In this document: positions 1-64,000 of the stretch, piece after piece
How the letters are laid out: each line of letters opens with the position of its first letter
Numbering within the stretch: position 1 is the first letter of the stretch
Source of the DNA: Candidatus Woesearchaeota archaeon
Lineage (GTDB): Archaea > Nanobdellota > Nanobdellia > Woesearchaeales > DSVV01
Length of the DNA: 64,000 nt
Reading direction: 5' to 3'
Assembly: GCA_016219865.1 (NCBI GenBank)
Contig: JACRKF010000021.1
Location: forward strand, 2,224 to 66,223
The notes under the pieces: generated by a model
Told to the model about the DNA's origin: nothing
What the model saw: the letters and a program-made list of their open reading frames with translations, nothing else
Databases searched by the model: none
Made by a program: the position numbers and the translations under genes

Positions 1-14
1 CAATATAAAGTTTT

Positions 15-1019
15 TCACACAACTTGCTTTTTCTTCACAACCTTTTTTACTTCTTCAACAATATATTTTGCAGTCAATCCATATTTATCCAGCAACGCAG
101 CAGAAGTTCCAGACTCCCCGAATGTGTCTTCAACTGCAACATATCCAGCAGCAAAATGCAAATTACGCTCAGCAAGCAATTCCAACACAGCCCCTCTTAA
201 TCCACCTGTTTTCTGATGTTCTTCTGCTGTCACAACTGCTTTTGTTTTCTTCACAGAATTAACAATAGTTTCAGCATCAATTGGTTTAATTGTATGATTA
301 TTAATAACATCAACAGAAATACCTTCAGCAGCCAACATTTCTGCTGCTCGCAATGCTTCTGCAACCATTATTCCGCATGCAATCACAGTTGCATCCTTTC
401 CTTCTCGCAGCAAAAGCGCTTTTCCTATTTCAAATGGCGTCTGCTCAGTTGTATACACCAAAGTTTTCTCACGAGAAAATCTCATATACACAGGTCCTTT
501 ATATTTTGCTATAGCAAGCGTTGCTTTTTTTGTTTCTAAAGCATCACTTGGAACAATAACAACAAGATTTGGTAAAACCCTTGTAATAGCAATATCTTCT
601 AATGCTTGATGCGTTGCTCCATCTTCGCCAACAGTTAATCCTGCATGAGAACTGCAAAGTTTAACATTTGCTTTGCTATAACAAATGCTTACACGCAATT
701 GATCCCAATTTCTTCCAGGAGAAAAAACCGAAAAAGAGCTTGCAAACGGAATTTTCCCAGCTAACGCTAATCCAGCAGCAACTCCAGCTAGATTCTGTTC
801 TGCAACACCAACTGCAATATATCTTTCAGGATATTTCTCTGCAAACCAATTCATTCTTACAGATTCTGTCAAGTCAGCGCATAATCCAATAACATTTTTA
901 TTTTTCTCTCCTAATTCCAAAAGACCTTTTCCATAGCCATCTCTTGTTGCAACTTTCTCAGCTTTGTTAAGATCTTCCACTAAAAATAATTTTTTGTTTA
1001 AGTTCATAATTTCACTCAT
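15..1019 (-). CDS. transketolase, C-terminal (pyrimidine-binding) subunit
   Basis: The 334-aa product has the VGEDGATHQ and ALR...PN motifs of the transketolase C-terminal half. The adjacent N-terminal subunit overlaps by 4 bp, the split arrangement typical of archaea. ATG start at 1019. Confidence 0.85.
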   Translation of the reverse strand: MSEIMNLNKKLFLVEDLNKAEKVATRDGYGKGLLELGEKNKNVIGLCADLTESVRMNWFAEKYPERYIAVGVAEQNLAGVAAGLALAGKIPFASSFSVFSPGRNWDQLRVSICYSKANVKLCSSHAGLTVGEDGATHQALEDIAITRVLPNLVVIVPSDALETKKATLAIAKYKGPVYMRFSREKTLVYTTEQTPFEIGKALLLREGKDATVIACGIMVAEALRAAEMLAAEGISVDVINNHTIKPIDAETIVNSVKKTKAVVTAEEHQKTGGLRGAVLELLAERNLHFAAGYVAVEDTFGESGTSAALLDKYGLTAKYIVEEVKKVVKKKQVV

Positions 1020-1918
1020 TGATCGCTTTCATTAATTCTCTCTCTTTCTGCTTGCAATTCTTTTAAAGCTGACTCTGCTTCTTCTTTCTTAGGAGGTCTG
1101 CCATGCCATTCATATTTGTTTTCCATAAAACTTATTCCTTTACCTGGCGCAGTTTTTGCAATAATAATGCTTGGTCTTGTAGTTTTATCTCTGTTTTTAA
1201 GCACATTCTCAAGTGTAATAACAACTTCCTGCATATTATTGCCATTCATCTCATACACATTGCAATTAAATGCCTCTAATTTTTGCCGCAATGGTTCAAG
1301 AGGCATTAAATTTTCAACATAGCCGTCAATTTGAATATTATTTCTATCAATTATCCCTATAAAATTATTCAGCTTTTTATTTCCAGCAAACATCAATGCT
1401 TCCCATAATTGTCCTTCTTGATGTTCTCCATCACTCATCAAACAGAAAATAGTAAAATCTTTCTTATCCATTTTTGCAGCATAAGCATAACCTGCTGCAA
1501 TTGAAACACCCTGCGCTAATGGTCCAGATGAATTTTCTAATCCAGGCAAATCTAATTTATTTGGATGTCCCTGCAGACGAGAATTCAATTTACGCAATGT
1601 TAACAATTCCTTTTCTGGAAAATATCCTGCATTTGCCATGCACGCATATTGCGCAGGACAGATATGGCCATTAGACAGAATTAATCTATCTCTTTCTTCA
1701 AACTGAGGATTAGCTGGATCATGATTAAGAATCTTAAAATAAAGTGCTGTAAAAATATCTGCCATTCCTAATGAACCAGCAGTATGGCCAGAATTTGCAG
1801 TAAAAAGCATTTTGATAATGTCTTGCCTAATTTTGTTAGCAATTAACTTTAATTCTTTTGCAGTAATCTCTTTATTTTTTTTAATAAACATTTTTTTCGA
1901 TGCTTCTATTCTTTGCAT
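1016..1918 (-). CDS. transketolase, N-terminal (TPP-binding) subunit
   Basis: Carries the GHTAGSLG, SNGH and SDGE..EG TPP-binding motifs. The ORF-track start at 1939 is TTG; the first ATG, at 1918, is used here. Confidence 0.85.
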   Translation of the reverse strand: MQRIEASKKMFIKKNKEITAKELKLIANKIRQDIIKMLFTANSGHTAGSLGMADIFTALYFKILNHDPANPQFEERDRLILSNGHICPAQYACMANAGYFPEKELLTLRKLNSRLQGHPNKLDLPGLENSSGPLAQGVSIAAGYAYAAKMDKKDFTIFCLMSDGEHQEGQLWEALMFAGNKKLNNFIGIIDRNNIQIDGYVENLMPLEPLRQKLEAFNCNVYEMNGNNMQEVVITLENVLKNRDKTTRPSIIIAKTAPGKGISFMENKYEWHGRPPKKEEAESALKELQAERERINESDQ

Positions 1919-1988
1919 AACAAAGCTATTAATTGACAAATATTTAAATGTATTTGAAAATTATTAGACTCAAATTAAATTGATTGCT

Positions 1989-2022
1989 AAAATCGCGCAG
2001 CATTGCAATGCTGCGTGATTTT
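1989..2022. promoter_or_regulatory. 34-bp GC-rich near-perfect palindrome in a divergent intergenic region
   Basis: The sequence aaaatcgcgcagcattgc|gcaatgctgcgtgatttt has 17-bp arms with one mismatch. It sits between the transketolase start and the Zn-ribbon/EF-1beta starts. Confidence 0.4.
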
Positions 2023-2071
2023 AAAAGTAAAACTTTTTAAATAGGTCATAAAACCAATGGTATATAGTTAA

Positions 2072-2263
2072 TTGAATTATGGAGGAATTATAATGGCAAA
2101 ACTTACATGTGTTTCAACAGGATCAGAAGTTACTAATCAAATAGGTTCAGTTACTTTCTCTTGCCCAAGCTGTGGAAAAATTAAAATAACAAGATCGCAG
2201 TATGCTAGGGAGATTGCAGCGCAATATAAATGCAGCGGCTGTGGATTTACTGGACCAAATTGA
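2072..2263 (+). CDS. small Zn-ribbon protein (two CxxC pairs)
   Basis: The 63-aa product contains CPSCG and CSGCG. A GGAGG motif lies upstream. It sits immediately upstream of aEF-1beta, as in many archaea. Confidence 0.6.
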   Translation: MNYGGIIMAKLTCVSTGSEVTNQIGSVTFSCPSCGKIKITRSQYAREIAAQYKCSGCGFTGPN

Positions 2264-2318
2264 ATTATAATAAAAATAATTAATTATGATAAGAATAATT
2301 AACAAGTGAGGAATAAAC

Positions 2319-2594
2319 ATGGCAGATGTTATCGTAACTTTTAAAGTGATGCCTGAATCACCTGAAGAAGATTTAAAACATATTGAACAGGAAGCAAAGA
2401 AATTGATTGAGAAACATGACGCAATTCTAGGAAAAGTTGAGATTAAACCAATTGCTTTTGGATTAAATTCATTAAATCTTATAATGGTAATGGATGAAAA
2501 CAAAGGTTCAACAGAAGAACTGGAAAAGAAAATATCAGCAATTAAAGGAGTAATCTCTGTTGATGTTATTGACGTGCGAAGAGCAGTTGGATAA
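2319..2594 (+). CDS. ef1b: translation elongation factor aEF-1 beta
   Basis: The 91-aa product begins MADV..FKVMPESPEEDL and ends with ...SVDVIDVRRA, which are hallmarks of aEF-1beta. ATG start preceded by GTGAGG. Confidence 0.9.
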   Translation: MADVIVTFKVMPESPEEDLKHIEQEAKKLIEKHDAILGKVEIKPIAFGLNSLNLIMVMDENKGSTEELEKKISAIKGVISVDVIDVRRAVG

Positions 2595-2638
2595 ATCCTA
2601 ACAAAGATTATTTGTTATTTGTCAAGAATTATTATTAT

Positions 2639-3850
2639 TTATTTTTCTGAGGTATTAAATTCTGATATTATTTTTGTTATTACATCAATAGGAGCAGTTG
2701 TTTTTATAGCATATTCATTAAAATGTGTTCTTACAGCTTTAAATCCATTCTGTTTGCAGTTCTTAACAATTAGATCAAATTTTGGAATTTGTTTGAGATT
2801 ATTCTTTTTTACAAGAGCATGGATATCATAAAATCCAACTATATTAATTGTAGATTCTTCTTTAATAAGCTGTAAAAGCTTAAGTAATTCTGTTTCTTCC
2901 TTATACAATTTATTTCTCATAACATTATCTAAAATTGCTTTTACTGTTTCTTGTTTATTAATTTCCCCAACCCAACATGGACCTGCATACTGCATTTGTT
3001 GATTGCAATCATCATTTTTAGAATCATCATTTCTAGAATCTGTTTTAGAATCAACTTTACAATCAATATTATTAAAATGATTTATATCTATTTTCATGCA
3101 TTTATTGCAACAAAGAACATATTTGTGCTGTTTATTGATTGCATCTGCCTTTTCTTTTCCTTTCTCGCAGACAAAGAATATTCGCATATAATGCTGTGCG
3201 CTATAACTCAGTATTGGTGTTAATGCTTTTTCATATTGACTTGCAATCAATTGCGCTTTTCTGATCAATATTCTTATTCCTATTTCATGCATCAATTCAT
3301 TCCGCATTGGTTTTGCCCAATACTTTCTTTTGCAAGCGTTTTCAAATGTTCCAGCTAATGCGCTAGTATCAGTTGCAGTTACAGCTAATATTCCATCTCT
3401 TGCAAGCCGTTTTATTGACGAATCAATAAATGGATTTGGAGAACCAAAAGGATCAATATCAATATAATCAAATCCTTTCCCGTCTAATAATGCTTTATTT
3501 GCATCATTGCATGAAACGGTAATTTTATCTTTTGAAGCATTAAAATCTAAATGATTAAGTTTTAAATTCTCCTTAATTAATTCAACAGCATTCTCACTGC
3601 AATCATTTACTAAGATATTTTTGATTTTTCTCGCAGGAAGCTCTTTAATCAACCTGATGCTTCTAATTCCTGACGCTGCAAGAATATCTGCAACTTGGAG
3701 ATGATTTCTCTTCTGCGCTCTCAATAATTCAATAGTTATATCTCTATTCATCTTCATGACAGGATTATAAAACACTGGAAGCTCTTTTGAAACTTTCTGC
3801 TCAGAATAAATCTTGCAAAAAACTTTTCCTTCTTTGATTTTTTTCTCCAT
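2639..3850 (-). CDS. trm1: tRNA (guanine26-N2)-dimethyltransferase Trm1
   Basis: Motifs VFYNPVM, LDAF/AASGIRSIR and DIDPFGSP are present. There is a Cys-rich insertion (CCNKC...C). The ORF-track start at 3907 is TTG; the ATG at 3850 (MEKKIKEG...) fits Trm1 N-termini. Confidence 0.85.
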   Translation of the reverse strand: MEKKIKEGKVFCKIYSEQKVSKELPVFYNPVMKMNRDITIELLRAQKRNHLQVADILAASGIRSIRLIKELPARKIKNILVNDCSENAVELIKENLKLNHLDFNASKDKITVSCNDANKALLDGKGFDYIDIDPFGSPNPFIDSSIKRLARDGILAVTATDTSALAGTFENACKRKYWAKPMRNELMHEIGIRILIRKAQLIASQYEKALTPILSYSAQHYMRIFFVCEKGKEKADAINKQHKYVLCCNKCMKIDINHFNNIDCKVDSKTDSRNDDSKNDDCNQQMQYAGPCWVGEINKQETVKAILDNVMRNKLYKEETELLKLLQLIKEESTINIVGFYDIHALVKKNNLKQIPKFDLIVKNCKQNGFKAVRTHFNEYAIKTTAPIDVITKIISEFNTSEK

Positions 3851-3897
3851 AAAACAAAAAAAGATCTCATTGCTAATAAATTTTCTTATTTTTTGAT

Positions 3898-3943
3898 GAA
3901 ATTGCAAAATAGAATTGTGTTCACAATTTTATTTTGCAATTTC
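3898..3943. promoter_or_regulatory. 46-bp near-perfect palindrome about 50 bp upstream of trm1
   Basis: The arms are gaaattgcaaaatagaattgtg and cacaattttattttgcaatttc, with a single mismatch. It is a likely operator-type site in the divergent promoter region. Confidence 0.4.
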
Positions 3944-4182
3944 ATATTGGAAACATTTATATATAAGCTTCACCATAAAAATATTTAGAAAAAATTCTAT
4001 TATGTTTTTTCTAAATAAAGAGGTGAATTAAATGGCAGCAAAGAAAAAAAAATCAGGCGCTAAAAAGAAAAAGAAAAGATAATTTTTCTTTTTTTTCTTT
4101 TTTTATCATATATCGCAATTTTAGATCAAAACAACAGATAGTTCTTAGTAAAATTTTTATATAACACTTTTTTCCACTTACT

Positions 4183-5103
4183 ATGCTTGAAAATACCTCA
4201 GAATATCCAATATTTAAGTCAGTAAATGAATTATTAGACAATTCTGCTGAAAATATGGCAGATAGAATCATCTCTGCCGGCATTAAACAGAAAATAGAAA
4301 ACATATTTGCTTTGCTTAAAGGATTGCAGCACAAAACAAAAGTATATGTCGCTTTTTCAGGAGGAGTTGATAGTTCATTGATTCTCAAGCTTGCGCATGA
4401 TGTTTTAAATGAGAAAGTTATTGCAGTTACAGGAATTTCTTCTTCAGTTGCGAAAAATGAGATTGAGATTGCAGCAAGTATATCAAAGACTATTGGAACA
4501 CAGCACATTTTCCTCAATACAAATGAGATGAATGATGAAAATTATTTAAAAAATCCAACAGATCGTTGTTATTATTGTAAATCAGAGCTTTACAAACAAT
4601 TATCTTTATACATAAACAAGGAGAAAGTCACTGATTTTATAATTCTTGACGGCGCAAATTTTGATGACTTGCAGGATTTTCGCCCAGGAACAAAAGCTGC
4701 AAAAGAATTTCAGGTTAGAAGCTTGCTTCAAGAAGCAGAAATGACAAAAGAAGAGATTCGTTTAGTCTCCCATTTATTGCATATTCAAGTATGGGATAAA
4801 CCATCTACGCCATGTTTATCTTCTCGTGTTGCATTTGGTGAAAGAATAACTTCAGAAAAACTTAGTAATATTGAAAAAGCAGAGAATCTAATCCATTCTC
4901 TTGGAATAAAACAAGTTCGTGTAAGATATCATGCAAATTCAATTGCAAGAATTGAAATAGATCCTCTTGATTTCCGAAAAATATTTGAACATTATGAATC
5001 TGTATCAAAAGCGCTAAAACAACTTGGGTTCCAATGCATTACAGTTGATTTAGAAGGATATAAAAGGGGAAACTTGCATTTATTAAATAATAATAATAAA
5101 TAG
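4183..5103 (+). CDS. larE: PP-loop ATP pyrophosphatase, LarE-like sulfur-insertion protein
   Basis: The PP-loop VAFSGGVDSSL is present, along with a conserved Cys motif DRCYYCK. It lies upstream of larB and larC. Confidence 0.65.
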   Translation: MLENTSEYPIFKSVNELLDNSAENMADRIISAGIKQKIENIFALLKGLQHKTKVYVAFSGGVDSSLILKLAHDVLNEKVIAVTGISSSVAKNEIEIAASISKTIGTQHIFLNTNEMNDENYLKNPTDRCYYCKSELYKQLSLYINKEKVTDFIILDGANFDDLQDFRPGTKAAKEFQVRSLLQEAEMTKEEIRLVSHLLHIQVWDKPSTPCLSSRVAFGERITSEKLSNIEKAENLIHSLGIKQVRVRYHANSIARIEIDPLDFRKIFEHYESVSKALKQLGFQCITVDLEGYKRGNLHLLNNNNK

Positions 5104-5202
5104 ATAAAAAACCTAATTACAGATTCCCTATGTCAGAATTGCCAATATCAGAAGATCTTACAAAAAGATTTATTTTTGTAAGATTTTCTAAGAAGTGATA
5201 AA

Positions 5203-5988
5203 ATGAACATTCAACAACTATTAAAAGATTATAAAAAAGGAAAACTGTCTCATAACAAGTTACTATTTCACCTCAAAGAGTATCCTTTTGAAGATTTAGG
5301 ACACACCAAGATAGATCATCACAGAGAGTTGCGCGCAGGCTTTCCTGAAGTAATCTTTGGAAAAGGAAAAACATCAGAACATTTATTCTCAATAATTGAA
5401 AGATTATATCTTAAAAGAGCAGTGATTATCATAACAAAAATCGAGCAAGATATAGCGCAGCAGATTCAGAGAAAATATGATTCTGTTGAATATCACAAAC
5501 TAGCAAAAACGCTTGTTATCTATAATGAATTAAATTTTTCAATAAAATTGAAAAATTTAAAAAAGAAAAAAACACTTAAGACAGGGATTTTAATAATTAC
5601 AGCTGGCACATCGGATATTCCAATTGCTGAAGAAGCTGCAGTTATCTGTGAACAAATGGATAATAAAGTAGAGAAATTATATGATATAGGTGTGGCAGGA
5701 TTGCATCGTTTGCTAGCAAATAAGCAAAAGATATTTGATGCAAAAGTAATTATTGTAATCGCAGGCATGGAAGGAGCATTAGCAAGCGTTATTGCTGGAT
5801 TAGCTAATTGCCCTGTTATAGCTGTGCCAACAAGCATTGGCTACGGCGCAAATTTTAAAGGATTAGCAGCATTATTATCAATGCTCAACTGCTGCTCACC
5901 TGGCGTTACTGTTGTCAACATTGATAATGGCTTTGGCGCAGGCTATGCAGCAAGTAAAATATTGAATGTTAATAAGAGAAAAATTTAA
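5203..5988 (+). CDS. larB: nickel-pincer cofactor biosynthesis protein LarB (PurE-like carboxylase/hydrolase)
   Basis: There is a PurE-like C-terminal domain (ITAGTSDIP...VIAGMEGALASV). The lar gene neighbourhood supports the call. Confidence 0.7.
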   Translation: MNIQQLLKDYKKGKLSHNKLLFHLKEYPFEDLGHTKIDHHRELRAGFPEVIFGKGKTSEHLFSIIERLYLKRAVIIITKIEQDIAQQIQRKYDSVEYHKLAKTLVIYNELNFSIKLKNLKKKKTLKTGILIITAGTSDIPIAEEAAVICEQMDNKVEKLYDIGVAGLHRLLANKQKIFDAKVIIVIAGMEGALASVIAGLANCPVIAVPTSIGYGANFKGLAALLSMLNCCSPGVTVVNIDNGFGAGYAASKILNVNKRKI

Positions 5989-6016
5989 ATAGTCTTATTA
6001 TATAATAGTATATAAT

Positions 6017-6283
6017 ATGAACAAACCAATTATTTTACATAGCCCAACATTAGAATCTGTTTTTATGGTAGAAGAAACAATACAAAAATATAGCCAAGAA
6101 TGTGGCAAGTATCAATTATGGAAAAAATTACCAAAAAAAATGATGTATCAGACATTCCAGATAATTTTAGATTATCTTGAACAATCAGGAAAAATAATCA
6201 TAGATAAAGATGGTTGTATAATTTGGACTTTTAATCCAGAAAGAATCAAGAAAATCTTAAAAGAGGATTTGATTATACGATGA
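6017..6283 (+). CDS. putative antitoxin (small protein overlapping a downstream RelE/ParE-like gene)
   Basis: The 88-aa ORF overlaps the next ORF in the 4-bp ATGA arrangement. No recognisable motif. Confidence 0.35.
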   Translation: MNKPIILHSPTLESVFMVEETIQKYSQECGKYQLWKKLPKKMMYQTFQIILDYLEQSGKIIIDKDGCIIWTFNPERIKKILKEDLIIR

Positions 6284-6615
6284 ATAAAGAGATTTCTGTT
6301 GCATTTATTACCCCTAACATAAAAAAAGAATGGGAAGCTCTTAAAGAAGGAAAATTTGAAGATAAGGAACTTTACAAATTTATTGATAGGGCGATTGATG
6401 ATCTAAAGGTAAATCCAACATGTGGTATAAAAATCGCCAAGAACTTATGGCCAAAAGAATATATCCAGAAATATGAAGTAAGTAACCTCTGGAAATATAA
6501 TCTTCCTAATGCATGGAGATTAATTTACACTATAGAAAGTGATGAAGTAAGAATTGTAAATGTAATTCTCGAATGGTTTAACCATAAAGAATACGAAAAA
6601 CGTTTTAAATATTAG
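6280..6615 (+). CDS. RelE/ParE-family type II toxin-like protein
   Basis: The C-terminal WRLIYTIESDEVRIVNVILEWFNHKEYE matches the RelE/ParE pattern (R.iY....v.il.i.H.k.Y). Confidence 0.5.
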   Translation: MNKEISVAFITPNIKKEWEALKEGKFEDKELYKFIDRAIDDLKVNPTCGIKIAKNLWPKEYIQKYEVSNLWKYNLPNAWRLIYTIESDEVRIVNVILEWFNHKEYEKRFKY

Positions 6616-6650
6616 TTTAAATATAATTTTTACGAACAAAGTGAGTAAAA

Positions 6651-7427
6651 ATGACTAAAAATAAATTATACATTGATTGCCCATCTGGAATTGCAGGTGA
6701 TATGTTTATTGCCGCTTGCATTGATTTAGGTGTTAGTATAAACTATCTTCAAACAGAACTGAAAAAACTAAAGATTGACAAATTCTCAATAGCTGCAAAA
6801 ACTGTTGATAAAAAAGGGATTACTGCAAAACATCTTGAAGTAACTATTGAAAAAAATAATCATGAAAACCATCACCATGATGAAAATCATCATCATGAAC
6901 GCCATCTCTCTGATATCAACAAACTTATTGATGAAAGCTCATTATCTACTGGTGTAAAGATGCTTTGCCAAAAGATATTTCACAAACTTGCTTCAGCAGA
7001 AGCATTTGTGCATAACACAACAATTGATAAAGTTCATTTTCATGAAATTGGCGCAATGGATTCAATTATTGATATCATCGGCGCAGCTATTTGTTTGCAA
7101 CAGCTTGGAATAGATGAAGTGCATTGCTCAGAGATACCAATACCTGCTGGCAAGATTATTTGCGATCATGGTGAAATCTCAAATCCAGCTCCTGCAACTC
7201 TCAAACTATTGGAAGGTTTTGAAACATACAAGGTAGATATAAAAAAAGAAATAATAACACCAACATGAGCAGCATTGCTGAAAACACTGGTAAAAGAACA
7301 AAAAGATTTTGAAATGTTTGAAAAAGAGATGAAAGTTAAAAACATCAAGATAATTAAAAAAGGATATGGCGCTGGCGCAATGGATTTAAAAAAACCAAAT
7401 GTACTACGATTGTTATTACTGAGATAA
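6651..7427 (+). pseudogene. larC: LarC (nickel insertase) N-terminal domain interrupted by an in-frame TGA at 7266-7268; the frame stays open for 52 more codons
   Basis: LYIDCPSGIAGDM, a His-rich stretch (HENHHHDENHHHERH) and HFHEIGAMDSIIDI are classic LarC features. The TGA falls on the conserved Gly of TPT-G-AALLKTLV. After the TGA the sequence still reads AALLKTLV...GYGAGAMDL in frame. Confidence 0.7.
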
Positions 7428-7466
7428 GATTACGCCTATAGCGTAATCTTATCTCAGTAATAACAA
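7410..7466. other. 26-bp perfect inverted repeat with a 5-nt loop (strong stem-loop)
   Basis: tgttattactgagataagattacgc-ctata-gcgtaatcttatctcagtaataaca. It overlaps the end of the larC read-through frame and lies upstream of the GalT-like gene. Confidence 0.5.
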
Positions 7467-7499
7467 ACTATTTTAAACCACAATGCCTTAATTCAGAAA

Positions 7500-8441
7500 A
7501 TGGGAGAGCTTCGCAAGGATTATGTGCTAGAAAAATTTGTAATTATTTCAGATACTCGTAAGGATAGACCGCATGACTTTCATAAGCAACAAAACACACA
7601 AGCAGCTCCAACAAATAAAATCTGCAGTTTCTGTCCAGGAAATGAACTTCTGACAACCAAAGAGATCATGCATATTGAAAAAGATAACAAATGGATTATG
7701 CGAGTTATTCCAAACAAATTCCCAGCATTAGAATTAAAAGGGAAATCGCAGATTACGACAGATAATCAATATTATACATATTCTGATAATTATGGGCAAC
7801 ATGAGATTATTATCGAAACAAACAAGCATGGAGAACAGATATATGATTACAGCAGAGAACACTTCATTAAACTGCTGCATTTGTATAAAGCAAGAATTCT
7901 TGTATTAAACAATAATGAAAAAATTGAATATGTGCAAGTGATAAAAAATCACGGCAAAGATGCAGGCGCAAGCATTGAACATTCTCATTCACAAATATTT
8001 GCTTATAATATGATTCCCATAACTATTCAACAAAAAGAAAAAGCGTGCAAAGATAACTGCGCTTATTGTGAGATTATTTTGCGAGAGAAAGATTCCTACA
8101 GACGATGTTTTGAAAACAATTCGTTTGTTGCCTTTACACCTTATGCATCAAGATTTGCCTATGAAATCATCATATTTTCAAAACAACATAAGCTTTCGTT
8201 AATTGACTTTAGTGATGCAGAAATTAAAGAATTAGCTGAGATCATGCAAAAAATTCTGGCAAAACTCAAAGAGCTTGGGCAAGACTTTAATTTCTATTTC
8301 CAGAATGGAATTAAAAATATGCATTTCCATGTTGAATTTACTCCACGAATAAACATCTTTGCTGGCTTTGAGTTTGCAACAGAAACAGTGATCAATACAA
8401 TCTATCCAGAAGATGCAGCGAAATGGTATCGAGGAGAATAA
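7500..8441 (+). CDS. galactose-1-phosphate uridylyltransferase-like nucleotidyltransferase (GalT/HIT superfamily)
   Basis: A CSFCPGNE Zn motif and an HSHSQIF (H-x-H-x-Q) active-site-like motif are present. 313 aa. Confidence 0.7.
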   Translation: MGELRKDYVLEKFVIISDTRKDRPHDFHKQQNTQAAPTNKICSFCPGNELLTTKEIMHIEKDNKWIMRVIPNKFPALELKGKSQITTDNQYYTYSDNYGQHEIIIETNKHGEQIYDYSREHFIKLLHLYKARILVLNNNEKIEYVQVIKNHGKDAGASIEHSHSQIFAYNMIPITIQQKEKACKDNCAYCEIILREKDSYRRCFENNSFVAFTPYASRFAYEIIIFSKQHKLSLIDFSDAEIKELAEIMQKILAKLKELGQDFNFYFQNGIKNMHFHVEFTPRINIFAGFEFATETVINTIYPEDAAKWYRGE

Positions 8442-8490
8442 CTTTTTATTGCGTTACAGTTATCATTTTTGATGATTATGTGCTAATATA

Positions 8491-9309
8491 ATGAATTTTA
8501 AAGCCATAAAATTCGACAAAGATATCATTATTGATAATTATATAAAAACAAAAAGTTTAAATATCAACTATTTATATTATAGACTTATGCAAGCAATAAC
8601 ATTCCTCAAAAACGTAGAACATCTTCACAAACCTGTTTTTTCATTGCAAGATGCAGCAAAAATGATTGAGAAAAAAAAAGGATATGCACGTCTTTATCTT
8701 TATCGTTTGAAAAGAAAAGAATATATCAAAGAAATTGAAAAAGGGAAGTATAGTATTTCAGATGACATCTATGAAATTGCCTCAAATGTTGTATTTCCTT
8801 CATATATCTCATTCTTGAGCGCATTTTCTCTATATGGTTTAACAACACAAATACCAAAGAGGATACAAATTATTGCAGCAAAACCAAAAAAAGAATTAAT
8901 AGTTGATGATTCAACTATTGAATTTATTACATTTAAGAATAAGAATATTTTTGGATATGAAAGAACAAAGATTGGAGTTCATTATGGCATGATTGCAGAA
9001 AAAGAAAAAGCAATAATTGATGCATTATACTTACCGCAACATTGCCCAATCAGTGAAACATTTGAAGTGCTTAAGAATAAAGAATTTGACATCGACAAAT
9101 TAGTTGATTATGCTCTGCAGATGGATTCAATAATATTATTAAAAAGACTTGGTTATCTTTTAGAATTAGTAGAATTTAACATTTTTGAAAAAGTAAAACA
9201 TAAGTTAAATCAACGTTATGATCTTTTGAATCCATTTCTCCCTGCTTCAAATAAAGAATGTATAAAATCTATGAAATGGAAACTAATTATAAATGAGGTG
9301 CTTGAATGA
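8491..9309 (+). CDS. AbiEi-like antitoxin / transcriptional regulator (type IV TA)
   Basis: wHTH-like N-terminus. 4-bp overlap with the AbiEii gene. Confidence 0.5.
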   Translation: MNFKAIKFDKDIIIDNYIKTKSLNINYLYYRLMQAITFLKNVEHLHKPVFSLQDAAKMIEKKKGYARLYLYRLKRKEYIKEIEKGKYSISDDIYEIASNVVFPSYISFLSAFSLYGLTTQIPKRIQIIAAKPKKELIVDDSTIEFITFKNKNIFGYERTKIGVHYGMIAEKEKAIIDALYLPQHCPISETFEVLKNKEFDIDKLVDYALQMDSIILLKRLGYLLELVEFNIFEKVKHKLNQRYDLLNPFLPASNKECIKSMKWKLIINEVLE

Positions 9310-10058
9310 TACTGCGAAATCAATTAGGAAAATATGCGCAGATGCTTAACTATGATCTTGGACAGACAGAAAAAGATTATCTGCAGCATTTGTTTTTATT
9401 TTTTCTATCACAACATGATACAACAAACCTTGTGTTCAAAGGCGGAACAGCATTGCAGAAAGTATATGGTTTGAATAGATTTAGCATTGACCTTGATTTT
9501 ACTGCTAAAGAAAATAACATTGACTTCAAGATGTTAATAGAGAAAATTGCAAAGAAAATAACAGATTTTGGTTATAACTGCAAAGTGCAAGAGATAAAGA
9601 CAATTGGAAAAACATTTGTGATAAAAATACAAGGCCCTCTTTATCAAAACAGTCAAGTAAGCACTTGCACATTGCGTATTGAAGTTAGCTTTCGTGAATC
9701 ACTTTTGCTTCAACCAATCCTAAAAGAGATCATTCCATCATACACTGATTTACAACCCTATACTATCCTTGTCATGCAAACAGAAGAGATATTAGCAGAA
9801 AAAGTGCGTGCAATTATGACACGAAACAAACCAAGAGATATATTTGATCTTCATTTCTTGCTGCTGAAAAACACAGCTTTCAATATTGAGTTTATCAACA
9901 AGAAACTAGATTATTATAAGGAAAAATACAATAAAAAAGCATTTTTACAAAAGATAAAAGAAAAAGAGAAAATATGGAATCATGAAATGAAGCAGTATAT
10001 TAGAAATCTACCTTCATTTGAATCTATTGAAAAAGAGATCATAAAAAGAGTCTCTTAG
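9306..10058 (+). CDS. AbiEii/AbiGii-family nucleotidyltransferase toxin
   Basis: The LVFKGGTALQKVYGLNRFSIDLDF motif is typical of DUF1814 (AbiEii). Confidence 0.8.
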   Translation: MILRNQLGKYAQMLNYDLGQTEKDYLQHLFLFFLSQHDTTNLVFKGGTALQKVYGLNRFSIDLDFTAKENNIDFKMLIEKIAKKITDFGYNCKVQEIKTIGKTFVIKIQGPLYQNSQVSTCTLRIEVSFRESLLLQPILKEIIPSYTDLQPYTILVMQTEEILAEKVRAIMTRNKPRDIFDLHFLLLKNTAFNIEFINKKLDYYKEKYNKKAFLQKIKEKEKIWNHEMKQYIRNLPSFESIEKEIIKRVS

Positions 10059-10140
10059 GTTATCATTTTTGATAACTTGACGACATAATTATAAGATATC
10101 TTAATAATAGAGAATAAAATAGTTAAAATAAAAGAAAAAA

Positions 10141-10758
10141 TTAAACTACAGCTTCTTCCTTTTTGTTATCCTGGATTAATCTCCTGATAACAGCTCGTAG
10201 ATAATTAGTTAATGTTGTAAGATTTCCAATCTGTTTAGTATTTGGTGTAGGAGTTCTTCCAAAGAATTCTTCAATTTTTAAGAATCCTTGTTCCAATGCT
10301 CTTACATAATTTCCTTCATCAGCCAAAATCTTAGCAAAAGTTTTATTATTCTTGATAACTTCTGCTTTTGATTCTGCAGATATTTCAAATTTAACTAATT
10401 TCTCTAACTGTAATGTCTCATTTTTTATTTGTTGCAAATCAATCATTACTGGAGCATATGCTGCTGCAGTTCCCTTTGATGCTGCTTTTTTAATATCTGA
10501 TTGCAGTTTCTGATATTTTCTGTCAAGATCTATTAAAAGTGCTTCTTCAACTCGATCAATCTTTTTTTCTTTATCTGAATCCTTCTTCCTTTCTGCCCAT
10601 TTTTTTCTTACAGAATCCATATTTTCTTGAAGAGTTCCGCCGCCGCCAGTCATGTTCGCAATCATGCGAAAGATTTCTATAAGTAGTAATACGAGTAATG
10701 CAACATAAAAAAAGTTTACAAAACTACCCATTACACCAACTATTGCATCTGAAGCCAT
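10141..10758 (-). CDS. hypothetical membrane-anchored coiled-coil protein
   Basis: N-terminal transmembrane helix, a Gly run (GGGG), then coiled-coil. Start/stop overlap with the upstream membrane protein. Confidence 0.5.
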   Translation of the reverse strand: MASDAIVGVMGSFVNFFYVALLVLLLIEIFRMIANMTGGGGTLQENMDSVRKKWAERKKDSDKEKKIDRVEEALLIDLDRKYQKLQSDIKKAASKGTAAAYAPVMIDLQQIKNETLQLEKLVKFEISAESKAEVIKNNKTFAKILADEGNYVRALEQGFLKIEEFFGRTPTPNTKQIGNLTTLTNYLRAVIRRLIQDNKKEEAVV

Positions 10759-11273
10759 TATAAACCACCTCCAATAGCTGTAGTAATAATATTAAGTAAT
10801 GCCCATGTAAAGATAATAATACCCATTCTTATCAAATTCCAATACCACGGTGCTGCAGGCAAATACCAAAGTATTGCAATTAACGCTCCAATTGGCACTG
10901 CAAATACAAGCAATGCAATAACTGTTGTATATGTTTCACCCATTGCAATCAATAATGCTTGGGGAAAGAACAAGACAGTCATTATTGAAATAAGTAATGC
11001 AAGAACTAATGCTAATCTATTATTAAAATTAGGAATAAGATGCGCTGCTACAAATAAAACAGTAAACACCAAGAAAAATAAAATGATTCTCATAGCTACA
11101 AGTAAACCAGTATCACCTGTTATAGTAGTGCCACCTAACCATTCCCTTAAAAAATCAGCAACACCACTAAGTGCCGCACCAGGTCCAGGTACTGCTGCTA
11201 ATACAATTCCACTAAAAACAAACATTAATGTAAGAAGCAAACTAATTGACAAAACTTGTTTTTTGTGCAACAA
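10758..11273 (-). CDS. hypothetical polytopic membrane protein
   Basis: Four or five hydrophobic segments. Locally higher GC than surroundings. Confidence 0.5.
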   Translation of the reverse strand: MLHKKQVLSISLLLTLMFVFSGIVLAAVPGPGAALSGVADFLREWLGGTTITGDTGLLVAMRIILFFLVFTVLFVAAHLIPNFNNRLALVLALLISIMTVLFFPQALLIAMGETYTTVIALLVFAVPIGALIAILWYLPAAPWYWNLIRMGIIIFTWALLNIITTAIGGGL

Positions 11274-11512
11274 CTAAAACACCTCAATTTTTTTATGATT
11301 ATTAATATAGTCAATGCACCAAATAATCAAATATTTAATAGTGCATTTACTATATAATTAAAGTAAACATTATTCGATAATCAATTTGCTTTAACTATAT
11401 CATAAATAATAATAAATGTTTATTTTTTTACTACTATATAAACCTTTCTAAAATAAAAAATTTCTGGTAAAAGTATTTATTATTTTGAGGACTAGGAGGT
11501 TGTGATTCTGAT

Positions 11513-12772
11513 TCACTCTTCCAACAACCACTTCCAAACAGGCTTTACAATAATGGTTTTGCTTTTATGATGTATTATTTCCTCATTCTCCATCGTAAGA
11601 ATCATCCCTTCATTTAATTGGTATTTCCTCATGCAATCAAGCAGTCCAACAATTTCTCTTTCTTTTACTGCTGAATTATCTAATGCAAATGCAACCTGTA
11701 TAGCTGCATTTATATTTAATCCATGTTTTGTAACAAAATCACATTCTTTTTTCTCTAAGTGATAATAAATCTCTTTATTTTTTCTGAGCAGGTGAACAAA
11801 TATTAGATTTTCTAATCTTCTTCCTTTATTTTCAGAAAAATTAAAAGCAACTGTTTTCAAAAAGCTATTATCAATCGTATAAATCTTTGATGATGATACT
11901 TTTTGTTTTGCTAAAGAATAATCAAATCGATCTATTTTATATAATATGAATACATCATGAAGATAATCTATATAATTCTTAACAGTACTCAGACTTTTAA
12001 TTCCTGTAACCTTTTTTAGTGTTGAATATGAATATATACGTCCTATGTTTGAGAGTAGAAATACTATTAGGTCTTTTAATTCTTTTATCTCTTTTATCTT
12101 ATATCTCTGCAGCACATCCTTATTAAGTATATCTTCAAAATATTGCCGTGATAATTCTACATCATCATTCTTTATAATTAACGGAAAACCACCTTTTTCA
12201 AAATAATCCAAGAAAAGACTAAAGACCTTAGTTTTCTCTAAAGTCCCAAATTTATCCACATCAATCTTGCCAAATTGCTTTAACCGCAAATATTCTTTAA
12301 ATGAAAATGGCAGTAGTTGTATTACCTTATTCCTTCCCGTAAGATGTGTTGCAATTTCCGAACTTAATAGATCAGAATTTGATCCTGTGACGAATACTTT
12401 ATTTCCTTGTGAATATAAATTATTAACCCATTTCTCCCAATAAAGTATATTTTGAACTTCATCAAGAAAATATATTATAGTATTTGTCCCATAAAGCTCT
12501 ATTGCAATCTCTTCAATGTGATGAAAATTCTCAGTACTAAAATCTACAAATCTAACATCATCAAAATTAAGGAATAGTTTTATGCCTTTTGTCTTTTCAG
12601 ATATTAATTTTAGTAATGAACTCTTCCCAGATCTTCGTATTCCAGAAATTATTATAATTTCATTTCCCTTTAGAGCATATTCAAGAGAGATATCCCTATC
12701 AACGAGATCAAGTTTATTACTAAATAATTGTTGTTGATCTAAAATCAGCTCCCTTAATTTACTTTTGTCCAT
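11513..12772 (-). CDS. AAA+ ATPase, DUF4143 family
   Basis: Walker A GIRRSGKSSL. Architecture common in archaeal COG1373 proteins. Confidence 0.7.
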   Translation of the reverse strand: MDKSKLRELILDQQQLFSNKLDLVDRDISLEYALKGNEIIIISGIRRSGKSSLLKLISEKTKGIKLFLNFDDVRFVDFSTENFHHIEEIAIELYGTNTIIYFLDEVQNILYWEKWVNNLYSQGNKVFVTGSNSDLLSSEIATHLTGRNKVIQLLPFSFKEYLRLKQFGKIDVDKFGTLEKTKVFSLFLDYFEKGGFPLIIKNDDVELSRQYFEDILNKDVLQRYKIKEIKELKDLIVFLLSNIGRIYSYSTLKKVTGIKSLSTVKNYIDYLHDVFILYKIDRFDYSLAKQKVSSSKIYTIDNSFLKTVAFNFSENKGRRLENLIFVHLLRKNKEIYYHLEKKECDFVTKHGLNINAAIQVAFALDNSAVKEREIVGLLDCMRKYQLNEGMILTMENEEIIHHKSKTIIVKPVWKWLLEE

Positions 12773-12865
12773 TTAAAGAAGGTTATCTTGTTCATTTATA
12801 AAGCTTTCGCCATTAACTGATAAGTTTTTATAAATAGTGTTCTTTAGAGCATGATTAATTAGAGA

Positions 12866-14332
12866 TTACCCCTTCAGCACACCCAATGGCACCAATTTCG
12901 CTACAATCTTGCCAATTCCTGCTTCATGTGACACTCGCACAACTTCATCAACATCTTTATAGACAGCAGGAGCTTCCTCAGATAAACCTTTCCATGATGC
13001 AGCTTTAATATGAATATTTCTTTTCTCAAGCTCATTCTTTATTTGCTCTCCTTTGAATAATTTATTGGCTGCATTTCTGCTCATCACTCTTCCTGCGCCA
13101 TGAGGAGTGCTTGCAAATGTTTCTTGCATTGCTTTGTCAGTGCCAACTAATACATAAGATCCAGTACCCATGCTTCCAGGCAATAATATTGGTTGCCCAG
13201 TTTTCTGATAATCTTCAGGCAATTCTTTATGATTTGGCCCAAATGCTCGCGTTGCGCCTTTTCGATGCACATAGAGCTTTGTAGCAACATCATCTATAAT
13301 ATACTCTTCAACTTTGACAATATTATGAGCTACATCATAGATTGTTTTCAATTCCACATTTTTGCCATTAAATTCTGTTCCAAATACTTTAGTAAAAGAC
13401 TTTCTAATATTATAAACCATCAATTGTCTGTTGCACCAGCCAAAATTTGCTGCAGCTGACATTGCTTTTAGATAATCTTGCGCAATAGGAGAACTTGTTG
13501 GCGCATACGCCAAATCTTTCTCTGGCAATTTTGCAACCAACTCAGGAAGTTCATTCTCAATTCTTCGAAGAAAATCAGTGCAAACTTGATGCCCTAATCC
13601 TCTGCTGCCTGAATGAATCATCACAACAATCTGCCATTTATGATAAATTCCAAAAGCTTTTGCTATTTTCTCATCAAAAATTTCATCAACAATCTGTATT
13701 TCTAAAAAATGATTGCCTGCGCCAAGCGTCCCAAGCTGATTCTTTCCTCTTTTCTTAGCTGTTGGTGAAACCTTGCTTGCATCTGCTTGTTTCATTTGCC
13801 CATATTCTTCACAATGATCAATATCATGCTGTGTTGCATAACCATGCTCTTTTGCCCATTCCAATCCGCCATTAAGAACTTCATCTAATTCTGCATGTGT
13901 TAAATGCACATTTGATTCACTTCCAACACCGCAATGCACATTCTGAAATAAAACATCTAATAATTCTTTGATTCTTGGCTCAACATCTTCTTTTGTTAAT
14001 TGTGTTGAAAGAAGACGAACGCCGCAATTTATGTCAAAGCCAACTCCGCCGGGAGAAATACAACCATTATCAACAGGAAAAGCAGCAACGCCGCCAACAG
14101 GAAAACCATATCCTTGATGCGCATCTGGCATAATTAAAGCATTTTTTTGTATGCCTGGCATCTCTGTCATATTTTTTGCTTGCATTATTGCATTATCTTT
14201 GACAAGATTCTCCATCAATGCTTCAGATGCAAATATTCTCACAGGCACACTCATTGAATTTCGCTGCTCAAGCTCATATAGATAATCATTCACTTTCTTG
14301 ATTTTCATTCCTGATACTTCAAACTTTTTCAT
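12866..14332 (-). CDS. rtcB: RNA-splicing ligase RtcB
   Basis: Carries GAGNHFLEIQ, HSGSRGLGHQV and PHGAGR motifs. 488 aa. Confidence 0.95.
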   Translation of the reverse strand: MKKFEVSGMKIKKVNDYLYELEQRNSMSVPVRIFASEALMENLVKDNAIMQAKNMTEMPGIQKNALIMPDAHQGYGFPVGGVAAFPVDNGCISPGGVGFDINCGVRLLSTQLTKEDVEPRIKELLDVLFQNVHCGVGSESNVHLTHAELDEVLNGGLEWAKEHGYATQHDIDHCEEYGQMKQADASKVSPTAKKRGKNQLGTLGAGNHFLEIQIVDEIFDEKIAKAFGIYHKWQIVVMIHSGSRGLGHQVCTDFLRRIENELPELVAKLPEKDLAYAPTSSPIAQDYLKAMSAAANFGWCNRQLMVYNIRKSFTKVFGTEFNGKNVELKTIYDVAHNIVKVEEYIIDDVATKLYVHRKGATRAFGPNHKELPEDYQKTGQPILLPGSMGTGSYVLVGTDKAMQETFASTPHGAGRVMSRNAANKLFKGEQIKNELEKRNIHIKAASWKGLSEEAPAVYKDVDEVVRVSHEAGIGKIVAKLVPLGVLKG

Positions 14333-14405
14333 AAAAAAATCCTCCTTTCAGTCGTATTTTTTTAAACTCAGGATTATGACTTCATGTACTTAAGACAACT
14401 AGCAT

Positions 14406-14858
14406 TTATATGTCCACGACAACCTGCACTATCCATAACCCATTTTTTTGTTCTTTAATTATCATATCATTATATGTAATTGCTTTCAATGAACCATGCG
14501 CATCATAAGCTTTATAGGAATCTCCCTTAACAATTGCTTTCAATGTATACATTTCAAACTTTTTTGTGATTGTTAATGAATCAACATAGCTTACAATAAG
14601 ACCTTCAGTATCTAATAATATAACAAACTGATCAAGAAAATCAAATAATAATGTATCCAACTTTGGCGCTTTTATTTCAATTTCTTTTCTAACTACTTGC
14701 TTAACCTTTTTAATATCAGTAAGCATATTATACATTGCTAGCACAGCATTAGCAAATGCTTCTTCTAAAGTTTTGCCATATGCTTGAAATTTAGCTTCAG
14801 AAGTATGATCAAGATATTTAAACTTAGGTACTGCGCTGTTTGGTTCCATTATCTCCAT
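14406..14858 (-). CDS. archease (RtcB activator)
   Basis: The N-terminal FKYLDHTSEAKFQAYG matches archease. It sits immediately upstream of rtcB. Confidence 0.85.
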   Translation of the reverse strand: MEIMEPNSAVPKFKYLDHTSEAKFQAYGKTLEEAFANAVLAMYNMLTDIKKVKQVVRKEIEIKAPKLDTLLFDFLDQFVILLDTEGLIVSYVDSLTITKKFEMYTLKAIVKGDSYKAYDAHGSLKAITYNDMIIKEQKNGLWIVQVVVDI

Positions 14859-14926
14859 AATACTATTGTTTTAGATGGTGATTTAAAAAGTTTTATGTTT
14901 CTATATTTTAGTTTTAGAAGAAAAAA

Positions 14927-15775
14927 TCATTTCAAACCTAATTGTTCTTTAGTCTTTGCATTAAGAACATGCAACCCATCCAAATGTTGATCCATATTGA
15001 AATCATAAGGAAATGAGTTCTCTAATAGCTCTTCAACTAACAGTTTACTCTTACTGTTTAATTGACTTGATGTTATTTTTATTCTGTCTAAAGCAGCATC
15101 CATGGTTATTTCATGAGTAGATACATAATATAAAACAGCCCGTAACCCTGAATAAACATACCTAACCTCAGCGCCACTAGCGCGATTTCTGCGATGCACA
15201 CAAGTCTCTTTTAACACTTTTAAAATATCCAATGTCTGAGCAACTTCAACATATTCACAGGTACCCAAATCTTTAAGCATCTGTAATTCATAAAACTTTC
15301 TAAGGTAACTATCTACCCTCTCTTCATAATTTTTAAATTCCTTACCATCCGAATAATAATTATAGGGTTCTTTAATACGATCTGGAAATATCTCTGCCAA
15401 TCCTGGAGCAATTTTAAAAGCATCTTTTCGAATCTTTTCTCTATGACATTCTAATTTATCTGTAAGCTCCCTCATCTTGGAAGAATAACTTTCTTCTAAG
15501 ATAACTCTTCTTTCTTCAAGTTGATGTAATTTTAAAGCATAATCTTTCTCTAAGTCAGTTCTTCTTTTCTGTAAACTATCCATAACTGTTTGTTCATATG
15601 ACGCCAATTTAAGTTCTAATGAACCAACAAGTTCTCTTAATTTCTCTTCTGCAGCTCTTTTTGATTCATCTAAAGATTGTTGTAAAACAGCATCATTTAG
15701 AGTTCTTAAACTAGATTCCATTTCTTGTATAAAAGTAGTTAAAGAAGTTCTGCTGAGATCAAGCGATTTAATCAT
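14927..15775 (-). CDS. hypothetical coiled-coil protein
   Basis: 282 aa, largely helical/coiled-coil. Co-directional with, and 8 bp from, the upstream ORF. Confidence 0.4.
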   Translation of the reverse strand: MIKSLDLSRTSLTTFIQEMESSLRTLNDAVLQQSLDESKRAAEEKLRELVGSLELKLASYEQTVMDSLQKRRTDLEKDYALKLHQLEERRVILEESYSSKMRELTDKLECHREKIRKDAFKIAPGLAEIFPDRIKEPYNYYSDGKEFKNYEERVDSYLRKFYELQMLKDLGTCEYVEVAQTLDILKVLKETCVHRRNRASGAEVRYVYSGLRAVLYYVSTHEITMDAALDRIKITSSQLNSKSKLLVEELLENSFPYDFNMDQHLDGLHVLNAKTKEQLGLK

Positions 15776-15782
15776 TTCCTCT

Positions 15783-16346
15783 CTAATGTTTGAACACTAA
15801 TTGATAATATTTCTTTGAGAAATAAGCGTTTGCAATCATAGGTATGCCTGTTGCATTAGCAACTGCTATTACTAATTGTTTCTCATTTTCAACAGTATAT
15901 TGCTGCTCTAGAATCAATCTTTCCAATTGATCTACTACAATTCCAATATCTTTAGAACATATTGGTTTCTTTTTAGTAGGAAGTTTATATAAATGTGAAA
16001 GCTTTATTTCATTATCACAAAAAACTAATAAAGTACTTGTTTTCGCTGAGAATAATCCATTTTTTGTTGTACTATATTGGATACTAACATAACTAATTAA
16101 TGATTCTTTTGATAATTGTAAATCTAAGCTTATAAGTTTTTCATTTGCAACAGAATCAATTGCAGGTTCCTGAGGAGTTATATCAACTAAACGTAAACAT
16201 GCATTAAGATAGTCCTTAAAATTATCTAATTTGACGATTAAACCACTAATATCTGCAGGTAGAGTTAGAATCTGATCAATACCAATTGATTCTAACTTTC
16301 CAATATATGGAGCTGCAATAGCTTCCGGACTTGATTGCTTTGCCAT
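15783..16346 (-). CDS. hypothetical protein
   Basis: 187 aa with no recognisable motif. First gene of the co-directional block leading into archease-rtcB. Confidence 0.4.
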   Translation of the reverse strand: MAKQSSPEAIAAPYIGKLESIGIDQILTLPADISGLIVKLDNFKDYLNACLRLVDITPQEPAIDSVANEKLISLDLQLSKESLISYVSIQYSTTKNGLFSAKTSTLLVFCDNEIKLSHLYKLPTKKKPICSKDIGIVVDQLERLILEQQYTVENEKQLVIAVANATGIPMIANAYFSKKYYQLVFKH

Positions 16347-16571
16347 AAAAGAATAGAAAATTGGAGTAATTTAAAAATGTTTTGATAAATACTACTGGTC
16401 AGTAATTGTAAAAAACTGAGAACCATAAATCTATAGATTGTGAAATTTCATCACTCAATCTTAAAAGGAGAGGAATTAAGAAATTCTTTGATGATTGTAT
16501 TCTTTTCTTGAATCCTATAATAGCTATGCCAGTACTTTTGTTTGTATTTTTATCAACTCTTTCAAAATTAT

Positions 16572-17144
16572 CTAAACAAAATTATCCCTATGTTCCATAT
16601 GCAACAATTCTTTCCTCTTATCATTTCCACCAACTTTCTTGCATTCTGCGCAACTATTTAGTTTATAACATTTATCAGTTGCAATTGTTTCAAGATCTAT
16701 CTTAAATAAAAAGTCATTTGTTGCAGAAACCACAAAACTAACATTAATATCTGAAATTGTTGCATTTGTTCTAAGATATTCATTAATTATTTCATCTGCT
16801 TTTTGCAAACTTTCATTAATAAAAAAGACAGAAACATTATTTTTGCCAGATATAACAAATCCATTTACAAAAAACGCGCATTTTCGCAAAAATTCTAGTG
16901 TGCTATTTGGATTAGTAGCTGTAAAATCAACTCTTGACAAAAACAAATTAGTTTTTGAGAAACTCATACCAGTATCAAAATTAAGAACACCTTTTGTCTT
17001 TAATTTTTGTATTCTTGCATTTATTGAAGGTTGTGATAGTTTTAATTTTTCAGCGATTTCATTCTGAGAAATAAAAGGATCTTTCATAAAAAAAGTTAAT
17101 ATCTTAATATCCTTATCATCAACTCCAAGACGTTCTTTTAACAT
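16572..17144 (-). CDS. winged-helix (Lrp/AsnC-type HTH) transcriptional regulator
   Basis: N-terminal DKDIKILTFFMKDPFISQNEIAEKLKLSQPSINARIQKL. Confidence 0.6.
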   Translation of the reverse strand: MLKERLGVDDKDIKILTFFMKDPFISQNEIAEKLKLSQPSINARIQKLKTKGVLNFDTGMSFSKTNLFLSRVDFTATNPNSTLEFLRKCAFFVNGFVISGKNNVSVFFINESLQKADEIINEYLRTNATISDINVSFVVSATNDFLFKIDLETIATDKCYKLNSCAECKKVGGNDKRKELLHMEHRDNFV

Positions 17145-17307
17145 AATCTAACCACCACTTAATTAATCAAAACTAAACTGATAAAAGTTGAGTTAACTGA
17201 TAAAATATAAGTTAATAATAATCAAATATACCCTATTATATAAATTTTCTTATAGATGATAACAAAAAGCTTTATAAAGTTGGCTAAATTCATTTTGATT
17301 GAGACAT

Positions 17308-17562
17308 ATGGTAAAATTCAAATTAGAACACAACAGACCAGATTGCATTGGCTGCGGTGCATGCGCTGCAATTTCGCCAGAGTACTGGGAAATGCACGAA
17401 GATGGTAAATCTGACATCAAAAAGTCTATTAAAAGACCAGATGGTTGGGAAGAAAGGGATATTGAAGAGCAAGAATTTACAGCAAACAAAGATGCAGCAG
17501 ATGCATGTCCAGTAAATGTTATTCATATTCGCAATTTGCAGACAAATGAGAAGATAATCTAA
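17308..17562 (+). CDS. small ferredoxin-like protein (CxxCxxC...C)
   Basis: CIGCGAC...C pattern. The ORF-track start is TTG; ATG at 17308. Confidence 0.6.
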   Translation: MVKFKLEHNRPDCIGCGACAAISPEYWEMHEDGKSDIKKSIKRPDGWEERDIEEQEFTANKDAADACPVNVIHIRNLQTNEKII

Positions 17563-17571
17563 AGGTTTTTT

Positions 17572-18144
17572 ATGACAAAACAATTGATTCACAAAGACAT
17601 GACTTTAGGAGAAGTCGTTGAAAAATATCCGCAATGTGTGCAAGTTATGCTTGATTATGGATTACACTGTGTTGGTTGCCATGCATCTACATGGGAAACT
17701 TTAGAGCAAGGCACAATGGGTCATGGAATGAGTGATGATATGTTTCAAGAGATGCTTCAAGAATTAAACAAAACAGCTGGCCAAACGCCTGAAAAAAAAG
17801 TATCTTCAACTTCGGCAAAAGAAACATTGACAAAAGAAACATTAATTGTTACAGACAAAGCAGCTGAGAAAATTGTGCAATTAATGAAAAATGAAGGCAA
17901 AGAAAATTCTGTTTTGCGAGTTCAAGTTATTCCTGGAGGATGTTCAGGAATGAATTATGATTTGGCATTTGATGAAGGACCTCAAGAAGGAGATATAGTT
18001 ATTGAAAAATATGGAATTATGATTTGCATTGATGAAGAAAGCTTAAGCCATATGAAAGGAGCAACTATTGACTTTGTTGATTCATTGCAAGGTTCTGGAT
18101 TTAAAATAAACAATCCTGAAACTAAATCAGACTGCGGTTGTTGA
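17572..18144 (+). CDS. DUF1858-domain / HesB-IscA (A-type Fe-S carrier) fusion protein
   Basis: N-terminal YGLHCVGCHAS (DUF1858). The C-terminal GGCSG...CGC matches the IscA/ErpA signature. Confidence 0.7.
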   Translation: MTKQLIHKDMTLGEVVEKYPQCVQVMLDYGLHCVGCHASTWETLEQGTMGHGMSDDMFQEMLQELNKTAGQTPEKKVSSTSAKETLTKETLIVTDKAAEKIVQLMKNEGKENSVLRVQVIPGGCSGMNYDLAFDEGPQEGDIVIEKYGIMICIDEESLSHMKGATIDFVDSLQGSGFKINNPETKSDCGC

Positions 18145-18188
18145 AACAGCTTTAGTTAAAAGAAATTTAGATAAATAGTGAGAAAAAT

Positions 18189-18455
18189 ATGGATAAGATT
18201 AACAATATAAAAGAATTAAAAGACAAAGCAAGACTTCTTAATCCAGCCGTAAGAATAGGAAAATCTGGGATTACTGAAAATCTTCTAAAAGAAATTCGAT
18301 TTCAACTAGAACAAAAAAAACTTATAAAGATAAAATTATTAAGCGCAGCATTATCACAGATGGAAAAAAAGAAAACAGCAGATTTAATAGCAGAAGAAAC
18401 AAATGCAAATATAGTGCAGATAATAGGCAATTGCGTAATTCTGGCTAAAAGATAA
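18189..18455 (+). CDS. YhbY/CRM-domain RNA-binding protein
   Basis: VRIGKSGITENLLKEI...IVQIIGNCVIL matches the CRS1/YhbY domain. Confidence 0.75.
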   Translation: MDKINNIKELKDKARLLNPAVRIGKSGITENLLKEIRFQLEQKKLIKIKLLSAALSQMEKKKTADLIAEETNANIVQIIGNCVILAKR

Positions 18456-18502
18456 TCTTAGAAAACTTATCGTAGTTAACCTCTTTTCGTAATTCCTGAA
18501 TT

Positions 18503-18540
18503 AGTATTTGCTGAATGAGTGAAGCGAATTCGCAAATACT
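18503..18540. repeat. 38-nt hairpin repeat, family B (copy 1, reverse orientation)
   Basis: agtatttgctgaatgagtgaagcgaattcgcaaatact. Related copies at 22411 and 25509. Confidence 0.7.
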
Positions 18541-18608
18541 AAATAAATACTAAAAATATATAAAGTAGAAATTCTTAGTAAAGTAAAAAAACTAAAAAAG
18601 GGGTAATT

Positions 18609-20108
18609 ATGAGTGAAGGAAGCTCTGATGGTTCAGAATTACTAAAAAGATTTGACTTCAAGGATAAAAAAGGGGAAGCTGATGAAGAAGATATAGAACT
18701 TGGCAGGGATAATGCTGGACAATATATTACAGGTAAGACTGGCTATCCAAAGCCTCTGAAAAGATATAGAATCATTTATCAAGTATTTAATCAATCAATA
18801 GAAGAAACATATTTCTGGCTTTTAGAACATCTTCGTCATGATCAAGGATTCCATGATATTATAAAGATTACAGACACATTTACTGCATCAGAACATTCTG
18901 CTTTTTTCGGAAGCGCTCAGCAAAGAATTGGTTTGCAGCAGGATAAAGTATCGCAATTTCTCGCAACTATTGGAAAAATGATTAAAGAATTATTTCAATT
19001 AGTGCGAGAATTAAGAATATTAGATGAAAGATTGCAATATTACAACGATAGTTATACAGAAAGCAAAAGCAGGGAAAGCGCAGAGATAACATTAAAAGGA
19101 ATCTGGATTGACTTAGTAGAACAAGGTTCAAAAAATCCTGCATCTGTTTATGGTATGGCAAGAGAATTGCAATTTACAACATTGCCTGATTTATTCTTTT
19201 CAATCCACCCGCGAGAACCGGAAGATGTTGATGAGATGATTAATGCTCTTGACTTTAATAAAAAAGTAAGAGAAGTTCTTAAAAGAAAATTACGAACATA
19301 TTTAGATTGGAAAAAAGCAACATTTAGTGAGTTAAAGAATAGAAGAATCTTCACAATAAAATATTTGCGGCAGCACTTTGAAATAATAAAAATGTACATC
19401 AGCTGGGTTAAACCATATCTCAGAAACATTCGTCGTCTGGAATTAAGTGATAAAACAAAATCTCCTGATTTAATTGCTGCATTCGAAGGTTCAATAATTG
19501 AAATAGAAATATTATGCCAAAAAATGCCAGTTGAACTAACTACAAATAGAATGGAGCGAAGAAATAAAAAGATAAAATCAGTCGTTCTCTTGACAATCAT
19601 GTACAGAAGCAAGCCGTCATTATCTTATCAACAAGAATATCAGCGAGGCCCAATTCATGTAGGATTAACTGATATTACATTGCGTACTTATGCTTGGGAA
19701 GATAAAGAAATACAGAATTACATCAAAATGAGAGAAAAAGAAGATTTAGAATTATTAAAATCTGTAGATTCTTCTGTAAAAACAGCAATGGAAGCATTAG
19801 GAGATGAATTAGAACGATACTTAAAAGAAGCAGGTGATGAAACTGCTTTTGAAAAGAAGAAAGATGAACATCATGAAAAGAAAAAAAAATCATTCATTGA
19901 AAGTTTTCTAGGAACATTTATTTCATTCAAATCCTCTTCATCTCATGGTAAAAAAGATAGTCATGGAAAAGGAGATAGTCGTAATGAAATAAAACTGCCA
20001 GAACCTATGTTAGATACAGAAAAAGATACTGCAAAACGAGCAGCTGGTGACGCAATCTGGCAAACTTACAAAAACTATAAGAAGAAGGAGAAATTACTCA
20101 ATTGGTAA
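18609..20108 (+). CDS. hypothetical protein (499 aa) with a K/E-rich low-complexity C-terminus
   Basis: Strong RBS (AAAGGGGT). No recognisable motif. Confidence 0.5.
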   Translation: MSEGSSDGSELLKRFDFKDKKGEADEEDIELGRDNAGQYITGKTGYPKPLKRYRIIYQVFNQSIEETYFWLLEHLRHDQGFHDIIKITDTFTASEHSAFFGSAQQRIGLQQDKVSQFLATIGKMIKELFQLVRELRILDERLQYYNDSYTESKSRESAEITLKGIWIDLVEQGSKNPASVYGMARELQFTTLPDLFFSIHPREPEDVDEMINALDFNKKVREVLKRKLRTYLDWKKATFSELKNRRIFTIKYLRQHFEIIKMYISWVKPYLRNIRRLELSDKTKSPDLIAAFEGSIIEIEILCQKMPVELTTNRMERRNKKIKSVVLLTIMYRSKPSLSYQQEYQRGPIHVGLTDITLRTYAWEDKEIQNYIKMREKEDLELLKSVDSSVKTAMEALGDELERYLKEAGDETAFEKKKDEHHEKKKKSFIESFLGTFISFKSSSSHGKKDSHGKGDSRNEIKLPEPMLDTEKDTAKRAAGDAIWQTYKNYKKKEKLLNW

Positions 20109-20122
20109 ACTGATGAAAACAA

Positions 20123-20689
20123 ATGACTGATGAAAAACAGAAACAAACAACATTAAGCAGAGAAGAATTATTAGCATTATCACCTGAGGAAAGAATAGCA
20201 AAATTAAAACAGTTTGAAGACGAGAGGAAGAAAAATCTTGATAAAGAAATCGCTGAGGCAAAAAAGGTTTTAGAAGACACAGAAAGAGAAATAAAACAAA
20301 AAAAAGATCAGCAATTAACTGATGAATTGATGCGAAGAAAAATTCTCGAGGAAAAAGCGCAACTGCAAAAGTCACTAGAAGAAACAGTTAGACAAGAATC
20401 TCCTCAGCGAAAAGAAGATCTTCCCCAACAAGCTGAATACAAAACAAATGTTAATTACATGGTTGATATGTACACTAATTTAAAAAACATTTTAGATACA
20501 GGATTACCGCTTAATCCATATGAACGAGCAAAAGTTGAAGACATTTACAATATTATGAACCAACTTGCCAATCAAAATCCTCATGAAAATGCAGACAGAC
20601 AGACAATTGATGACATTACACATGCAACAAAAAGAATAATTAAAACATTGCTTGGCGATTATCAGAGCAATGTGAAGTATAGTCCTTAA
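20123..20689 (+). CDS. hypothetical coiled-coil protein
   Basis: 188 aa, charged coiled-coil N-terminal half. Confidence 0.5.
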   Translation: MTDEKQKQTTLSREELLALSPEERIAKLKQFEDERKKNLDKEIAEAKKVLEDTEREIKQKKDQQLTDELMRRKILEEKAQLQKSLEETVRQESPQRKEDLPQQAEYKTNVNYMVDMYTNLKNILDTGLPLNPYERAKVEDIYNIMNQLANQNPHENADRQTIDDITHATKRIIKTLLGDYQSNVKYSP

Positions 20690-20716
20690 ACTTTTGTTTC
20701 ACAAAAATTTATAAAT

Positions 20717-21337
20717 ATGAATACGATAAAAAGAGTTATTATGAATGAAAAAAGGAAAGCAAGCAAAAAGAGAAATAAAAAAGCCCAAACATGGTCATTA
20801 GAAGTATTTATGGCAATGATGATTTTCCTTATTGCAACTGTTATGTTTTATGCTGTTATTTTTACAGCGCCAAAACACAAAGAATTAACAAAAGAAGCTG
20901 AATTAATAACTAAATCAATTGATACAAATGAATTATTTGAAGACGGGATGTTAACGCAAGAAGAAGCTGAAAAACTGTCAGGTAAAACATGCAATGAACT
21001 AAAACAAATGGTCAACACTAACAAGAAAATCTGTATTTATTTTAAAGATCAAAGCGGCAATATAGTTCCATTATCCGCAGAATATAATGTAATTGGCTGT
21101 GATGGCATTACAGTTGGAAGCATTGAATGCACAGCTCCAAAACAATCAAATGCATGCGATGACGGTGTTCAAAATGGAGACGAAGAAGGAATTGATTGCG
21201 GTGAAATCTGCGGCAATGAATGCGCGCAAGCGCCTGCAACACCTGAAGATACTCCTATCCCTTGTGAAGAGGATTACGAATGTCCTTCTGGCATGATATG
21301 CGATACTGTATCAACATGGATATGCGTAGCTGCATAA
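20717..21337 (+). CDS. putative archaeal type IV pilin-like (class III signal peptide) protein with a Cys-rich C-terminal domain
   Basis: A basic N-terminus followed by KKAQ-TWSLEVFMAMMIFLIATVMF resembles a prepilin/DUF361 signal. The C-terminus carries 12 Cys (CDDG..CGEICGNEC..CEEDYECPSGMIC). Confidence 0.5.
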   Translation: MNTIKRVIMNEKRKASKKRNKKAQTWSLEVFMAMMIFLIATVMFYAVIFTAPKHKELTKEAELITKSIDTNELFEDGMLTQEEAEKLSGKTCNELKQMVNTNKKICIYFKDQSGNIVPLSAEYNVIGCDGITVGSIECTAPKQSNACDDGVQNGDEEGIDCGEICGNECAQAPATPEDTPIPCEEDYECPSGMICDTVSTWICVAA

Positions 21338-21637
21338 ATTTTATGTGCAACTCTTCAATAGACTTAAATGGGAAAGACGGTTTTTTATATGCAGATTCAA
21401 ATCAATTTCTTCATCGTGCAACTGCTTTATTGTTGCGAAATCAATTCAATCAAAGAATGAAATACAAAAGCTATGCTTATGGAGATATTCTAGTTCCAGA
21501 AAAAGTAGATAATTGTGGTTTGCCAAGAAGACTATATATCAATCAACAGAGATTAATTGGATAAAAAAGAGAATGATAATAATAATAATATAAAAAAAGA
21601 ATAAATAAAAAATCCAAGAAAATTGCAATTGAATTTT

Positions 21638-22216
21638 TTATCGCAGCAACCTATCATTTGCTCGATTGCTTGGTCTTACTTTCTCAGCGCCAACACCTTT
21701 TCTATGCATGCCTCTTCCTCGCCTTGCAGCAGAAGTTAAGCCTCGATAGACTCTTCCTGTGTGTTGTTTTTCTGCAATCCATGACAATTTATGATCTGAT
21801 TTAATTGCAGGATGATTTTTATCAATTACAATTACTTCAAACCAATAATAATCTCCATCTTTAGCAACCCAATAACTGTTAAGCACTTCACAATTAGGAT
21901 ATTTATCTGCTGCTCTTTCTTCAGCTATTCTTTGATAACTTTTTTTCAGAACCATATGCATGCCAAATCGTTTTGGTTTTCTTCCGCCATCTGGTTTTGG
22001 TTTCCAATGGCCTCCTCGCTGCACTCTTTGACGAACAACAAGAATTCCTGGTTTTGCTCTATAACCTAAAGAACGAGCTCTATCCAGCCTAGTTGGCCTT
22101 TCAATTCTAAATGTTGCAGGTTCTCGTCTCCATTCAACAAGCCTTTGCTGCATCACTTGTTTTATTGTATCATCTGGTTTTTTCCAAGCTTCTCTGATAT
22201 ATTGGTATAATCCCAT
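21638..22216 (-). CDS. rpl15e: 50S ribosomal protein L15e
   Basis: [14 protein letters not shown]... matches L15e. The ORF-track start is TTG; ATG at 22216. Confidence 0.9.
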
Positions 22217-22308
22217 TTTCTTTGCCTCCAATTACTTGCTATTATCTATATATCTATATTATAGAGTGCAATCGCCTAACATATTCGACATGTTCGGATT
22301 GCCCAACT

Positions 22309-22339
22309 GAGAAAATTTTGCAAAAATGCAAAATTTTCT
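22309..22339. repeat. palindromic repeat, family A, copy (agaaaattttgca-aaaa-tgcaaaattttct)
   Basis: 13-bp arms. Flanked by the attgcccaactga motif shared with other copies. Confidence 0.7.
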
Positions 22340-22410
22340 TTAATCTTCAGGTAAGCAACTACCCACATTGATTATAATAGTATAGATTTAAGGTTTATTT
22401 ATAAATATTT

Positions 22411-22448
22411 AGTATTTGCGAACTCACTTCGTTCGTTCAGCAAATACT
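22411..22448. repeat. 38-nt hairpin repeat, family B (copy 2)
   Basis: agtatttgcgaactcacttcgttcgttcagcaaatact. It abuts the stop of the 22448..22774 gene. Confidence 0.7.
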
Positions 22449-22774
22449 TAAAATAACCTAATCGAAAACAAATACAAAAACGCAGCCCAAACCACTACAA
22501 TGATAACAACCTGCAATATCCAAGCAAGAAATGCGCGAAAATAACTTAAATCAAACATTATAGTATAGACAAATAAAAGAGCAAATAAAGATATAACCAA
22601 TGAATAGATGGGAGTAAAATAAATATTTATTGCAAATGTAAGAACAGCTACTATAATATTAACAATTACTACCCTTAATAATGTAGAATGTCCAGATAAC
22701 ATTTTCACAGCTAAATTTAAAGGAATTGCAGAAAGCGCAAATACTAATATTAACCAGAGCAATGTATCAATCAT
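22448..22774 (-). CDS. hypothetical small membrane protein
   Basis: 108 aa, 3-4 transmembrane helices. Confidence 0.5.
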   Translation of the reverse strand: MIDTLLWLILVFALSAIPLNLAVKMLSGHSTLLRVVIVNIIVAVLTFAINIYFTPIYSLVISLFALLFVYTIMFDLSYFRAFLAWILQVVIIVVVWAAFLYLFSIRLF

Positions 22775-22807
22775 AAATAAACAAATTATTGTTATAATAT
22801 AAATAAT

Positions 22808-23320
22808 TTATTGATTTTTTTTCTTAAAGTGAGAGATAATATCTTGCGTAAGTGATTGATGACTATAAATTAAATTATAGAATTGAGTTGCGCCTGCATT
22901 GATTGCTGCATCTTTTGCAACAAGATGCTGCCCAGAAAAACTATAAAATAAATTTGTATTATAAGAAGTTGCAAATATTGTTGTATCTTTATTTACTGAA
23001 TAAGGTTTTCTTAATTCTTCAATGAAATATTTCCCCATTTTCCAATTTTCTTTAGAATCAGATATTTCTCCAAGAATCTCATCAATTACAGGATTATTAT
23101 TATATTCTCCTGGTAAGACTGACATATTTAAAACAATTAAATTTACTTTCTCAACAAGAAGTGTGTCAAGAACAGGATAAACTGCTTCATGAAATGTTGG
23201 TCTAATTTTATGCTTTGCAAGATCTGCAACAATCTCATCTAGATTAGCATGGTCATAATCTAACCACGGAAAGAAAATAAGTCTTCGTAATTGTGGTGGA
23301 AATTTCAATACTTTTCCCAT
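22808..23320 (-). CDS. hypothetical protein
   Basis: 170 aa. Downstream of the PAC2-family gene on the same strand. Confidence 0.45.
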   Translation of the reverse strand: MGKVLKFPPQLRRLIFFPWLDYDHANLDEIVADLAKHKIRPTFHEAVYPVLDTLLVEKVNLIVLNMSVLPGEYNNNPVIDEILGEISDSKENWKMGKYFIEELRKPYSVNKDTTIFATSYNTNLFYSFSGQHLVAKDAAINAGATQFYNLIYSHQSLTQDIISHFKKKNQ

Positions 23321-23364
23321 AATGATTCCCCCAAATCGAGAGAATTTTGTAAAATTCTCTTCAA

Positions 23365-24231
23365 TTAACCAATATAATTAGCATCAGTTGATAATTGTTG
23401 TTTTAATTTATTTACAGCTGATTGTTTAGAAACTTCTTCTAATTCTTTTGTTGTTTTTAACATTTCTTCTTCCAGATCTTTAATTTCTTTATCTAATTTT
23501 TTGATATCTATTTCTAATGATAATTTCTTATTTAAAATAGTAAGAATTTCCTTAGCTCCTGCTATTCCCAATGACATAGGATGCGCAAGTGTTTCTGCAA
23601 GAAGTGTTGCTGCTGGAACTTTCTTTTTTCCAGCCATTCCTAAAAGAACACCAGATACACCAATAATAGGCCCAATAATCCCATACAATTTGTTTTTTGC
23701 AGCTGTTCCTATTACATATTTCTGGATAATCTCTTTATTATTGCCAGTGCAATAAACTTGCGGTGGATTACTTACTTCCATAAGACCAACTCCGCCAAGC
23801 GTAATTATTTCTGTGCCTTTGAATTTCAGAAGAAGATCTATAATAGCATCACAAAACTCATAGCAACTTTCTTCATCAATTGGTTGAATATCTCCTGTTA
23901 AAATAATAAGATCATTAGTCTTTCCTTTTTTTGTAAAACGTTTGTAATAAATTTCAATTGTAGGTAATTCTATAAGATTATTTTCATTAACAAATACTGA
24001 ATGAGGAAACTTATAAGAGAAGACATCATATATTTTTACAGCTTTTAATTGCTCTACAATAAAATCAGCTGTAACCTTGCCAACATTACCTATGCCAGGC
24101 ATACCTTCTATAAGAATTGGATTTTTAAGTTCTGGAATCTTTCCTATTTGAGTAAATTTCCAAGTCATTATAATCATCTCATTTAAATTGTCCAAATATA
24201 CAGATTGCCACTCAACCCGAATTACACTCAT
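23365..24231 (-). CDS. PAC2-family (proteasome assembly chaperone-like) protein
   Basis: ILIEGMPGIGNVGKVTADFIV and IILTGDIQP match the PAC2 family. It occupies the conserved position downstream of nop10. Confidence 0.7.
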   Translation of the reverse strand: MSVIRVEWQSVYLDNLNEMIIMTWKFTQIGKIPELKNPILIEGMPGIGNVGKVTADFIVEQLKAVKIYDVFSYKFPHSVFVNENNLIELPTIEIYYKRFTKKGKTNDLIILTGDIQPIDEESCYEFCDAIIDLLLKFKGTEIITLGGVGLMEVSNPPQVYCTGNNKEIIQKYVIGTAAKNKLYGIIGPIIGVSGVLLGMAGKKKVPAATLLAETLAHPMSLGIAGAKEILTILNKKLSLEIDIKKLDKEIKDLEEEMLKTTKELEEVSKQSAVNKLKQQLSTDANYIG

Positions 24232-24282
24232 GTCCGAACTGCCTAATGCTATAATTGTCTAAAAACAGCAGTTTCTGGAAAA

Positions 24283-24456
24283 TTATAAGATATTATTATC
24301 AACCAATTGCTGTTTTTTTATTTCCCTTCTATATTTTGCGTATTTATCCTCAGGAGAATATTTTGCTGGCTTCATATCAATTGCTTTTTTGCCGCAATTG
24401 CATAATTGCTTTATAGTATATGTTTTGCAGATAGGACATCGTAGTATATGTTTCAT
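24283..24456 (-). CDS. nop10: H/ACA RNP subunit Nop10 (57 aa; absent from the ORF track)
   Basis: Hand translation gives MKHILRCPICKTYTIKQLCNCGKKAIDMKPAKYSPEDKYAKYRREIKK. A CPxC...CxCG zinc ribbon plus SPEDKY..KYR matches Nop10. It directly follows aIF2alpha, as in most archaea. Confidence 0.85.
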   Translation of the reverse strand: MKHILRCPICKTYTIKQLCNCGKKAIDMKPAKYSPEDKYAKYRREIKKQQLVDNNIL

Positions 24457-24468
24457 GATAAAACCTTT

Positions 24469-25254
24469 TTATTTTGTTTCAGCGCGGATAAATTCATATT
24501 GAGAATTGATATTCTTTGTGGATTTTTTGACAATTTCGAGCATTTCTTTGATGATTGCTTCAGCTTTTTTATAGTCATCTTGTTTAACAATTATTTTGTA
24601 TATTCCAGCGCCAGCATATTTTATATCCACTGCTTTTTTCCCATATTCAGTCAATTTTTGGAATAGATGTGTGATGATCTCTAGACCATTGCTTTCATAA
24701 GTCTTAAAATGAAGATCTCCCTTGATTGTAACTTCAGGTTGCTTGATTCTTTGCTTAACTGTTTCAACAAGAATCTTTTCATATTCTTTTGGTATGTTTA
24801 ATTCTTTTACATCAACAATTTCAGCAACAATTTGCTCAAAGAATTTATGCAGATAACTATATTTTTTAAAAATAGGTGTTGCAATATGTTCATAAACTTG
24901 CCTTACATCGCGTTTTGTTGTATGCGCAACAACTTCTATAATTTTCTCTGCAATCTGCTCTAATTTCATCTCGTTTATCTTTGTTTTTCGCTGCATATCA
25001 GTTACTCTGCGCAATGATAAATCAATATGACCGCGTTCTTGATCAATTCTAAGAACCATGCAAACGACAACTTTGCCTTCTTTAATGTATTCATTGATAT
25101 TCCTAATTCTGCCAGCTGCAACTTCGCTAATATGAATCATTCCTTTAAGATCATATTCATCTATTGTTGCAAATACAGAATGATATTGAATCTTTGTAAT
25201 AGTGCACATCACTATTTCATATTCTTGAGGTAAATCTTTCTTTCTATAGAACAT
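24469..25254 (-). CDS. eif2a: translation initiation factor aIF2 alpha subunit
   Basis: An S1 domain (EYEIVMCTI...GMIHISEV) and a central helical domain are present. The ORF-track start is TTG; ATG at 25254. Confidence 0.9.
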   Translation of the reverse strand: MFYRKKDLPQEYEIVMCTITKIQYHSVFATIDEYDLKGMIHISEVAAGRIRNINEYIKEGKVVVCMVLRIDQERGHIDLSLRRVTDMQRKTKINEMKLEQIAEKIIEVVAHTTKRDVRQVYEHIATPIFKKYSYLHKFFEQIVAEIVDVKELNIPKEYEKILVETVKQRIKQPEVTIKGDLHFKTYESNGLEIITHLFQKLTEYGKKAVDIKYAGAGIYKIIVKQDDYKKAEAIIKEMLEIVKKSTKNINSQYEFIRAETK

Positions 25255-25267
25255 TATTTTTACTCCT

Positions 25268-25453
25268 TTATTCAAGCACTTCTAATACTCGTGCTTTTAT
25301 CTTTGATTTTCCGCCTGTTGGTTCTACTAAAACCTTTTCACATACTAAGCATTTCACCATTGTTGCGCTTTTTCCAAATGTAATCTGCTCATTTTTACAT
25401 TTAGGACATCGTATTTTTACAAATTTACTGTTTGGTTCACGTACTAATAACAT
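25268..25453 (-). CDS. rps27e: 30S ribosomal protein S27e
   Basis: CPKCKNEQ...CLVCEKVL is the C4 zinc finger of S27e. 61 aa. Confidence 0.85.
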   Translation of the reverse strand: MLLVREPNSKFVKIRCPKCKNEQITFGKSATMVKCLVCEKVLVEPTGGKSKIKARVLEVLE

Positions 25454-25508
25454 ATTCTTAACCTCCTAACAATATAGTATAAGAATAAGAGGTGATATAA
25501 AAAGTTAT

Positions 25509-25546
25509 AGTATTTGCGAACTCGCTTCGCTCGTTCAGCAAATACT
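25509..25546. repeat. 38-nt hairpin repeat, family B (copy 3)
   Basis: agtatttgcgaactcgcttcgctcgttcagcaaatact, about 30 bp downstream of the MutS-like gene end. Confidence 0.7.
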
Positions 25547-25577
25547 ATAATCAGGCAATTCGGAATAAAGATAAAAT

Positions 25578-27515
25578 CTAGCGTATCCTGCTTTTAGCAG
25601 CCTGAAACACATGCTCAGGGAGAACACTTTGAACTGAGATGATACCATAATGCAGACCAATTGCTTCTGCTGGCGCTTCTTGCTTTGTATAACTAAATCC
25701 ATTGCCATTAGAACTCAAAGGAAATAAAGAAACTTGTACTGATGAATTTACCCCTAAGTCTCTAAGATTAGGAAAATGTGTTGGAAGAATTGCGCGAACA
25801 CCTTTATTGAGAAAAGTGTTTTCTGCAATTGCATATAAGATTGCTGCGCCGTCATCTGCTCTTGTTGCAGTTCCCTATTCATCTAATACCACAAGACAAT
25901 ACGATTCACAACCTGTAATCTGCTCATACAGCTCTTTGATTGCTTGTTTTTCAGCAGCAAAACTGCTTTTAATATTTGTTCCTACTTGCCTATGCCTTAC
26001 AAATATTCTTTCATGGATTGAGATTGTAGCAGAACTTGCTGGGACATATAATCCAGCCTGCGCAAAATTCACAAGTATTGCAGCCATATCAGCATAGATT
26101 GACTTTCCTGCTTCATTTGGACCTTCAACTATCTCAACAAGAGTATCGTGATTAAGATAGACGCTATTTGGCATTGGTTTGGAAACATGAAGGAAAGGAT
26201 TTAGGCCATTTTCAATATTGATTATCCTTTCTTCTTTTGGAACAATTGTAGACCTTACCCTTTTTTTTTCTTTAAAAAATTTTGCTAATCCTGCATACAA
26301 AGCAATCTCTTTTTCAATTTTTTTAAAAGAAGTTGTAATATATCTAAATTTCTCGAGGGAATTACGTTCCCCAAATAGATGATATAACTCTTTAGCATCT
26401 TTTGGATCTGCTGCTATAATCTCTTGCAACTTCTTTTTTAATGAAGAAATTCCTTTCTCTTCATTCTTCATTATATGATCCACAGCTCTCTGTATACGAC
26501 CAAGTTGCGGAACATCAGCATCAGTAAGATCTGGAAATGAGATGCTTTCCAGATTTTGAACAACATTTTTTACATTTTTCATAAATTGTTCATAACAAAA
26601 TTGAGCAACATCTTTAGCTTCTTCTGGATCAAAGAGATAGGTTCCACCATCTCTTGATTGGATATTACCCATCCTATGACCATGTTTAGAATGTTTATTC
26701 ATAAATCCTATCCCTGCTTTTCCTTTATAGCACTGAAATAGATCCATGACAGACCAAAGAAGAGCTTTCATAGTAGAATCGAGAGAGATGCAATCATTTT
26801 TTGTCAAAGATTTTAAAAGATCGTCATTAACCATAAAATAATTGATTGCGTCAGTTCGTTGAGCAATAAGATTTCTGTCAGTCAATGGATTAAGCACCCA
26901 ATCAGCAAGTTGAGGTTTGTCTAGATCATATCCTGAAAATAATGCATTAAGCAATCGTGGAGTTGGTTTTTCCATAGTAAAGAAATAACCAAATGTCTTT
27001 TCTGTATCACCACCATAAAGCGCATTATAACTTTCATGATCAAGAACTGCACTATGTAAAAAACTAAGCGAATCATCTTTAGGTAAACTCCCTTTTACTA
27101 ATTGAGGATGCTTTGTATATGATAGATCAATCTCATCAACAAGAACAACAATATTGCCATATTTAACAGAATCCATATTAATTTTAGGCGCAATCACTAT
27201 ATCTGCAGATTCAAGACGAGCTTTGTATCTTTTTGGATCAAGAGAAAACTTTTCAAGAGGAATACTGGACATCCTCATTTTTGTTTGAACAAGAGCCTTG
27301 TAAAGAGAAAGTGCTTCCTTTATATGAACAGGGATATGATCATCACGACGTGAATCATACTTTCCATAATTAAGAGAATCGAGATCATGTTTCCCATTAA
27401 CTTTTGAAGCAATAGTCCCTACAAAAACTGCGCTTAGATTATGATGCAATTCACTCCTTAACTCAAGAATTTTAGCTCCAGTTTCTAATGTTTGTATTTC
27501 CTCTTCAAGCGTCAT
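25578..27515 (-). pseudogene. MutS-family ATPase (domain V) interrupted by an in-frame TAG at 25875-25877; read-through would give about 645 aa
   Basis: Walker A GPNEAGKS. The sequence reads ...SYCLVVLDE-[TAG]-GTATRADDGAAILYAIAE...THF, which matches MutS LLDE-I-GRGTSTyDG...TH. No MutS domain I (GDFYELF) is present. Confidence 0.7.
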
Positions 27516-27552
27516 AAAACAAAGTATTGTAAGAAGCTTTTTAAATTTGATT

Positions 27553-28191
27553 ATGAACCAAAAACAAATGCTCCAATTACTCCAGCTTTTTACAAAAGGA
27601 TATGATAATAACTTTTCTTATCTTATCTATGATGAACAATCAAGAGAAGCTGCTGTCATCGACCCATGCGGAGAAATACAGTTGATTGAAAAAGAGATAG
27701 AAAAAAACAAGCTGCAGCTTAAATACATCATCAATACTCATTCTCATTTTGATCATATTGAGAAAAATAAAGAGATAAAAGCAAAATACAACTGTATAAT
27801 ATTGATGCATGAGCATGAGAAATATCCAGCAGACAAGAAACTGAAACACAACGAAATAATCTTTCTTAGTAAATCAAAGATAACAGTTCTCAACACATCA
27901 GGACACACACAAGGAAGCATCTGCTTATTTTTCGAGAATCAAGAACATAAATACTTGATTACAGGCGATACCTTATTTGTCAACACAATCGGCAGGATGG
28001 ATTTTGAAGGAGGAAACAAATCATTAATGTATGATTCTTTGTACAACATAATTCTTCAATTAGATGAAAACACAATCATTCTTCCAGGGCATGATTATGG
28101 ATTGATGCCAATGGATACTTTGAAAAAACAAAAAGAAAACAATCCATTTCTTAAATGCAAAAATAAAAAAGAATTTGTTGGAAGGTTTTGA
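27553..28191 (+). CDS. MBL-fold metallo-hydrolase (glyoxalase II-like)
   Basis: HSHFDHI, GHTQGS and HDYG motifs. The ORF-track start is TTG; ATG at 27553. Confidence 0.75.
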   Translation: MNQKQMLQLLQLFTKGYDNNFSYLIYDEQSREAAVIDPCGEIQLIEKEIEKNKLQLKYIINTHSHFDHIEKNKEIKAKYNCIILMHEHEKYPADKKLKHNEIIFLSKSKITVLNTSGHTQGSICLFFENQEHKYLITGDTLFVNTIGRMDFEGGNKSLMYDSLYNIILQLDENTIILPGHDYGLMPMDTLKKQKENNPFLKCKNKKEFVGRF

Positions 28192-28255
28192 TGACCACCC
28201 TAGAGTGATTAAAATAACGAAACATTTATAAACTAGCCAATCTTCAACATATTCT

Positions 28256-28447
28256 ATGCCATTTAAAGACCTATTAGGACTAGGGAACAGCGATTATACA
28301 GATGATGAGATACTTGATAGAATATGCGAAGCTAAGAAGAAAAAAGAGCAAACAATTAATTTTAAGGATAATGATGGAAAACTGATTGAGATTAGTTTAA
28401 AACAAACACAATTTTTTGAATGTGGAATTATGGATGGTAATGCTTAA
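28256..28447 (+). CDS. hypothetical small protein
   Basis: 63 aa, no motif. May be spurious. Confidence 0.3.
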   Translation: MPFKDLLGLGNSDYTDDEILDRICEAKKKKEQTINFKDNDGKLIEISLKQTQFFECGIMDGNA

Positions 28448-29137
28448 TTATTTCTTCGCAACATACACAGCCATATTATTAAACTGCCAAACTAAATTAA
28501 TTTCTTTAAATCCAACAGTTTTAAGAAGCTTGAACTGTTCACTTAATCTCATAGGTTTATCATCAATAAATGCATGTTTTAGCCAAACTTGCAGTTCATT
28601 GCCTGAAAGATTATTTTCAAGATAATTTTTATAAATTTGTTTATATTCTTCATTTATCTGTTGATCTTCTGCTTCAATAAAATCACCATTCACAAAAACT
28701 CCATTATTTTTTAACCCAGTATATATTTTCTCAAATATCAACTTTTTCTGCTCATGTGATGAATTGTGGATTGCCACAGCAGAAACAATAACATCAAATT
28801 GTTTGTCAAAAACCATTGTATTGAAATCATCTTTTCGTAGATCAATTCTATCAATATATGCCATTAAGTTTTTCCGAGCATTTTGTATCATTTTATGAGA
28901 AAAATCAACTCCAGTTATTTTTGCTAATGGAAATTTCTTGAATAGTAAAAGCATTCCATGTGCTGTACCAGAACCAAGATCTAATATATCCAGATTACTA
29001 TGAGAATGATACTGCAAAGAATCAACAATTACTTCATGCAATTCATCATTCTTCATTACAACACAATCTGCAATAATATCATAATCATCAATCGTTTTTG
29101 AAAAATGGATATTGATTGGATTGTTTTGGTCTTCCAT
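28448..29137 (-). CDS. class I SAM-dependent methyltransferase
   Basis: Motif I ILDLGSGTAHG. Confidence 0.75.
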   Translation of the reverse strand: MEDQNNPINIHFSKTIDDYDIIADCVVMKNDELHEVIVDSLQYHSHSNLDILDLGSGTAHGMLLLFKKFPLAKITGVDFSHKMIQNARKNLMAYIDRIDLRKDDFNTMVFDKQFDVIVSAVAIHNSSHEQKKLIFEKIYTGLKNNGVFVNGDFIEAEDQQINEEYKQIYKNYLENNLSGNELQVWLKHAFIDDKPMRLSEQFKLLKTVGFKEINLVWQFNNMAVYVAKK

Positions 29138-29222
29138 AGAGTAAGAATAATCTTGTGGATTATAAAGATTTTTAATCTGATAATTCTTCTACTAAACACT
29201 CTCTGCCAAAATTGCCCAACAT

Positions 29223-29262
29223 GGAGAATTTTGCAAGAATTGTTATTCTTGTAAAATTCTCC
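29223..29262. repeat. palindromic repeat, family A, copy (ggagaattttgcaagaat-tgtt-attcttgtaaaattctcc)
   Basis: 18-bp arms with one mismatch. It abuts the mutL stop codon. Confidence 0.7.
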
Positions 29263-30960
29263 TTACTCTTTCCTCTTAAACTTCTTCTCAAGTTCATACA
29301 ATGAATAATGTATTATTGCTGGACGTCCATGCGGGCAAGTGAATTTATTTTCGCATTGAAACAATTCTTCCAGAATTCTATAGATCTCTGGAAATTCTAA
29401 TACATCATGCGCTTTTACTGCGCTTCTGCAAGCTGCTCGTGCTATTCTCTCCTCCTTAATTTCCTCAATTTTCACCGTTTCGCCAAGATTTAATTCATCA
29501 ATAACATCATAGATTAATTGTTTCTGTTGTGTTCTTCCAAAAACAGAAGGTAATGAGCGAAGCAGATAACTATCATTACCAAATAACTCAAGATTAAACC
29601 CAGTGCTTTGCAGCAATTCAATATTCTGCTCTATAATAACGCGTTCATTTGGTGTTACATGCAACACAATTGGTGTTAATAATTGCTGCGCATGTATATG
29701 CTTATCTTTGCATTCTTGCAAGAATTTCTCATACATAACTCTTTCATGCGCTGCATGCTGATCAATCAGAAGCATTCCTTTTTCATCTTCTGCAATGATA
29801 AATGTATTATGTATCTTTCCAATTAATCGTATATTCAACACTTGTTTTAAAGGTAATAAAGACGGCGCTTGCGTGAATGCAGTTTGATATTCAATAAACT
29901 GCCCTGCTGAGGACAATATAAGTTTTGCATCAATCTCTTTTGGTCTTGATTCAATCACTTCCGGAATCAAATTTTCTTCAACTAAGCAATCGATAACTGC
30001 TTTCTTTATTGCTTCATAGATTAAATATTCTTTATCAACTCTGACAATTGATTTTGAAGGATGCACATTAACATCAACTTTCTGCGGCAGAATAGTTATA
30101 TTTAAAATAAAGATCGGATGCCTTCCATGAAACAAGAAAGTGCCATAACCATCATAAACAGCTTTGTTAAGAACATAATTTTTAATATACCTTTTATTAA
30201 TGTACAAGCTTTGATATTCTTTATCTGTCCTTGCTGCATTTGGCTTGCCGATATAACCATTAATCTCAACATCGCCATTTGCAAAGTTAACAGCCAGAAA
30301 CTCTTTTGTTAAATCTCTGCCATATATTGTTATAATATTATTCAGCAGATCTGTTGTAGACGGTGAATTAATAATTGTCTTCCCATTATGCGTCAACAGA
30401 AAATGCATCTCTGGATGGATTAATGCATAACGAGTAATGATATCAATAATATGATTAAATTCCACTGCAATTCCTTTCAGATGTTTTTTTCGCGCAGGAA
30501 CATTGTAAAAAAGATCAGAAACAGCAATCATTGTGCCTTGTTTTGCGCTGACATATTCCTGCTTTAAAACAATGCCATTTTCAACTGTTATTGAAACACC
30601 AACATCATTTTCTTTTGTTTTTGTTATCATTTCAAGCTTAGCAATTGAAGCAATACTTGCTAATGCTTCTCCTCGAAATCCAAGAGTTGTAATCTGAAAC
30701 AAATCCTGAAGATTATTTAATTTTGATGTAGTATGGCGCTGTATACTCATCACAACATCATCTTTCTCAATACCTGATCCATTGTCACTCACTTTAACAA
30801 GAGATTTCCCGCCTTCAATAACTTCAATGGAAATATGTGTTGCTTCTGCATCAATTGCATTCTCAACCAATTCTTTTACAACAGAAGCAGGTCTTTCAAT
30901 AACTTCTCCAGCTGCAATCTTATTTATTAAATCTTTATCAAGTTCTTTTATTTTACTCAT
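29263..30960 (-). CDS. mutL: DNA mismatch repair protein MutL (with endonuclease motif)
   Basis: GHKL motifs ELVENAIDA, DNGSGI and GFRGEAL are present. The C-terminal DQHAAHERVMYEKF is the DQHAxxExxxxE nicking motif. Confidence 0.9.
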   Translation of the reverse strand: MSKIKELDKDLINKIAAGEVIERPASVVKELVENAIDAEATHISIEVIEGGKSLVKVSDNGSGIEKDDVVMSIQRHTTSKLNNLQDLFQITTLGFRGEALASIASIAKLEMITKTKENDVGVSITVENGIVLKQEYVSAKQGTMIAVSDLFYNVPARKKHLKGIAVEFNHIIDIITRYALIHPEMHFLLTHNGKTIINSPSTTDLLNNIITIYGRDLTKEFLAVNFANGDVEINGYIGKPNAARTDKEYQSLYINKRYIKNYVLNKAVYDGYGTFLFHGRHPIFILNITILPQKVDVNVHPSKSIVRVDKEYLIYEAIKKAVIDCLVEENLIPEVIESRPKEIDAKLILSSAGQFIEYQTAFTQAPSLLPLKQVLNIRLIGKIHNTFIIAEDEKGMLLIDQHAAHERVMYEKFLQECKDKHIHAQQLLTPIVLHVTPNERVIIEQNIELLQSTGFNLELFGNDSYLLRSLPSVFGRTQQKQLIYDVIDELNLGETVKIEEIKEERIARAACRSAVKAHDVLEFPEIYRILEELFQCENKFTCPHGRPAIIHYSLYELEKKFKRKE

Positions 30961-30990
30961 AATAAAAAGGAGAACGAAGAATGATTTAAA

Positions 30991-32379
30991 TTAATTGTGA
31001 TTTAATACCTGATTCAGATTATGGTTGCCTTTATCACTAATACCATATCTTTCTCTAACAATTCTTTCTTCTCTATCAGTTAAGCGAGATAATAGTTGTT
31101 TTAATCTAAAACTATCATCTTTTACAAGAGCAGAATCATCAGCTGAAACTGATGCTGTATTCTCAAGCACATCATAATAAGTCATTTCTTTTCCTGTACC
31201 AACGGCATCATCAAGTGAAGTAAGTGTTAATCGTTTTTTGTATTCATCATATGTTTTTTCATCAAGATACTTCCTTTTGCCTGTTATTTCCATCTCATAC
31301 TCTAAATCTTCAAAAGTTCTATGCTTTCTTTCTATCTCTCTATAAGTTGCTGCAAATTTCTCTTGCGCATGCACAGGAGTGCGTATAGTCTTATTCTGAT
31401 CTATAATTGCGCGAGTTACTGCTTGCTTTATCCACCATGTTGCATATGTTGAAAATTTATATCCTCTCTGCCCATCAAATTTTTCTACTGATTTCATTAA
31501 TCCAGTATTTCCTTCTTGAATTAAATCAGAAAGAGTCATATTGTCCAATAAATGAGTGTATTTCTTCGCAATTGAAACAACAAGACGAAGATTTGCATTA
31601 ACAAATTTATTGCGAAGTGAGAAATATTCTCTAAGATCTCTGCCTATGGAAATAAGATCCTCCTTGTAAGCATTATGTATTCTAAATGCTCTTGCATTCC
31701 CAGCTAAAGAATCACCTAATTTATTTTCATAAAACTCCATATAATGACAAGCTGCTGCCTTAAACAAAGAATATGAATTAAAATAAAATGAAGGATCAAC
31801 ACCAAAATCAATGATCTCTTTAAGAAATTCTTTTCCATACTCTACTTTTCTAGCAACAGATGGAATTATTCTGCCATATTTCAACCTTTTTTCACCCAAT
31901 ACCGGGATAATTTCTAAATAAAAGCTTTCAACTGCTTTACGCATTTGATCATATACATTACCATCTTTTTCTACCTCGCCTTTATCAGTTACTTGTTCTT
32001 CATCTTCATTACTTTCTTGAATATAACCCTGTTGTTCAGCATCGCCATTATCAACTTTCTGTTTAGAAATTGCATAAGCAACTCTTTTCTCTAAACGAAA
32101 AACTTTTAACAATGGTTGAAGAACATATTCTGGATTTATACCATAAACTTTTCCGATAAAAGAACTTCTCACTTCACGAAGTCTTTGGGAAAGATTAATT
32201 TCTTCATCTCTTGTTAGTAATTTAATTGCGCCCATACTTTTCATATAAGTAGAACAAGAATCTGAATCAATAAGTTCAGAACCATTAGGCCGAGAATCAC
32301 CTGGAATATAAATACCCTCTGCATAATCATCTAATCCTAATGCATGAATTCTATTCTCCAACCCCACAATCTCTTCCAT
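30991..32379 (-). CDS. bacterial-type sigma-70 family protein (regions 1.2, 2, 3, 4.1), apparently lacking the region 4.2 recognition helix
   Basis: Region 2 [11 protein letters not shown]...[41 protein letters not shown] is nearly identical to the RpoD consensus. Region 1.2 ([16 protein letters not shown]) and region 4.1 ([15 protein letters not shown]) are present. The ORF ends right after NLNQV. Confidence 0.8.
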
Positions 32380-32414
32380 TATATCCCCAAATATAAAGGA
32401 GATTAGATGAGTAT

Positions 32415-33509
32415 TTAATGATTATTATTTTTAACACGTTCAAATTCCTTTAGATAATGCTTTGCAATCTCAGCATCATGAATAATAATTATATTTTCAT
32501 CATTATTTTCATCGCCATTTTTTGTGGGATTATAACTGCCTGTAATTACAACACTTTCATCTACAATGAAAACTTTATGATGCAGTTTGTATTTATTATT
32601 ATCAAAAATAACTGAGATATTTGCATCTTTTAATTTCTGATACTCAGTAAACTGGTTATTTTGTGATTTATCAAAAACACCTTCAATAACAATGCCTTGC
32701 TTTGATTTCTGAAGTAATAAATTCCCAATATTATCAGACGTAAAAGAAAAGACCATAAAATAAATGCTTTCATTTGCTTTTTCAAGAGTTTCAATAACTT
32801 TTTGTTCACATTTATCCTCAGGACAGAAATGATTATCAATTTCAATTAATGTGATATTTAATATTGTATTTAAGAAGTTACTTTGATTAAGCATAATGCG
32901 AGGATACTTCACTTTTTCTCCTTTCCCAAACTCCCCATTCCATAATTCTCTAAATTCATCATTATAATTCTCAGCAATCTTCAAAGAGTTTATAACAACT
33001 AGATTATTGTCATTTTTATAAATATCATTATCAGTTGGATTCATGCTTCCAGTAAATACTCTCAAATTATCAAACACGCAGAACTTATTATGCATCAACT
33101 GATTGCCATCATCAAACTTAAATACATTGCCTTGAAGGTTTTCTTTATTATCATTATCAACTACAACTCTTACAAAAACATTCTGTTGCGCTTTCTGCTG
33201 CAAAGCTTGCAGAATATCTTGATTGTCAAGATCGTACAATGCGCAGCTAATCGACGCATTTGCTGAGTTTATTAGCTCAACAACTTTCTCAAGACAATTT
33301 TGTGTTTGACAGAAATAAACATCAATTGAACCATTATCAAAGACAGGAATTATTTGTTTTTGTGCTTCTTTTATAGAATCCTCAGTTATTGCATCAGTGC
33401 TTCCATCGTGTATAAATATTGTTTTAAAAAGTGTGATTATTGCTGCTGTTAGAAATATCAAAACGATAAATATAATAAAAAAACGCAGCCAGAATGATGC
33501 CGTCTTCAT
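32415..33509 (-). CDS. phospholipase D-family protein with two HKD motifs and an N-terminal TM helix
   Basis: The two HKD motifs are HNKFCVFD...GSMN and HHKVFIVD...GSYN. A transmembrane helix spans residues about 8-28. Confidence 0.75.
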
Positions 33510-33901
33510 TTTTTAAACTTCCTGATTAGCAAGTGCAAATCCAGAATTATCTGCTTTGCTTCACTTTCACTTGCTTTTTTGCCGTAATAATTGATTCCAT
33601 TTCTTATCTTACGCAATTTGTCAAACAAATCAGCTTCATAAGATAAATGAAGAACTTCCTTTAGAAATGATGTATAACATTCATGATTGTAAATTTTATA
33701 GCCTTTTTCCAATGCAAGAGCTTCTAAACTTTCTCTTAATGCATCATACAAGAGAGTAATCTTTCCAATATAATATTTATCAGCTAATGCTTCAGCCGAT
33801 TGTATCTTCATCTCAGCAATTTCCCTTGTTGAAAGTATTAGATTTTTATCTTCTTTAACATCTTTGACTATTCTTTTATTAATACATTCTTTCCAATCCA
33901 T
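33506..33901 (-). CDS. HEPN-domain protein (partner of the upstream MNT)
   Basis: R-x4-N/H-type HEPN motif (LRKIRNGINYYG). The ORF-track start at 33916 is GTG; ATG at 33901. Confidence 0.6.
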   Translation of the reverse strand: MDWKECINKRIVKDVKEDKNLILSTREIAEMKIQSAEALADKYYIGKITLLYDALRESLEALALEKGYKIYNHECYTSFLKEVLHLSYEADLFDKLRKIRNGINYYGKKASESEAKQIILDLHLLIRKFKK

Positions 33902-33902
33902 T

Positions 33903-34415
33903 TTACCAACTTCCACTTAAAGTATATCCATTAAGTATATTATGGAGAAGTTCTTTGTTTGTTACATTCTCCATCCTATGAAATTGCATTACTTGTATTT
34001 CTCTTTTTAGAATTTTTTCATATTTTTTTAGATCTAGTTTCTTATCAGTTGGTGTAAAAACAGCAATATCTATATCTGAATCTGATCTTGCCTCTGCTTT
34101 TGATAACGAACCAAAAAGTATAATGACTGGATTTAGCAGTTCATTTTCGAAATAATCAAGCATTCCTGATTTTTCAAGAATAGATCTCCAATAGAGCCTT
34201 GATAAATCAATAAAGAACTGAGAGTCTTTATTTGCATAATAATATATATACAATTTATCTACTTCCTTTTTTAAGATTTTCTCGATAAAGAAAGTATCAA
34301 GAAGTTTAGATGCTGTTGGTGGACTTATCTTTTGCATTCTTGCATATTCTCTGACATTGATTCTCCTATAATTATCTTCCATAAACGATTTCAATCTGTT
34401 AATTATTTCTAACAT
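33903..34415 (-). CDS. minimal nucleotidyltransferase (MNT) with an N-terminal wHTH
   Basis: GSLSKAEARSDSDIDIAVF matches the GS-x9-DxD nucleotidyltransferase motif. Confidence 0.75.
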   Translation of the reverse strand: MLEIINRLKSFMEDNYRRINVREYARMQKISPPTASKLLDTFFIEKILKKEVDKLYIYYYANKDSQFFIDLSRLYWRSILEKSGMLDYFENELLNPVIILFGSLSKAEARSDSDIDIAVFTPTDKKLDLKKYEKILKREIQVMQFHRMENVTNKELLHNILNGYTLSGSW

Positions 34416-34729
34416 GTGTTAAAGTATGCAACACTAGTATTTAAATTTATTGTTAAAATAAGTAAACACTTGTTAAATACAATTTACACATAAGATTTAT
34501 AAATAATCTATGGTTTCTATTTCTTGGTGATAATTTTGGAAAGAAGTTCATATAAAATAAATGAAAGATTAGATTTAGAATTAAATGGAATATTAGAACA
34601 ACCAGAAAGAATATCTCAGAGAACTCGCATCAAGAATTGATATCAAATATATTAGTTCAGCGCCAAAGAGCCAACCAAATCAATAGCAATTATACATTTA
34701 CTATTCTTTATTTTTTAAGATAAAACTAG

Positions 34730-36508
34730 CTATATCTCCTTCACCATATACGCACCTTCTAGATGATACCCTAACTTCTTATAATATCCTCGCGTGCCAA
34801 CTGCAGAGATTACGACAATCTTATTTTTTCTATTCTGCCGCGCAATCTCCTCAGCTTTCTGCATCAGTTTTTTGCCAATGCCCTTATGCTGCACAACAGA
34901 TTCTTCGACAGCAGTATCGCCGATTGCCTCTGCTTCTCCATAGACATGCAATTCTCTGATTAATGCAGACGTTTTTGTAATCTCTTTCCTCAAAAATTGT
35001 GAAGGAAACCTTAACCGAACAAACCCCAACAGAATATCCTGCTTTTTGTCCTCATAAGAAATAAAAAACTCTTTGCCATTGCTTGCTTCATATTCTTCAA
35101 CAAGAATCTCTGGATTTCTTGGCAATAATCCCTTTTTATTATACACATGTCCAACTTCTCTGCAGCGAATACAATGACAAACAGGATTTAACTCATCAAC
35201 ATATTGCCGTAAATTTGTTCTATCAACGCCGCCATCTATCATTTTTGTAGGAATATCTCGCTGCACTCGCATGATTCTGCAATATCTTGCAACAAATGGT
35301 TTAAACTCAGCAATCAATTGCGCAGCATCTTTTGTAGTCAAAGGAACAAATCTACCCTCTTGCCATAGTTTATACAACTCAGTGCCTTTAAACACCATGC
35401 ATGGATAAATTTTCAACATGTCTGGCTTATAATCAGAATTGTTAAAGAGCTGTTTCATTCCAGCAAGATCCATCTTTTTTGTTGTTTCAGGCAATCCAGG
35501 CATATAATGAAAGTTTAATTTAAACCCAAGATCTTTTAAGATTCTAACTGCTTCAATATTATCTGCAACAGTATTTCCTCGTTTAATATATTTTAAAACA
35601 TTATCATAAACACTCTGCACGCCAATCTCTACTCGCGTGCAACCAAGCTCTAGCATAAAATTAGCTTCATCGAGCTTTGCGCAATCACTTCTTGTTTCTA
35701 ATGTTATGCCAACACATTTGATAAAAGAAGTTTGATTTCTCTCCTTTTCTTTCGCAAGTGTTGTCTCACCCTTAAGTTTCAAAAGTTTTTCCTGAATATT
35801 CTTTGTTCTCTGCTTGTCACCAACTGCTCCAGGCAATTCAAAAAACTTCCTAAACTTTACAACATCAAATCTTTTTTTTGCAAAAAAAAGATTTGAGAAA
35901 TCATTCATAGCTTTGAATGCATAGGTAATAAATTGCTCTTGATATTTTCTAGCAAAACTTGTAAATGTGCCGCCCATAACAATCAACTCAACTTTATCAA
36001 AATTATGACCAAGCACAACATATTGTTCTAACCTATTAAAAACTTGCAGATAACTGTCATAATTATTACGAATACCTCTCATAGTGCTTGGCTCATGTCC
36101 TGTATAAGATTTTGGCACAGTTCCAAATGGCGAATTAGGCCCGCCAGGACAATAGATGCATTGCGCTTGTGTCGGACAAGCATATGGCGCTGACATGATT
36201 GCTGCAACACTTACTCCTGAAATTGATCGCGTTGGTTTTGTCTGCAAATGTTTAAGATTAGGCAAATCTTTAGCAGGAGCTTCAAGCAATATCTGGATAT
36301 TAGTTGGAGGAGCTTTAATGCCATATTTTTTGCAGAGTTTGTTTTTTAAAGAATTAATCTTATCTTGATTGAGTGATTTCTGTTTAAGAGTTTTAAGCAG
36401 CTCTTTATAGAATGCAAACTTGTTTTGCTTGTTCTTCTTTAGTTGAACAAGAGTTATCTTTTCTACGTTGTTATTGCCATTATTATTATTGTTGATTTGC
36501 TGTAACAT
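34730..36508 (-). CDS. elp3: tRNA uridine(34) acetyltransferase Elp3 (radical SAM + GNAT)
   Basis: Radical-SAM motif CIYCPGG. The C-terminal GNAT carries GIGKKLM. The N-terminus has an Asn-rich extension. Confidence 0.85.
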   Translation of the reverse strand: MLQQINNNNNGNNNVEKITLVQLKKNKQNKFAFYKELLKTLKQKSLNQDKINSLKNKLCKKYGIKAPPTNIQILLEAPAKDLPNLKHLQTKPTRSISGVSVAAIMSAPYACPTQAQCIYCPGGPNSPFGTVPKSYTGHEPSTMRGIRNNYDSYLQVFNRLEQYVVLGHNFDKVELIVMGGTFTSFARKYQEQFITYAFKAMNDFSNLFFAKKRFDVVKFRKFFELPGAVGDKQRTKNIQEKLLKLKGETTLAKEKERNQTSFIKCVGITLETRSDCAKLDEANFMLELGCTRVEIGVQSVYDNVLKYIKRGNTVADNIEAVRILKDLGFKLNFHYMPGLPETTKKMDLAGMKQLFNNSDYKPDMLKIYPCMVFKGTELYKLWQEGRFVPLTTKDAAQLIAEFKPFVARYCRIMRVQRDIPTKMIDGGVDRTNLRQYVDELNPVCHCIRCREVGHVYNKKGLLPRNPEILVEEYEASNGKEFFISYEDKKQDILLGFVRLRFPSQFLRKEITKTSALIRELHVYGEAEAIGDTAVEESVVQHKGIGKKLMQKAEEIARQNRKNKIVVISAVGTRGYYKKLGYHLEGAYMVKEI

Positions 36509-36537
36509 AATTATATAAAAAACAAGAAGGATTTATA

Positions 36538-37176
36538 ATGATAACCAAAAAAAGAAAGGTTTATATAGTTCCAACCCATAACTATAGTTATATGGAGAAT
36601 CCGCATAGTTTCAAAACAATACAGTTGTTATATAATGAAACCGCAGAAAAAAGAATATTAAGAAGACTTTTTCTTGATCCTAATAAAGAGTTTAGTTTAT
36701 CTGATCTTGCAACGCAGTCTTCTATGCGAAAAGAAAACATTGGAAAGATTTTAAAACATTTTGAAAAGAATGATTTGATCACAATAGCAAGACTGAAAAC
36801 AATTTGGCAGATACGTGCAAACCAGCAAAATAGCTTATTTATAAGAATGAAGATAGTCCATAATTTGCAGAACATTTACAATTCAGGTTTAGTTGACTTT
36901 CTGAATGAATATTACAACAATCCAAAAGCAATTGTCCTCTTTGGAAGTTATAGGAAAGGTGAAGATATTTCAACATCAGACATTGATATTGCAGTCGAGG
37001 ATGATTCAATTAAAGAATATAAGATACTTGAATTAAAAGAACTGAAAGAAATAGAAAAACATCTGCAAAGAAAAATACAGGTTCATTTATTCAATAGAGC
37101 AGATATAAACAAGAATGTATTCAGCAATATTGCCAATGGCATTGTGTTATTTGGTTTTTTAGAGGTTAATCTATGA
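36538..37176 (+). CDS. nucleotidyltransferase (MNT) with an N-terminal wHTH
   Basis: LFGSYRKGEDISTSDIDIAV. 4-bp overlap with the next gene. Confidence 0.7.
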   Translation: MITKKRKVYIVPTHNYSYMENPHSFKTIQLLYNETAEKRILRRLFLDPNKEFSLSDLATQSSMRKENIGKILKHFEKNDLITIARLKTIWQIRANQQNSLFIRMKIVHNLQNIYNSGLVDFLNEYYNNPKAIVLFGSYRKGEDISTSDIDIAVEDDSIKEYKILELKELKEIEKHLQRKIQVHLFNRADINKNVFSNIANGIVLFGFLEVNL

Positions 37177-38009
37177 GACAAGAAATGATTGATATTTTGG
37201 TTAAGAGAGGAGCATTACGAATAAAACAAACAGATGAAGAAAAGATAAAATCATTAGTTAGCTCAATTATAAGAGATGTTAAAGTTGCAAAAAGTATTCC
37301 AATAAACAACGAAAGTACAAGAGTGATCTTCCGAGAGATGTATGAAGCTATCCGCCAGCTTGGCGATGCAAGATGGTGGAGATTAGGATATGAACCATTG
37401 AATCATGAAGTCAGTATGGAGATTCTGCAAAAGATAGATATAACTGAGAATTTCAAATTAAACTTTCTGAACCGATTTAAACATATCAGGCATGATGTTA
37501 ATTATCGTGGCTGCCAAGTCACAATAGAACAAGTGCAACAGATCTTAGATTTTTGGAATAGCTGCAGTAAAGAGATAATTGACAGCATTCTCAGCTTAAA
37601 GATTCTTTTCATCTGCAAAGCAAATGTTGGCAGAAGCCAGATGGCAACTGCTTTTTTTAATTCACTTTCAAAGAAAAACAAAGCAATTGGCGTTGGAACG
37701 CATGTTGGTGAAAACGCTGGAAAACCATTGCACGAATTTGTTATAAAATGTATGGCTGAAGAAAGTTATGATTTATCCAAGAATACTCCGCAACAATTAA
37801 CAGAAGAAACTGCTAACACTGCTGACAAAATAATTGTAATAACAGAAAAAGAAAATCTTCCCATATATTTGAAGAATAATCCAGAAATTGTTTCTAAAAT
37901 TGTTTTCTGGGATATTCCTGATGCAAAAGATAAGACCTATAAGTTTCATTGCAAAATACGAGATGAGATTAAAGAATTAGTTGAAAAGTTAGTAGAAGAG
38001 ATTGGATAG
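37173..38009 (+). CDS. HEPN-like N-terminal domain fused to a low-molecular-weight phosphotyrosine phosphatase / ArsC-like domain
   Basis: The N-terminal R-x-x-H motif (RFKHIRHDVNY) is HEPN-like. The C-terminal ILFICKANVGRSQMA is a C-x5-R(S) P-loop. Confidence 0.6.
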   Translation: MRQEMIDILVKRGALRIKQTDEEKIKSLVSSIIRDVKVAKSIPINNESTRVIFREMYEAIRQLGDARWWRLGYEPLNHEVSMEILQKIDITENFKLNFLNRFKHIRHDVNYRGCQVTIEQVQQILDFWNSCSKEIIDSILSLKILFICKANVGRSQMATAFFNSLSKKNKAIGVGTHVGENAGKPLHEFVIKCMAEESYDLSKNTPQQLTEETANTADKIIVITEKENLPIYLKNNPEIVSKIVFWDIPDAKDKTYKFHCKIRDEIKELVEKLVEEIG

Positions 38010-38058
38010 AAGTTTAGTAGAAAAGATTCAATAGAAACCGATAGATTTTAAAAATAAC

Positions 38059-38476
38059 TTATACCTTCACACCCAACTTCTTCAAATCATCTTTCAATTG
38101 CTCTGCATCCTGAAAAAGTATTCCATGGATACCAACTGCATTTGCGCCATCAACATATTTCTGCATGTCATCAATAAAAACAGTTTCTTCTGGTTTGCAA
38201 TTAATTTTTTGCAGAGCAATTTTATAAATTTCTGGCTGTGGTTTTACAAAGATAATCTTGCGGCAGTGGTTTATTCAACAGCTGCTGTATTCTCTGCCAA
38301 ACCTCTTCTTCATCAATCAACCCTCGTTGAAATGCTTTATCGTTCAGTGCTTTATCATAAGCTTGTTTTGCAGTTTCTAATGAAACATTAAAAGAATGAG
38401 CAATTTCTTCTGTAACAATATAATCAGTTTTATTTACTACAACTCCACCCATGTCAAAGATAACAGCTTTTATCAT
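38059..38476 (-). pseudogene. HAD-superfamily hydrolase disrupted by a frameshift
   Basis: The N-part, complement(38222..38476), reads MIKAVIFDMGGVVV (motif I). The C-part, in another frame at complement(38059..38274), reads KPQPEIYKIALQKINCKPEETVFIDD...ANAVGI (motifs II/III). The two frames overlap around 38225-38275. Confidence 0.6.
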
Positions 38477-38544
38477 TCTTTTTTGAATTCTTTAGTTATT
38501 TATTAATTTTCTGCAAGATTTCCCCTGCTCGAATTGCCTGGCTA

Positions 38545-38573
38545 GGAGAATTTTGCACTTTTGCAAAATTCTC
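38545..38573. repeat. palindromic repeat, family A, copy (ggagaattttgca-cttt-tgcaaaattctc)
   Basis: Left flank cgaattgcctggctag resembles the flank of the 43120 copy. It lies inside a doubtful 78-aa ORF (38496..38732). Confidence 0.7.
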
Positions 38574-38755
38574 TTGATTATCTTCTTTTACCTTCTTTCG
38601 TAGTTCTATGTACTTTTTCCATTCTAAATAAACATCATCATTGCTTTTTGATTTATTTTCATCATGGATGCATTGTTCTTGATTTTCATTGTTGAATTGT
38701 TCTTCTTGATTGATATCTTCCACAATAATCACACTCTTATCTTAGTTTAACATTA

Positions 38756-41455
38756 CTATTCTACTTGACTATTATTATTATTATTTAAATATTTCTTTAC
38801 TATCTTAACAATCTCTCCAAACCACAACACTGAAGATGAAACAACAATAATCATAACCCAATCTTTTATTGAAAGTGGCACAACACCAAATGCTTTGCTT
38901 AAAGGTGTATAAAGTAATAATAATTGCAAAGAGATTGATAATGCAATTGCTAACCAAAGCCATTTATTCTGAAATAATTTAGTTGTAAATAGTCTTTCTT
39001 CATATGCTTTCCAGTTAATTACATTAAACATTTGAAACATAACAAAAGTAGTAAATGCAACAGTCACTGCATACATATACACAGGATCAGTTCTTTCAAC
39101 TGAAGCAAAAAAGGACCAATTATTCTTAACTAGAATATATAAGAACAAAGCAAGTGTGCCAAGAGTCATAATAATGCCTGAGAAAAACATATAAGAAGCG
39201 CGGTTTAATGAAATAATATTCTCGGTTTTCTTACGTGGTTTTTGCTGCATTATATTTGGATTGCCTGGCTCAATCCCAAGAGATAACGCAGGAGGTCCAT
39301 CAACACTAAGATTGACCCATAATAATTGCAAAGGTAATATTGGCAATGGAAGAAGAAATATAATACTTACTACAATTAATATTATAGCGCCGATATTTGT
39401 TGATAATTGATAACTGATAAAACGTCTTATATTATTATAAATATTTCTTCCTTCTTCAACAGCATTGACAATTGTTGTAAAATTATCATCTACCAACACC
39501 ATGCTTGATGCCTCTTTACTTACATCTGTGCCTGTAATTCCCATTGCAATACCGATGTCTGCTTTTTTAAGAGCAGGAGCATCATTCACACCATCACCTG
39601 TAACTGCAACAACTTCGCCTTTCTTTTTCAATGCCTCGACAATTTGAAGTTTATGTTCTGGATTAACCCGCGCAAAAATAGAAATATTGTTTAACAACTC
39701 AGGAATGTTCTGAACAGATAATTTTTTCCCAGAGATTGAATCACTTTCTATCCCAACTTGTTTTGCTATGGCTTTTGCAGTTATCTCATCATCTCCTGTA
39801 ATCATAATTACTCTAATACCTGCAGAATTACATCGCGCAATTGCATCTTTTACTTCTTCACGAGGTGGATCAATCATTGCCTGCAGACCAAGAAAAGTAA
39901 GTGAAGTTTCTGTATCATTCTCAGTTATCTCATCTTTTGCATCTAATTCTTTATAGGCAAACGCAAGAACACGCATTGCATCTTTAGCAAATAGTTTATT
40001 TGCTTCAATTATCTTTTGTTTTTCTGAAGCTTTCAATGGTTTGATGAGATCATTTTTTTTTATATGCGTGCATAATTCAAGGAGAATATCAGAAGCTCCT
40101 TTAACAAAAGCAATCTTCTTCTTGCCAACATGATGGATAGTTGTCATCATTTTTCGTGTGCTATCAAAACCAATCTCAGCAACACGCTTATATTCATGAA
40201 CAAGAGATTGTTGCTGCAATCCTAATTTTCTAGCTGCAACAAGCAAGCATCCTTCAGTAGGATCACCGATAACTGTTACGATTCCATCTTTCATTTCAAG
40301 ATGCGAATCATTGTTTAATATCCCTGTTGTTAAAAGAAGTCTAATTTCTTCTGAAGGAACTTTTTTATTCTCAGATATAAATTCTCCAGCACTCTCATAA
40401 CCATCCCCAGTTACTTCAACAATCTTCCCATTGCAATATAATCTTTTAACAGTCATCTCATTCTTTGTTAATGTACCTGTTTTATCTGTGCAAATAACTG
40501 TTGTGCTTCCAAGAGTTTCAACACTTGCAAGTTTTCGCATCAATGCATTTTTTTTCAATAATCTCTGCGTGCCAAATGCTAATGATATTGTAACAACAAT
40601 TGGCAACCCTTCAGGAACTGCAGCTACACCTAACGCAATAGCTGTCATTAACATATTAAGAAACTCACCTGAAGTATAAAATCCTATTGCAAATATTAAA
40701 ACACAGAGGATTATTGTAGTTATGCCTAAGATTTTTCCAAATCGATTGATATTTTCTTGCAAAGGTGTTGATGGTGTTTCTTCTTCTGAGATAAGTTCTG
40801 CGATTCTTCCAATTTGTGTCTGCATTCCAGTTGCAGTTACAATTGCTTTACCTCTTCCTTTTGTTACAATTGTGCCTGAGAACACCATATTGCATTGATC
40901 CCCTAATCCAGAATCATCTTCGCAAAGAGCAAGATTTTTATGTACAGGCAATGATTCTCCTGTCAAAGAAGCTTCTTGCGTTTCAAGATTAACAACTTCA
41001 ATTAAACGAGCATCAGCTGGCACCTTATCACCTGTCTCCAAGAGAATAATATCACCAGGTAAAACATGAGAAACCATAATAATCTGTACTTTCCCATCCC
41101 GTAAAACTTTCGCTTGTAAACTTGCAAGTTTCTTTAATGCTTCAATTGATTGTTCTGCCTTATATTCCTGAATAAAACCAACAGTTGCATTAATTATAAG
41201 AATTCCAAGTATTACAAAAGCATCTATCATATGATTCATAAAAAAAGAAAGTATTGCTGCGCCAAAAAGAATATAAATCACAACATTCTTGAATTGCATC
41301 AAAAATAAGAAAAAAGGATTAACTTTTTTTTTAGCCTGCAATTCATTAAAACCATGTTTTTTTAGACGTGTTTCAACTTCTATAGCTGACAATCCATTGC
41401 CATCTGCTTGTAATTCTTTATACACATCCTCTATTTTCTGATTATAAAAGTACAT
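38756..41455 (-). CDS. P-type cation-transporting ATPase (type IIA, Ca2+-ATPase-like)
   Basis: DKTGTLT, TGD and VAVTGDGVNDAPALKKADIGIAMG motifs, with 10 transmembrane helices. Confidence 0.9.
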   Translation of the reverse strand: MYFYNQKIEDVYKELQADGNGLSAIEVETRLKKHGFNELQAKKKVNPFFLFLMQFKNVVIYILFGAAILSFFMNHMIDAFVILGILIINATVGFIQEYKAEQSIEALKKLASLQAKVLRDGKVQIIMVSHVLPGDIILLETGDKVPADARLIEVVNLETQEASLTGESLPVHKNLALCEDDSGLGDQCNMVFSGTIVTKGRGKAIVTATGMQTQIGRIAELISEEETPSTPLQENINRFGKILGITTIILCVLIFAIGFYTSGEFLNMLMTAIALGVAAVPEGLPIVVTISLAFGTQRLLKKNALMRKLASVETLGSTTVICTDKTGTLTKNEMTVKRLYCNGKIVEVTGDGYESAGEFISENKKVPSEEIRLLLTTGILNNDSHLEMKDGIVTVIGDPTEGCLLVAARKLGLQQQSLVHEYKRVAEIGFDSTRKMMTTIHHVGKKKIAFVKGASDILLELCTHIKKNDLIKPLKASEKQKIIEANKLFAKDAMRVLAFAYKELDAKDEITENDTETSLTFLGLQAMIDPPREEVKDAIARCNSAGIRVIMITGDDEITAKAIAKQVGIESDSISGKKLSVQNIPELLNNISIFARVNPEHKLQIVEALKKKGEVVAVTGDGVNDAPALKKADIGIAMGITGTDVSKEASSMVLVDDNFTTIVNAVEEGRNIYNNIRRFISYQLSTNIGAIILIVVSIIFLLPLPILPLQLLWVNLSVDGPPALSLGIEPGNPNIMQQKPRKKTENIISLNRASYMFFSGIIMTLGTLALFLYILVKNNWSFFASVERTDPVYMYAVTVAFTTFVMFQMFNVINWKAYEERLFTTKLFQNKWLWLAIALSISLQLLLLYTPLSKAFGVVPLSIKDWVMIIVVSSSVLWFGEIVKIVKKYLNNNNNSQVE

Positions 41456-41537
41456 ACTCGATAATTAATTAGAATTCATATAAAAAACTATCTTTTAGTA
41501 GTATGGAATAATATACTCTATAATTATCTTTCTACAA

Positions 41538-42224
41538 TTATCCTTTATTCACAGCTTCTGCAAATGCCTGCAATGCAGCTTCATATTGCTCAAAATAGGG
41601 TAATATCTTATCCAATCTTCGTTGCGCTTCTCTTATCTCTTGAACACTGCCAGATAATTGTTGAGGAGATAATGATTGCCTACTTGAAGTTTTGCTTTGC
41701 AGTTCATAGTGCAACTCAATTGACCAATAATTATATTTCACATCTCCTTTTCTTTCTTCTGCTGCAAGAAAATCCATAACAGAAGCTTTTGGTGCAGCAT
41801 ATACCAAAAGATTAGACAACTTATCACCAAGATCATCATTATCCCATATATATGCATATGATGTTTCAGGAGTTAATTGTATAGATAATTGAGAGAGTTG
41901 GCTCATAGGATCTGCAAGAGAAAATACAAATTCATCAAATATTTGAAAAATTGGTTTACCTTTAGTATAAATTATATCAGTTCCTACCTTCTCAAAGAAT
42001 GGAGCAACATTTTTTGAATCATTACCTTGATACAATGTTCTATTATCAAAACGCGCAAGAACATATGGATGTACTTCTGTTATATCTGACAATTTACAAA
42101 CCACATAAAGAAAATTATTTGCTGGATGTGGTTGGTATAAAAAAGTATTAGGTTGTTGTCCAGTCACTTCAGCAAGAATTATTTCAAGTATTTGAAGCGG
42201 TGTATTTGGTGTATTTTCAGACAT
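41538..42224 (-). CDS. hypothetical protein
   Basis: 228 aa, no motif. Confidence 0.45.
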   Translation of the reverse strand: MSENTPNTPLQILEIILAEVTGQQPNTFLYQPHPANNFLYVVCKLSDITEVHPYVLARFDNRTLYQGNDSKNVAPFFEKVGTDIIYTKGKPIFQIFDEFVFSLADPMSQLSQLSIQLTPETSYAYIWDNDDLGDKLSNLLVYAAPKASVMDFLAAEERKGDVKYNYWSIELHYELQSKTSSRQSLSPQQLSGSVQEIREAQRRLDKILPYFEQYEAALQAFAEAVNKG

Positions 42225-42259
42225 AAAGTGATTATGGTGAACTACTATTTAAAATTATT

Positions 42260-42406
42260 TATTCAGAGTATGTGTTTAGCACCCTAAGGTCGAAATTCAA
42301 TCGATTTCTCAACGAGAGCGTCGCGAGGGGATGCTCCATCCGGGAACGCAGCTCCTTAGGAAATCCCGTCGAGAATTTCGAAGGTGCTAAACACATACTA
42401 TTCAGA
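42260..42406. mobile_element. GC-rich 131-bp element with perfect 16-bp terminal inverted repeats flanked by an 8-bp direct repeat (tattcaga). MITE-like insertion, or alternatively a structured ncRNA
   Basis: The structure is tattcaga|gtatgtgtttagcacc...ggtgctaaacacatac|tattcaga. The core has nested complementary segments (tcgaaattc/gaatttcga, cgaggggat/atcccgtcg, ctaagg/ccttag) and is about 55% GC in an about 30% GC genome. Confidence 0.4.
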
Positions 42407-42530
42407 TAATATTCTCGAGTTTGTTTCACTCACTCAGAAAATAATACTCTTATACTTAAATTAATAAAGAACTTATATGCGCATAGGAAAAGACAAGATT
42501 TAAATTAACCTATTAAATAGTATTTTCTGT

Positions 42531-43769
42531 ATGAACGAAGTGAATACGAAAATACTTAAGATCAACAAAACACCCTGGCATTCATGGTGCACTGGAAAGA
42601 TTTCAAAAGGCTGCGCATATTGTGTGCAAGGAAGAAAGTTAGTGTTATTTATCACAGGATTATGCCCGCAAAGATGTTTTTATTGCCCTGTAGGAGAACA
42701 AAAGTTTGGCAATGATGTTGTATATGCTAATGAATGGAAATTAGAAGATCCGAACAATCCTGTTGAATTAATAAAAGAAGCAGAACTAACGCAAGCAAAA
42801 GGCGCTGGAATTACTGGCGGAGATCCATTGATGAATATTAAGAGATGCTGCAATTATATCCAATTATTAAAAAAAAAGTTTGGAAAAGAATTTCATATTC
42901 ATTTATACACGCCATTGAAATTAGTAACAAAAGAAAGATTACAAAAACTATCTGCTGCTGGACTTGATGAGATAAGGTTTCACCCTGATTTAGATGATAA
43001 TTCTTTATGGAACAGGATTAAAATTGCAAAAAAGTACAGATGGGAAATTGGTATAGAGATTCCAGCAATTCCCGGATATGAAAAAAAAACAATGAGACTG
43101 ATTGATTACATTATTTTTGCAGACTCCCTATTGCCCGAATTGCCTAATGAGGAGAATTTTGCATTTTTGCAAAATTCTCCAAACAAAGTATCATTCATCA
43201 ATCTTAATGAACTTGAACTTTCAGATACTGAAACAAAACATTATACATTGCCAACAAAAGGGTTTAAGGCAAAAGATAATATTAGTTATGGTGTAAAAGG
43301 AAGCAAAGAGATGGCAATAAAAATGCTGGAATATGCTAAAGAAAAAGGATTATCTGCGCATTTTTGCACTGCAAGACTAAAAGATGGTATACAAGTCAAG
43401 AAAAGATTACAAATTAGAGCAGAAAACATTAAATTACTATTTGATGAAAAAACAGAAGATGGAACATTACTGCGCTGCTGCATATACCTCCCAGAACTTG
43501 CGCCAGGAATGAATTATAGAGAAAAACTAAGAAACGCTGATAAAAATGATTTTATTGAAAAACTAACAGTTATTCGCAATAAATTATTAGAAACTTTAAC
43601 ATTAAGTGAAAAAGAAATAGTTATTGATTCAAACAAATGCAGATTAATCATTCCAAGAAGTGTTGCAAAACAATATGCAAATAAAATAAAGAAATATAAT
43701 TTACTTCCAGCATTAGTTGAAGAATATCCTACTCAAGATGGATTTGAGGTTGAGATTGAATTTTTGTAA
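42531..43769 (+). CDS. radical SAM domain protein
   Basis: The CPQRCFYC (Cx3Cx2C) motif is preceded by a CAYC motif. The gene contains an in-frame copy of the family A repeat at 43120-43180. Confidence 0.7.
   Translation: MNEVNTKILKINKTPWHSWCTGKISKGCAYCVQGRKLVLFITGLCPQRCFYCPVGEQKFGNDVVYANEWKLEDPNNPVELIKEAELTQAKGAGITGGDPLMNIKRCCNYIQLLKKKFGKEFHIHLYTPLKLVTKERLQKLSAAGLDEIRFHPDLDDNSLWNRIKIAKKYRWEIGIEIPAIPGYEKKTMRLIDYIIFADSLLPELPNEENFAFLQNSPNKVSFINLNELELSDTETKHYTLPTKGFKAKDNISYGVKGSKEMAIKMLEYAKEKGLSAHFCTARLKDGIQVKKRLQIRAENIKLLFDEKTEDGTLLRCCIYLPELAPGMNYREKLRNADKNDFIEKLTVIRNKLLETLTLSEKEIVIDSNKCRLIIPRSVAKQYANKIKKYNLLPALVEEYPTQDGFEVEIEFL
43120..43180. repeat. palindromic repeat, family A, copy inside a coding sequence (ggagaattttgca-tttt-tgcaaaattctcc, plus the conserved left flank cagactccctattgcccgaattgcctaatga)
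   Basis: It is read in frame as ...DSLLPELPNEENFAFLQNSPNK... within the radical SAM protein. Confidence 0.7.
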
Positions 43770-43793
43770 ATGTTTGTTATAAATCAGTAGATG

Positions 43794-44831
43794 CTAAGTT
43801 CTTAACATCTCTTGATGCACTATCCTTTCAGCAGCTTCGTACATTGTTTCACCTTCTAAACTTATTTGTCGAAGTCTTTTCTGAATAATCTCTTGAATTT
43901 TATTATTAGCATAATCAAAGCTCTTACCAATTACTTCACAAATAGCTAAAACTTGCGCGCCAATATTAACTACATAATCTGGCGCAAAAACAATTCCTCT
44001 CTCTTGCATTTGCTTGATAGACTGTAAACCATTAGCTAGAGGATTATTAGCTGCGCCAATAACCAAATAACAGTTTAATTTGCCAATGTTTTCTGCTGTT
44101 AAAACATCTCCGCAAGCATTAGGTGAGAATATATCACATTTGACAGTATAAATCTCTTCAGGACTTACAACTCTTGCATTATATTTATCCATAACATATT
44201 TCAATCTATCAGAATTAACATCAGTCACAATAACTTCTGCTCCTTCTTCAAATAATCTTCTAACCAAATCAGATCCAACACTTCCAACACCCTGAACAGC
44301 AATTATCTTATCTTTCAAACTATTAGTTCCATATTTTTGTTGACAAATTGTTTTCATAGCAACAATTACGCCATATGCAGTTGCAGCTCCTCCGTCACCT
44401 AATCTAGTAGATGAAAGTCCATCAACATATTGAGTTTGTTCTGCCATATATTCCAAATCATCAGGATATATATTCATATCACAGCCAGTTTGAAATCTGC
44501 CATTAAGAGATTGAACAAATCTCCCATAGCTTCTAAACATTTCACGAGTTTTTTGTATTACAGGATCTCCAATAATTACTCCTTTTGCTCCGCTATAACC
44601 TCCATTATCTTCATCACCTATTACAACACATTTTTTGGTCATAGCATTTGCTAATTTTATAGCATCTTTTATTCCTTCATCTGCAGAAGAGTAACTCTTC
44701 ATTCTAGTTCCACCATTACCTCTATTATGATAGATTGTATTAAGAGCAATAACAAAAGTACAACAAGAGCCAGCATCATATTGGATATGTAATTCATTAC
44801 AATTATTTTGTTTAAGCCAGTCTATTATCAT
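43794..44831 (-). CDS. NAD(P)-dependent amino-acid dehydrogenase-like protein (Glu/Leu/Phe/Val DH family-like)
   Basis: Rossmann motif IIAVQGVGSVGSDLVRRL. An upstream GG.K-like motif (YSGAKGVIIGD) is also present. Confidence 0.5.
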   Translation of the reverse strand: MIIDWLKQNNCNELHIQYDAGSCCTFVIALNTIYHNRGNGGTRMKSYSSADEGIKDAIKLANAMTKKCVVIGDEDNGGYSGAKGVIIGDPVIQKTREMFRSYGRFVQSLNGRFQTGCDMNIYPDDLEYMAEQTQYVDGLSSTRLGDGGAATAYGVIVAMKTICQQKYGTNSLKDKIIAVQGVGSVGSDLVRRLFEEGAEVIVTDVNSDRLKYVMDKYNARVVSPEEIYTVKCDIFSPNACGDVLTAENIGKLNCYLVIGAANNPLANGLQSIKQMQERGIVFAPDYVVNIGAQVLAICEVIGKSFDYANNKIQEIIQKRLRQISLEGETMYEAAERIVHQEMLRT

Positions 44832-45617
44832 TTAAATCACTCTCTCAGTTGTTATTGTTCCTCTTCGTTGCAGTTCCTTTTTTAGAGAAACATACCAGTC
44901 ATCTCCAAGAATATTGTATCTCTTACAAAGAGAATCAATTTCATTCTGCTTTTCAACAGTAGGATCCTTTAGCATCTCTAAGCATACTCTTGGCTCTAGG
45001 TTAGCCAATGGAACAATATATCCATCAACTCCTTTAGATTGATAACAAAGATGTTCCCATCCCTGAAATACAGAAACACCTAACCTAAAATCAACTAACT
45101 TCTTAGTAAAATCTGCTGAGCCACTAGCTTCCTTTATTCCGACAATATTTCCTAATTTGCAAATCCTTGCAATTGTTTCATATTCTATTGAATTTCCTGA
45201 AATTGCTTTTTCGTTATAGATAAATACAGAAACACCAACTTTTTTTATTAGTTGAAAATGTTGATAGATTTCATCCTGAGAGATATCTTTTTCAAATGGA
45301 GTAGTTACTACAACAGCGTCAACACCCAATATTTGCGCTTTTCTTGCTTTTTCTACAACTTTTTCTGTTGTTTTATACTCTACTCCTGCCAAAACAGACA
45401 TACCCAAAGAATGTTTAATAGTGAATCTGATCATGTCTTCCCATTGTTTATTATTTAATGCCCAGCCTTCTCCTGAACTTAATGTTGGCATTAATGCAGT
45501 AGAATATGGTCTAACAAAATCGACAAGATTTTTTACACTTTGTTCGCAGATATTTCCATTATAATCTACTGGAGTGACTAATGGGGGGATTATTCCTGAA
45601 TACATCTTCATTTTCAT
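44832..45617 (-). CDS. DapA/N-acetylneuraminate-lyase-family (class I aldolase) protein
   Basis: The N-terminal GIIPPLVTPVDYNGNI resembles the DHDPS/NAL family. Confidence 0.6.
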   Translation of the reverse strand: MKMKMYSGIIPPLVTPVDYNGNICEQSVKNLVDFVRPYSTALMPTLSSGEGWALNNKQWEDMIRFTIKHSLGMSVLAGVEYKTTEKVVEKARKAQILGVDAVVVTTPFEKDISQDEIYQHFQLIKKVGVSVFIYNEKAISGNSIEYETIARICKLGNIVGIKEASGSADFTKKLVDFRLGVSVFQGWEHLCYQSKGVDGYIVPLANLEPRVCLEMLKDPTVEKQNEIDSLCKRYNILGDDWYVSLKKELQRRGTITTERVI

Positions 45618-46588
45618 TCACCTCTTACTTCTTGTTCCCATTCTGTTTTACATTCGCAGCTTAATCTCTCTAATTCAGACAAATCCTGAGTTCCATTGAA
45701 TTTCTTTAGAGCTTCAACTACTTTTGAATTACAGTTGTTACAATTACTTGAAAATCTATTTCCTGATAAATCTTCATCAAACATGCCAACAAAAATAGAA
45801 TTTGGCTGATAATTTGCTAATTCAATAGTTCTTTTAATTATCTCAATTGTAGTCCACAATTTAGGCAATTGATATTCTCCTCTCAAATACTGCGCTTCAA
45901 GTTCAGTTCGTTCTGGAATAAACATTGGCTTGAATGCAACTCTTGCCTTAATTCCTCTCTCATTCGCAATTCTGTAAACATAATCAGCGGTTTGAACAGC
46001 ATCTTCTACTGCTTCAGCTTCTGTCAAAGTTGGAGATTTAATCATGACATAAGCCAAAAGCTGTGAATCCGTATTTCTGCAGATATCTGCAAATTTTTCA
46101 AATCCTTTCTTGCTTAAACCTTTTCTCAATACTTTATTTCTGATATTATCGTCTGCACTTTCAAGTCCAATTGCTAATTCAATTATCTGATCTCCCCTAA
46201 GATATCTTTTTGATTCTCTAACCTTTTCTTCAGTAAGATAATGAATTCTAGTTTCAACCATTACTGAATCAACTAGTAGTTTGCTTACTTCAGAAAACAA
46301 GTAATTTCTTGATTCTGGAGACAATTCCCTATCATTATAAAATGAACCTGCTGTAGGAAAATCTATCCTTCTTATATCTGAGAAATTTACTCCTGCTATG
46401 CCATTCTGATATTGTTTTTTAATATTTTGTAATTTAATATTTCTGCCAGCATTATTATCAAAACCGCACATAGTGCATAGGTTGTACTCGCAAGGAGGAG
46501 TCCTTAAGACAAGCATTAATCTATTTGTTTGCTCTCCATCCTGATAAAGTGCTGATATTGTTTTGTAAGCAATATAATCGTTTTTCAT
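45614..46588 (-). CDS. radical SAM-like protein (Cx4Cx2C), archaeal uncharacterised family
   Basis: PPCEYNLCTMCGF. The ORF-track start is GTG; ATG at 46588. 4-bp overlap with the downstream gene. Confidence 0.55.
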   Translation of the reverse strand: MKNDYIAYKTISALYQDGEQTNRLMLVLRTPPCEYNLCTMCGFDNNAGRNIKLQNIKKQYQNGIAGVNFSDIRRIDFPTAGSFYNDRELSPESRNYLFSEVSKLLVDSVMVETRIHYLTEEKVRESKRYLRGDQIIELAIGLESADDNIRNKVLRKGLSKKGFEKFADICRNTDSQLLAYVMIKSPTLTEAEAVEDAVQTADYVYRIANERGIKARVAFKPMFIPERTELEAQYLRGEYQLPKLWTTIEIIKRTIELANYQPNSIFVGMFDEDLSGNRFSSNCNNCNSKVVEALKKFNGTQDLSELERLSCECKTEWEQEVRGE

Positions 46589-46708
46589 TTTGTTCACGCC
46601 CTAATCAACTTATTATTATAGATAAGTAGTGACACAGCAGTTATATTAATCTTTGTCGTACTAGTATGGTACGAAATATTTAAATAATAGTTAATTTATA
46701 ATAAAGAA

Positions 46709-47467
46709 ATGGACACTGATATATTACGGAAAATAGGCTTAACTGAGAATGAGATTAAAATATATCTCAATTTACTCAAAACAGGTTTAAGTACAGCATA
46801 CGATATTGGCAAGAAAACTGGAATCTATCGAGTACACGTTTATGATAAACTTGAACAACTAATGGATAAAGGCTTAGTTACTCATGTATATAAGGGAGCT
46901 AAGAAATATTTCCAAGCCACCCATCCTAGTAAAATCAAACATTATCTTGAAGATCAAAAAAGAGTGTTAGAAGTGCAAGAGCAAGCAGTAGATTCTATTC
47001 TGCCTGAATTAGAGGCTATGACTAAAATTTCTAAAGAAGACACTTTTGTAGAAGTCTTTAAAGGAAATGAGGGATTAAAATATTTTCTTAAAGATATTAT
47101 TAAAACAAAAAAAGAAGTATTAATAACTGGAATTGATGATCAAAAATATCAAGAGGCGCTTCCCATATTTATGAAACAATATTTTCGAGATCTTCGCAAT
47201 AACAATATTAACGAGAGAGTTATAACTTTAAAGAAATTAGGTGTTTTCTTATTCGAGAAAGAACTAGCCCCAACTACGCATTATAGATTTTTAGAAGATA
47301 AACAATTTAATCCCACTAATACTTTTGTATATGGCAATAAAGTGGTTATTGTTGCATGGGGAACTCCTGTCATGGCTGTTATGATAAAAAATAAAACCAT
47401 TGCCAAAACGTACCAAAATCATTTTGAACATTTATGGAATGCCGCATCAAAAAAAGTAAAACTATGA
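46709..47467 (+). CDS. TrmB-family transcriptional regulator
   Basis: The N-terminal wHTH LTENEIKIYLNLLKTGLSTAYDIGKKTGIYRVHVYDKLEQLMDKGLV is typical of TrmB. Confidence 0.75.
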   Translation: MDTDILRKIGLTENEIKIYLNLLKTGLSTAYDIGKKTGIYRVHVYDKLEQLMDKGLVTHVYKGAKKYFQATHPSKIKHYLEDQKRVLEVQEQAVDSILPELEAMTKISKEDTFVEVFKGNEGLKYFLKDIIKTKKEVLITGIDDQKYQEALPIFMKQYFRDLRNNNINERVITLKKLGVFLFEKELAPTTHYRFLEDKQFNPTNTFVYGNKVVIVAWGTPVMAVMIKNKTIAKTYQNHFEHLWNAASKKVKL

Positions 47468-47468
47468 T

Positions 47469-47792
47469 TCACTGTTTAATCTGCTTAATATGCGTATTAA
47501 CAAAATACTCCAAACAATCAATCTCGCAAAATGAGCCTTTTCTCCTAAAATCATCAGGACCAAACATCAAAGTAAATGTTGATTCTTTTCCTTTCAGATC
47601 ATTGCCGCATACAGCGCAAAACTGTCTTTTTTGATTTTCAATTGTTTTAATTCTATCATCAATCATTTTCTGAAGAACTAATGCGCCATTTTTAAGATCA
47701 TGCTGCACTTTATACAAATCTTCATCTTCAATGCAAGTAATTGCCTCATTTATCTTCAACTTCATAAAATCCACCTCTTTTTTTAATTGCAA
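47469..47792 (-). CDS. hypothetical Zn-ribbon protein
   Basis: CAVCGN...CEIDC. 107 aa. Confidence 0.4.
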   Translation of the reverse strand: MQLKKEVDFMKLKINEAITCIEDEDLYKVQHDLKNGALVLQKMIDDRIKTIENQKRQFCAVCGNDLKGKESTFTLMFGPDDFRRKGSFCEIDCLEYFVNTHIKQIKQ

Positions 47793-47798
47793 AATCAG

Positions 47799-49070
47799 CT
47801 AGATTTCAATAATCTCTCCTAACTTTGGAACTATTGCTTTAACACTTTTAGGAACTGTTTTTGCTAATGCTAAACATGATTCTTTATCTCCATGATTGCA
47901 AATAACTTTCTTTGGTTTTAAAGCAGTAATTATCTGAATAAGCTCTTTTTTTCCAGCATGCGCAGAGAAATCAAATTGTTCTATTGAGCATTTCACTGCT
48001 AATCCAATGCCGTCAATAAATGCTTTTTGCTGGTCTAATAATAGTCTGCCATTGCAACCTTCCGCTTGAAACCCAGTCAATAATATTGCTGTCTTTGGAT
48101 CATTGTATAGAAATTTAATATAATCTAACACAGGACCACCTGCAACCATTCCAGATGTTGTAATAAAAATACCTTGTTCTTTTGTAATATCAATACGATG
48201 TTGATAACTTTTTACATACTGCACTATTTTCAATGCTTTGCGCAGTGCAACGCTATTATTTATTGAATCAGGATCTGAAAGAAGTGTATCAGTTACTTTT
48301 CTAGCCATACCATCTAAATATATTGGCACCATGAAATTCTGCTTAGATAAAAATATCACTAATTCTTGCGCGCGCGCAACAGAAAATGTTGGAATAATCA
48401 CTTTTCCACCTTTCTTAATTGTATCTTTTATTATTTGTAAAAATCTAGCTTCAGTTTCTGCTCTATTTTTGTGATCTCTGTCGCCATATGTTGATTCGCA
48501 AATCATAACATCAATCTTTTGTTTTAATTGCTGATGAAAATGCAAGCCATTTGTTAAACGTGTAGTTAATGTATTGATATCTCCTGTATAAAGAATTGTT
48601 TTGCCGTCAATTTCTAAAAGTATTGAACTGCTTCCAGGAATGTGACCGGCATCAAGAAATGTGCAAGAAAGATCTCCTTGCTTAAATTGTTTATTATAAT
48701 CAACAATTGTCATAAGACTCATTATTTTAGTAATATTTTCTTCAGTATATGCAGGATCTTTCACAGACAACATTTCAATATGAATAGAATCATTCAATAA
48801 TATCTTTGTTATTTTCTTTGTTGTTTTTGTGCAATAAATGCTGCAGTTTAATCCATTATGATTTAACAAAGGCAATGCGCCTGTATGATCAAGATGCGCA
48901 TGACTTAAAAATACAGCTTGAATCTGACGAGGATCAATTAGATTAATAAGCGGATATTCCTGTCCATTCTGACTAATTTTAATTCCAGCATCCAGAAGAT
49001 ACTTATCATTAACTAGAATACACGACCTGCCAACTTCTTCAGCGCTGCCTAAAAATTGAATTGTCACCAT
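47799..49070 (-). CDS. MBL-fold beta-CASP ribonuclease (aCPSF2 / RNase J-like)
   Basis: HAHLDHTGALP MBL motif. The beta-CASP region is present. About 420 aa with no KH domains. Confidence 0.8.
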   Translation of the reverse strand: MVTIQFLGSAEEVGRSCILVNDKYLLDAGIKISQNGQEYPLINLIDPRQIQAVFLSHAHLDHTGALPLLNHNGLNCSIYCTKTTKKITKILLNDSIHIEMLSVKDPAYTEENITKIMSLMTIVDYNKQFKQGDLSCTFLDAGHIPGSSSILLEIDGKTILYTGDINTLTTRLTNGLHFHQQLKQKIDVMICESTYGDRDHKNRAETEARFLQIIKDTIKKGGKVIIPTFSVARAQELVIFLSKQNFMVPIYLDGMARKVTDTLLSDPDSINNSVALRKALKIVQYVKSYQHRIDITKEQGIFITTSGMVAGGPVLDYIKFLYNDPKTAILLTGFQAEGCNGRLLLDQQKAFIDGIGLAVKCSIEQFDFSAHAGKKELIQIITALKPKKVICNHGDKESCLALAKTVPKSVKAIVPKLGEIIEI

Positions 49071-49318
49071 CTTTTTTACCTTAAAATAATTTACTTATTT
49101 TAAAATAATTCACTGCGTAAATTATTTTATCATCATGAACTACGAATTGCATACAAAGATGCCAATTGTATATTAATTGCGGGAAAGTATACGATATACG
49201 CTTTCATATAATAAGATATTATTGTAAGTACTGATTTATAATGGTTTTGAATTTTTTATAGTTATTGGGACAATAATTTTGATTTTTGATTATCAAGAAG
49301 TAATAATTTATCATTATT

Positions 49319-49348
49319 AGAGAATTTTTCTTCTCAGAAAAATTCTCT
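49319..49348. repeat. palindromic repeat, family A, variant copy (agagaatttttc-ttctca-gaaaaattctct)
   Basis: 12-bp arms sharing the GAGAATTTT/AAAATTCTC ends. It lies in the divergent promoter region between the RNase and psd. Confidence 0.55.
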
Positions 49349-49388
49349 TACCGAAAGCTTTATTAAAATAGAACATAATAATCAGAGA

Positions 49389-50084
49389 ATGCTTACTGAC
49401 ATCCTATTGATTGGTATTTCTTCATTAACAGCAATAGTGTTAGCATTCTACATCTTCTACAAATTCTATTTCCTTAGAAATCCAAAAAGAACTGTTCCAA
49501 AAGGAAATAACATTGTAAGCCCAGCTGATGGAAAGATTGTAAAGATTATAAAAGTATCTTCAAGTAAGACAGATAACAAAAATAAGACAAACAAATCTAA
49601 AACTGAACATCTTACAATAACAAAAGGAATGTTTGGCAAAATCAAAACATTAATTGAAGATGTCGATAAAGAATGTTATTTAATCCAAATAATGCTTACT
49701 CCTTTTGATGTGCATTACCAACGAGCTCCAATTGATGGGACAGTAACAATTGTTTCATACACAGAAGGAAAGTTTCAGAATGCTGTAAAAGATGCAGCTT
49801 CATTGCGTTGCTTGGAAAATGAAAAGAATGAAATGGTATTCACGCAAAAACTCACAAATAAAAACAAAAAGTTCTCAGTTAAAGTAATACAAATAGCTGG
49901 AGTATTAGCAAGAAGAATTGTTTGCTTTGTACGCGCTGGAAAAGAAGTTAAAAAAGGTGAAGAAATTGGTCTAATCACATTAGGAAGTCAAGTAAGCTTA
50001 ATTATTCCAAGCAATTGCAGTTTAAAGATAAAAGAAGGTCAATATATATATGGCGGAAAAACAATAATTGCAGATATTAAATAA
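49389..50084 (+). CDS. psd: phosphatidylserine (archaetidylserine) decarboxylase proenzyme
   Basis: PFDVHYQRAPIDG (PSD motif) and the LGSQ self-cleavage site (G-S) are present. Confidence 0.8.
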   Translation: MLTDILLIGISSLTAIVLAFYIFYKFYFLRNPKRTVPKGNNIVSPADGKIVKIIKVSSSKTDNKNKTNKSKTEHLTITKGMFGKIKTLIEDVDKECYLIQIMLTPFDVHYQRAPIDGTVTIVSYTEGKFQNAVKDAASLRCLENEKNEMVFTQKLTNKNKKFSVKVIQIAGVLARRIVCFVRAGKEVKKGEEIGLITLGSQVSLIIPSNCSLKIKEGQYIYGGKTIIADIK

Positions 50085-50133
50085 GAATTTAGAAAATAAA
50101 TAGAAATAATAGAATAAGAAAAAGTGATAAAAT

Positions 50134-50694
50134 ATGAAAAGTAGGATAGAATCAAGAAACATGCAGGACCCGCAAGAGATCAGAATCCACAAGCTCATTA
50201 AATTTGCAGATTTCTTCACATTATCAAATGCAGCTGCAGGAATGTTTGCAATAATATTTTCAATACAAAAAGAATTTGCATTTGCAGCACTTGCATTGCT
50301 CGCTGCAGTATTATTCGATTACCTTGATGGGAAAATTGCAAGATTTTCACAAAAACAAAATACATTAGGGAAAAATCTTGATTCATTAAGCGATGCAGTT
50401 TCCTTTGGCATTGCTCCGACAATATTTGGCTATATGCAAGGTTTAAACAATTTTTTCAGCATCATCATTCTGATTTTCTTCACATTATGCGGCGTATTGC
50501 GATTAGCTCGATTTAACATATTAGAACTGAAACATTTTATAGGAATTCCAATAACTGCAAGCGGTATTGTATTCCCAGTATTATATTTTCTTACAGCATA
50601 TTTCTCAATACCTTTCAGCAACGCATTTATTTACATTTATCTTTTGTTAGGGATACTCATGATATCATCATTTCGAATTCCTAAATTAAAGTAA
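50134..50694 (+). CDS. pssA: CDP-alcohol phosphatidyltransferase (archaetidylserine synthase-like)
   Basis: DYLDGKIAR...G...D...D matches the CDP-OH phosphotransferase motif. Multiple transmembrane helices. Confidence 0.75.
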   Translation: MKSRIESRNMQDPQEIRIHKLIKFADFFTLSNAAAGMFAIIFSIQKEFAFAALALLAAVLFDYLDGKIARFSQKQNTLGKNLDSLSDAVSFGIAPTIFGYMQGLNNFFSIIILIFFTLCGVLRLARFNILELKHFIGIPITASGIVFPVLYFLTAYFSIPFSNAFIYIYLLLGILMISSFRIPKLK

Positions 50695-50717
50695 AAAAAA
50701 AGAGGTAAGAATAAAAC

Positions 50718-51212
50718 ATGGAATTAACAACAACTATTTTTGAATTAGTTACAAATATCTACATCATCAATTGTTTTTTTGCTGTATTAGTTGTGCAATT
50801 AATAAAGACAATTACTGCATCAATTGAACAAGGAAAATTGCATCTTGTAAGCTTTTTTGAAACAGGAGGAATGCCTAGCTCGCATTCTGCTTTAGTAACA
50901 GCATTAACTTTCTCATTATTTTTATATCAAGGAATTACACCTTTATTTGTTGTAAGCCTGGTATTCTCTGCAATAATCATAAGAGATTCATTTGGCGTGC
51001 GAAAATCAGTTGGAGACCATTCAATGACATTAAATCAGATTATTTTGATGATAAACAAACAATGGAAAGAAAGAAAAAATACAAGACAAATGAAAACAAA
51101 ACTTGATGTAGTATCAGTAATTAAAGGTCATACATTATTGCAAGTGATAATTGGAATATCATTCGGGATAATTATTCCATTATTAATTCATTATATCTTT
51201 ATTTCATTATAA
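50718..51212 (+). CDS. DUF212-family membrane protein (divergent PAP2 / acid-phosphatase-related)
   Basis: ETGGMPSSHSA and RDSFGVR motifs. Confidence 0.7.
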   Translation: MELTTTIFELVTNIYIINCFFAVLVVQLIKTITASIEQGKLHLVSFFETGGMPSSHSALVTALTFSLFLYQGITPLFVVSLVFSAIIIRDSFGVRKSVGDHSMTLNQIILMINKQWKERKNTRQMKTKLDVVSVIKGHTLLQVIIGISFGIIIPLLIHYIFISL

Positions 51213-51245
51213 TATTATTTACTATGAATATTAGGTGAACTAATT

Positions 51246-51809
51246 ATGTCAGAAACAATAACCACAATAACTCAATTAATCGTGAAAAGTCTTTACCTAT
51301 TCATACCAGCTATTGTTGCAAATAGCATGCCAGTATTTGTAAAGAAAGTTAATTTTCTTAATTATCCTATTGATTTTGGCAAAGAATACAAAGGAAAAAG
51401 AATCTTTGGAGACCATAAAACTTTTCGTGGATTCTTTTTCGGAATACTTGGAGCAATATTAATTATATTATTGCAACAATATCTTGCAAAGTATCCTTTT
51501 TTTGCTGAACTTACTCTTGTTGATTTCTCAAAAGTAAATGCATTATTATTTGGATTTCTGATAGGACTAGGAGTATTAACAGGAGATGCAGTCAAAAGTT
51601 TCTTTAAACGAAGAGCAGATATTGCGCCAGGAAAATCATGGATTCCATTTGATCAACTTGACTTGATAATTGGCGGATTAATATTCATAAGTTCTGTATA
51701 TTTGCCGCCATTAAAAGTGATAATATTTGCATTCATTGTAGGACCATTATTGCATATAGGATTTAATTTACTAGGTTATTACCTAGGTATAAAAAAGAAT
51801 AAATTATAA
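51246..51809 (+). CDS. carS: CDP-archaeol synthase
   Basis: FGDHKTFRGF and GDAVKSFFKRR motifs of the CarS (DUF46) family. Polytopic membrane protein. Confidence 0.75.
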   Translation: MSETITTITQLIVKSLYLFIPAIVANSMPVFVKKVNFLNYPIDFGKEYKGKRIFGDHKTFRGFFFGILGAILIILLQQYLAKYPFFAELTLVDFSKVNALLFGFLIGLGVLTGDAVKSFFKRRADIAPGKSWIPFDQLDLIIGGLIFISSVYLPPLKVIIFAFIVGPLLHIGFNLLGYYLGIKKNKL

Positions 51810-51816
51810 GATTATT

Positions 51817-53073
51817 TTATACATGAAACTGCTTTGTCTGCAAATCAACAGCATCAAGGTTCTTTTCAAAATCATCTAATTCCTGACGCATAACATTTAT
51901 TTTTTTAGAGAATGCATCAAGCATGTGTTGAACATCATCTTTAGTCATGCTGTTTTGCTTCAATCGCGCAATATCATTAAGCATTATATCAATATCCTCC
52001 TCTTTATGCTTTCTATGATGCAATGAAAATATATCTTTTTCTATATCACTTAATCTCTGTTTTAATTGCTCATTTTCCTTAGCAAGATCATCAGCTGCCA
52101 TCTTCAGTTTATTAATAAAGTTTCCGGAAACAATTGTTTCTTCCATTGCTTTTACTTTTTTATGGAGTTGATTATTATATATAGCAATTTCATCAAAATC
52201 ATGACGTAGATCACTCATTTTATCATAGATCTGAAGATTATTTTTATCATTGAGTTTTTGGTATTGTTCAGTGATTAGTTTCAGAACTTCTTTTTTTGCA
52301 GTGCTTTGTTCTTTGTTATCCATTAGTTGTTTATTAAGAGCATTTAATTTATTGATAAAGATATCAACATTATTTGAGACTAAAGACAGCTGTTTTTCTG
52401 CTGTTTCTAAAGCTGCTTTTAGTTTTTCATAGTCTGCATTTTTCTTTTTTGTTTCACTTTCATCATGTTTCAATGCTTTTTGAATATGCTGCAAGTTTGC
52501 ATGTAATTCATCAAAGTCAAAACGAAGTGACTTTATTTTTTCATTTGACTGTATACTATTTCTTTTAAAATTTTCATCATATTTCTGATTAAGAAGTGAC
52601 ATTGCATCTTTTTCAGTCATAAAACTCTTTTCAACATCTTGCATATCAACAGATTCATTTAAAAGAACATCTTGTTGTTTCTTCATCTTTAAAAATTGTT
52701 GTTTCATCTCTTTAAATGATAATGAGAATTCTGTTAATTCCTTGATTTCCTTGGAATATCCTGATAATTGCTGTTGCTGCAGCTTTTCCTGTTGGTCTTG
52801 CAGTTTTACTTTTTCAAGAATTTGTTGCAATAATTTATTTTGTTTCTTCAGTTCCTCATTAAACATAGAACTAATTTTTTGTTCATATTGTAGAAGTGAC
52901 TTATCAAGATTCATAAAAATCTCAGATTTTAGTTCATCATATGAAGGAGAAACTGCATTTATTTCTTGAGCGATTATAATCTGCTTTTTAAGAAGCTCCA
53001 TATCATTTCTAACTGCTTTAAAAGAGAGAGTAAGTCTTCTCTCAATATTTTCAGGTAACATTGCTTCTTCCAT
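51817..53073 (-). CDS. hypothetical long coiled-coil protein
   Basis: 418 aa, heptad-rich throughout. Confidence 0.5.
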   Translation of the reverse strand: MEEAMLPENIERRLTLSFKAVRNDMELLKKQIIIAQEINAVSPSYDELKSEIFMNLDKSLLQYEQKISSMFNEELKKQNKLLQQILEKVKLQDQQEKLQQQQLSGYSKEIKELTEFSLSFKEMKQQFLKMKKQQDVLLNESVDMQDVEKSFMTEKDAMSLLNQKYDENFKRNSIQSNEKIKSLRFDFDELHANLQHIQKALKHDESETKKKNADYEKLKAALETAEKQLSLVSNNVDIFINKLNALNKQLMDNKEQSTAKKEVLKLITEQYQKLNDKNNLQIYDKMSDLRHDFDEIAIYNNQLHKKVKAMEETIVSGNFINKLKMAADDLAKENEQLKQRLSDIEKDIFSLHHRKHKEEDIDIMLNDIARLKQNSMTKDDVQHMLDAFSKKINVMRQELDDFEKNLDAVDLQTKQFHV

Positions 53074-53101
53074 TGCCCAACACCCATTTATTTAAATTTT
53101 T

Positions 53102-54298
53102 TTAATGTTTAGCGCTTTCTTCCAACGCAATCAATGCAGGCAATTTTTCTCCTGAGAATAATGCTAATGCTGCCCCGCCTGCTGTTGATAAAAGAGTAAT
53201 CTTATCTGCAATACCTAATTTCTCTAATGCTGCGCTGCTATCACCGCCGCCTATAATGACTGTTGCATCTAATGTTGACAGATATTGAGCTATTTTCTTT
53301 GTTCCTTGTGAAAATTGTTCAATCTCATATACTCCTAACGGTCCATTCCATAAAACAGTTTTCGCTGTTGATAGATGCGCAATAAAATTATCAGTTGTCT
53401 TCTTACCAATGTCTAAAGCCAACATTTTCTCAGGAATCTTTGTGCAATCAACTGATTGAGATTTTGCTGTTGCATCTATTTTATCTGCAATTACAACATC
53501 AATAGGCAGGATAATCTTATTTTTGTATTGTTCTAATAACTTTCGCGCTTCTTCTAATTGTGAAGCATCAACAACAGAATTGCCTACTTCATAACCAAGC
53601 ACTTTGTAGAAAGTAAATATCATTGCTCCTGCTAAAAGGACTTTGTCAACTTTTGGCAGGATATATCTTATTACTGGAATCTTTGTTTCTAACTTAATGC
53701 CGCCAATAATTGCAACAAAAGGATGTTTTGGATTGTTTAAAGCAGCAGTAATTGTACTAACTTCTTTTTCAAGATGCAATCCAGCAGATGATGATAAGAA
53801 CAATGGCAAAACTGACATTGAAGCTGAATCTCTATGAGAAACTGAAAAAGCTTCATTAACATATACATCAGCATTTGCTGCTATTCTCTGCGCAAAAGAA
53901 TATCTTATATTCTTATCATCAGATTCTTCCTCCGAGTAAAATCGTACATTCTCTAAAAGAATTATTTCTCCCTGCTTCATTGCAGAGATTTGTTTTTCAA
54001 CTATCTTTCCTATGCAATCATCTAGTTTTTTTACAGGTTTGTTCAATAAACAAGATAATTCTTTCGCAACAGCATCGCAACGTAATTTCTCAACTGCTTT
54101 TCCTTTTGGTCTTCCAAGATGTGTGAGAAGAATAATCTTTGCTTTTTTTTTCAGAAGATATTGTATTGTTGGCAATGATTCTTTAATTCTTGAATTATCA
54201 ACAACATTTCCTTTATCATCTAATGGAACATCATAGCCAACTCTGACAAGAACTCGTTTATTAGTTACATCCATCTTTTTTAGTGTGCAAAATTTCAT
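53102..54298 (-). CDS. pgk: phosphoglycerate kinase
   Basis: KRVLVRVGYDVPLD at the N-terminus, and a C-terminal GGGDS...AGG-type motif. The true start may be the internal ATG at 54274. Confidence 0.9.
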   Translation of the reverse strand: MKFCTLKKMDVTNKRVLVRVGYDVPLDDKGNVVDNSRIKESLPTIQYLLKKKAKIILLTHLGRPKGKAVEKLRCDAVAKELSCLLNKPVKKLDDCIGKIVEKQISAMKQGEIILLENVRFYSEEESDDKNIRYSFAQRIAANADVYVNEAFSVSHRDSASMSVLPLFLSSSAGLHLEKEVSTITAALNNPKHPFVAIIGGIKLETKIPVIRYILPKVDKVLLAGAMIFTFYKVLGYEVGNSVVDASQLEEARKLLEQYKNKIILPIDVVIADKIDATAKSQSVDCTKIPEKMLALDIGKKTTDNFIAHLSTAKTVLWNGPLGVYEIEQFSQGTKKIAQYLSTLDATVIIGGGDSSAALEKLGIADKITLLSTAGGAALALFSGEKLPALIALEESAKH

Positions 54299-54413
54299 TT
54301 CATCACTCTTTTCTTCGCAAAAATAAGTTGCAAAAGGATATAAGTCATAAAAAATGACTCAATAACAAAAAAAGATTTAAAAATTGTAAAAAATCTTTGA
54401 TTTTTTACAATTT

Positions 54414-54869
54414 TTATTCAATTAATAATCTTACCTTATCAGGATCATATATCCAATCACTTGCTAATCTTTCTGTAGCTTTATAATACTTTACAATACG
54501 CTTAATCTTTGATTCAGTCAATTGCAAACCTCGTTTTGCTACCATGTCCTTTTTATTTTGCTCTAAATGCTTTTTTAACATAATACTATTCTTAATTAAC
54601 GCAAGCAAATCTTCAGGTAATGCGCCTTGTAATTTCTTTTCATCTAAGAATTGCGTTATGCTTTTATTTAACAACACTCTTACACTAGGAACACCATAAG
54701 TATCTCTTAAGATAATTCCTATTTGTGAAGGAGTATTTTTTTCTTTTGCAAGCTTTACAATAAGCATCTCAACTTCTTTTGGTTTATACCTAACCCAGCT
54801 TGGAATTGTTTTTTTCTGAGGTCTTTTTGAACCTGATTTTCCATGTTTTCCTGAATACATTCTTCCCAT
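54414..54869 (-). CDS. rps15: 30S ribosomal protein S15 (S13e)
   Basis: MGRMYSGKHGKSGSKRP...IPSWV matches archaeal S15/S13e. Confidence 0.9.
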   Translation of the reverse strand: MGRMYSGKHGKSGSKRPQKKTIPSWVRYKPKEVEMLIVKLAKEKNTPSQIGIILRDTYGVPSVRVLLNKSITQFLDEKKLQGALPEDLLALIKNSIMLKKHLEQNKKDMVAKRGLQLTESKIKRIVKYYKATERLASDWIYDPDKVRLLIE

Positions 54870-55078
54870 ATTTTTTTCCTCCGTAAAAAAAATAAAAATA
54901 GGTTATATTTTTATTCTTTAAATTGAGATTTAGGAGAATAAGATTTCTTATTCTTCAAAATTGTTCATGAAGTGAACAATTTTGTTCTTTATCTCCAGTA
55001 TAAGCAAGCCTAGACAAGCTTATCTCTCGAATGAGAATAAGAATAATTGTTGGTTTATAAAGTTTTTGTGAAATAAAA

Positions 55079-55225
55079 TAGCCCCGCTCGGATTCGAACC
55101 GAGGTCTTCGGATTTCTGTATCAGATGCTATATCAAAGACATCTAATTCCAAAGTCCGAAATGATTGGCCACTACACTCCGCAAAATCTTTCTCAGTTAT
55201 CTTGAAAAGACTCTTCTACGGGGCT
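55079..55225 (-). tRNA. tRNA-Gln(UUG) candidate, about 147 nt, apparently containing two introns
   Basis: On the minus strand there is a 7-bp acceptor stem (AGCCCCG/CGGGGCU) and a perfect T-arm CUCGG-UUCGAAU-CCGAG. The anticodon stem UCGGA/UCCGA flanks CUUUGG|about 35-nt insert|A, consistent with a canonical 37/38 intron. A second insert of about 36 nt lies between U8/A9 and a D-arm-like GUAGUGGCCAAUC. No encoded CCA. Confidence 0.7.
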
Positions 55226-55299
55226 ATCCAATCATTTCCGAGCCAAGCTATTGCTAGTGAGAAAATTAGTGGTATTTAAATTTAACTACAAGAAAACGC

Positions 55300-56055
55300 T
55301 TATTCCCACATTTTCAACGCTTCTTCTTCCATAAAATGCATTTTCGCTGGTATTATCAAACAATGCAGAGCTTTGCCAAAATCAACAGAAAGCAGTTCTT
55401 TCACAGTTCCAACTTTAATAAGATTATCACTTCCAATACGAGCGCAGCCAATCGCAAGCGTTTTCTCATTGATAACTTTCTGCTTTTTTTTCTGCTCAAT
55501 CTCTAACAGATATTCTAATGCTTGATTCACAGTCATATATTTATTCTCTTCTGGTTTCAAATCAAGCAAGAACAATGTATGCATTCCATTCTTTTTGTTA
55601 ATTTTTAGTACATCATAGCAGGTTTCTGGTTTAAAATTATCCTGTGGAAATGGTATAGATGTTGTTTTGCCAAATTTATATAACTGCAACCCAACAATGC
55701 CGATTGCTGTAAGAATTGAAGTATTATGGATAACAATACATTCTATTTTTTCCTTTTTTGCGCGAAGCAAAATATCAATATGCGTTGTTGCAGACATTGG
55801 ATCTCCAACAACAAGCAATGCAACATTCTTCTTCTTTGCTTCTTCAATTATCTTGTTTTGTTCTTGTTCAACATCAATTCTTTTTGCTAAAACTATTTTT
55901 CGACCATAAAATTTCTCCAGATCTAATTGTGAACACTGCAACAAAGAAGTATAACTTTCTAAATAAACAACATCTGCTTTTTTAACTGCTTCTAAACCTT
56001 TTACAGTTATATCTTTTTCATTGCCTAATCCTAAACCGACTATTGTTAATACCAT
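55300..56055 (-). CDS. dph5: diphthine synthase
   Basis: MVLTIVGLGLG...VVYLE tetrapyrrole-methylase fold. The ORF-track start is TTG; ATG at 56055. Confidence 0.85.
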   Translation of the reverse strand: MVLTIVGLGLGNEKDITVKGLEAVKKADVVYLESYTSLLQCSQLDLEKFYGRKIVLAKRIDVEQEQNKIIEEAKKKNVALLVVGDPMSATTHIDILLRAKKEKIECIVIHNTSILTAIGIVGLQLYKFGKTTSIPFPQDNFKPETCYDVLKINKKNGMHTLFLLDLKPEENKYMTVNQALEYLLEIEQKKKQKVINEKTLAIGCARIGSDNLIKVGTVKELLSVDFGKALHCLIIPAKMHFMEEEALKMWE

Positions 56056-56260
56056 TATCAAAAGAAAAGAAAATAACTATATAAATGTGCTTGATGAAAA
56101 AAAATTTGCAGAGCAAAATTTTTTATATAAAAAGAAAAAAAGATCCCTGCAAGGGACCAAAAAGTGCCTTCATCGTTTTCTAAAGTGTTGGGGGTGAAAA
56201 GAGATGAAGGCAAGAAAATAGTTGCCTAAAGACATATTGGGGTATTATGAAGTGAAGTAT

Positions 56261-57373
56261 TTATCTCAATACTTCAATACCTAATTCGTCGTTAATCTCA
56301 TGAAATTCAGCTCTTTGTTTTGAAACATTTGCTGATATTCTGTCAGATTTTCCAACAATCCATGGTGATTTAACTCCTGTAACAATTGTCATGACAGTTA
56401 GTTTTCCTTTCATATCTTCACTAACTCTTGCTCCCCAGATACAGTTTGCATCATCATCCATTGTTTCTGTTACAAGTTCACCAACTTTGTTGATTTCTTC
56501 TAATGTTAAGTCAGGACCACCTGAAATGTGGATTAAAGCTCCTGTTGCTCCTTCATAGCTAATATCTAATAATGGATTGCTTAATGCTCCTTTAACTGCT
56601 TCATCTACTCTATTATTTGTATCAGAAGCTCCTACTCCAATAGCAGCAACACCGCCATTTGTCATAATTGCTTTTACATCAGCAAAGTCTAAGTTTACTA
56701 ATGATGGAATTGCGATTGTTTCAACAATTCCTTTAATCATTGTTGATACTAATTCATTAGCAACTGCAAATGCTTGTTGTATCGGCAAATTTCCAGCAAT
56801 TTGCACTAATCGATTATTATCAATTACAATAACAGTATCTGTTACTTCTCGTAATTGCTGCAATCCAAATTCAGCTTTATCAACTCTTGCTCTTTCTATT
56901 TTGAATGGCATTGTTACAGTACCAATTACAATAGAACCAGTATCTTTTGCAACTTGCGCAACAATTGGAGCTGAACCTGTGCCAGTTCCTCCACCCATTC
57001 CTGCGCAAACAAAAACCATATCTGAACCTTTTAGTACTTCTTTTATTTCTTGTATTGATTCTTGCGCTGATTCAGCTCCTTTTTGAGGAAATCCTCCACA
57101 GCCCAATCCTCTAGTAATATCACGTCCAATTAAGAACTTTTTATCAGCTTCTGTAATATCAAGATGCTGTTTATCTGTGTTACATGCAATAATTTCTGCG
57201 CCCTTTACTCCTTTTCTATACAGCCAATTGACCATATTATTTCCTGCGCCGCCGCAGCCAATTACCTTAATATTTGCCTGACCAACAACAATGTCAGAAT
57301 AGTCGTTAGAACCCATTGTATTTTTTGATGCAAAATCCATACTATACCCCTCCCCTTTTTTGTCTTTACCCAT
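56261..57373 (-). CDS. ftsZ: cell division GTPase FtsZ
   Basis: [12 protein letters not shown] and GGGTGTG tubulin signature motifs. Confidence 0.9.
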
Positions 57374-57740
57374 TTTTAGTACTTATTTAAGTACTTGATT
57401 AATAAATAGATACTAAAAACTATATATTGCTTAATATAGTTAACACTACAAAAATGTTTATATAGTAGTATATTCATTAATCTTCTTAGAATTCAGATTC
57501 GACACATACGCCAATATGTTTTCGAATACGCCAATTATTAAATGATACAAACGCCAATTGAATTGAGTTTCGCCAAAAACTTAATTTCAATTAATTTTTA
57601 TTTCATTTCTAATGAGTTAACTTATATTTAAAGATTTCTATTGTAAAAACTATATATTAATTTTAAATATCCGATTTCTCGACGAGAAAAAGAAGAAAAA
57701 TTTGAAAGAAAAAGGTAATGAAAAAGAAAAGAATTTGATT

Positions 57741-57766
57741 GGAGAATTTTGCTTTGCAAAATTCTC
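57741..57766. repeat. palindromic repeat, family A, copy (ggagaattttgc-ttt-gcaaaattctc)
   Basis: It lies in the divergent region between ftsZ and an MNT gene. Confidence 0.65.
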
Positions 57767-57839
57767 TTATTTATCTTTTGGTATTCTTGCATTTATGCTT
57801 TGAGCAAGTTCTGGAAGATTTGTTAATGTGTAACATATC

Positions 57840-58433
57840 ATGAAAACCAAAACATTTTTAAATTTGATTAGCTTTACCCTAACTAAAATGAAGAAAGCAG
57901 ATAATATCTTAGAAATATTCTTTAATTACCCTACAAAACAGTGGCATTTTGAAGATATAGTAAGAACAGCAGCAATTAGTAGGCCGCAAGCCACAGGATG
58001 GTTAAAAAAGTTCATCAAAGAAAAAATCATCATAAGAATAAAACAAAAAAGAAGAATGCCATATTACATTGCAAATTATCAAAATGCACAATATCAGATT
58101 AAAAAACGATTATATGCATTAGATAATTTTGAAAAAAGTGGCTTTTTAGAGCATCTTACAACACTCCCAAAAGCAAATAACATTATTCTTTTCGGTAGTT
58201 TTAGCAGATGGGATTGGAATGATGAAAGTGACATTGATATTTTTGTATATGGCAGTACAGAAGGCTTTGATATGAGTTATTACAGAAAAAGACTAGGAAG
58301 AGAGATTCAATTATTCATATGTAAAGATGAAGAACAATTGCAAAAATATAATTCTGCTCTCTTGAGGAATATCATAGAGGGTTATCTGATTAAAGGTGAT
58401 TTACAATTTATTGAGGTAAAACCACATGTATAA
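57840..58433 (+). CDS. nucleotidyltransferase (MNT) with an N-terminal wHTH
   Basis: LFGSFSRWDWNDESDIDIFV. Confidence 0.65.
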   Translation: MKTKTFLNLISFTLTKMKKADNILEIFFNYPTKQWHFEDIVRTAAISRPQATGWLKKFIKEKIIIRIKQKRRMPYYIANYQNAQYQIKKRLYALDNFEKSGFLEHLTTLPKANNIILFGSFSRWDWNDESDIDIFVYGSTEGFDMSYYRKRLGREIQLFICKDEEQLQKYNSALLRNIIEGYLIKGDLQFIEVKPHV

Positions 58434-58659
58434 TGAAAGAACGCAAAAAAGTATTTATACAATTTGCAATCAAGAAGGGTCATTTGTACCGATTGCAAAG
58501 CTTGACAAAGATTTAATAAAAATAATGCTGCAAGTGGCATTGCTTGATTTTGAAGCTGTCAAAGACTGGAAAAAGAATTCACCTAAAGATGGAAAACAAT
58601 GGAATGCTATTTACAAGATTCATTATGAGCAGAATGGAAAGAGATTGAATTTCAGATAA
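58426..58659 (+). CDS. small hypothetical protein overlapping the MNT gene (possible cognate partner)
   Basis: 77 aa, 8-bp overlap, no motif. Confidence 0.3.
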   Translation: MYNERTQKSIYTICNQEGSFVPIAKLDKDLIKIMLQVALLDFEAVKDWKKNSPKDGKQWNAIYKIHYEQNGKRLNFR

Positions 58660-58715
58660 ATCTGTATATTAACACATTAAAGAAAACTATTGAAGAGAGA
58701 TTGAAGTAAAATTCT

Positions 58716-59690
58716 CTAATGATACGCAGGCATCCAAGATTCATAGCTCATAATCAGATGCTCGTGATTTCTGATAACATGGGGAAATAACTGCCGCAAT
58801 TCATTGATGATTTTATTAAAGTGCAGATAACTTTCAACAGCAAATTCAAACTCAACTTCCCAAGGAGCTAAACTTCTGATATAATAAAGTGAATTAGGAT
58901 GGTTCTTCATCCATTCAAATAATGCATTCTCATCTTTTTTCGTCAATGACTTAAAATAAATAATTGCTTTAAAGAATTCTAATCCTAATTTGTTGAGGTC
59001 AACTGCAATCCTATAAGATAAGATAATTTTATTCTGTTCCATCTTTTTTATTCTTGTACGGACAATCTCTATTGAAGAATTTACTTTTCGCGCTAATTGC
59101 AAAAGAGGGATGCGCGCATTATTTGTAAGCACAGAAAGTATCTTGGAATCTAATGCATCCATAGTATAATCCTTGGTCTCACCACCAAAAAGAACACAAT
59201 CTCCTGATGTCTCATTGAGAAAGAATTTTTTGTTATACTGCCGTGTATCAACCATTGTTCCTAAAACTTTAGTGATGATCAGATGTTTCCATCGTGAAAA
59301 CAAAATATTAACTTTTTCAAAGTATTCTGTCGTCGATTTTGAAACAATTGCAAAAACACAATCAAAAGCGCCATCGCAGATGCCATACCAATAGATATCT
59401 TTATTATTTTTGAGTTCATGAAAGAACTTCTCACGTTCTGCAGAAATATTTTCTAATTTCAGATAGACTTTAAACATATAATAACCAAGAATGTTTGGAT
59501 TAATAGAAGTGATGAAACCTGTGATGATGCCTTTGTTTACCAATTGTTGTATCCTGTACTTTACAGCTTCACGTGATTTTTTTACTTTCTTTGCCAGTTG
59601 TGTTGTAGAGATTCTGCAGTTCTTATCTAATTCTGATAATATTTTTCTGTCAACCAGATCTAACTTTATTTTCTCCATTTTTATTACCAT
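58716..59690 (-). CDS. tandem Lrp/AsnC-type HTH transcriptional regulator
   Basis: Two HTH_AsnC-like segments (DRKILSELDKNCRISTTQLAKKV and DSKILSVLTNNARIPLLQLARKV). Confidence 0.6.
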   Translation of the reverse strand: MVIKMEKIKLDLVDRKILSELDKNCRISTTQLAKKVKKSREAVKYRIQQLVNKGIITGFITSINPNILGYYMFKVYLKLENISAEREKFFHELKNNKDIYWYGICDGAFDCVFAIVSKSTTEYFEKVNILFSRWKHLIITKVLGTMVDTRQYNKKFFLNETSGDCVLFGGETKDYTMDALDSKILSVLTNNARIPLLQLARKVNSSIEIVRTRIKKMEQNKIILSYRIAVDLNKLGLEFFKAIIYFKSLTKKDENALFEWMKNHPNSLYYIRSLAPWEVEFEFAVESYLHFNKIINELRQLFPHVIRNHEHLIMSYESWMPAYH

Positions 59691-59775
59691 ATTATGTCAT
59701 ATTATATAAATATTTCTATTAAATGGTTAAATATAGTTAGAAAGTTTAATATCAGTGAGAAGTATCTACTAATAG

Positions 59776-61167
59776 ATGGTTAAACATATCTTGTTAATCC
59801 GACCAGAATATCCATACGGCAAGCCGCAGCTATGGATGCCGACTGATTTGTACAAAATAGCTGCGCGTTTCGAGAGTGTTGGAATAGAAGCAACTGTTGC
59901 AGACAGAAACATTGAACAGCTGCCAGAGAATATTGAGCAATTTGATTTTATTGGGATTGCTGCATTTGGAACCCCCTATATTCCGTCATCGCTTAATATT
60001 GCTAAAGATGTATTTTCTAAGACAGGAAAAAAACCAATTTTAGGAGGGCAGATCATTGAACAATTATCAGTGTCTGAATTTTCAAGGATATACGGCAAAA
60101 ATTCTTTGCAAAGCAGAAATGATAATAACACGCAGCAGATAGTTGGAGTAAGAGCACTCCCTGCTGTTGGAGAAGTGAATATTAAAGAACAGTTGGAAAA
60201 AGTTCCTCCTGAAAAGCTCAAACAATATTTGCAGAATGAATTTAGCCTCTATGTTTCACAAGGATGCAAGTATGCGTGCAACTTCTGCACTGCTGTGCGC
60301 AGACGCGGAAAGAAAAGAGTAAGAGAGACATTCAGTACAACAGTTGGAGAAGATCTAGATGCAATATTGCTAAAAACTGCACAACTTGATATGAAACAAG
60401 TAAAGATTTATCTCTCACCTCTTGATGCATTTCAAAACCCAGCAGATTTCAAAAAAAAACTTGAAGAGATTATTGCAGTAAAGAAAAGATATGATGTTCA
60501 ACTGCAATTGCGGGTATTGAGCAGAATTGATTCATTCATTAATGCATTGCAGGCAGAACCTTATTTAGCTGAACTTGTTCAATCTGCTGGCATCTCTATC
60601 ATTGGTTTTGGCGTTGATGGTAGCACAGAAGAAGTCTGGAGATCACAGCATAAAGGATACAAAAGCTTGAGACAAGTTGATGAAGCATTTTCTCAATCAA
60701 AAAAATTAGGGATTACTCCAGAAGCTTTGCTTGTCATGGGTTATCATTCTTCAGGTAAACAAAAAGGTGATACTAAAGAAAGTTTGCAAAAAACAGTCAG
60801 TTATGCTATTAATAGGGCAGAAGAATTAGGAGTTGTTGCGCGCCCGCATATTGCAAAAGATTTTGTTCCAGGAAATGATGGTTGGAATGCAATACAATGG
60901 CAAGCGCAAAAAGAGATTATCCTCAATGATCCAAAATTATTCAAGAATTTAGATTTTGTTGCATTTGCTTCTGAATTAACGCATCCAGATCCTGAATTCA
61001 GAGCTCTGGTAAACGATGCATACCTGCAGATTATTAAGAGACTTACTCCACAAGGATTATGCACAACATCGCCGTTGCAACCATATATGGTTAGCAATTC
61101 TTTTGTCGCAGAAGCATGGAATAAAGCTGTTGATATGTATAATAAAGAAATTCCGTTTGACAGATAA
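59776..61167 (+). CDS. radical SAM protein with an N-terminal B12-binding-like domain
   Basis: CKYACNFC (Cx3Cx2C). 463 aa. Confidence 0.6.
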   Translation: MVKHILLIRPEYPYGKPQLWMPTDLYKIAARFESVGIEATVADRNIEQLPENIEQFDFIGIAAFGTPYIPSSLNIAKDVFSKTGKKPILGGQIIEQLSVSEFSRIYGKNSLQSRNDNNTQQIVGVRALPAVGEVNIKEQLEKVPPEKLKQYLQNEFSLYVSQGCKYACNFCTAVRRRGKKRVRETFSTTVGEDLDAILLKTAQLDMKQVKIYLSPLDAFQNPADFKKKLEEIIAVKKRYDVQLQLRVLSRIDSFINALQAEPYLAELVQSAGISIIGFGVDGSTEEVWRSQHKGYKSLRQVDEAFSQSKKLGITPEALLVMGYHSSGKQKGDTKESLQKTVSYAINRAEELGVVARPHIAKDFVPGNDGWNAIQWQAQKEIILNDPKLFKNLDFVAFASELTHPDPEFRALVNDAYLQIIKRLTPQGLCTTSPLQPYMVSNSFVAEAWNKAVDMYNKEIPFDR

Positions 61168-61203
61168 TTTAAGAATTTTGAAAAACTAAACGAAGCGAAT
61201 TTT

Positions 61204-61458
61204 TCAAAATTCTTTATAAATATTTTTTCTGTGACCTATTTTAATTACTAGAACAATTAATTTTTTATTATCAATATCAACAATAAGACGATAATCTCCA
61301 ACCCTAAGTTTATACGCAGATTCTCCTACAAGTTTTTCAACATATGTTTCAGGTCTTATTCTTACTCTTTCTAATTTAATAATAATTCTCTCTTGTAAAT
61401 CTCGATGTAATTTAGATAACTGTTTTTTTGCATTATCAGTAAATTCTATTCCGTACAT
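61204..61458 (-). CDS. RelE/ParE-family type II toxin
   Basis: YRLIVDIDNKKLIVLVIKIGHRKNIY matches the canonical RelE C-terminus. Confidence 0.75.
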   Translation of the reverse strand: MYGIEFTDNAKKQLSKLHRDLQERIIIKLERVRIRPETYVEKLVGESAYKLRVGDYRLIVDIDNKKLIVLVIKIGHRKNIYKEF

Positions 61459-61676
61459 TATAGTCCAAACTCCTTTTTAACAGATTCTAAACTATATGTT
61501 TTTCCTTCTTTTGCTTGTTTTCTGCCTAATTCTATTTCTCTTTTTGTTTCTTCATTAATTTCCATTGTATCTTCTAATAAATCCCATATGACCTCTTCAT
61601 AAGTTTCTCTTTCAGAAAATTTTCGCTTCTGCAATCGTAGCTGCAGTTCTCCACTGATTTGTATTGTTGTTGCCAT
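61458..61676 (-). CDS. putative antitoxin for the RelE-like toxin
   Basis: 72 aa. 1-bp overlap, upstream of the toxin. Confidence 0.5.
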   Translation of the reverse strand: MATTIQISGELQLRLQKRKFSERETYEEVIWDLLEDTMEINEETKREIELGRKQAKEGKTYSLESVKKEFGL

Positions 61677-61749
61677 AACATACTATAGTCTACTGTAATA
61701 TATAAATTTTTCCATCAACAATATAAATCCTAATCTCCACAACAACTGG

Positions 61750-62424
61750 ATGAAGCAAATCACAAACATTTCCAAGATTATCTTTGCATTAATACAAGAG
61801 AAATCATTAGGAAAGACAGTTCTTATGAAGATCTTAAAAGGATCAAAAGAGAAGGATATTCTTGCAAACAATTATCATCTCAATAAATGTTTTGGAGCAT
61901 TGTATTGGCTTTCTGAAGAAGAGATTACCTGTATTCTTGACAAACTTTTGAAAGAGGATTATCTAAGATATATGAATATTAGTGATGGATTAGGAGTAGA
62001 TTTTCCTGTATTTAAGATTCATCTCACAGAAAAAGCAAGTGTTGCAATAGACACAAACAAAGATATACCTTTCGGAATACCTGAAGATATCTTTACCAAA
62101 TATCATAAACTAAGTGAAACAATTATGGAAACATATAAACTATTCAAGATAAATAGATCAGTTGAAGACGTTGCTCTTAAGAGGAACCTCAAGATTAATA
62201 CAATCTACGACCACCTTGAAGATTGTATTTTACATAAGATTGTGGCAATTGAAGAAGTAATCTCGGAAGAAAAAAGAGATAAGATGAAAAATATAATTCA
62301 ACCAAGAGAACACAGGCGATTGAGTGAATTAAAACAGTTATTGCCTAAAGAAATATCATATAATGAGATCAAATGTTATCTTGCATCGCTGCGAGCTAAA
62401 ATGGTGTTAGAGCATGAGAACTGA
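61750..62424 (+). CDS. hypothetical protein with an RQC-like winged-helix N-terminal domain
   Basis: MKILKGSKEKDIL...YLRYM resembles a RecQ-C-terminal wH. Overlaps the next gene. Confidence 0.4.
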   Translation: MKQITNISKIIFALIQEKSLGKTVLMKILKGSKEKDILANNYHLNKCFGALYWLSEEEITCILDKLLKEDYLRYMNISDGLGVDFPVFKIHLTEKASVAIDTNKDIPFGIPEDIFTKYHKLSETIMETYKLFKINRSVEDVALKRNLKINTIYDHLEDCILHKIVAIEEVISEEKRDKMKNIIQPREHRRLSELKQLLPKEISYNEIKCYLASLRAKMVLEHEN

Positions 62425-63142
62425 GAAAATAGTAATCAATAATCAAGAGTATATTGTTGAAATCTATACTGAACAGAGAAATAACGTAACAGTATCAATA
62501 AGAAAAAATAAGATTATCATAAAAGTTCCAATCAGCATTAACAGAGAAGAACAGTTTCGCAATGTTCTTGAGATGAAACAATGGGCTGTGAAAAAAATAA
62601 CAAGAGATCCAGAAAGATTTAAGAAAAGAGAAGAAAAACAATATAGATCAGGCGATATTCTGCAAATAAACAACGAACAGTTTTTACTTGAGATAGGATA
62701 CTGCGACAATAGTTCAAGTTCTGGAAGAATTAGAGAGAACAAGATTGTATTGGACATATCCAGTAGATTAAACGAAGAAATAAAAAGAAAGCATATTATA
62801 GCATTGCTAAGCAGAATTATCGCAAAAAGACGTCTGCCTATCTTAGAAAGGAAGATTCATGAGCTTAACCAACAACATTTCCAAAAGGAGATCAATAGAA
62901 TTTTCTTCAAGAATATGAATTCACGATGGGGAAGCTGCTCAGAAAATGCAAACATTAACATATCAACACGACTTTTGTTTGCGCCAGAGATTGTGCTGGA
63001 ATATGTTTGCATCCATGAATTGGCTCATTTGATTGAACAGAACCATTCATCTAATTTTTGGAATTTAGTGCAGCAAGCAATGCCAGATTATAAAGACCAA
63101 GAACAATGGCTCAAGAAAAACGGAGATTCATGCCAATTTTAA
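62414..63142 (+). CDS. DUF45/YgjP-family (M48-like, SprT-like) metallopeptidase
   Basis: CIHELAHLIEQNHSSNFWNLV...MPDY is the HExxH...NHS.FW signature. Confidence 0.75.
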   Translation: MRTEKIVINNQEYIVEIYTEQRNNVTVSIRKNKIIIKVPISINREEQFRNVLEMKQWAVKKITRDPERFKKREEKQYRSGDILQINNEQFLLEIGYCDNSSSSGRIRENKIVLDISSRLNEEIKRKHIIALLSRIIAKRRLPILERKIHELNQQHFQKEINRIFFKNMNSRWGSCSENANINISTRLLFAPEIVLEYVCIHELAHLIEQNHSSNFWNLVQQAMPDYKDQEQWLKKNGDSCQF

Positions 63143-63237
63143 ATTTCTTATGTCTGGATTACCCAACTGAGAGAGTTCTGATCAAAGCTATATCGCACTT
63201 AATATTTAATTTTTTTGCTTTCGCAAAAGCAAAAAAA

Positions 63238-63939
63238 TTAATGCTTATACTTTCCATGCCTTGATTTCATCTTATCTTTCATTGTAGAAACAGTATGCTT
63301 TATCTTCTCAACAAAACTTGCTGCATGCTTATCAATTGCATGCTTTGTTGCTGCAACTGCTGCTGCAATATTTGGCGAGAACACACCCAGCACAGTATGG
63401 ATGTTTTTGATTCTATTATGATATCTTTGTAAGTAAACAAGATTTTCAATTTTATATTTTTGCGGCATTGGCACAACTTCATCAGGATAGCCAAGTGTAA
63501 TAATCGCATGCGGTCGTGCATAATCAGGAATACTTAAAATTCTCTTTAATGCAACTTCATCAAAAGCTCCAACCCAGCAAGCGCCTAAGCCATAATGATG
63601 CGCAGCTAGCAACATATTTTCACATCCTGCTGCAACATTCTGGATAGTATAAAGACGTTCTCCCCGCAAACCATAGAATTGTTTTGGACGCTTTGTCTCA
63701 GCGCATGCTACAATAATAACAGGAGCTTGCTCCATCCAATATTGCTGCAATGATGCTTCTGCTATTGCTTTTCTCTTAGATTCATCTGTAACAACTATAA
63801 ACCGAAATTCCTGCAGATTGCCTGCTGTTGGAGCTAATGTGCCTGCTTCAACAACTCTTCCAACTAGTTCCCATTCTACTGGAATATCGACGTATTTCCT
63901 GATAGAACGTCGCGTATAGATGCACTCAAGAGTATCCAT
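63238..63939 (-). CDS. nitroreductase-family protein
   Basis: The N-terminus RRSIRKY...P...NLQ matches the nitroreductase fold. It carries a basic C-terminal extension. Confidence 0.8.
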   Translation of the reverse strand: MDTLECIYTRRSIRKYVDIPVEWELVGRVVEAGTLAPTAGNLQEFRFIVVTDESKRKAIAEASLQQYWMEQAPVIIVACAETKRPKQFYGLRGERLYTIQNVAAGCENMLLAAHHYGLGACWVGAFDEVALKRILSIPDYARPHAIITLGYPDEVVPMPQKYKIENLVYLQRYHNRIKNIHTVLGVFSPNIAAAVAATKHAIDKHAASFVEKIKHTVSTMKDKMKSRHGKYKH

Positions 63940-64000
63940 TCCATTATTTCTGGAAAGAGGAGTTTATATATGTTACGAAAATTTTTCTGAAAAGAAAAAT

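Follow-up and report, generated by a model that had tools for sequence, protein, structure and literature searches.

Decoding of TAG as an amino acid is known from pyrrolysine incorporation in methanogens and some Asgard archaea, and from phages and bacteria in which this codon has been reassigned. In ABC ATPases, the H-loop histidine is needed for hydrolysis, and in MutS the C-terminal helices of domain V hold the dimer together. Both of these elements lie downstream of an in-frame TAG in a MutS-like gene from Candidatus Woesearchaeota, which we analysed within a single stretch of 64,000 nucleotides (64 kb, hereafter the window). Judged from the sequence and its relatives, the stop is probably an ordinary one-base Trp-to-stop nonsense allele, and a very young one.

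Upon translation, the minus-strand frame 27515..25578 was found to hold 645 codons from the ATG at 27515, with a single internal stop at codon 547. In reading order the gene gives ...VEGPNEAGKS...SSFAAEK...CLVVLDE-TAG-GTATRADDGAAILYAIAEN...LPTHF...AAKSRIR-TAG, and its features are as follows.

25578..27515, minus strand: the whole MutS-like gene read without the internal stop, 645 codons plus a terminal TAG
25878..27515, minus strand: upstream part, 546 codons, ending at Walker B and equal to the deposited MBI5392681.1
26100..26123, minus strand: Walker A (P-loop) GPNEAGKS, residues 465-472, whose G, N, G and K do not vary across the family alignment
25947..25967, minus strand: SSFAAEK, residues 517-523, occupying the place of the MutS/ABC signature S-x-F-x-x-E and aligning with 'STFMVE' of the MutS in PDB 5x9w
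25878..25895, minus strand: Walker B LVVLDE, residues 541-546, the final sense codons ahead of the stop, with D and E invariant in the family
25875-25877, minus strand: the internal stop, codon 547, TAG (CTA on the plus strand)
25876: the diagnostic base, T on the plus strand where C is expected for a Trp codon
25581..25874, minus strand: downstream part, 98 codons, in frame and intact, encoding the remaining ATPase domain, PTHF and the C-terminal helices
25773-25784, minus strand: H-loop PTHF, residues 578-581, which is 3' of the TAG and so absent from the deposited 546-residue product
25578-25580, minus strand: the gene's final stop, likewise TAG, beyond which the frame has only 8 unrelated codons before a TGA

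The original prediction had recognised a MutS-type ATPase interrupted directly after its conserved DE, and its coordinates, motifs, register and count of 98 downstream codons were all borne out by the translation and by alignment to the Pfam model of MutS domain V. The match to this model (MutS_V, PF00488; residues 462-642, profile positions 2-182 of 188) scores 82.1 bits against a gathering cut-off of 30.2 bits and spans the stop in one continuous stretch; because it runs unbroken, the register with the canonical DE[ILV]GRGT motif is correct. The open tail beyond the TAG is not a chance event. Given the base composition, 98 stop-free codons have a chance of about 4e-4, stop-to-stop runs of this length make up only 1% of all those in the window, and the tail is also homologous to the closest relative of the gene (P0002, described below).

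The upstream 546-residue ORF (P0001) is 100% identical to NCBI MBI5392681.1, which is deposited as 'hypothetical protein HZA96_02320' of Candidatus Woesearchaeota archaeon. In Pfam, the gene matches MutS_V and, weakly, MutS_III, and the precomputed Pfam list for P0001 and P0002 likewise comprises only PF05192 and PF00488. There was no match to MutS domain I (PF01624) at E <= 0.1, and neither the connector domain II (PF05188) nor the clamp domain IV (PF05190) was detected by Pfam, although the structure model of P0002 has a predicted alpha/beta N-terminal domain that is possibly connector-like. With NCBIfam, P0002 scores 95 bits against TIGR01070 (cut-off 642) and 114 bits against NF003810 (cut-off 480), the two MutS1 models, and with domains I, II and IV undetected and TIGR01070 so far below its cut-off, we rejected assignment to MutS1. 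MutS2 was rejected as well (66.9 bits against a cut-off of 400 for TIGR01069, and no Pfam match to an Smr domain), as was KamC (76 against a cut-off of 300). The earlier view of the gene as a MutS-like paralogue and not a canonical MutS1 is therefore upheld.

Membership in the MutS superfamily itself is clear from domain V, from the Walker A, Walker B and TH motifs, and from the fold, which was judged on an AlphaFold model of the intact relative P0002 (pLDDT 78, pTM 0.74). The top Foldseek matches of this model in the PDB are all MutS or MSH chains, with E-values from 1e-17 to 1e-15 and TM-scores of about 0.42-0.46 over approximately 650 alignment columns, and sequence matches in the PDB to residues 378-634 of P0002 reach E-values down to 2.5e-18. 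After the Trp at the site of interest, the model predicts a helix (residues 539-557), a strand (560-566) that leads to the TH motif, and C-terminal helices (613-634).

We looked for relatives by word-index search in 5.8 billion proteins and by running HMMER exhaustively against 1.84 billion cluster representatives. By word-index search, the sole close homologue is P0002, a full-length, uninterrupted protein of 635 residues with 54% identity that was seen on five contigs (L001-L005) from JGI, ENA and Logan assemblies. The HMMER search added P0048 (677 residues, 36% identity) and P0049 (694 residues, 34%), both also uninterrupted. In the family alignment, Trp occupies the stop column in all three of these closest relatives, whose motifs are DEWGTATR, DEWFTSTR and DEWITSTR in the order P0002, P0048, P0049. 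P0002 reads VVLDEWGTATR across the site, and its codons there are GAA TGG GGG on L001-L005 versus GAA TAG GGA in the window. Trp has no codon other than TGG, which becomes TAG through one G>A transition; since the closest relative has TGG exactly where the window has TAG, this one change suffices to account for the stop. The original prediction had held that the TAG replaces one conserved hydrophobic residue of the DE-[I/L]-GRGT motif. Its register stands, and the residue is corrected to the Trp of the closest relatives, not Ile or Leu.

The clade to which this gene belongs (motif DEW-x-T-x-TR) is very small and undescribed, having just 4 members at >=34% identity among the 1.84 billion representatives. 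Beyond P0048 and P0049, the HMMER search reached a distant clade extended at the N-terminus, followed by ordinary MutS; the corresponding motif is DE[TA][FYW]TSTN in the more distant clade and DE[ILV]GRGTS in canonical MutS. The proteins with long N-terminal extensions and the DE[TA][FYW]TSTN motif are P0053 and P0056-P0060. Four very large relatives (P0051, P0052, P0054 and P0055), 1369 to 2803 residues long, carry this MutS-like ATPase domain in mid-protein, for example at residues 1272-1560 of 2803. Neither protein search, including that of the 1.84 billion representatives, returned a relative truncated or split at this place, and a second word-index search with the family alignment yielded no further family members and no truncated relatives.

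How long the stop has been in place can be gauged from the 98 codons behind it. Identity to P0002 is 62.2% downstream of the TAG (98 positions) and 55.6% upstream (529 aligned positions), and GC3 is equal on both sides. The tail thus shows neither decay nor relaxation, which means that the stop is either very recent or not real. Synonymous sites are saturated at 54% protein identity, and half of the residues that are identical between the window gene and P0002 use different codons. Start-codon scans found no ATG in the tail; the first possible start is a TTG 53 codons past the TAG, beyond the H-loop, so the tail cannot be translated by itself.

We then considered how TAG is used elsewhere in the window, where the stops of 69 non-overlapping long ORFs are TAA in 40 cases, TGA in 16 and TAG in 13. 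Since the 13 ORFs ending in TAG include both pieces of the MutS-like gene, 11 others remain, and past their TAGs the frame continues for 0-31 unrelated codons, bar one case that is a separate gene with its own start. Four of the 11 match Pfam models through, or nearly to, the model end just before the TAG:

P-type ATPase ending in TAG: Cation_ATPase_C, model positions 1-174 of 175
LMW phosphatase ending in TAG: LMWPc, model positions 1-143 of 144
AbiEii gene ending in TAG: AbiEii, model positions 10-227 of 238
beta-CASP protein ending in TAG: RMMBL, model positions 2-52 of 63

In the beta-CASP/MBL RNase-like gene (47469-49094, minus strand), the TAG at 47799-47801 is followed in frame by a 109-codon ORF with a weak DUF7576 match. 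This DUF7576-like ORF is a separate gene and not a second case of an in-frame TAG, because an ATG of its own lies 12 codons past the stop. Across the whole 64 kb, we screened every in-frame stop lying between two runs of at least 60 codons, and the TAG of the MutS-like gene is the only one that falls in a real gene without a start codon close after it. The in-frame TAG count by which the original prediction had proposed to check for recoding, run here within the 64-kb window, accordingly gave no second in-frame TAG in a real gene. A search for tRNA genes, among them one with the anticodon CUA, found none in the window, and there is no match there to an Rfam family at its gathering threshold. 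With a folding energy of -19.1 kcal/mol (z = -0.75 versus shuffles), the 100 nucleotides surrounding the TAG do not form a readthrough-stimulating RNA structure. Our literature searches gave no account of recoded TAG codons in DPANN archaea and nothing relevant on MutS in Woesearchaeota. TAG is a normal terminator in this organism; genome-wide reassignment of the codon is rejected on the evidence of the 64-kb window, that is, the 11 other TAG-ended long ORFs, the four near-complete Pfam models among them, and the lack of another in-frame TAG. A recoded stop is not supported, and nothing points to site-specific recoding.

Among the explanations for the stop, we regard a young nonsense allele as the probable one, counting as real a polymorphism that the assembler happened to pick. 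By this account, a G>A transition (C>T on the plus strand, base 25876) would have turned the conserved Trp codon TGG into TAG, a direction of change that fits the AT-rich genome (GC content in the window is 32%, and composition does not change abruptly near the MutS-like gene). The stop would then sit directly after Walker B of a MutS-like ABC ATPase in a metagenome-assembled genome of Woesearchaeota, a DPANN archaeon. As TAG works as an ordinary terminator, the gene as assembled would give a 546-residue product without the last third of the ATPase domain (the D-loop region and the H-loop His of PTHF) and without the C-terminal helices, and with these lost the truncated allele is most likely a null. 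If the TAG instead arose as an error of sequencing, assembly or consensus calling, or if the assembler took up a variant from a minority strain, the true gene would carry TGG and be intact. This is possible but rather unlikely in our estimation. In its favour, the codon is one base away from the Trp codon of the family, the downstream part is without decay (62% versus 56% identity upstream), and the sequence derives from one metagenome-assembled contig of which no independent copy was found. The truncated protein P0001 forms a single-member cluster known from one contig of 71 kb, and the contig index lists no entry for it. In search of a second copy of the population, JGI metagenome contigs were scanned and gave only the P0002 locus, a scan of GTDB genomes gave only bacterial MutS1 among the matches listed (one search pattern was common to MutS1), and the protein with Trp in place of the stop had no exact match among 15 billion sequences. 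On the other hand, the TAG is the sole in-frame interruption in 64 kb, which shows that the assembly is not generally error-prone, and in prokaryotic genomes real nonsense alleles of young age are commoner than substitution errors in the consensus of a short-read assembly. It is on these two grounds, the lone disruption in 64 kb and the relative frequency of the two kinds of event, that we infer an allele real in the population in preference to a consensus error.

Two further explanations would make the interrupted gene a working one. Were the TAG decoded (by reassignment of the codon, as pyrrolysine, by a suppressor tRNA or by read-through specific to this site), translation would yield all 645 residues, and an intact, conserved downstream frame that has no start of its own, and is useful only if the stop is read through, is what such decoding would call for. 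We nonetheless consider decoding very improbable: TAG ends 11 other long ORFs as well as the gene itself, no other in-frame TAG lies in a real gene of the window, and the relatives carry Trp, which is not pyrrolysine, and none of them a stop. Trp is not a usual near-cognate product of UAG read-through, either, and the window offers no tRNA or Rfam match and no unusual RNA structure, just as no DPANN report of TAG recoding was found. It is equally doubtful, to a high degree, that a tRNA with its gene outside the window, whether near-cognate or suppressor, allows read-through of this one UAG; the cell would in that event still produce the MutS-like protein at full length, perhaps in small and regulated amounts. 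Slimmer still are the chances that the gene is naturally split or stably truncated, and that its 546-residue product functions as such, alone or together with a separate C-terminal piece. The truncated ORF does retain Walker A, the signature-like motif and Walker B. Against this stand the start at TTG, 53 codons on and past the H-loop with no ATG anywhere in the tail, by which a separately translated tail is rejected; the lack of any split or truncated relative among the 1.8 billion representatives; and the undecayed state of a tail that a long-standing truncation should have let decay. The original prediction had left three options side by side. Two of them, a recent nonsense mutation and a variant or sequencing error, are supported by TGG in the relatives and the undecayed tail, and the third, a recoded stop, is opposed by the use of TAG to terminate other genes, by the absence of another in-frame TAG and by the absence of a relative with a stop.

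The surroundings of the gene fit an archaeon, the neighbouring ORFs including Nop10, ribosomal protein S27e and aIF2-alpha as judged from their translations. No canonical MutS was seen among the window ORFs examined. A genuine MutL, encoded on the same strand, lies 1.7 kb upstream of the MutS-like gene and is separated from it by two others:

29263-30960, minus strand: bacterial-type MutL endonuclease (TIGR00585 547 bits against a cut-off of 180; MutL_C; motif DQHAAHE)
28448-29137, minus strand: SAM methyltransferase, between MutL and the MutS-like gene
27547-28191, plus strand: MBL-fold hydrolase, between MutL and the MutS-like gene

The nearness of this MutL on the same strand hints that the MutS-like protein could be its partner, a proximity known from this locus alone, as the contigs of the relatives are short (about 2 kb for P0048 and P0049) and give no gene context. 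The MutL start lies 30 nucleotides past the end of a bacterial-type sigma-70 gene in this archaeal contig (30991-32379, minus strand; Sigma70_r2 and r1_2, RpoD-like). The sigma-70 gene stops approximately 35 residues short of where the RpoD models end (RpoD_Cterm 2-203 of 238) and thereby lacks the recognition helix of region 4.2. Sigma-70 genes have been reported to be prevalent in Woesearchaeota (PMC8204110). Several other ORFs are likely of toxin-antitoxin or defence type: by eye, a nucleotidyltransferase-like ORF (33903-34415, minus strand) that overlaps a small helical ORF (33506-33916, minus strand) and a second nucleotidyltransferase-like ORF (36538-37176, plus strand), and by Pfam (120 bits) an AbiEii-family gene (9306-10058, plus strand).

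As it stands, the finding is a minor one, a single young nonsense allele or base-call error in one gene of one metagenome-assembled genome. For annotation, MBI5392681.1 (546 residues) is the truncated front of a MutS-like gene of 645 codons, and its locus is better marked as disrupted than taken for a shorter family member. Should the allele prove real and fixed, it would illustrate on a small scale how a reduced DPANN genome continues to lose a repair-related gene. For the flexibility of the genetic code in archaea the locus would matter only if decoding of the UAG were demonstrated, and the evidence here speaks against that.

Compared with described systems, the gene resembles the MutS1/MSH ATPases (E. 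coli MutS, 1e3m and 7oto; Neisseria MutS, 5x9w; human MSH2-MSH3) in its ABC-type domain V with Walker A, an S-x-F-x-x-E-like motif, the DE of Walker B, and TH. It differs from them in length (645 residues versus about 850), in the lack of a Pfam-detectable domain I with its mismatch-binding Phe-x-Glu, domain II or domain IV clamp, and in altered motifs, with GPNEAGKS in place of GPNMGGKS and DEWGTATR in place of DE[ILV]GRGTS. With TAG recoding systems it shares an in-frame TAG followed by a conserved downstream frame, and nothing else: TAG is a regular terminator here, the occurrence is single, the relatives have Trp, and no suppressor tRNA or pyl gene was seen in the window. Pyrrolysine decoding in particular differs in that the relatives of this gene have Trp (TGG) at the site and not TAG. 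Although it is a divergent MutS paralogue with a candidate repair role at most, seen in a single metagenome assembly, and a mutator effect would be only a guess, the locus resembles the null (mutator) alleles of mismatch repair and young prokaryotic pseudogenes in having one nonsense change in an otherwise intact, conserved gene of a repair family, with no further decay.

Follow-up and report, generated by a model that had tools for sequence, protein, structure and literature searches.

The sigma-70 gene carried by this Woesearchaeota genome is probably a lineage-specific, 3′-deleted allele of a bacterial-derived RpoD-like gene, a recent loss-of-function or strongly hypomorphic variant which may be on its way to becoming a pseudogene. 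It is located in the window, a term used here for the whole 64-kb stretch of DNA that was analysed, and its product terminates just short of the -35 recognition helix. The gene and its parts are listed below; region conservation was scored as the bacterial-invariant columns kept, against 150 bacterial RpoDs, and the confidence of the structure per region is the AF2 pLDDT.

30991..32379, minus strand: sigma-70 family ORF of 462 aa, 3′-deleted allele (ORF list, Pfam, NCBIfam, Logan assembly)
32173..32253, minus strand: region 1.2, aa 43-69 (PF00140; 7/10 invariant columns; pLDDT 85-90)
31615..32172, minus strand: lineage-specific, non-conserved region between 1.2 and 2, aa 70-255 (no bacterial conservation)
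31387..31614, minus strand: region 2.1-2.4, aa 256-331, intact (PF04542; 45/56 invariant columns; pLDDT 78-91)
31135..31386, minus strand: region 3, aa 332-415 (invariant columns: 3.0, 6/8; 3.1, 2/10; 3.2, 6/9)
31006..31134, minus strand: region 4.1 and the first helix of the region 4.2 helix-turn-helix (HTH), aa 416-458, ending ..HNLNQV (7/9 invariant columns)
30991..31005, minus strand: new C-terminus LNHN and TAA stop, spacer-derived from 31002 downward

The protein matches Sigma70_r2 (PF04542; E 1.7e-18, 66.6 bits, cutoff 24, aa 260-329) and Sigma70_r1_2 (PF00140; E 4.4e-7, 30.2 bits, cutoff 22, aa 43-69) in Pfam, and TIGR02937 in NCBIfam with 81.5 bits for a cutoff of 42.9, which places it in the sigma-70 superfamily. 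The HMMs and PDB entries that it matches best are those of RpoD/SigA: aa 256-458 align with positions 394-594 of the 631 in the RpoD profile NF004208, and the alignment to PDB entries covers residues 376-576 of the 613 in E. coli sigma70. The scores lie far under every one of the RpoD equivalog cutoffs (205.9 vs 555 for NF004208 and 182.2 vs 354 for TIGR02393). An earlier sequence-only reading of this DNA had described a bacterial-type sigma-70 homolog on an archaeal contig, and these matches, together with the archaeal flanks, the uniform composition and an identical Logan assembly (see below), bear it out; the NCBI record already names the protein a sigma-70 family factor. That reading had also presented a sigma factor in an archaeon as unexpected. 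Sigma-70 genes in DPANN, particularly in Woesearchaeota, have already been reported as protein family fam00359, in a study (Castelle et al. 2021, PMC8204110) that describes neither their domain anatomy nor their synteny or rates. Compared by description, those genes are of the same kind and from the same phylum, and the window allele differs from them in additionally lacking region 4.2.

The regions of the protein are preserved to very different degrees. Region 2 is near the RpoD consensus, as had been proposed, and all the equivalents of E. coli D403, Q406, E407, N409, M413, Y425, Y430, W433, W434, Q437, T440 and R441 are kept. According to the established sigma70 literature, from which these residue roles are taken, region 2 is responsible for core binding and for -10 recognition and melting. 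Regions 1.2, 3 and 4.1 had been called recognisable; this holds for 1.2, 3.0, 3.2 and 4.1 and fails for 3.1, whose HTH has degenerated and shows a 7-aa gap. Region 3.0 includes the equivalents of H455 and E458, region 3.2 is partly kept and region 3 as a whole has a pLDDT of 51-66. In region 4.1, two confident helices are modelled (413-431 and 435-445) and the alignment ends at the equivalent of E. coli residue 576. The profile search proposed for regions 1.2, 2, 3 and 4 matched the first two, and Sigma70_r3 (PF04539) and Sigma70_r4 gave no match to the window protein even at E <= 1; no archaeal ortholog matched PF04539 at this threshold either. Region 1.1 (PF03979) is present in the bacterial top matches and, by Pfam, absent from the window protein, where just 42 residues precede region 1.2. 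The stretch between regions 1.2 and 2 has a low pLDDT and is homologous to that of the sister ortholog, L163 (50.6% identity, dN/dS 0.49). Overall, the protein resembles bacterial RpoD/SigA in several respects: region 1.2 is present and a non-conserved stretch separates it from region 2, regions 2.1-2.4 and 3.0 are near the consensus, and regions 3.2 and 4.1 can be recognised. It differs in its archaeal host, in the absence of region 1.1, in the degenerate region 3.1 and in the deletion of 4.2 from the window allele, and regions 2 to 4.1 are ~43% identical to their bacterial counterparts, compared to 67% among the bacterial RpoDs examined.

The gene lies in an operon-like block with genes for a PLD-family protein and MutL, as had been noted, and the PLD-sigma-MutL arrangement is conserved in two other lineages. 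The archaeal neighbours that had been named, Elp3, aIF2alpha and Nop10, are also present as described.

24283-24456: Nop10 (Pfam E 1.2e-16)
24469-25275: aIF2alpha
29223..29262, no strand assigned: perfect palindrome, stem of 18 bp, immediately beyond the MutL stop
29263..30960, minus strand: MutL, canonical mismatch-repair endonuclease, directly downstream of sigma (TIGR00585 547 bits, cutoff 180)
30961..30990, minus strand: spacer 5′ of MutL, conserved in the window and in L163, with TTTAAATC ~30 nt ahead of the MutL ATG
32380..32414, minus strand: spacer between PLD and sigma, with an element common to the window and L163, TCCTTTATATT(T)GGGGATA, immediately 5′ of the start codon
32415..33509, minus strand: two-domain PLD-family protein with an N-terminal hydrophobic segment, directly upstream of sigma (PLDc_2 E 1.3e-42, two stretches)
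34730-36508: Elp3

MutL includes HATPase_c_3, DNA_mis_repair and MutL_C domains and its sequence carries the motif DQHAAHERVMYE. The PLD-family protein is NucT- and DrmC-like and is syntenic in L163, L165 and L170. The palindrome is likely to represent the end of the transcription unit, TTTAAATC may be an archaeal TATA-like element and the element preceding the sigma start codon could serve as a ribosome binding site or as a TATA-like element. Rfam and tRNA scans of the window returned nothing.

In sigma factors, the region 4 helix-turn-helix recognises the -35 element and contacts the beta-flap. Relative to the 150 bacterial RpoDs, the window protein lacks ~21 columns (GEDFDVTRERIRQIEAKALRK) and a 12-column tail. 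None of the 14 conserved columns of region 4.2 is kept in the window, compared to 11/14 in L163 and 10/14 in L165, and there is no match to PF04545, the region 4 HTH, at E <= 1. The earlier statement that the ORF ends after the first helix of this HTH and lacks the recognition helix is therefore accurate, and a deletion can be seen in the DNA itself. Alignment with L163 reveals a net loss of 106 nt in the window, which cost the gene its recognition helix, its tail and its former stop, with a junction at ~31002-31006. From 31002 downward, the window aligns to L163 starting 5 nt past the L163 sigma stop and continuing into MutL (53/62 identical). By this alignment the codons for Asn460-His461-Asn462 and the stop belong to the former sigma-MutL intergenic spacer. 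A stretch of 30 nt separates the present TAA stop from the MutL ATG at 30960, and no remnant of region 4.2 was found downstream of this stop in any frame. Stop-codon recoding was considered as the source of the truncation and rejected: TAA, TGA and TAG all behave as ordinary stops in the window and no region 4.2 follows the stop. As judged from the alignments, the loss of region 4.2 is a deletion specific to the window lineage and not a trait of the archaeal gene family, because the syntenic orthologs keep 4.2 near the bacterial consensus. The deletion looks recent because the window lineage shows no speed-up since its split from L163 (24 unique changes vs 21 in the L163 lineage, p = 0.77, hence no rate asymmetry).

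The syntenic orthologs were found by following MutL, and two lineages with the orthologous gene were found besides that of the window. In the first, a single allele (L163, L164 and L170) recurs across ENA, NCBI and JGI assemblies, with a sigma of 474 aa and with MutL and Elp3 both 87% identical to those of the window. In the second (L165 and L166), sigma is 470 aa long and includes r1_2, r2 and r4, and MutL is 70% identical to that of the window. One syntenic ortholog comes from the Rifle groundwater genome RIFCSPHIGHO2_02_FULL_32_12. Sigma70_r4 (PF04545) is detected with 54 bits in L163 and 46 bits in L165, and both retain an almost consensus -35 helix (TRERIRQIE..ALRK), as in bacterial RpoD/SigA. 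It had been advised to look for homologs in related DPANN genomes, and these two proteins, both with region 4.2, are such homologs. In a bootstrapped NJ distance tree, computed on a subsample of the sequences, L165 groups with the window and L163 in 17 of 50 bootstraps; since this grouping is not robust, the orthology of L165 rests mainly on synteny. A word-index search with the full protein, an exhaustive phmmer search of 1.84 billion representatives and a search with region 2 cut out recovered only the protein itself and generic bacterial RpoDs. The window sigma is nevertheless not a singleton, as the 474-aa ortholog (~51% identical) was found through MutL synteny, and this ortholog had probably been collapsed into the 50% cluster of the query itself in the phmmer search. 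P0002 and P0121-P0129, candidate best matches, were discarded as artefacts of assembly in which region 2 is duplicated. In loci anchored on Elp3 from 80 DPANN species, no sigma was seen within 10 kb, but synteny downstream of Elp3 is poorly kept there and L003, the closest contig, breaks off within Elp3. A viral origin is unsupported: viral contigs, when scanned, gave only distant homologs (<= 39% identical).

Between the window and L163, sigma has a dN of 0.376 and a dN/dS of ~0.5, compared to a dN of 0.016-0.143 and a dN/dS of 0.03-0.13 for its neighbours, these ratios being approximate since dS is near saturation (0.75-1.4). It evolves 3-6 times faster than most of these neighbours. Constraint is concentrated in region 2 (dN/dS 0.18, a value drawn, like the other per-region values, from few codons) and, among the relatives, in region 4.2.

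These properties suggest the following scenario. A bacterial-derived RpoD-like sigma-70 gene is resident in a subclade of Woesearchaeota, in a syntenic position between PLD and MutL and near S27e-aIF2alpha-Nop10. Its product has no region 1.1, a degenerate sigma3 and a fast rate of evolution, yet regions 2 and 4.2 have stayed near the primary-sigma consensus, which implies selection for sigma-like recognition of DNA, and possibly of a polymerase, in the archaeal host. In the window lineage, the 106-nt deletion removed the last ~34 codons, with the 4.2 helix and tail, together with the stop, leaving an ORF which ends in what was formerly spacer. The truncated protein is expected to have lost both the reading of a -35-like element and a complete sigma4 domain, and at best to retain sigma2-mediated binding of a -10-like element; it is therefore most likely a loss-of-function or hypomorphic allele. 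Region 1.1 is autoinhibitory, and because it is absent our preferred guess is that the intact family would act as a stand-alone, promoter-like DNA-binding regulator. The sequence-only reading had offered a decaying relic of horizontal transfer as one explanation. This is plausible for the window allele and unlikely for the whole family, because regions 2 and 4.2 are conserved. The locus gives an anatomy to the barely explored question of what makes some DPANN archaea retain sigma factors of the bacterial type: the conservation of region 2, and of the -35 helix wherever the copy is intact, argues for a sequence-specific role in the archaeon and provides clear constructs to test. The window copy itself is not evidence for a new architecture.

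The other explanation offered was a repurposed module, which is possible and has no positive support. In its developed form, the truncated sigma would be a functional sigma2 module acting via regions 1.2, 2 and 3.0, by binding -10-like or single-stranded DNA or the clamp coiled-coil of RNAP, the loss of 4.2 being tolerated or adaptive. We regard this as unlikely. Several observations are compatible with it and run counter to a loss of function: the 462-codon ORF is otherwise intact in a genome of 32% GC, most of the universal sigma invariants are kept (including the 7/9 in region 4.1) and the element upstream of sigma is conserved. It is further favoured by the native codon usage, by the retention of all functional residues of regions 2 and 3.0, by the low dN/dS of region 2, by the confident AF2 model of sigma2 and by a rate which is not accelerated relative to the sister lineage. 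However, a recent deletion predicts the same lack of acceleration, the form without 4.2 was seen in one lineage only, and few parts of the protein are as well conserved as region 4.2 in both other orthologs, so that the function of the family evidently needs it. Neither extended -10 nor -35/-10 motifs are enriched in the window, and this applies to the sigma70-type promoter motifs in general, TGnTATAAT included. E. coli sigma70 lacking region 4.2 reportedly still works in vitro, though only at extended -10 promoters, a result attributed to Kumar and colleagues in 1993. The window protein is like that engineered form in the domains it has left, regions 1.2 to 4.1, and its equivalents of H455/E458, which would read an extended -10, are intact. 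The engineered form is a laboratory construct used with a bacterial core RNAP, and TGnTATAAT is not enriched in the window.

It is still more doubtful that the Woesearchaeal sigma family works in the archaeal cell with the window allele as a natural variant which lacks 4.2 and functions via region 2. The family would then either regulate on its own, binding DNA at -35/-10-like motifs without a region 1.1, or work together with the archaeal RNAP clamp. DPANN archaea transcribe with TBP/TFB/TFE; Woesearchaeota hosts are not known to have a bacterial core RNAP, and no RNAP subunit genes occur in the 64-kb window. If true, this would be the first bacterial-type promoter-recognition hardware operating in archaeal transcription, together with a natural domain-deletion series for its dissection.

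Membership of an Mza-type anti-virus defence system (MzaA, MutL-like ATPase, Z1, AIPR), or of another defence island with a PLD nuclease, is very improbable, and for Mza essentially refuted. MzaA shares with the window locus an RpoD-like sigma domain beside a MutL-family gene, and it is the second-best NCBIfam match (198.9 bits, aa 39-458; PADLOC MzaA E 1.7e-33). The DrmC/NucT-like PLD protein, an adjacent HEPN-MNT pair and the fast evolution of sigma point in the same direction. However, the NF041931 (MzaA) score is far under the cutoff of 800 and the match falls on the generic RpoD-like part; no MzaB-E, Z1 or AIPR proteins are present among 9 neighbours, the HEPN-MNT pair is missing from the sister locus, and MutL is a canonical repair enzyme by its profile score, its endonuclease motif and its dN/dS (0.045, window vs L163), with no PADLOC match.

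The contig is native to Woesearchaeota and not a chimera. Archaeal markers occur on both sides of sigma (L15e, aIF2a, Nop10, PAC2, Elp3, TrmB, CarS, S15P/S13e, Trm1 and RtcB), and all 80 relatives of Elp3 examined (80/80) are from Woesearchaeota/Nanoarchaeota. GC is uniform along the window (0.324 for sigma, with a mean of 0.322) and the codon-usage distance of sigma ranks 48th of 59, which is native-like. The continuity check that had been advised found no break in GC or composition, and an independent Logan assembly matches the contig with 100% identity over 1601 nt, both junctions included. The sigma-70 homolog thus lies among archaeal flanking markers, next to genes for Elp3 and MutL with Woesearchaeota relatives, as DPANN membership implies. 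A bacterial fragment misjoined to archaeal DNA, or bacterial contamination, might be suspected in a metagenome-assembled genome whose sigma, MutL, MutS and PLD are typically bacterial gene types, but is virtually impossible given the unbroken GC, codon usage and tetranucleotide composition, the identical sequence from a second assembler, the Elp3-PLD-sigma-MutL-...-S27e-aIF2a-Nop10 order repeated in independent samples and assemblies from ENA, NCBI and JGI, and a MutL that belongs to a deep Woesearchaeota-specific family.

MutS in the window is interrupted by an in-frame TAG, and a look-up found no record of its product in other assemblies. The in-frame TAG fits ongoing gene degradation in this genome. 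The window sigma is a natural 4.2-deletion allele and may, together with the interrupted MutS, be a sign of gene decay.

The open reading frame at 30991-32379 (minus strand, 462 aa) encodes a bacterial-type sigma-70 homolog. Pfam detects Sigma70_r2 (66.6 bits against a cutoff of 24, aa 260-329) and Sigma70_r1_2 (30.2 bits, aa 43-69) in the protein; Sigma70_r3 and Sigma70_r4 both go undetected even at E <= 1. It passes the NCBIfam cutoff for the sigma-70 superfamily (TIGR02937, 81.5 against 42.9) and falls far under every RpoD equivalog cutoff, positions 394-594 of the 631 in the RpoD profiles aligning with aa 256-458. When aligned to solved structures, it covers residues 376-576 of the 613 of E. 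coli sigma70 (numbering offset 118). All the core-binding residues of region 2.2 (D403, Q406, E407, N409, M413) and the melting and -10 residues of regions 2.3/2.4 (Y425, Y430, W433, W434, Q437, T440, R441) are kept, as are H455 and E458 of region 3.0, while the -35 residues R584, E585 and R588 fall past the stop codon; the roles of these residues are well established for sigma70. Compared with 150 bacterial RpoDs, the protein has no region 1.1, carries a lineage-specific stretch of ~185 aa between regions 1.2 and 2, retains only 2 of 10 invariant columns of a degenerate region 3.1 (with a 7-residue gap) and lacks the 21-column recognition helix and 12-column tail. In the AlphaFold2 model, confidence is high for region 1.2, for sigma2 and for both helices of 4.1 but low for sigma3 and the non-conserved region. 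Between the TAA stop and the MutL start lie 30 nt, and a remnant of region 4.2 occurs in none of the frames of the DNA after the stop.

The contig is truly archaeal and contiguous. Archaeal markers lie on both sides of the sigma gene (L15e, PAC2, Nop10, aIF2alpha, Elp3, TrmB, CDP-archaeol synthase, S15P/S13e, Trm1 and RtcB), and the flanking Elp3 has its 80 best GTDB relatives exclusively in Woesearchaeota or Nanoarchaeota. GC content is flat across the window (0.28-0.36) and that of the sigma gene, 0.324, is close to the gene mean of 0.322; the gene does not stand out in tetranucleotide profile and comes 48th of 59 in codon-usage distance. An 8.6-kb contig from the independent Logan assembly of run SRR12113407 has the same gene order and is 100% identical to the window across 1601 nt, including both junctions and the stop codon. 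Composition, a second assembler and synteny conserved across independent samples thus exclude an assembly chimera. The sequence-only reading, which had described a sigma-70 homolog without region 4.2 in an archaeal genome, is borne out on both points.

Such genes have been reported before. DPANN genomes carry sigma-70 genes, which are "particularly prevalent in Woesearchaeota" (Castelle et al. 2021, PMC8204110); the authors excluded mis-binning, saw no anti-sigma factors and offered no settled mechanism (PMC8204110). In DPANN viruses, a 2025 study described genes resembling rpoS (PMC12647753). Sigma-70 in a Woesearchaeote is thus no novelty on its own, and the window gene, named [quoted passage not shown] at NCBI, is a truncated member of this already reported, uncharacterised class.

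Direct searches with the sigma protein (word-index, exhaustive phmmer against 1.84 billion cluster representatives, and a query without region 2) yielded nothing beyond the query itself and generic bacterial RpoDs, ~42-45% identical over regions 2-4. Higher-scoring matches (P0002, P0121-P0129) are assembly artefacts in which two copies of region 2 inflate the scores. A homolog search with the adjacent MutL revealed a deep Woesearchaeota MutL family, and the neighbourhoods of its closest relatives contain sigma orthologs, so that reading the gene as a singleton lineage is wrong. The gene orders are as follows (PLD, two-domain PLD-family gene):

Sister genome RIFCSPHIGHO2_02_FULL_32_12 (L163, L164, L170; MutL and Elp3 each 87% identical to the window): Elp3, PLD, sigma (474 aa), MutL, lactamase_B, S27e, aIF2alpha, Nop10, PAC2, L15e
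More distant Woesearchaeota lineage (L165, L166; MutL 70%): PLD, sigma (470 aa), MutL, S27e, aIF2alpha, Nop10, in the same order

The sister allele shows zero mismatches among the ENA, NCBI and JGI assemblies; the protein searches missed it although it is a called gene in all three records. Sigma is absent from the neighbourhoods examined around MutL relatives of 52-56% identity, which makes the PLD-sigma-MutL arrangement the mark of a subclade. The window protein and its sister ortholog are 50.6% identical and homologous from end to end, including the non-conserved region. Both full-length orthologs match Sigma70_r4 (54 and 46 bits, cutoff 24.1), keep TRERIRQIE..ALRK intact and retain 11/14 and 10/14 of the columns of region 4.2 conserved in bacteria, against 0/14 in the window. 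Region 1.1 and the region 3 domain are undetectable by Pfam in every archaeal copy, and their absence is therefore ancestral to the archaeal clade. In the sister ortholog (L163:8531-9955) the equivalents of E. coli Y425 and H455, both invariant in bacterial sigmas and kept in the window copy, are N (RGNRF) and Y (PVYIQE); even "intact" members of the family drift at canonical functional positions.

The truncation is a lineage-specific deletion and not a family trait. In a codon-anchored DNA comparison, the window sequence from 31002 downward aligns with the sister starting 5 nt past the sister sigma stop, the block being 53/62 identical and running through the conserved spacer into MutL. It follows that Asn460-His461-Asn462 and the TAA of the window gene are former intergenic spacer. 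The net loss of 106 nt took the recognition helix with it, along with the original stop and the C-terminal tail. The deletion ended just short of the highly conserved sigma-MutL spacer (window 30961-31002; L163:9960-10000), which holds TTTAAATC ~30 nt before the MutL ATG and may serve as an archaeal promoter from which MutL is transcribed without a leader.

Between window and sister, the sigma gene has a dN of 0.376 and a dN/dS of ~0.5, against 0.016-0.143 and 0.03-0.13 for nine neighbour genes. Within it, region 2 is constrained (0.18), region 3.1 (0.29) and the non-conserved region (0.49) are intermediate, with values around 1 in regions 1.2, 3.2 and 4.1, all these figures being approximate since dS is near saturation and the segments are short. 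With L165 or the bacterial consensus as outgroup, the window has 24 unique changes and the sister 21 or 20 (p = 0.77 and 0.65). Given this symmetry, sigma is fast-evolving in both lineages with no extra decay in the window copy, and the deletion is therefore probably recent. Over regions 2 to 4.1, identity is ~43% between archaeal copies and bacterial RpoDs and 67% among the bacterial RpoDs. The window and L163 copies group in 50/50 bootstraps; L165 joins them in just 17/50 and is slightly closer to the bacterial sequences, so that its orthology rests mainly on synteny. Long independent branches from an RpoD-like ancestor would produce this pattern.

Most economically, an ancestor of the Woesearchaeota subclade would have acquired an RpoD-like gene from bacteria, which came to lie between PLD and MutL, shed region 1.1, saw its sigma3 degenerate and has presumably evolved fast since, selection preserving region 2 and the -35 helix until the 106-nt deletion lately removed the latter in the window lineage. 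Few parts of the protein are as well conserved in the relatives as region 4.2, so losing it most likely cripples the family function, and the window allele is most likely a recent loss-of-function or hypomorphic one. The main alternative, that the protein retains a sigma2-based function, draws on the intact reading frame, the untouched region 2 and the conserved upstream element, but has to accommodate the loss of so well conserved a part. Of the earlier suggestion of a decaying relic or repurposed module, the probable degeneracy of this allele stands; as a description of the family, decay is unlikely, the orthologs having kept regions 2 and 4.2. For the family, we favour sequence-specific DNA binding without need of the bacterial core enzyme, a role suggested by the absence of region 1.1, which is autoinhibitory in sigma factors. 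Sigma70-type promoter motifs are not enriched within the window. Membership of the Mza defence system was rejected: MzaA scores 198.9 against a cutoff of 800, MzaB-E proteins are absent among nine neighbours, and the adjacent MutL is a canonical repair endonuclease (TIGR00585 547 bits, DQHA(X)2E(X)4E motif, dN/dS 0.045). A viral origin is unsupported, viral homologs being at most 39% identical. The window allele is probably degenerate; it is the family-level pattern (conserved synteny, near-consensus regions 2 and 4.2, no region 1.1, degenerate sigma3, high rate) that renders the role of DPANN sigma factors easier to test.

Directly upstream of the sigma start (window ~32383-32402; L163:8500-8530), TCCTTTATATT(T)GGGGATA is conserved despite a dS of ~1 and looks like a TATA-like box with a G-rich ribosome-binding site. 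Compared with the sister (L163:7271-7328, L163:11695-13144), the window has three insertions around the locus, which mark the sigma region as a hotspot of gene gain and loss:

33506-34415, HEPN and nucleotidyltransferase (MNT) toxin-antitoxin-like pair, between Elp3 and PLD
28448-29137, SAM-dependent methyltransferase, after MutL
25578-27515, minus strand, MutS, between lactamase_B and S27e

Two more MNT-type nucleotidyltransferase genes (PDC-M05A-like; 36538-37176 and 57840-58433) make this toxin-antitoxin-like family multi-copy in the window. The MutS gene is broken by an in-frame TAG at 25875-25877, within the Walker B motif (LVVLDE*GTATR); MutS_V positions 2-85 match before it and 88-182 after it in an unchanged frame, and TAG is a normal stop elsewhere in the window. 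The TAG is a nonsense mutation, which would make MutS a pseudogene or split gene, or else it is a sequencing variant; an interrupted MutS fits a genome shedding genes. In more distant Woesearchaeota (L169:11118-13728; P0283 context), a two-domain PLD and MutS lie at most a few kb from MutL, with no sigma, which suggests that the PLD/MutL/MutS neighbourhood is loosely conserved in the phylum. Directly past the MutL stop codon lies a perfect palindrome (GGAGAATTTTGCAAGAAT..ATTCTTGTAAAATTCTCC, window 29223-29262) whose stem is 18 bp long; it may terminate transcription or be bound by a protein.

Follow-up and report, generated by a model that had tools for sequence, protein, structure and literature searches.

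The 131-bp GC-rich island at positions 42268-42398 of the stretch of DNA analysed here (64 kb from a Candidatus Woesearchaeota, a DPANN archaeon; hereafter the window) is probably a non-autonomous DNA transposon of the MITE type, non-coding, bounded by inverted repeats of 15-16 bp and flanked by an 8-bp duplication of its target. We detected four further copies, each in a different Woesearchaeota contig and gene neighbourhood. Alignment of the copies with their flanks placed the start and stop of similarity exactly at GTATG...CATAC, and the flanks themselves are unrelated. Two of the five copies, those in the window and at locus L010, carry perfect 8-bp duplications of their own, TATTCAGA and GTTTTTTA, and these are different sequences. 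The initial annotation had read the flanking direct repeats and terminal inverted repeats as the mark of a transposon-derived element. This is supported by the copies at non-orthologous sites, by ends that fall exactly at the repeats and by the different perfect duplication of L010.

Structure and setting of the element

The annotation had described an island of 131 bp with perfect 16-bp terminal inverted repeats and an 8-bp flanking direct repeat, and both the sequence and the repeat finder confirmed this. Read from left to right the element is tattcaga, GTATGTGTTTAGCACC, interior, GGTGCTAAACACATAC, tattcaga, with TATTCAGA on each flank (Table 1). The repeat finder allows the inverted repeat to be read as 17 bp when A42267 and T42399 are counted. 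A search of the 64 kb for the arm GTATGTGTTTAGCACC, allowing up to three mismatches, returned only the two arms of the element itself. It should be noted that the 8-mer TATTCAGA is not rare across the window (4 copies found, 6.5 expected); the chance of identical 8-mers abutting both ends, as estimated from the window base composition (0.283 per position), is about 4e-5 for each perfect match.

The GC content is 50% for the whole element and 52% for the interior, against a window mean of 31.8%, and the highest 100-nt GC value of the window (0.54, about 4 sd over the mean) falls in the element. The island thus stands as the GC-richest 100 nt of the window, with an interior slightly below the 55% first claimed. 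Of the nested complementary segments proposed, TCGAAATTC/GAATTTCGA and the crossing pair CCTAAGG/CCTTAGG are present, while CGAGGGGAT/ATCCCGTCG pairs at 8 of 9 positions. The fold energy of the element is very low compared with shuffled sequences (z = -6.8 and -7.0 on the two strands), as is expected of any long inverted repeat.

Table 1. Coordinates of the element, its flanks and associated features, with the surroundings of the five copies. Positions refer to the window unless a contig is named.
Feature	Position	Strand	Remark
Left target-site duplication copy TATTCAGA	42260-42267		same 8-mer abuts both ends
Left terminal inverted repeat GTATGTGTTTAGCACC	42268-42283		exact complement of 42383-42398
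Interior, 99 bp, 52% GC, partly self-complementary	42284-42382		non-coding; 1-2-nt indels in the other four copies
Right terminal inverted repeat GGTGCTAAACACATAC	42383-42398		same in 4 of 5 copies, decayed in L012
Right target-site duplication copy TATTCAGA	42399-42406		same 8-mer as left flank
Subterminal inverted repeat TCGAAATTC/GAATTTCGA	42290-42298 / 42373-42381		repeat finder
Crossing 7-mers CCTAAGG/CCTTAGG	42283-42289 / 42354-42360		repeat finder
Terminal 31-mers of the element			GTATGTGTTTAGCACCCTAAGGTCGAAATTC at one end, GTATGTGTTTAGCACCTTCGAAATTCTCGACG at the other
Expected empty-site sequences			TTAAAATTATTTATTCAGATAATATTCTCGAG for the window locus, ATTTAAAATAAACGGTTTTTTAAGCAAAGATATT for the L010 equivalent
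TATA box TTTTAAATA of the 228-aa gene	42246-42254	-	context, outside the element
TTTAAA(A)T box, window	42246-42254		
TTTAAA(A)T box, L003	L003 7531-7539		
TTTAAA(A)T box, L004	L004 333-340		
TTTAAA(A)T box, L010	L010 5283-5290		
Part of the element on Logan contig L001	42268-42297		L001 1-30
Window copy			orphan gene / radical SAM gene; flanking 8-mers 8/8 (TATTCAGA)
L003 (L011) copy			csp-like gene / FKBP-like gene; flanking 8-mers 4/8
L004 copy			non-coding stretch / 3' end of 625-aa gene; flanking 8-mers 6/8, in T-run
L010 (L013) copy			GatE / MscS; flanking 8-mers 8/8 (GTTTTTTA)
L012 copy			3' end of 154-aa gene / RPA-like gene; flanks not scorable, one arm decayed

The divergent intergenic position noted in the annotation was confirmed, with a 228-aa ORF at 41538-42224 (-) to the left and a radical SAM gene at 42531-43769 (+) to the right. 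The 228-aa ORF is an orphan: a search of 5.8 billion proteins returned only the ORF itself, and no Pfam family matched it. The homologues of the radical SAM neighbour are overwhelmingly from Woesearchaeota/Nanoarchaeota. Read from the sequence, both genes have a TATA box with its 5' T 30-32 nt from the ATG, and with this spacing both look leaderless. The box of the 228-aa gene lies 13 bp from the left end of the element and 5 bp from the duplicated target, and its 5' T is 30 nt away from the first base of the start codon (ATG, A at 42224).

A comparison with empty sites was tried for both neighbours. On the right, the contig of the closest relative, L002 (78% amino acid identity), ends 117 bp upstream of the gene and the promoter alone aligns, and on the left the 228-aa orphan gene has no homologue to compare. 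As a separate observation, the radical SAM promoter (window 42490-42531; L002 75-118; gaaaagacaa.atttaaat...taaatagtattttctgtATG) is near-identical in the two despite 78% protein identity, and the DNA upstream of it is unrelated between the window and L002.

Copies at other loci, target duplications and decay

We scanned 185,579 species genomes with a pattern composed of one arm and the subterminal repeat, which gave one match, in another Woesearchaeota genome (L003). A scan of JGI metagenomes with a slightly relaxed pattern of arm and subterminal repeat gave nine loci, four of them real (L004, L010, L011 and L012) and the other five single-arm chance matches. As L011 is the same locus as L003, and L013 the same as L010, there are five distinct copies, including that of the window, 76-92% identical to each other and 129-131 bp long. 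All are short and without coding capacity: indels of 1-2 nt (2 nt deleted in L003, 1 nt in L004) shift the only through-frame of the window copy, so that no reading frame is conserved, and a protein-coding reading was ruled out on this ground.

No orthologues common to the compared loci were found. The elements of L004 and L012 both lie 5 bp past a stop codon, that of the 625-aa and the 154-aa gene, respectively. At the L010 locus the element is present in all four assemblies, and the closest relatives of its GatE are at most 71% identical. Outside cellular genomes, blastn against plasmid and phage collections (11-nt words, E up to 1) gave no match, and neither did two conserved 19-20-mers of the element among viral contigs. 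A 15-mer of the arm matched 46 viral contigs, all single-arm chance matches with neither a second arm in the right order nor nhmmer similarity. An nhmmer search with a five-copy profile added no extra copy in the window or in any retrieved locus. Two minor observations concern the surroundings of the copies. The non-coding stretch L004 1-350 holds about five ACGAGTCAA(A)AAAT-like motifs at irregular spacing (near 43, 77, 161 and 212), which could be iteron-like or binding-site repeats, and the CDC48/AAA gene near the L010 copy (L013 1-3732) contains an intein with a LAGLIDADG endonuclease domain.

The differing 8-mers flanking the element at different sites mark them as target duplications and not as a fixed attachment site. 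Further, to find two independent perfect duplications, unrelated in both sequence and site, is what characterises a transposase with an 8-bp staggered cut, and it does not fit a resident gene. The remaining flanks are imperfect (6/8 in L004, 4/8 in L003), so two of the four scorable copies show no convincing duplication. The same observations bear on a DNA-level recombination or protein-binding site, such as an integron attC-like hairpin or a palindromic operator, which we regard as very improbable. Integrons are reported in archaeal assemblies, and the element, a long imperfect palindrome, matches attC sites in length and has two copies directly after a stop codon. However, attC recombination proceeds without an 8-bp target duplication; on inspection GTTTAGC lies 5' and GCTAAAC 3', the reverse of the R''(RYYYAAC)...R'(GTTRRRY) order; neither an attC array nor an integrase is present in the window or L013; and it is the sequence, not just the structure, that is conserved between genomes.

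The first 15 nt of the left arm are identical in all five copies, and the terminal 15 nt of both arms in four, one arm of L012 being decayed. Among the four well-preserved copies the sole difference in the arms is the last base of the L003 left arm (C to A), and their interiors deviate from the consensus at 3-15 positions. It should be noted that the search patterns demanded one intact arm, so this conservation is partly built in; the arms free to vary are intact in three of four cases. Counted over the whole element, the differences from the five-copy consensus are 3 of 131 for the window, 9 for L010, 11 for L003, 15 for L004 and 20 for L012. When all five copies are summed, 30 changes run from GC to AT vs 13 from AT to GC, a pattern that suggests an ancestral sequence richer in GC and resident copies decaying towards the composition of their hosts. 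The window copy would be the youngest, as it is the closest to the consensus, which agrees with its intact duplication, and the insertion in the window is apparently recent.

Beyond the termini, the duplications, the differing insertion sites, the absent coding capacity and the decay pattern, all of which are observed, we infer a transposase and an order of events. A transposase encoded elsewhere, of which the source could be the same genome, the host, a virus or a plasmid, would bind both identical termini and excise or copy the element. The element would then be joined to a target cut with an 8-bp stagger, and repair of the stagger would give the flanking direct repeat. At the window locus, the insertion would have occurred between two divergent promoters, duplicating the 8-bp target TATTCAGA. 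The GC-rich self-complementary interior would be inherited from an ancestral (master) sequence and would not be maintained in resident copies, where it would drift towards AT and lose pairs.

In the window, in each retrieved locus including the 21 kb around L010, and in the 185,579 species genomes, no genome with two or more copies was seen, and the element appears to be low-copy. Logan assemblies derive from graphs with k = 31, where each 31-mer is present a single time (PMC12424806). In the L010 organism, the Logan contig (L016) runs unbroken through the element, which implies no branch in the graph of that organism. In the window organism, the Logan contig L001 (run SRR12113407) breaks off after exactly 30 nt of the element. 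As this stop falls at k-1 = 30 nt, it suggests a second context for the terminus of the element in SRR12113407; a polymorphism at position 31 is a less likely cause than a second copy with a different flank.

TATA-box spacing and the RNA-gene question

In four of the five copies (window, L003, L004 and L010) a TATA-like box, TTTAAA(A)T, is found 13-14 bp from one end of the element. The box starts 20-21 nt from the same element end in the window, L003 and L004, and from the other end in L010, and the duplicated 8 bp begins 5-6 bp from the box in all four. With a rate of TTTAAA of 0.0027 per nt, taken from the non-coding DNA of the window, the chance that 4 of 10 ends should carry it in a 2-nt slot is about 2e-7; a correction for having picked the position post hoc raises it to about 1e-5. 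For the window and L010 copies the box belongs, as TATA box, to a leaderless gene that points away from the element, which places the duplicated target immediately upstream of the BRE. L003 and L010 each have another TATA-like box 15-17 bp past the other end; the element there fills a very narrow gap between back-to-back promoters.

Survivorship could explain the position of the element in L003 and L010. In the window there is about 100 bp of free spacer, and survivorship alone is therefore insufficient there. The spacing could reflect a choice of target near promoter DNA, the use of promoters by the element, or both. That the element chooses its target relative to a bound promoter is a doubtful proposition, and if the integration machinery did read the promoter bent by TBP/TFB, archaea would have a counterpart to the use of TFIIIB by Ty3 and the Dictyostelium TRE elements. 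In a weaker version the element may depend on, or supply something to, the adjacent promoter.

The TATA-box association could thus instead point to promoter use, and it bears on two further explanations. One is a single-copy structured ncRNA gene of the Woesearchaeota lineage, served by the outside TATA box, with the terminal stem setting the mature ends and the flanking 8-mers coincidental. Such a gene would fit with the box that the window, L003 and L004 copies all have upstream of one and the same end, with the finding that no gene reads away from the box in L004, and with the T7 run directly after the L004 element. It would also fit with the strong predicted folds, the apparently single copy per genome, and the retention of the GC-rich island, at 43-50% GC, in five genomes that are rich in AT. 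Against this, the well-placed TTTAAAAT box of L010 is at the opposite end, and at the 30-32-nt TATA spacing of this organism a transcript would start about 10 nt inside the arm and lose most of the terminal stem. Further, the T-run terminators are inconsistent between copies, and two independent perfect 8-bp flanking repeats of different sequence are unexpected for a resident gene.

The annotation had suggested an RNA gene (SRP RNA, RNase P RNA, 5S rRNA, H/ACA or a ribozyme) and a scan for known families, and neither an Rfam match, a tRNA, covariation nor a favoured strand spoke for it. Rfam cmscan at the gathering score gave 0 matches over the whole window. With E up to 10 on 42150-42520 (371 nt) it returned just three hits of snoRNA type (10-16.5 bits, E 1.2-7.9), two of them in the flanks and one (42192-42309) covering only the first 42 nt of the element, so no family matches it even at this threshold. 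The ARAGORN search found no tRNA. By eye we noted superficial likenesses to a tRNA cloverleaf, a permuted tRNA, 5S loop C, the SRP helix 8 GNAR/AGCA motif, H/ACA boxes, C/D boxes and a bulge-helix-bulge motif, and all of these are lost in the homologues.

For covariation we used the three-way-junction structure of the window copy, on which 90.5% of the cells pair. Only 1 of the 49 pairs changed on both sides, a count that 345 of 500 shuffles equalled or exceeded; the covariation score of 0.082 is the shuffled mean (0.082), and every measure equals its shuffled control, in a test which with five sequences has low power. The RNAalifold covariation term is positive, that is a penalty, on both strands. 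Outside the window copy about a quarter of the interior pairs are wobble or broken. The derived changes comprise about 8 new G-U and 8 new A-C, so neither strand is favoured; assigning a strand from G-U vs A-C failed, as isolated cases point both ways and the totals are equal. The possible pseudoknot raised in the annotation, examined here as the pair CCTAAGG/CCTTAGG, did not survive inspection of the copies: intact in the window, it has 6 of 7 pairs in L004, can form in L010 only if the register is shifted, and is broken in both L003 and L012. The decay pattern argues against selection on RNA structure in resident copies, and what would support a structured RNA gene is composition and self-complementarity, nothing beyond. 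We hence consider an RNA gene improbable.

The other explanation is a mobile element with a functional transcript or DNA hairpin (a terminator, an insulator or a mobility RNA), whose insertions next to promoters would be the ones retained. It draws on the same evidence of mobility as the MITE-type transposon, on the TATA-box spacing and its low chance value, and on the two copies directly after a stop codon, and the bacterial MITE-like repeats Correia and ERIC act as RNA hairpins. However, there is no sign of selection on the interior structure in resident copies, and the orientation to the TATA box varies, which makes this unlikely as well.

Related elements and the search for a transposase

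Our preferred reading, a non-autonomous MITE-type transposon, places the element beside several known systems. Prokaryotic MITEs, including SM1-SM4 of Sulfolobus and those of haloarchaea and methanogens, are small and non-coding, with terminal inverted repeats and a target duplication of fixed length. As these, the present element is intergenic, capable of forming a hairpin over its whole length and would depend on a transposase supplied in trans. It differs in its apparently single copy per genome, where such MITEs have tens, in that no parent insertion sequence was found for it, and in an interior far richer in GC than the host. Among insertion sequences, IS66 (termini starting GTAA), IS6, ISL3, IS1595, IS256 and the ISH1 group of IS5 duplicate 8 bp. 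The element shares with these its repeats of 15-16 bp, and its GTA start resembles the ends of IS66, a likeness in family traits that does not suffice to place it in any of these families.

Correia/NEMIS, ERIC, RUP and BOX are likewise intergenic inverted-repeat elements of 100-150 bp found near promoters or gene ends and forming stable hairpins; they are bacterial, high-copy and have known effects on transcripts, whereas the element described here is low-copy. With the GC-island RNAs of archaea (SRP, RNase P, 5S, H/ACA, C/D and Hgc) it has in common a GC-rich sequence in an AT-rich genome and a long closing stem. Unlike them, it has no covariance-model match or covariation, carries target duplications and sits at a different locus in each genome. 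A full-text literature search turned up no MITE or insertion-sequence family described from DPANN archaea, and we suggest the element as a new family of MITE-type elements, possibly the first for this group.

The genomes of DPANN archaea are very small and compact, and the organisms depend on hosts. If the element is mobile, a near-consensus copy with an intact duplication implies a working transposase somewhere in the community, and the element could mark gene flow between Woesearchaeota, their hosts and viruses. For annotation it is a caution that GC-rich, strongly folding islands in AT-rich archaea are not always RNA genes. The promoter-proximal spacing is to our mind the feature worth a further look; should it hold with more copies, it would be informative on the targeting of insertions, or on their tolerance, where genomes have hardly any intergenic DNA to spare.

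The check for a matching insertion-sequence transposase that the annotation had proposed came out negative for the window: among the 60 ORFs scanned of the 64 called, no Pfam match to a transposase or integrase family was found. The remaining four match Elp3, a P-type ATPase, a radical SAM protein and a beta-CASP nuclease, matches read from the sequences alone except for the radical SAM protein, which has Pfam hits. L013, which covers 21 kb around L010, likewise shows no transposase or integrase among its listed Pfam families, and no autonomous element with the same termini was seen in the 64-kb window, in L013 or in the 46 viral contigs. The missing partner transposase weakens the case for a MITE, as do the single copy per locus, the unbranched graph of the L010 organism, the weak duplications in two copies and the pattern-based ascertainment of the copies.

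By Pfam, the 60 scanned ORFs of the window are ordinary archaeal housekeeping genes along with several toxin-antitoxin and nucleotidyltransferase genes. ORFs of toxin-antitoxin or defence type lie at 6280-6615, 8491-10058, 33903-34415, 36538-37176 and 57840-58433, a set made up of a ParE/YoeB-like toxin, an AbiEi/AbiEii pair and three Pol-beta-type nucleotidyltransferase ORFs. A MutS-like and a MutL gene are found close together, at 25875-27515 (-) and 29263-30960 (-). Finally, an ORF of 462 aa at 30991-32379 (-) matched Sigma70_r2 (E 1.7e-18) and Sigma70_r1_2; these sigma-70 domains are bacterial and unexpected in an archaeon, and the gene may have been acquired from bacteria.

Follow-up and report, generated by a model that had tools for sequence, protein, structure and literature searches.

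A 66-nucleotide hairpin repeat inserted in frame in a radical-SAM gene of a Candidatus Woesearchaeota archaeon

Rickettsia, Wolbachia and Methanocaldococcus jannaschii are all known to carry palindromic repeats that lie in frame within protein genes. In the DPANN archaea, whose genomes are small and streamlined and for which there is no genetic system, mobile repeats are to our knowledge essentially undescribed. We examined a 64-kb stretch of DNA (64,000 nucleotides, hereafter the window) from a 32%-GC archaeal contig of a Candidatus Woesearchaeota MAG (locus-tag prefix HZA96), in which a first-pass annotation had noticed a palindromic element lying wholly inside a radical-SAM coding sequence. 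The locus raises the question of whether this segment is a repeat that entered an existing gene or an ancestral part of the protein and, if it did enter, what became of the gene. Genes of the window include those for L15e, eIF2-alpha, RtcB, Trm1, FtsZ and ELP3; no tRNAs were found in its 64 kb. Its GC skew tracks gene orientation and is uninformative on replication direction.

The radical-SAM gene and its additional segment

The features of the gene and of the segment inside it are as follows.

42531 to 43769, + strand: host gene, of a PflA-like uncharacterised radical-SAM family (Pfam PF04055, NCBI protein identity)
42519 to 42556, + strand: family-B hairpin over the radical-SAM start, providing its ATG (conserved in the related contigs L001 and L130)
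43113 to 43178, + strand: inserted family-A element, 66 nt or 22 codons (66-nt gap in L001 and L130, 22-residue gap in 20 orthologues)
43113 to 43150, + strand: left module of the element, ATTTTTGCAGACTCCCTATTGCCCGAATTGCCTAATGAG, read I-F-A-D-S-L-L-P-E-L-P-N-E (core common to other copies)
43151 to 43180, unstranded: hairpin with a perfect stem of 13 bp and a loop of 4 nt, GGAGAATTTTGCA TTTT TGCAAAATTCTCC (0 mismatches)

The product of 412 amino acids (Radical_SAM, E=3e-13) is identical to MBI5392698.1, carries its CX3CX2C motif at C45/C49/C52 and is encoded by a gene that is conserved and single-copy across Woesearchaeota. Its AlphaFold model (mean pLDDT 86.6, pTM 0.85) has a viperin-like partial TIM barrel fold, and the peptide DSLLPELPNEENFAFLQNSPNK belongs to the predicted full-length protein. 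The hairpin at the start of the gene consists of 9 bp, a T bulge and 4 bp around an 11-nt loop, GAACGAAGTGA, and is also present in the sister genome.

The palindrome within the gene is exact, as the first-pass annotation had it, and is read in frame (...IFADSLLPELPNEENFAFLQNSPNK... over the hairpin region) through an intact ORF. The span first given for the element, 43120-43180, is slightly short, since the empty site in relatives gives about 43113-43178, or 66 nt, with a boundary uncertainty of about 2-6 nt. The left boundary is backed by the copy at 38506, where ATTTTCTGCAAGAT matches ATTTTTGCAGAC. Folded as DNA, the hairpin yields -14.4 kcal/mol (z = -4.4), and its pattern, GGAGAATTTTGCA-TTTT-TGCAAAATTCTCC with up to 3 mismatches, occurs twice in the window, against an expectation of 0.00 (100 shuffles).

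That the segment is an insertion was established by comparison with relatives. All 20 orthologues (53-83% identity), outgroups among them, can be aligned along the whole protein and share a gap of 22 columns opposite the extra residues of the HZA96 protein, IFADSLLPELPNEENFAFLQNS; the closest one (P0002) reads LIDYI-ADK-VSF at the site. At the DNA level, a MAFFT alignment with the locus of this closest orthologue (L001) is 88% identical over aligned columns, or 83% within compared codons, with one clean gap of 66 nt at 43113-43178: the filled site reads GATTACATT, then the element from ATTTTTGCAGAC to AAAATTCT, then CCAAACAAAG, while the empty site reads GACTATATCG and, directly after the gap, CAGATAAAG. 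With L130, a syntenic locus of 16 kb from that lineage, the blastn alignment is interrupted at window positions 43111/43185, for a net difference of 66 nt; around the gap, the DNA in these two comparisons is 84-88% identical. The segment is also missing from the radical-SAM protein of the sister lineage in 4 of 4 assemblies. The empty-site gene was assigned by exact-sequence match to the MAG J4232 (GCA_018303075.1), with J4232_01890 and J4232_01930 as neighbours. The radical-SAM copy is thus an insertion, which entered the gene after the HZA96 lineage had split from its sister J4232. The observation that might have overturned this reading, orthologues that keep the peptide without the repeat, is excluded because neither the 20 orthologues nor the DNA of the closest locus has the segment.

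No target-site duplication was found at the junction, which reads ...TACATT / element / CCAAAC... against ...TATATC GCAGAT... in the empty site; with the element absent, the right-hand flank rejoined to ...TACATT would read ...AAAGTATC. Nor did we find terminal inverted repeats: in no copy does the left end pair with the right one, whether in the MFE or in the centroid structure.

The same comparison was applied to a second candidate, the ELP3 gene (34730-36508), which has about 42 extra residues relative to Elp3 of M. infernus and a perfect 15-bp hairpin, with GAATTGCCTGG in the E-L-P-G frame. The segment, FFELP included, is present in full in the DPANN orthologues of ELP3 and is therefore ancestral; this hairpin served as a negative control for the insertion test. 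In LarB, a hairpin at 5530-5560 falls where the protein has about 11 more linker residues than LarB of L. plantarum, a comparator too distant to mark them as an insertion.

As the length of 66 nt is divisible by three and the landing frame is free of stops, the ORF remained intact and gained 22 residues, 195-216 of the product. The insert was placed by the AlphaFold model between helix 184-196 and strand 222-226, that is in the alpha5-to-beta6 connection, and pLDDT below 50 is restricted to residues 1-7 and 199-217, which agrees with a predicted surface loop for the peptide. In radical-SAM barrels the cluster and SAM are bound at the C-terminal ends of the strands, and an alpha-to-beta loop lies on the opposite face. 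The predicted loop would thus face away from the Fe-S/SAM site, which may be why the insertion is tolerated and the gene still functional. The invariant residues of the family are all kept in the HZA96 protein in the 20-orthologue alignment, and relative to the orthologue with the empty site, dN/dS is 0.14 (dS 0.72). Judged from its sequence, the gene with its insert looks functional.

A dispersed repeat family and its second coding site

The element belongs to a dispersed repeat, which we call family A. Its unit is a left module of about 38 nt followed by a perfect hairpin of 12-18 bp. There are 5 full copies, 3 hairpin-only relatives and 1 left-module-only relic in the window; besides the in-gene copy these are the following.

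5109 to 5196, + strand: divergent copy with the left module CAGATTCCCTATGTCAGAATTGCC kept and a different, perfect 17-bp hairpin (profile)
22271 to 22345, + strand: copy whose stem shows G>A / C>T, two changes that compensate each other (repeat search, profile, fold)
29184 to 29268, + strand: copy with an extended 18-bp hairpin, adjoining the mutL stop codon at 29263 (repeat search, profile, fold)
38506 to 38580, + strand: copy nearest to the in-gene one (75% over 68 nt), between convergent genes (repeat search, profile)
23339 to 23360, unstranded: hairpin-only relative, GAGAATTTT / AAAATTCTC (profile, hairpin search)
49319 to 49348, unstranded: hairpin-only relative, without counterpart in the orthologous spacer of the sister genome (repeat and hairpin search)
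57741 to 57768, unstranded: hairpin-only relative, GGAGAATTTTGC TTT GCAAAATTCTC (profile, hairpin search)
63141 to 63180, + strand: left-module-only relic, ATGTCTGGATTACCCAACTGAG, without hairpin (repeat search, profile)

The conserved left flank recognised in the first-pass annotation is borne out, the motif TTGCC-N7-GARAATTTTGCA occurring at 22299, 29212, 38534 and 43140, each time on the + strand, and a repeat search joins the four corresponding loci (22271, 29184, 38506 and the in-gene copy) over 32-48 nt. An nhmmer profile built from five copies, four of the window and one from a metagenome (L115), retrieved the full copy at 5109-5196, on which it had not been trained. The core TGYYNRAATTGCC-N7 is common to the in-gene copy, the copies at 5109, 22271, 29184 and 38506, and L115; left module and hairpin occur together at six loci, with the spacing fixed at 7 nt. 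All five full window copies are on the + strand, in what is a small sample.

Conservation is concentrated in the TGYYNRAATTGCC core and in the stem. The hairpins (9 of 9) have 11-18 paired positions with 0 mismatches and at most one G-T pair, and they differ from each other on both arms at once, for example GAGAATTTT/AAAATTCTC versus GAAAATTTT/AAAATTTTC, or TTTGCA/TGCAAA versus TTTTCT/AGAAAA. Family-A folds reach z values of -3.4 to -5.7 against shuffles, the hairpin being the sole robust structure in every copy. Over 68 aligned nucleotides the copies are just 54-75% identical to each other, which gives no hint that the family spread recently in a burst. All window copies but the one in the radical-SAM gene are intergenic. 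Their placement relative to the ends and orientation of neighbouring genes follows no consistent pattern, and in these intergenic copies the same codon is often a stop. The copy at 22271-22345 lies upstream of the gene for L15e and 46 nt away from a family-B hairpin. Through the copy at 38506-38580 runs a doubtful minus-strand ORF of 78 amino acids. A search of the window against Rfam gave no family at the gathering threshold, the copies producing sub-threshold matches to generic hairpins only.

Two other views of the family were tried and rejected. Families A and B are not the two ends of a composite element, as their spacing and relative orientation are inconsistent; in the radical-SAM gene 560 nt of conserved coding sequence separate the two units. 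The left module is not the C-terminus of a real small ORF (LPN-stop) either, the upstream frames being closed within a few codons.

A strict scan of JGI metagenomes gave one true match, on a contig of 31% GC (L115, Ga0209211_10008262), in which the element CATTGCTCGAATTGCCTAATAAAGAGAATTTTGCAGAAATGCAAAATTCTCT is contained in an NMD3 gene of 354 aa (PF04981, E=3e-37). Orientation and frame are those seen in the radical-SAM gene, with the reading ...NRSLLELPNKENFAEMQNSLKE... (also given as ...SLLELPNKENFAEMQNS...). By exact-sequence match this gene is J4232_01050 of the MAG J4232, and the NMD3 orthologue of the window's own genome, HZA96_05790 (P0122), is without the element. The two genomes, tied to their sequences by locus tags, are therefore reciprocal: in HZA96 the radical-SAM gene is filled and NMD3 empty, in J4232 NMD3 is filled and the radical-SAM gene empty. 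The NMD3 event is less clean. Its site is a linker of variable length, where the net gain is 6 amino acids relative to HZA96 and 9-12 relative to others, which indicates a loss of linker residues or a 5'-truncated copy and not a clean insertion. Both in-gene cases come from about 100 kb of the two genomes, and nhmmer found no family-A copy within 16 kb around the J4232 radical-SAM gene, or in L130-L132 as a whole.

Broader searches contributed chance matches. A second hit of the metagenome scan (L114) fell by chance in a gene of a bacterial lpxB region; in a contig scan, too loose a pattern was used for the hairpin alone, AATTTTGCA-N3-25-TGYAAAATTYTC, its 112 matches (L002-L113) being due to chance and coming from unrelated bacteria; viral contig scans gave partial chance matches only. 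The concatenated element peptides had no match at E<=10 in a set of 5.8 billion proteins, a query too short to reach significance.

How the segment arose and what it did to the gene

The best explanation in our judgement, and a probable one, is that the segment (about 43113-43178) is a family-A copy, inserted in frame into a gene that was kept functional. Family A itself is, within that same overall probability, a dispersed repeat that is short, non-autonomous and confined to a small Woesearchaeota lineage. Its main rival is the one-off capture of filler DNA, a break or replication template switch in the gene having been patched with an intergenic terminator-like hairpin, in which case the "family" would be a common regulatory or terminator motif. 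Such an origin would accord with the failure to find terminal inverted repeats, a target-site duplication or a transposase, with the divergence of the copies (54-75%), with the position of several of them next to stop codons, as at mutL (29263), and with the possible microhomology between GCAGAT of the empty site and GCAGAC near the left end of the element. Yet ATTTTT 5' of GCAGAC is also found in the copy at 38506, so that microhomology then needs two indels, the copies hold no consistent position relative to the flanking gene ends, and the left module accompanies the hairpin at six loci with the fixed 7-nt spacing. We rate filler capture lower, as rather unlikely, because the two-module unit recurs, with orientation and frame unchanged, in a second gene of the sister genome. 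Far less probable still is an assembly artefact, in which the assembler would have threaded a repeat into the gene. The window is a contig of a MAG, the Logan assembly of SRR12113407 does not contain a full-length identical radical-SAM protein, and the neighbouring Logan contigs, looked up via neighbour genes, are short and none reached the radical-SAM junctions. Against this, the gene is collinear and in frame on either side of the element, and other copies were reproduced exactly by the independent assembler, those at 29184-29268 and 5109-5196 at 100% (in L127 and L128, respectively). The in-gene copy was not copied from the other window copies, because its variants CTAATGAG and its loop TTTT occur in none of them.

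The remaining alternatives concern the gene and its product. If the insertion had inactivated the gene and left the ORF open by chance, we would be looking at a young pseudogene; the chance of an open frame through 22 AT-rich codons is roughly 17% by our estimate, three of the six frames through the in-gene copy are indeed open, and the dN/dS of 0.14, an average for both lineages since their split, cannot tell when the insertion took place. We nevertheless find this improbable, given that more than 100 invariant or near-invariant residues are all kept, including CX3CX2C and GGDP, that 412 codons contain no frameshift or stop at a dS of 0.72, and that a single-copy gene conserved across Woesearchaeota received the insert at a predicted benign loop. 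The protein might also have stayed unaltered through removal of the 66 nt from the RNA, as a bulge-helix-bulge (BHB) intron or similar. Archaeal mRNAs can have BHB introns, as in cbf5 of Crenarchaeota, and the element is strongly structured, but folding 43105-43190 on both strands gave one simple 3' hairpin and no BHB motif, with no helix joining 43113 and 43178 and no 3-nt bulges around a 4-bp helix. The other window copies are intergenic, and an intron has no need of a preserved frame or of the absence of stops, both of which are seen in the two coding copies, so we regard splicing as very improbable. An ancestral segment that was lost in all sampled orthologues and resembles the repeat by coincidence is a logical possibility alone and hardly conceivable, as precise deletions would have had to occur many times independently to clear it from 20 of 20 orthologues, outgroups among them, and the segment has matches at five other loci.

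For the way in which a family-A copy may have been moved, the sister genome offers one candidate. Among 40 tested ORFs of the window no transposase was found by Pfam, and tblastn with the Y1 protein of J4232 was also negative. J4232 encodes an IS200-type Y1 transposase (PF01797, E=7e-14, HUH motif HVH) 4.4 kb upstream of its radical-SAM gene, next to the syntenic block (L130), and NCBI and ENA contigs both end at or beside this gene, which suggests a multi-copy IS. The hairpins flanking it resemble family B of the window, with an apex of the GCGAAGC/ACGAAGTG type, and not family A. The family-A element may be mobilised in trans, and a single-strand mechanism of the Y1/HUH type would fit its anatomy. 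On landing in the radical-SAM gene, its 66 nt with a stop-free frame would have added 22 residues to the loop between helix 5 and strand 6. More tentatively, the frequent stop at the same codon in intergenic copies suggests that only frame-keeping copies survive in essential genes. Perfect stems and compensatory changes likewise hint that the hairpin itself might be maintained or recognised, either as single-stranded DNA by a trans-acting enzyme of the HUH/Y1 type or as a terminator-like RNA or DNA structure. One might speculate further that family A is an archaeal counterpart of the Rickettsia palindromic elements (RPEs), mobile now or recently and repeatedly entering housekeeping genes in one orientation and frame to give S-L-L-x-E-L-P-N-x-E-N-F-A-x-x-Q-N-S, that it is moved on single-stranded DNA by a Y1/HUH transposase, and that families A and B are a regular source of coding sequence in reduced DPANN genomes; as a whole this wider scenario is possible but doubtful.

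Relation to known repeats and meaning for the lineage

As outlined in PMC2229807 and PMC10969869, RPEs (Ogata et al. 2000, 2002) are palindromic repeats that occur in intergenic DNA as well as inside housekeeping genes, into which they are fused in frame at loops that the structure tolerates; for the RPE-containing gmk of R. conorii, translation or activity was examined by proteomics or enzymology (PMC2229807). The RPE-like reading in the first-pass annotation was essentially right in this functional sense, and in this sense only: we have a dispersed repeat (in 64 kb, 5 copies are full and 4 partial), both intergenic and in frame in conserved genes, with orthologues that lack the insert, an insert in a predicted, fold-compatible loop and no clear target duplication. 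In sequence, size and architecture, family A is nevertheless no RPE. Its length is 66 nt against 100-150 nt, its hairpin is confined to the 3' half beside a non-palindromic left module whereas an RPE forms a long end-to-end stem, and its host is a DPANN archaeon with two coding cases against dozens in Rickettsia. No homology to the families RPE-1 to -10 was seen and there was no Rfam match, RPE sequences being set apart here by size and architecture and not by direct alignment.

The further suggestion that such behaviour is unusual in archaea stands in part. For DPANN archaea no description of in-frame repeats of this kind was found in the literature searched, but in-frame palindromic repeats were already reported in M. 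jannaschii (Suyama, Lathe & Bork 2005, as cited in PMC2229807). Going by that description, those repeats, being archaeal, with open reading frames and fused into protein genes, are a direct precedent, and they differ in belonging to a hyperthermophilic member of the Euryarchaeota and not to Woesearchaeota.

Family A also resembles REP/REPIN-RAYT systems and IS200/IS605-derived elements, such as the PATEs of Haloquadratum, in being centred on a hairpin without terminal inverted repeats or target-site duplication, in having its full window copies on one strand (5 of 5) and in the presence of a Y1 (HUH) transposase in the sister genome. REPs are extragenic by definition. Family A, unlike REPs, has no conserved GTAG-like 5' tetranucleotide and comes as single hairpins, not inverted doublets, and the sister Y1 gene is flanked by family-B-type hairpins with the GCGAAGC-type apex, not by family A. 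With MITEs (Correia, ERIC, RUP, and SM1-4 of Sulfolobus) it shares small size, AT-richness, the absence of transposase coding, multiple copies and occasional in-frame fusions. It fails as a MITE in that the terminal inverted repeats and the target-site duplication, both tested for, are absent.

In-frame repeat behaviour is thus already known from Rickettsia and, among archaea, from M. jannaschii, and what is new is an example from Woesearchaeota and the DPANN. The chief interest lies in the clean filled/empty pair in two sister genomes, with the reciprocal state in a second gene, from which it follows that conserved enzymes of this lineage are remodelled by small hairpin repeats, just as those of Rickettsia are by RPEs. 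Such a pair is a natural experiment on the tolerance of a protein to loop insertions, and the element sites are possible markers for strain typing. For annotators, lineage-specific "insertions" in DPANN proteins may be derived from repeats. If the link to the Y1 transposase is true, biology of the REP/RAYT type would extend to this group.

A second hairpin family and the start of the radical-SAM gene

Besides the dispersed family-A repeat, the window holds a second hairpin family (family B), in which a 9-bp stem, a single T bulge and a second stem of 4 bp lead to an 11-nt loop whose core is GCGAAGC/ACGAAGTG. The stem differences among its copies are compensatory changes, and all of the copies in the window (four are listed) have a gene downstream in matching orientation:

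18502-18541, +, upstream of a 499-aa unknown ORF
22395-22448, -, upstream of the L15e gene
25508-25547, -, upstream of the eIF2-alpha gene
42519-42556, +, upstream of the radical-SAM gene

The last of these hairpins also contains the radical-SAM start codon (42531) and about the first nine codons (MNEVNTKIL). We found that this ATG was created by a compensatory stem change, GAAC>GTAT. The same copy is present in the sister lineage, at the radical-SAM loci L001 and L130, whereas more distant orthologues have a later start. Synteny between the window and L130 starts at window position 42484, just 47 nt ahead of the ATG.

At L130, hairpins with the family-B apex (about 17-75 and 697-733) flank a transposase gene:

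L130 82-513, -, IS200/IS605-type Y1 transposase of 143 aa, its HUH motif reading HVH

The gene adjoins an AsnC-type HTH gene and some nine small ORFs without a Pfam match. This block stands in place of the P-type ATPase / HZA96_02400 region of the window, and the NCBI and ENA contigs of the sister genome both terminate at it.

Other genes of the window

Among the remaining features are a toxin-antitoxin pair, a group of genes that includes mutL, and two gene fragments close to a family-A copy:

8491-10058, +, AbiEi/AbiEii type IV toxin-antitoxin pair
25875-27515, -, MutS-like ORF
29263-30960, -, mutL
30991-32379, -, sigma-70 family protein (Sigma70_r2, r1_2; named RNA polymerase sigma factor by NCBI)
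38059-38476 and 38496-38732, both -, adjacent HAD-hydrolase-like fragments

The sigma-70 gene adjoins mutL, with the MutS-like ORF close by, and the rest of the contig is archaeal. The sigma70-mutL-methyltransferase linkage was also found in a Logan contig, which comes from an independent assembly. The MutS-like ORF may be truncated or split, because its match ends at position 85 of 188 in the MutS_V model. The adjacent HAD-hydrolase-like fragments, of 84 aa (annotated HZA96_02385) and 35 aa, suggest one frameshifted gene. The family-A copy at 38506-38580 is read in reverse by a doubtful 78-aa minus-strand ORF (...QENFAKVQNSPSQAIRAGEILQKINK), which may match an annotated small gene.

Hairpins in spacers and in other coding genes

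Most of the window hairpins with a perfect stem of at least 10 bp (15 of 18) lie outside ORFs, the non-ORF share of the window being 14.5%. Four long, perfect intergenic hairpins show no sequence relationship with family A:

3982-4017, 13 bp
7410-7466, 26 bp
54378-54416, 18 bp
63206-63241, 16 bp

The beta-CASP / PS-decarboxylase spacer (window 49040-49420, L130 11915-12190) differs between the two sister genomes by three indels, two of which fall at hairpins that only the window has (49101-49129 and 49319-49348).

Hairpins also occur within two other coding genes:

5203-5988, +, LarB-like gene, perfect 14-bp hairpin at 5530-5560
34730-36508, -, ELP3 gene, hairpin at 35865-35896

The LarB-like hairpin (TTAAATTTTTCAAT AAA ATTGAAAAATTTAA) encodes the peptide LNFSIKLKNLK and lies where about 11 extra linker residues are found relative to L. 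plantarum LarB. ELP3 has about 42 residues more than M. infernus Elp3, including the perfect 15-bp hairpin and FFELPG. We considered this segment as a repeat insertion and rejected it, since DPANN ELP3 orthologues have the same segment, which is therefore an ancestral, clade-specific insert.

Follow-up and report, generated by a model that had tools for sequence, protein, structure and literature searches.

A tRNA-Gln gene with two inserts

The window, that is the whole 64-kb stretch of DNA analysed here, carries at positions 55225..55079 of its minus strand a 147-nt gene for tRNA-Gln(UUG) with two inserts in it; the organism is a Woesearchaeota (DPANN) archaeon. Read along the minus strand, from 55225 to 55079, the gene has the order AGCCCCGUAG-AAGAGUCUUUUCAAGAUAACUGAGAAAGAUUUUGCGGAG-UGUAGUGGCCAAUCAUUUCGGACUUUGG-AAUUAGAUGUCUUUGAUAUAGCAUCUGAUACAGAA-AUCCGAAGACCUCGGUUCGAAUCCGAGCGGGGCUA, and it comprises the following parts:

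55079..55225, minus strand: whole tRNA-Gln(UUG) gene, from A1 to the discriminator A73, CCA not encoded (covariance model R1 match 55079-55183, 54.8 bits)
55216..55225, minus strand: exon 1, AGCCCCGUAG, tRNA positions 1-10 (in-silico splicing and BHB geometry)
55177..55215, minus strand: intron 1, 39 nt, at 10/11, reading A / AGAGUCUUUU / CAAGAUAACUGA / GAAAGAUUUU / GCGG / AG (BHB geometry, covariation)
55149..55176, minus strand: exon 2, UGUAGUGGCCAAUCAUUUCGGACUUUGG, positions 11-37, with the D-arm, the 5' strand of the anticodon stem, the anticodon UUG and G37
55114..55148, minus strand: intron 2, 35 nt, at the canonical site 37/38 (retained in the L001 ortholog)
55079..55113, minus strand: exon 3, positions 38-73, with the 3' strand of the anticodon stem, the variable loop AGAC, the T-arm, the acceptor 3' strand and A73
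55071..55078, minus strand: T-rich trailer UUUUAUUU, immediately 3' of A73, a probable termination signal (read from sequence)

The acceptor 5' strand AGCCCCG (55225..55219) is perfectly complementary to CGGGGCU (55086..55080), with A73 at 55079, and the T-arm of exon 3 reads CUCGG/UUCGAAU/CCGAG. In the raw 64-kb window, neither ARAGORN nor Rfam at its gathering score returned a single tRNA, the Rfam tRNA model giving the raw gene 27.1 bits against a gathering score of 29. Used in E-value mode across all 64 kb, the same model gave this gene as the sole tRNA signal, with 55181..55085 aligned to model positions 6-65 and a 38-nt insert in the anticodon loop. Since the standard finders missed this gene, further multi-intron tRNAs could be hidden in the window.

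When nucleotides 11-49 (39 nt) and 78-112 (35 nt) of the pre-tRNA were both deleted in silico, a 73-nt cloverleaf appeared, which ARAGORN called as tRNA-Gln(UUG); the coordinates, the isotype and the two-insert description proposed for this gene in an earlier note were thus right. In the spliced 73-mer, the acceptor stem is 7 bp long, the D-arm is GUGU/UCAU with A14, G18G19 and A21, and the anticodon loop reads CUUUGGA; the 73-mer aligns without gaps to intron-less orthologs. Deletion of one insert at a time led ARAGORN to misplace the splice (anticodon UUA) or to build a poor acceptor stem. With one insert at 10/11 (39 nt) and another at 37/38 (35 nt) in a colinear arrangement, the gene is a multiple-intron tRNA gene. 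It is neither split nor permuted, the three exons being colinear, on one strand and within 147 nt; the sequence preceding it is complementary, not identical, to the tRNA 3' end and hence is not a permuted copy. Nor are the inserts group I or group II self-splicing introns, which are large structured ribozymes with Rfam families of their own: they are just 35-39 nt long, and Rfam searched to E<=10 shows nothing but tRNA there.

Splice motifs of the two introns

The archaeal splicing endonuclease cuts in two 3-nt bulges located on opposite strands and 4 bp apart, after the second nucleotide of each bulge. Bulge-helix-bulge (BHB)-type motifs with this geometry were found at both exon-intron junctions, including that of the 5' insert. 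The canonical anticodon-loop intron announced by the earlier note was recovered as 35 nt at 37/38, with its BHB motif formed: C32U33U34U35 and ACAG make up the central helix, in which one U.C is mismatched, G36 G37|A and A A|A38 are the bulges, the 5-bp anticodon stem lies outside and the 8-bp helix AUUAGAUG/CAUCUGAU inside. As modelled, intron 2 is a strict hBHBh' motif, that is a canonical BHB intron.

In intron 1, a 10-bp inner helix joins 55214..55205 with 55192..55183 (AGAGUCUUUU/GAAAGAUUUU) and a 4-bp central helix joins GCGG at the intron's 3' end (55182..55179) with C5C6G7U8 (55221..55218), the two bulges of 3 nt each being A9 G10|A and A G|U11. With an outer helix of at most one pair (C4-G12) and an h' of 10 bp, the modelled motif is of the relaxed HBh' form; as it has no outer helix, it would need an endonuclease of broad specificity. 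The second, non-canonical intron near the D-arm that the earlier note had suspected is thus present, at a length of 39 nt and not about 36 nt, and the BHB geometry moves it from a site after A9 to 10/11. In the window gene itself, cuts at 8/9, 9/10 and 10/11 yield an identical product and are indistinguishable because of the AG..AG redundancy. Where relatives have G9G10 and their intron ends in AA, 10/11 alone restores the GUGGUGUAG of intron-less orthologs. On the BHB geometry and these G9G10...AA orthologs, the site of intron 1 is assigned to 10/11. An alternative register, CCGUAG/UUGCGG with the second AGA bulged, is isoenergetic and preferred in the minimum free energy (MFE) fold; it was rejected, as it leaves 7 bp between the bulges and gives a wrong mature sequence.

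Orthologs at the dph5 locus

The tRNA-Gln gene adjoins dph5 (diphthine synthase), and a search of GTDB genomes for this gene led to 52 loci, mostly labelled Woesearchaeota or Nanoarchaeia. With a covariance model trained on spliced and intron-less tRNA-Gln genes, a tRNA-Gln was located downstream of dph5 in 16 of the 52 loci. The best dph5 match (86% identical) lies in RIFCSPHIGHO2_02_FULL_32_12, locus L001, where both introns are present at identical sites in a tRNA-Gln downstream of dph5. Compared with the window, L001 differs within both introns and the helices are kept, as exemplified by a C-G to U-A change in the inner helix of intron 1. The intron sets at the orthologous loci are:

10/11 + 37/38: window, L001
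10/11 only: L002
10/11 + T-loop: L036 (UUG gene)
10/11 + 37/38 + T-loop: L036 (CUG gene)
D-loop only: L006, L033, L034, L018 (CUG gene)
37/38 only: L004, L016
37/38 + T-loop: L025
none: L003, L013, L018 (UUG gene), L020, L024 (both genes), L035

Across orthologous tRNA-Gln genes, insertion sites were seen at 10/11, 20b/21-21/22, 25/26, 29/30, 37/38, 48/49, 53/54 and 57/58-59/60, with 0-4 introns per gene. On the Woesearchaeota contig L036, a tRNA-Gln(CUG) with three introns and a tRNA-Gln(UUG) with two (4504-4660 and 5129-5246) lie about 470 nt apart; both contain a 10/11 intron, and their central helices differ (CUGU/ACAG and CCAU/AUGG). The T-loop introns of L025, L036, L053, L055, L062, L069, L077, L082 and L087 end in a shared ...ACGAAAG or ACGAAAA immediately before the UCC/AUCC of the T-stem. 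These ends resemble the loop sequence UUCGAAU, which suggests that the introns share an origin or follow one pairing rule. Finally, the terminal ~20 nt of the tRNA (...GGGAAUCUGCCCGGGGCUA) recur once or twice in L004 (~4527-4548), L013 (~3603-3623 and a second copy) and L018 (~4358-4380), no more than 90-120 nt past tRNA-Gln genes devoid of a 10/11 intron; these additional copies could be att-like integration remnants or parts of another disrupted tRNA.

A family of 62 genes with a 10/11 intron

Metagenomes were scanned with a pattern in which a gap of variable length separates exon 1 from the beginning of exon 2. The scan returned 66 loci which, together with the window, L001, L002 and L036, amount to 62 distinct tRNA-Gln genes, drawn from genomes as well as metagenomes. 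Every one of the 62 has standard pairs at all four positions of the central helix, a count to be read with the scan pattern in mind, as it preset C5, Y6, R7 and the last two nucleotides of the central 3' strand and thereby forced the first central pair and, for the second, the purine or pyrimidine class of each partner, leaving pairs 7 and 8 free. Six variants of this helix were found: CCGU/GCGG (40), CCGU/ACGG (10), CUGU/GCAG (7), CCAU/AUGG (3), CUGU/ACAG (1) and CUGU/ACGG (1). The bulges are AGA or GGA on one side and AAU or AGU on the other, the intron length ranges from 16 to 39 nt, and AGCCCYRURG is conserved across family members. Among 44 distinct motif cores, 97.7% of the cells are paired versus 83% after shuffling (0/500 shuffles reach 97.7%) and 35-52% on sliding the partner. 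Both sides are changed in 65 cells, and compensatory change affects 6/9 pairs. This covariation provides strong comparative evidence that the motif is a real RNA structure under selection. The two-insert architecture, too, is well beyond chance: it recurs in L001 and in 62 distinct tRNA-Gln genes, and its helices covary. A generic scan for 10/11-type introns in non-Gln tRNAs, run on loci preselected for tRNA-Gln, yielded random-looking matches only.

Two metagenomic tRNA-Gln(UUG) genes of the family appear to contain four introns each: L053 (Ga0209541_10035747, minus strand, gene start at 324 in reversed coordinates), with apparent 10/11, 21/22, 37/38 and 59/60 introns, and L069 (Ga0213870_1004105, 2440-2619), with apparent 10/11, 29/30, 37/38 and 59/60 introns. 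Deletion of the four inserts gives in both cases a 73-nt tRNA called by ARAGORN. The stated maximum for an archaeal tRNA gene is three introns (PMC8450103), the Asgard data sets lying outside this comparison.

The putative 5' leader and promoter

Upstream of A1, two further elements were delineated:

55226..55250, minus strand: putative 25-nt 5' leader UAGCUUGGCUCGGAAAUGAUUGGAU (folding and duplex statistics; extent inferred)
55273..55280, minus strand: TATA-like box TTTAAATA, -55..-48 from A1 (sequence)

The usual archaeal spacing between TATA box and start, applied to this TATA-like box, would place the transcription start near -25. For nucleotides -25..-12 of the leader, the predicted partners are A73 and the 3' strands of the T-stem and of the acceptor stem (UCCGAGCGGGGCUA), and for nucleotides -10..-3 (AUGAUUGG) the predicted partner is CCAAUCAU of the D-arm, the pairing with exon 2 amounting to 8-11 bp in the window gene.

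Folded without flanks, the precursor forms the acceptor stem and not the central helix of intron 1, because seven G-C-rich pairs outcompete four. When 25 nt of upstream sequence are added, the MFE fold switches and nucleotides 5-8 pair with the intron (-63.5 kcal/mol, z=-5.0), the 3'-end helix of this fold being made of UAGCUU.GCUCGGA of the leader and UCCGAGC.GGGCUA. Between the window and L001, the leader shows two differences only, both located in the 3'-end helix and both with pairing kept: a U to C change opposite A64 changed to G64 (U-A to C-G) and a C to U change opposite G63 (C-G to U.G).

The complementarity was measured as a duplex between the 35-nt leader and the last 18 nt of the tRNA, with z computed against shuffled leaders. 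In the 62 genes with a 10/11 intron, the mean dG is -17.0 kcal/mol, the median z -3.3 and z<-1.64 is reached in 82%, versus -6.4 kcal/mol, -0.05 and 0% in the orthologs without it (n=13). This control set is small, and because the sequences are related to one another the p-values are inflated. Pairing of the leader with exon 2 reaches z<-1.64 in 27% of the genes, in addition to or instead of pairing with the 3' end. We considered the leader as the supplier of the missing outer helix of intron 1 through exon 2; this pairing is significant in about a quarter of the genes and its register varies, and it was kept as a secondary feature. The leaders themselves are diverse, forming 47 clusters at 70% identity. 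The promoter follows the same division, the TTTAWAWW motif having its median position at -50 when the 10/11 intron is present (n=62; clusters at -42 and -50..-55) versus -33 when it is absent (n=13). Combined with the general spacing rule, these positions would imply leaders of ~12-25 nt with the intron and of a few nucleotides without.

Across the family, the predicted probabilities (P) of the two competing structures depend on the leader:

no leader: P(central helix) 0.04, P(acceptor stem) 0.96
native 30-nt leader: P(central helix) 0.83, P(acceptor stem) 0.14
shuffled leader: P(central helix) 0.22, P(acceptor stem) 0.75
far-upstream DNA as mock leader (58 genes): P(central helix) 0.14

P(central helix) exceeds 0.5 in 53/62 genes with the native leader, 9/62 falling short, and in 0/62 without a leader. 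In-silico removal of intron 1 raises the mean P(acceptor) from 0.14 to 0.38, a partial flip that does not take place in the window gene; there, after splicing, nearest-neighbour folding gives -40.8 kcal/mol for the leader-bound form versus -23.7 kcal/mol for the cloverleaf.

Splicing machinery and genomic context

The earlier note had also pointed to RtcB and archease in the window, and the Pfam matches bear this out:

12866..14332, minus strand: RtcB RNA ligase (PF01139, 567 bits)
14406..14858, minus strand: archease, RtcB cofactor (PF01951, 122 bits)

RtcB joins exon ends bearing a 2',3'-cyclic phosphate and a 5'-OH. A link between this pair and the splicing of the tRNA-Gln is plausible; they are housekeeping genes 40 kb away and do not constitute specific evidence. 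EndA was not found among 30 window ORFs scanned against NCBIfam or Pfam. Two ORFs on the minus strand, 14927-15775 (282 aa) and 15783-16346 (187 aa), adjoin the RtcB-archease pair on the same strand; they gave no Pfam match and no PDB sequence relative, and neither was found to be an endonuclease. The genes of the neighbourhood are archaeal (diphthine synthase, S15, FtsZ, Elp3, RtcB and archease). In this otherwise archaeal DPANN context, the window also encodes a full-length MutL homolog of bacterial type (29263-30960, minus strand; TIGR00585, 547 bits) and a phosphoglycerate kinase (53102-54298) whose top match is a bacterial PGK/TIM model.

Weighing the explanations

We consider it very probable that the gene is a genuine, functional tRNA-Gln(UUG) with two protein-spliced introns, the splicing of intron 1 apparently being assisted by the leader. 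A decaying pseudogene, in which the 39-nt insert would be debris, could be missed by the standard finders and score under the Rfam gathering score in its raw form, as this gene does; however, the exons are perfectly tRNA-like when joined, the gene is the sole tRNA-Gln found in the 64-kb window and occupies the conserved dph5 position of its relatives' tRNA-Gln(UUG), and the insert keeps the exact motif geometry and covaries across 62 genes, which makes decay highly improbable. Even less credible is a gene with the 37/38 intron alone. Such a gene is what ARAGORN reports when only intron 2 is removed, with a similar call in L002 (5628-5704), but the alternative acceptor stem that it proposes includes a mismatch besides several G.U pairs and leaves the perfect AGCCCCG/CGGGGCU pairing out of account; moreover, the sequence that it uses is not conserved in the family, whereas AGCCCYRURG is.

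A more serious contender, although an unlikely one, accepts both introns and holds that the complementarity between the leader and the 3' end is unrelated to the presentation of the 10/11 motif: as a quality-control or protective device, the leader might keep CCA addition, aminoacylation or exonucleases away from the 3' end until the introns are out, or the complementarity might be an inverted repeat acting at the DNA level. A blocking role of this kind would be in line with the leader helix still winning in the window gene after in-silico removal of intron 1, and with those family members that have leader/D-arm rather than leader/3'-end pairing. Against a leader unrelated to splicing, the complementarity is confined to genes with the 10/11 intron, being found in 0/13 orthologs with other introns or none, and in folding the leader tips the balance from the acceptor stem to the central helix; a DNA inverted repeat, for its part, would not tolerate changes of the G.U type.

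A possible mechanism of leader-assisted splicing

Leader-assisted splicing, the reading that we prefer, starts from what these loci display: the exon/intron anatomy, the geometry of a motif that is conserved and covaries, and a leader complementarity and a promoter distance that are both associated with the 10/11 intron. From these features and from modelled folds, we infer that the leader is transcribed and takes part in folding, and likewise which enzymes act, in what order the steps follow and how the leader is released. Transcription would proceed from the TATA box ~50 nt upstream and start near -25, giving a ~175-nt precursor in which the central helix would compete with the far stronger 7-bp acceptor stem. 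A stretch of the leader complementary to the final ~14 nt of the tRNA would capture the 3' strand and a second stretch would bind the D-arm; by sequestering the 3' strand, the leader would leave positions 5-8 free to form the splice motif. With the 3' end captured, both splice motifs could form, the splicing endonuclease would cut four bonds in the two motifs, and RtcB and archease would ligate the exons, these last two steps following the known pathway. Leader removal would come next and then the addition of CCA, which must be added because none is encoded. As the leader-bound form remains the more stable one after splicing in the predicted folds, tertiary folding, modification, a helicase or a nuclease would have to help. 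In the window's subfamily, the leader/D-arm helix stops 2 nt before A1, a spacing that is not general; speculatively, the endonuclease itself might cut the -1/+1 bond there.

More specifically, the leader may act as an "anti-acceptor" in cis, pairing with the tRNA 3' end and sometimes with the D-arm, in an architecture previously undescribed; this is a tentative proposal, to which we accord somewhat less than an even chance. If correct, it would impose an order of processing, splicing coming before 5'-end maturation, and it would explain the persistence of an intron at a site that competes with the acceptor stem.

Comparison with known systems

Thermoproteales and Thaumarchaeota are well known for tRNA genes with multiple and non-canonical introns (PMC4090602, PMC8450103), as exemplified by the tRNA-Pro(UGG) of Pyrobaculum islandicum with introns at 25/26, 37/38 and 56/57 (PMC4090602). 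The window gene resembles the multi-intron tRNAs of Thermoproteales in having several short, protein-spliced introns, one canonical and the others in BHB or relaxed HBh' form. It differs from them in belonging to a mesophilic DPANN archaeon of 32% GC, in a central helix drawn from the acceptor stem and in a leader complementary to the 3' end. Moreover, 10/11 is absent from the sites listed in PMC4090602 (3/4, 20/21, 22/23, 25/26, 29/30, 30/31, 45/46, 53/54, 56/57, 59/60 "etc."). In Asgard archaea, where such introns were recognised recently, more than 90% of the tRNA genes of Atabeyarchaeia and Freyarchaeia have introns and more than half have several (PMC11291895); as here, abundant non-canonical and multiple introns are missed by standard tools, the phylum being different. 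The earlier note had held multi-intron tRNAs to be restricted to a few archaeal lineages, and the restriction is looser than this, covering Thermoproteales, Thaumarchaeota, DPANN, Hadesarchaea and Asgard (PMC5829648, PMC8450103, PMC11291895).

Closest to the window gene in taxonomy is the DPANN survey of Kaneta et al. (2018, PMC5829648), which includes one Woesearchaeota genome, reports a marked rise in non-canonical and multiple introns and suspects undetected disrupted tRNAs. It gives its counts per genome in a figure, and its main text does not describe a 10/11 site or a role of the leader. DPANN endonucleases are reported there to be of the alpha4 type with an extra L3 loop and to accompany many disrupted tRNA genes. 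The same source describes the pre-tRNA-Glu(UUC) of Methanopyrus kandleri (PMC5829648), which, like the window gene, combines a strict BHB at 37/38 with a relaxed HBh' on the 5' side, the excision of the relaxed intron depending on the endonuclease type; unlike in the window gene, that intron lies in the D-loop and is not in competition with the acceptor stem, and no need for a leader is described.

The split and permuted tRNAs, including those of Nanoarchaeum equitans (PMC4090602, PMC3218864), share with the window gene the pairing of sequences beyond the mature tRNA that enables an endonuclease substrate. There, however, one flank pairs with the other and the flanks themselves make up the BHB helices, either in trans or once permuted, whereas the leader of the window gene would pair with the mature tRNA (3' end and D-arm) and act indirectly, by freeing nucleotides 5-8. 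In the literature covered here, no case came to light of a 5'-proximal intron accompanied by a leader that is complementary to the 3' end of its tRNA. Multi-intron tRNAs in DPANN are thus already known and the window gene adds one more, the combination of the 10/11 site with an "anti-acceptor" leader being a probable, rather than an established, new variant.

Significance

As tRNA finders miss such genes, DPANN genomes seem to be devoid of essential tRNAs, which distorts estimates of completeness as well as inferences on decoding. Moreover, the 62-gene family offers a clean natural dataset for following how tRNA introns come and go at a single orthologous locus, their sites lying at 10/11, in the D-loop, at 25/26, 29/30 and 37/38, in the T-arm and in the T-loop. 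If the leader is a cis-folding switch, splice-site choice in archaea would depend on sequence beyond the mature tRNA, and gene-finding models for 5'-proximal introns should take in the leader. These tRNA-Gln genes would then also provide a directly testable example of pre-tRNA processing in a set order, and of a promoter position, a leader and an intron that coevolve.
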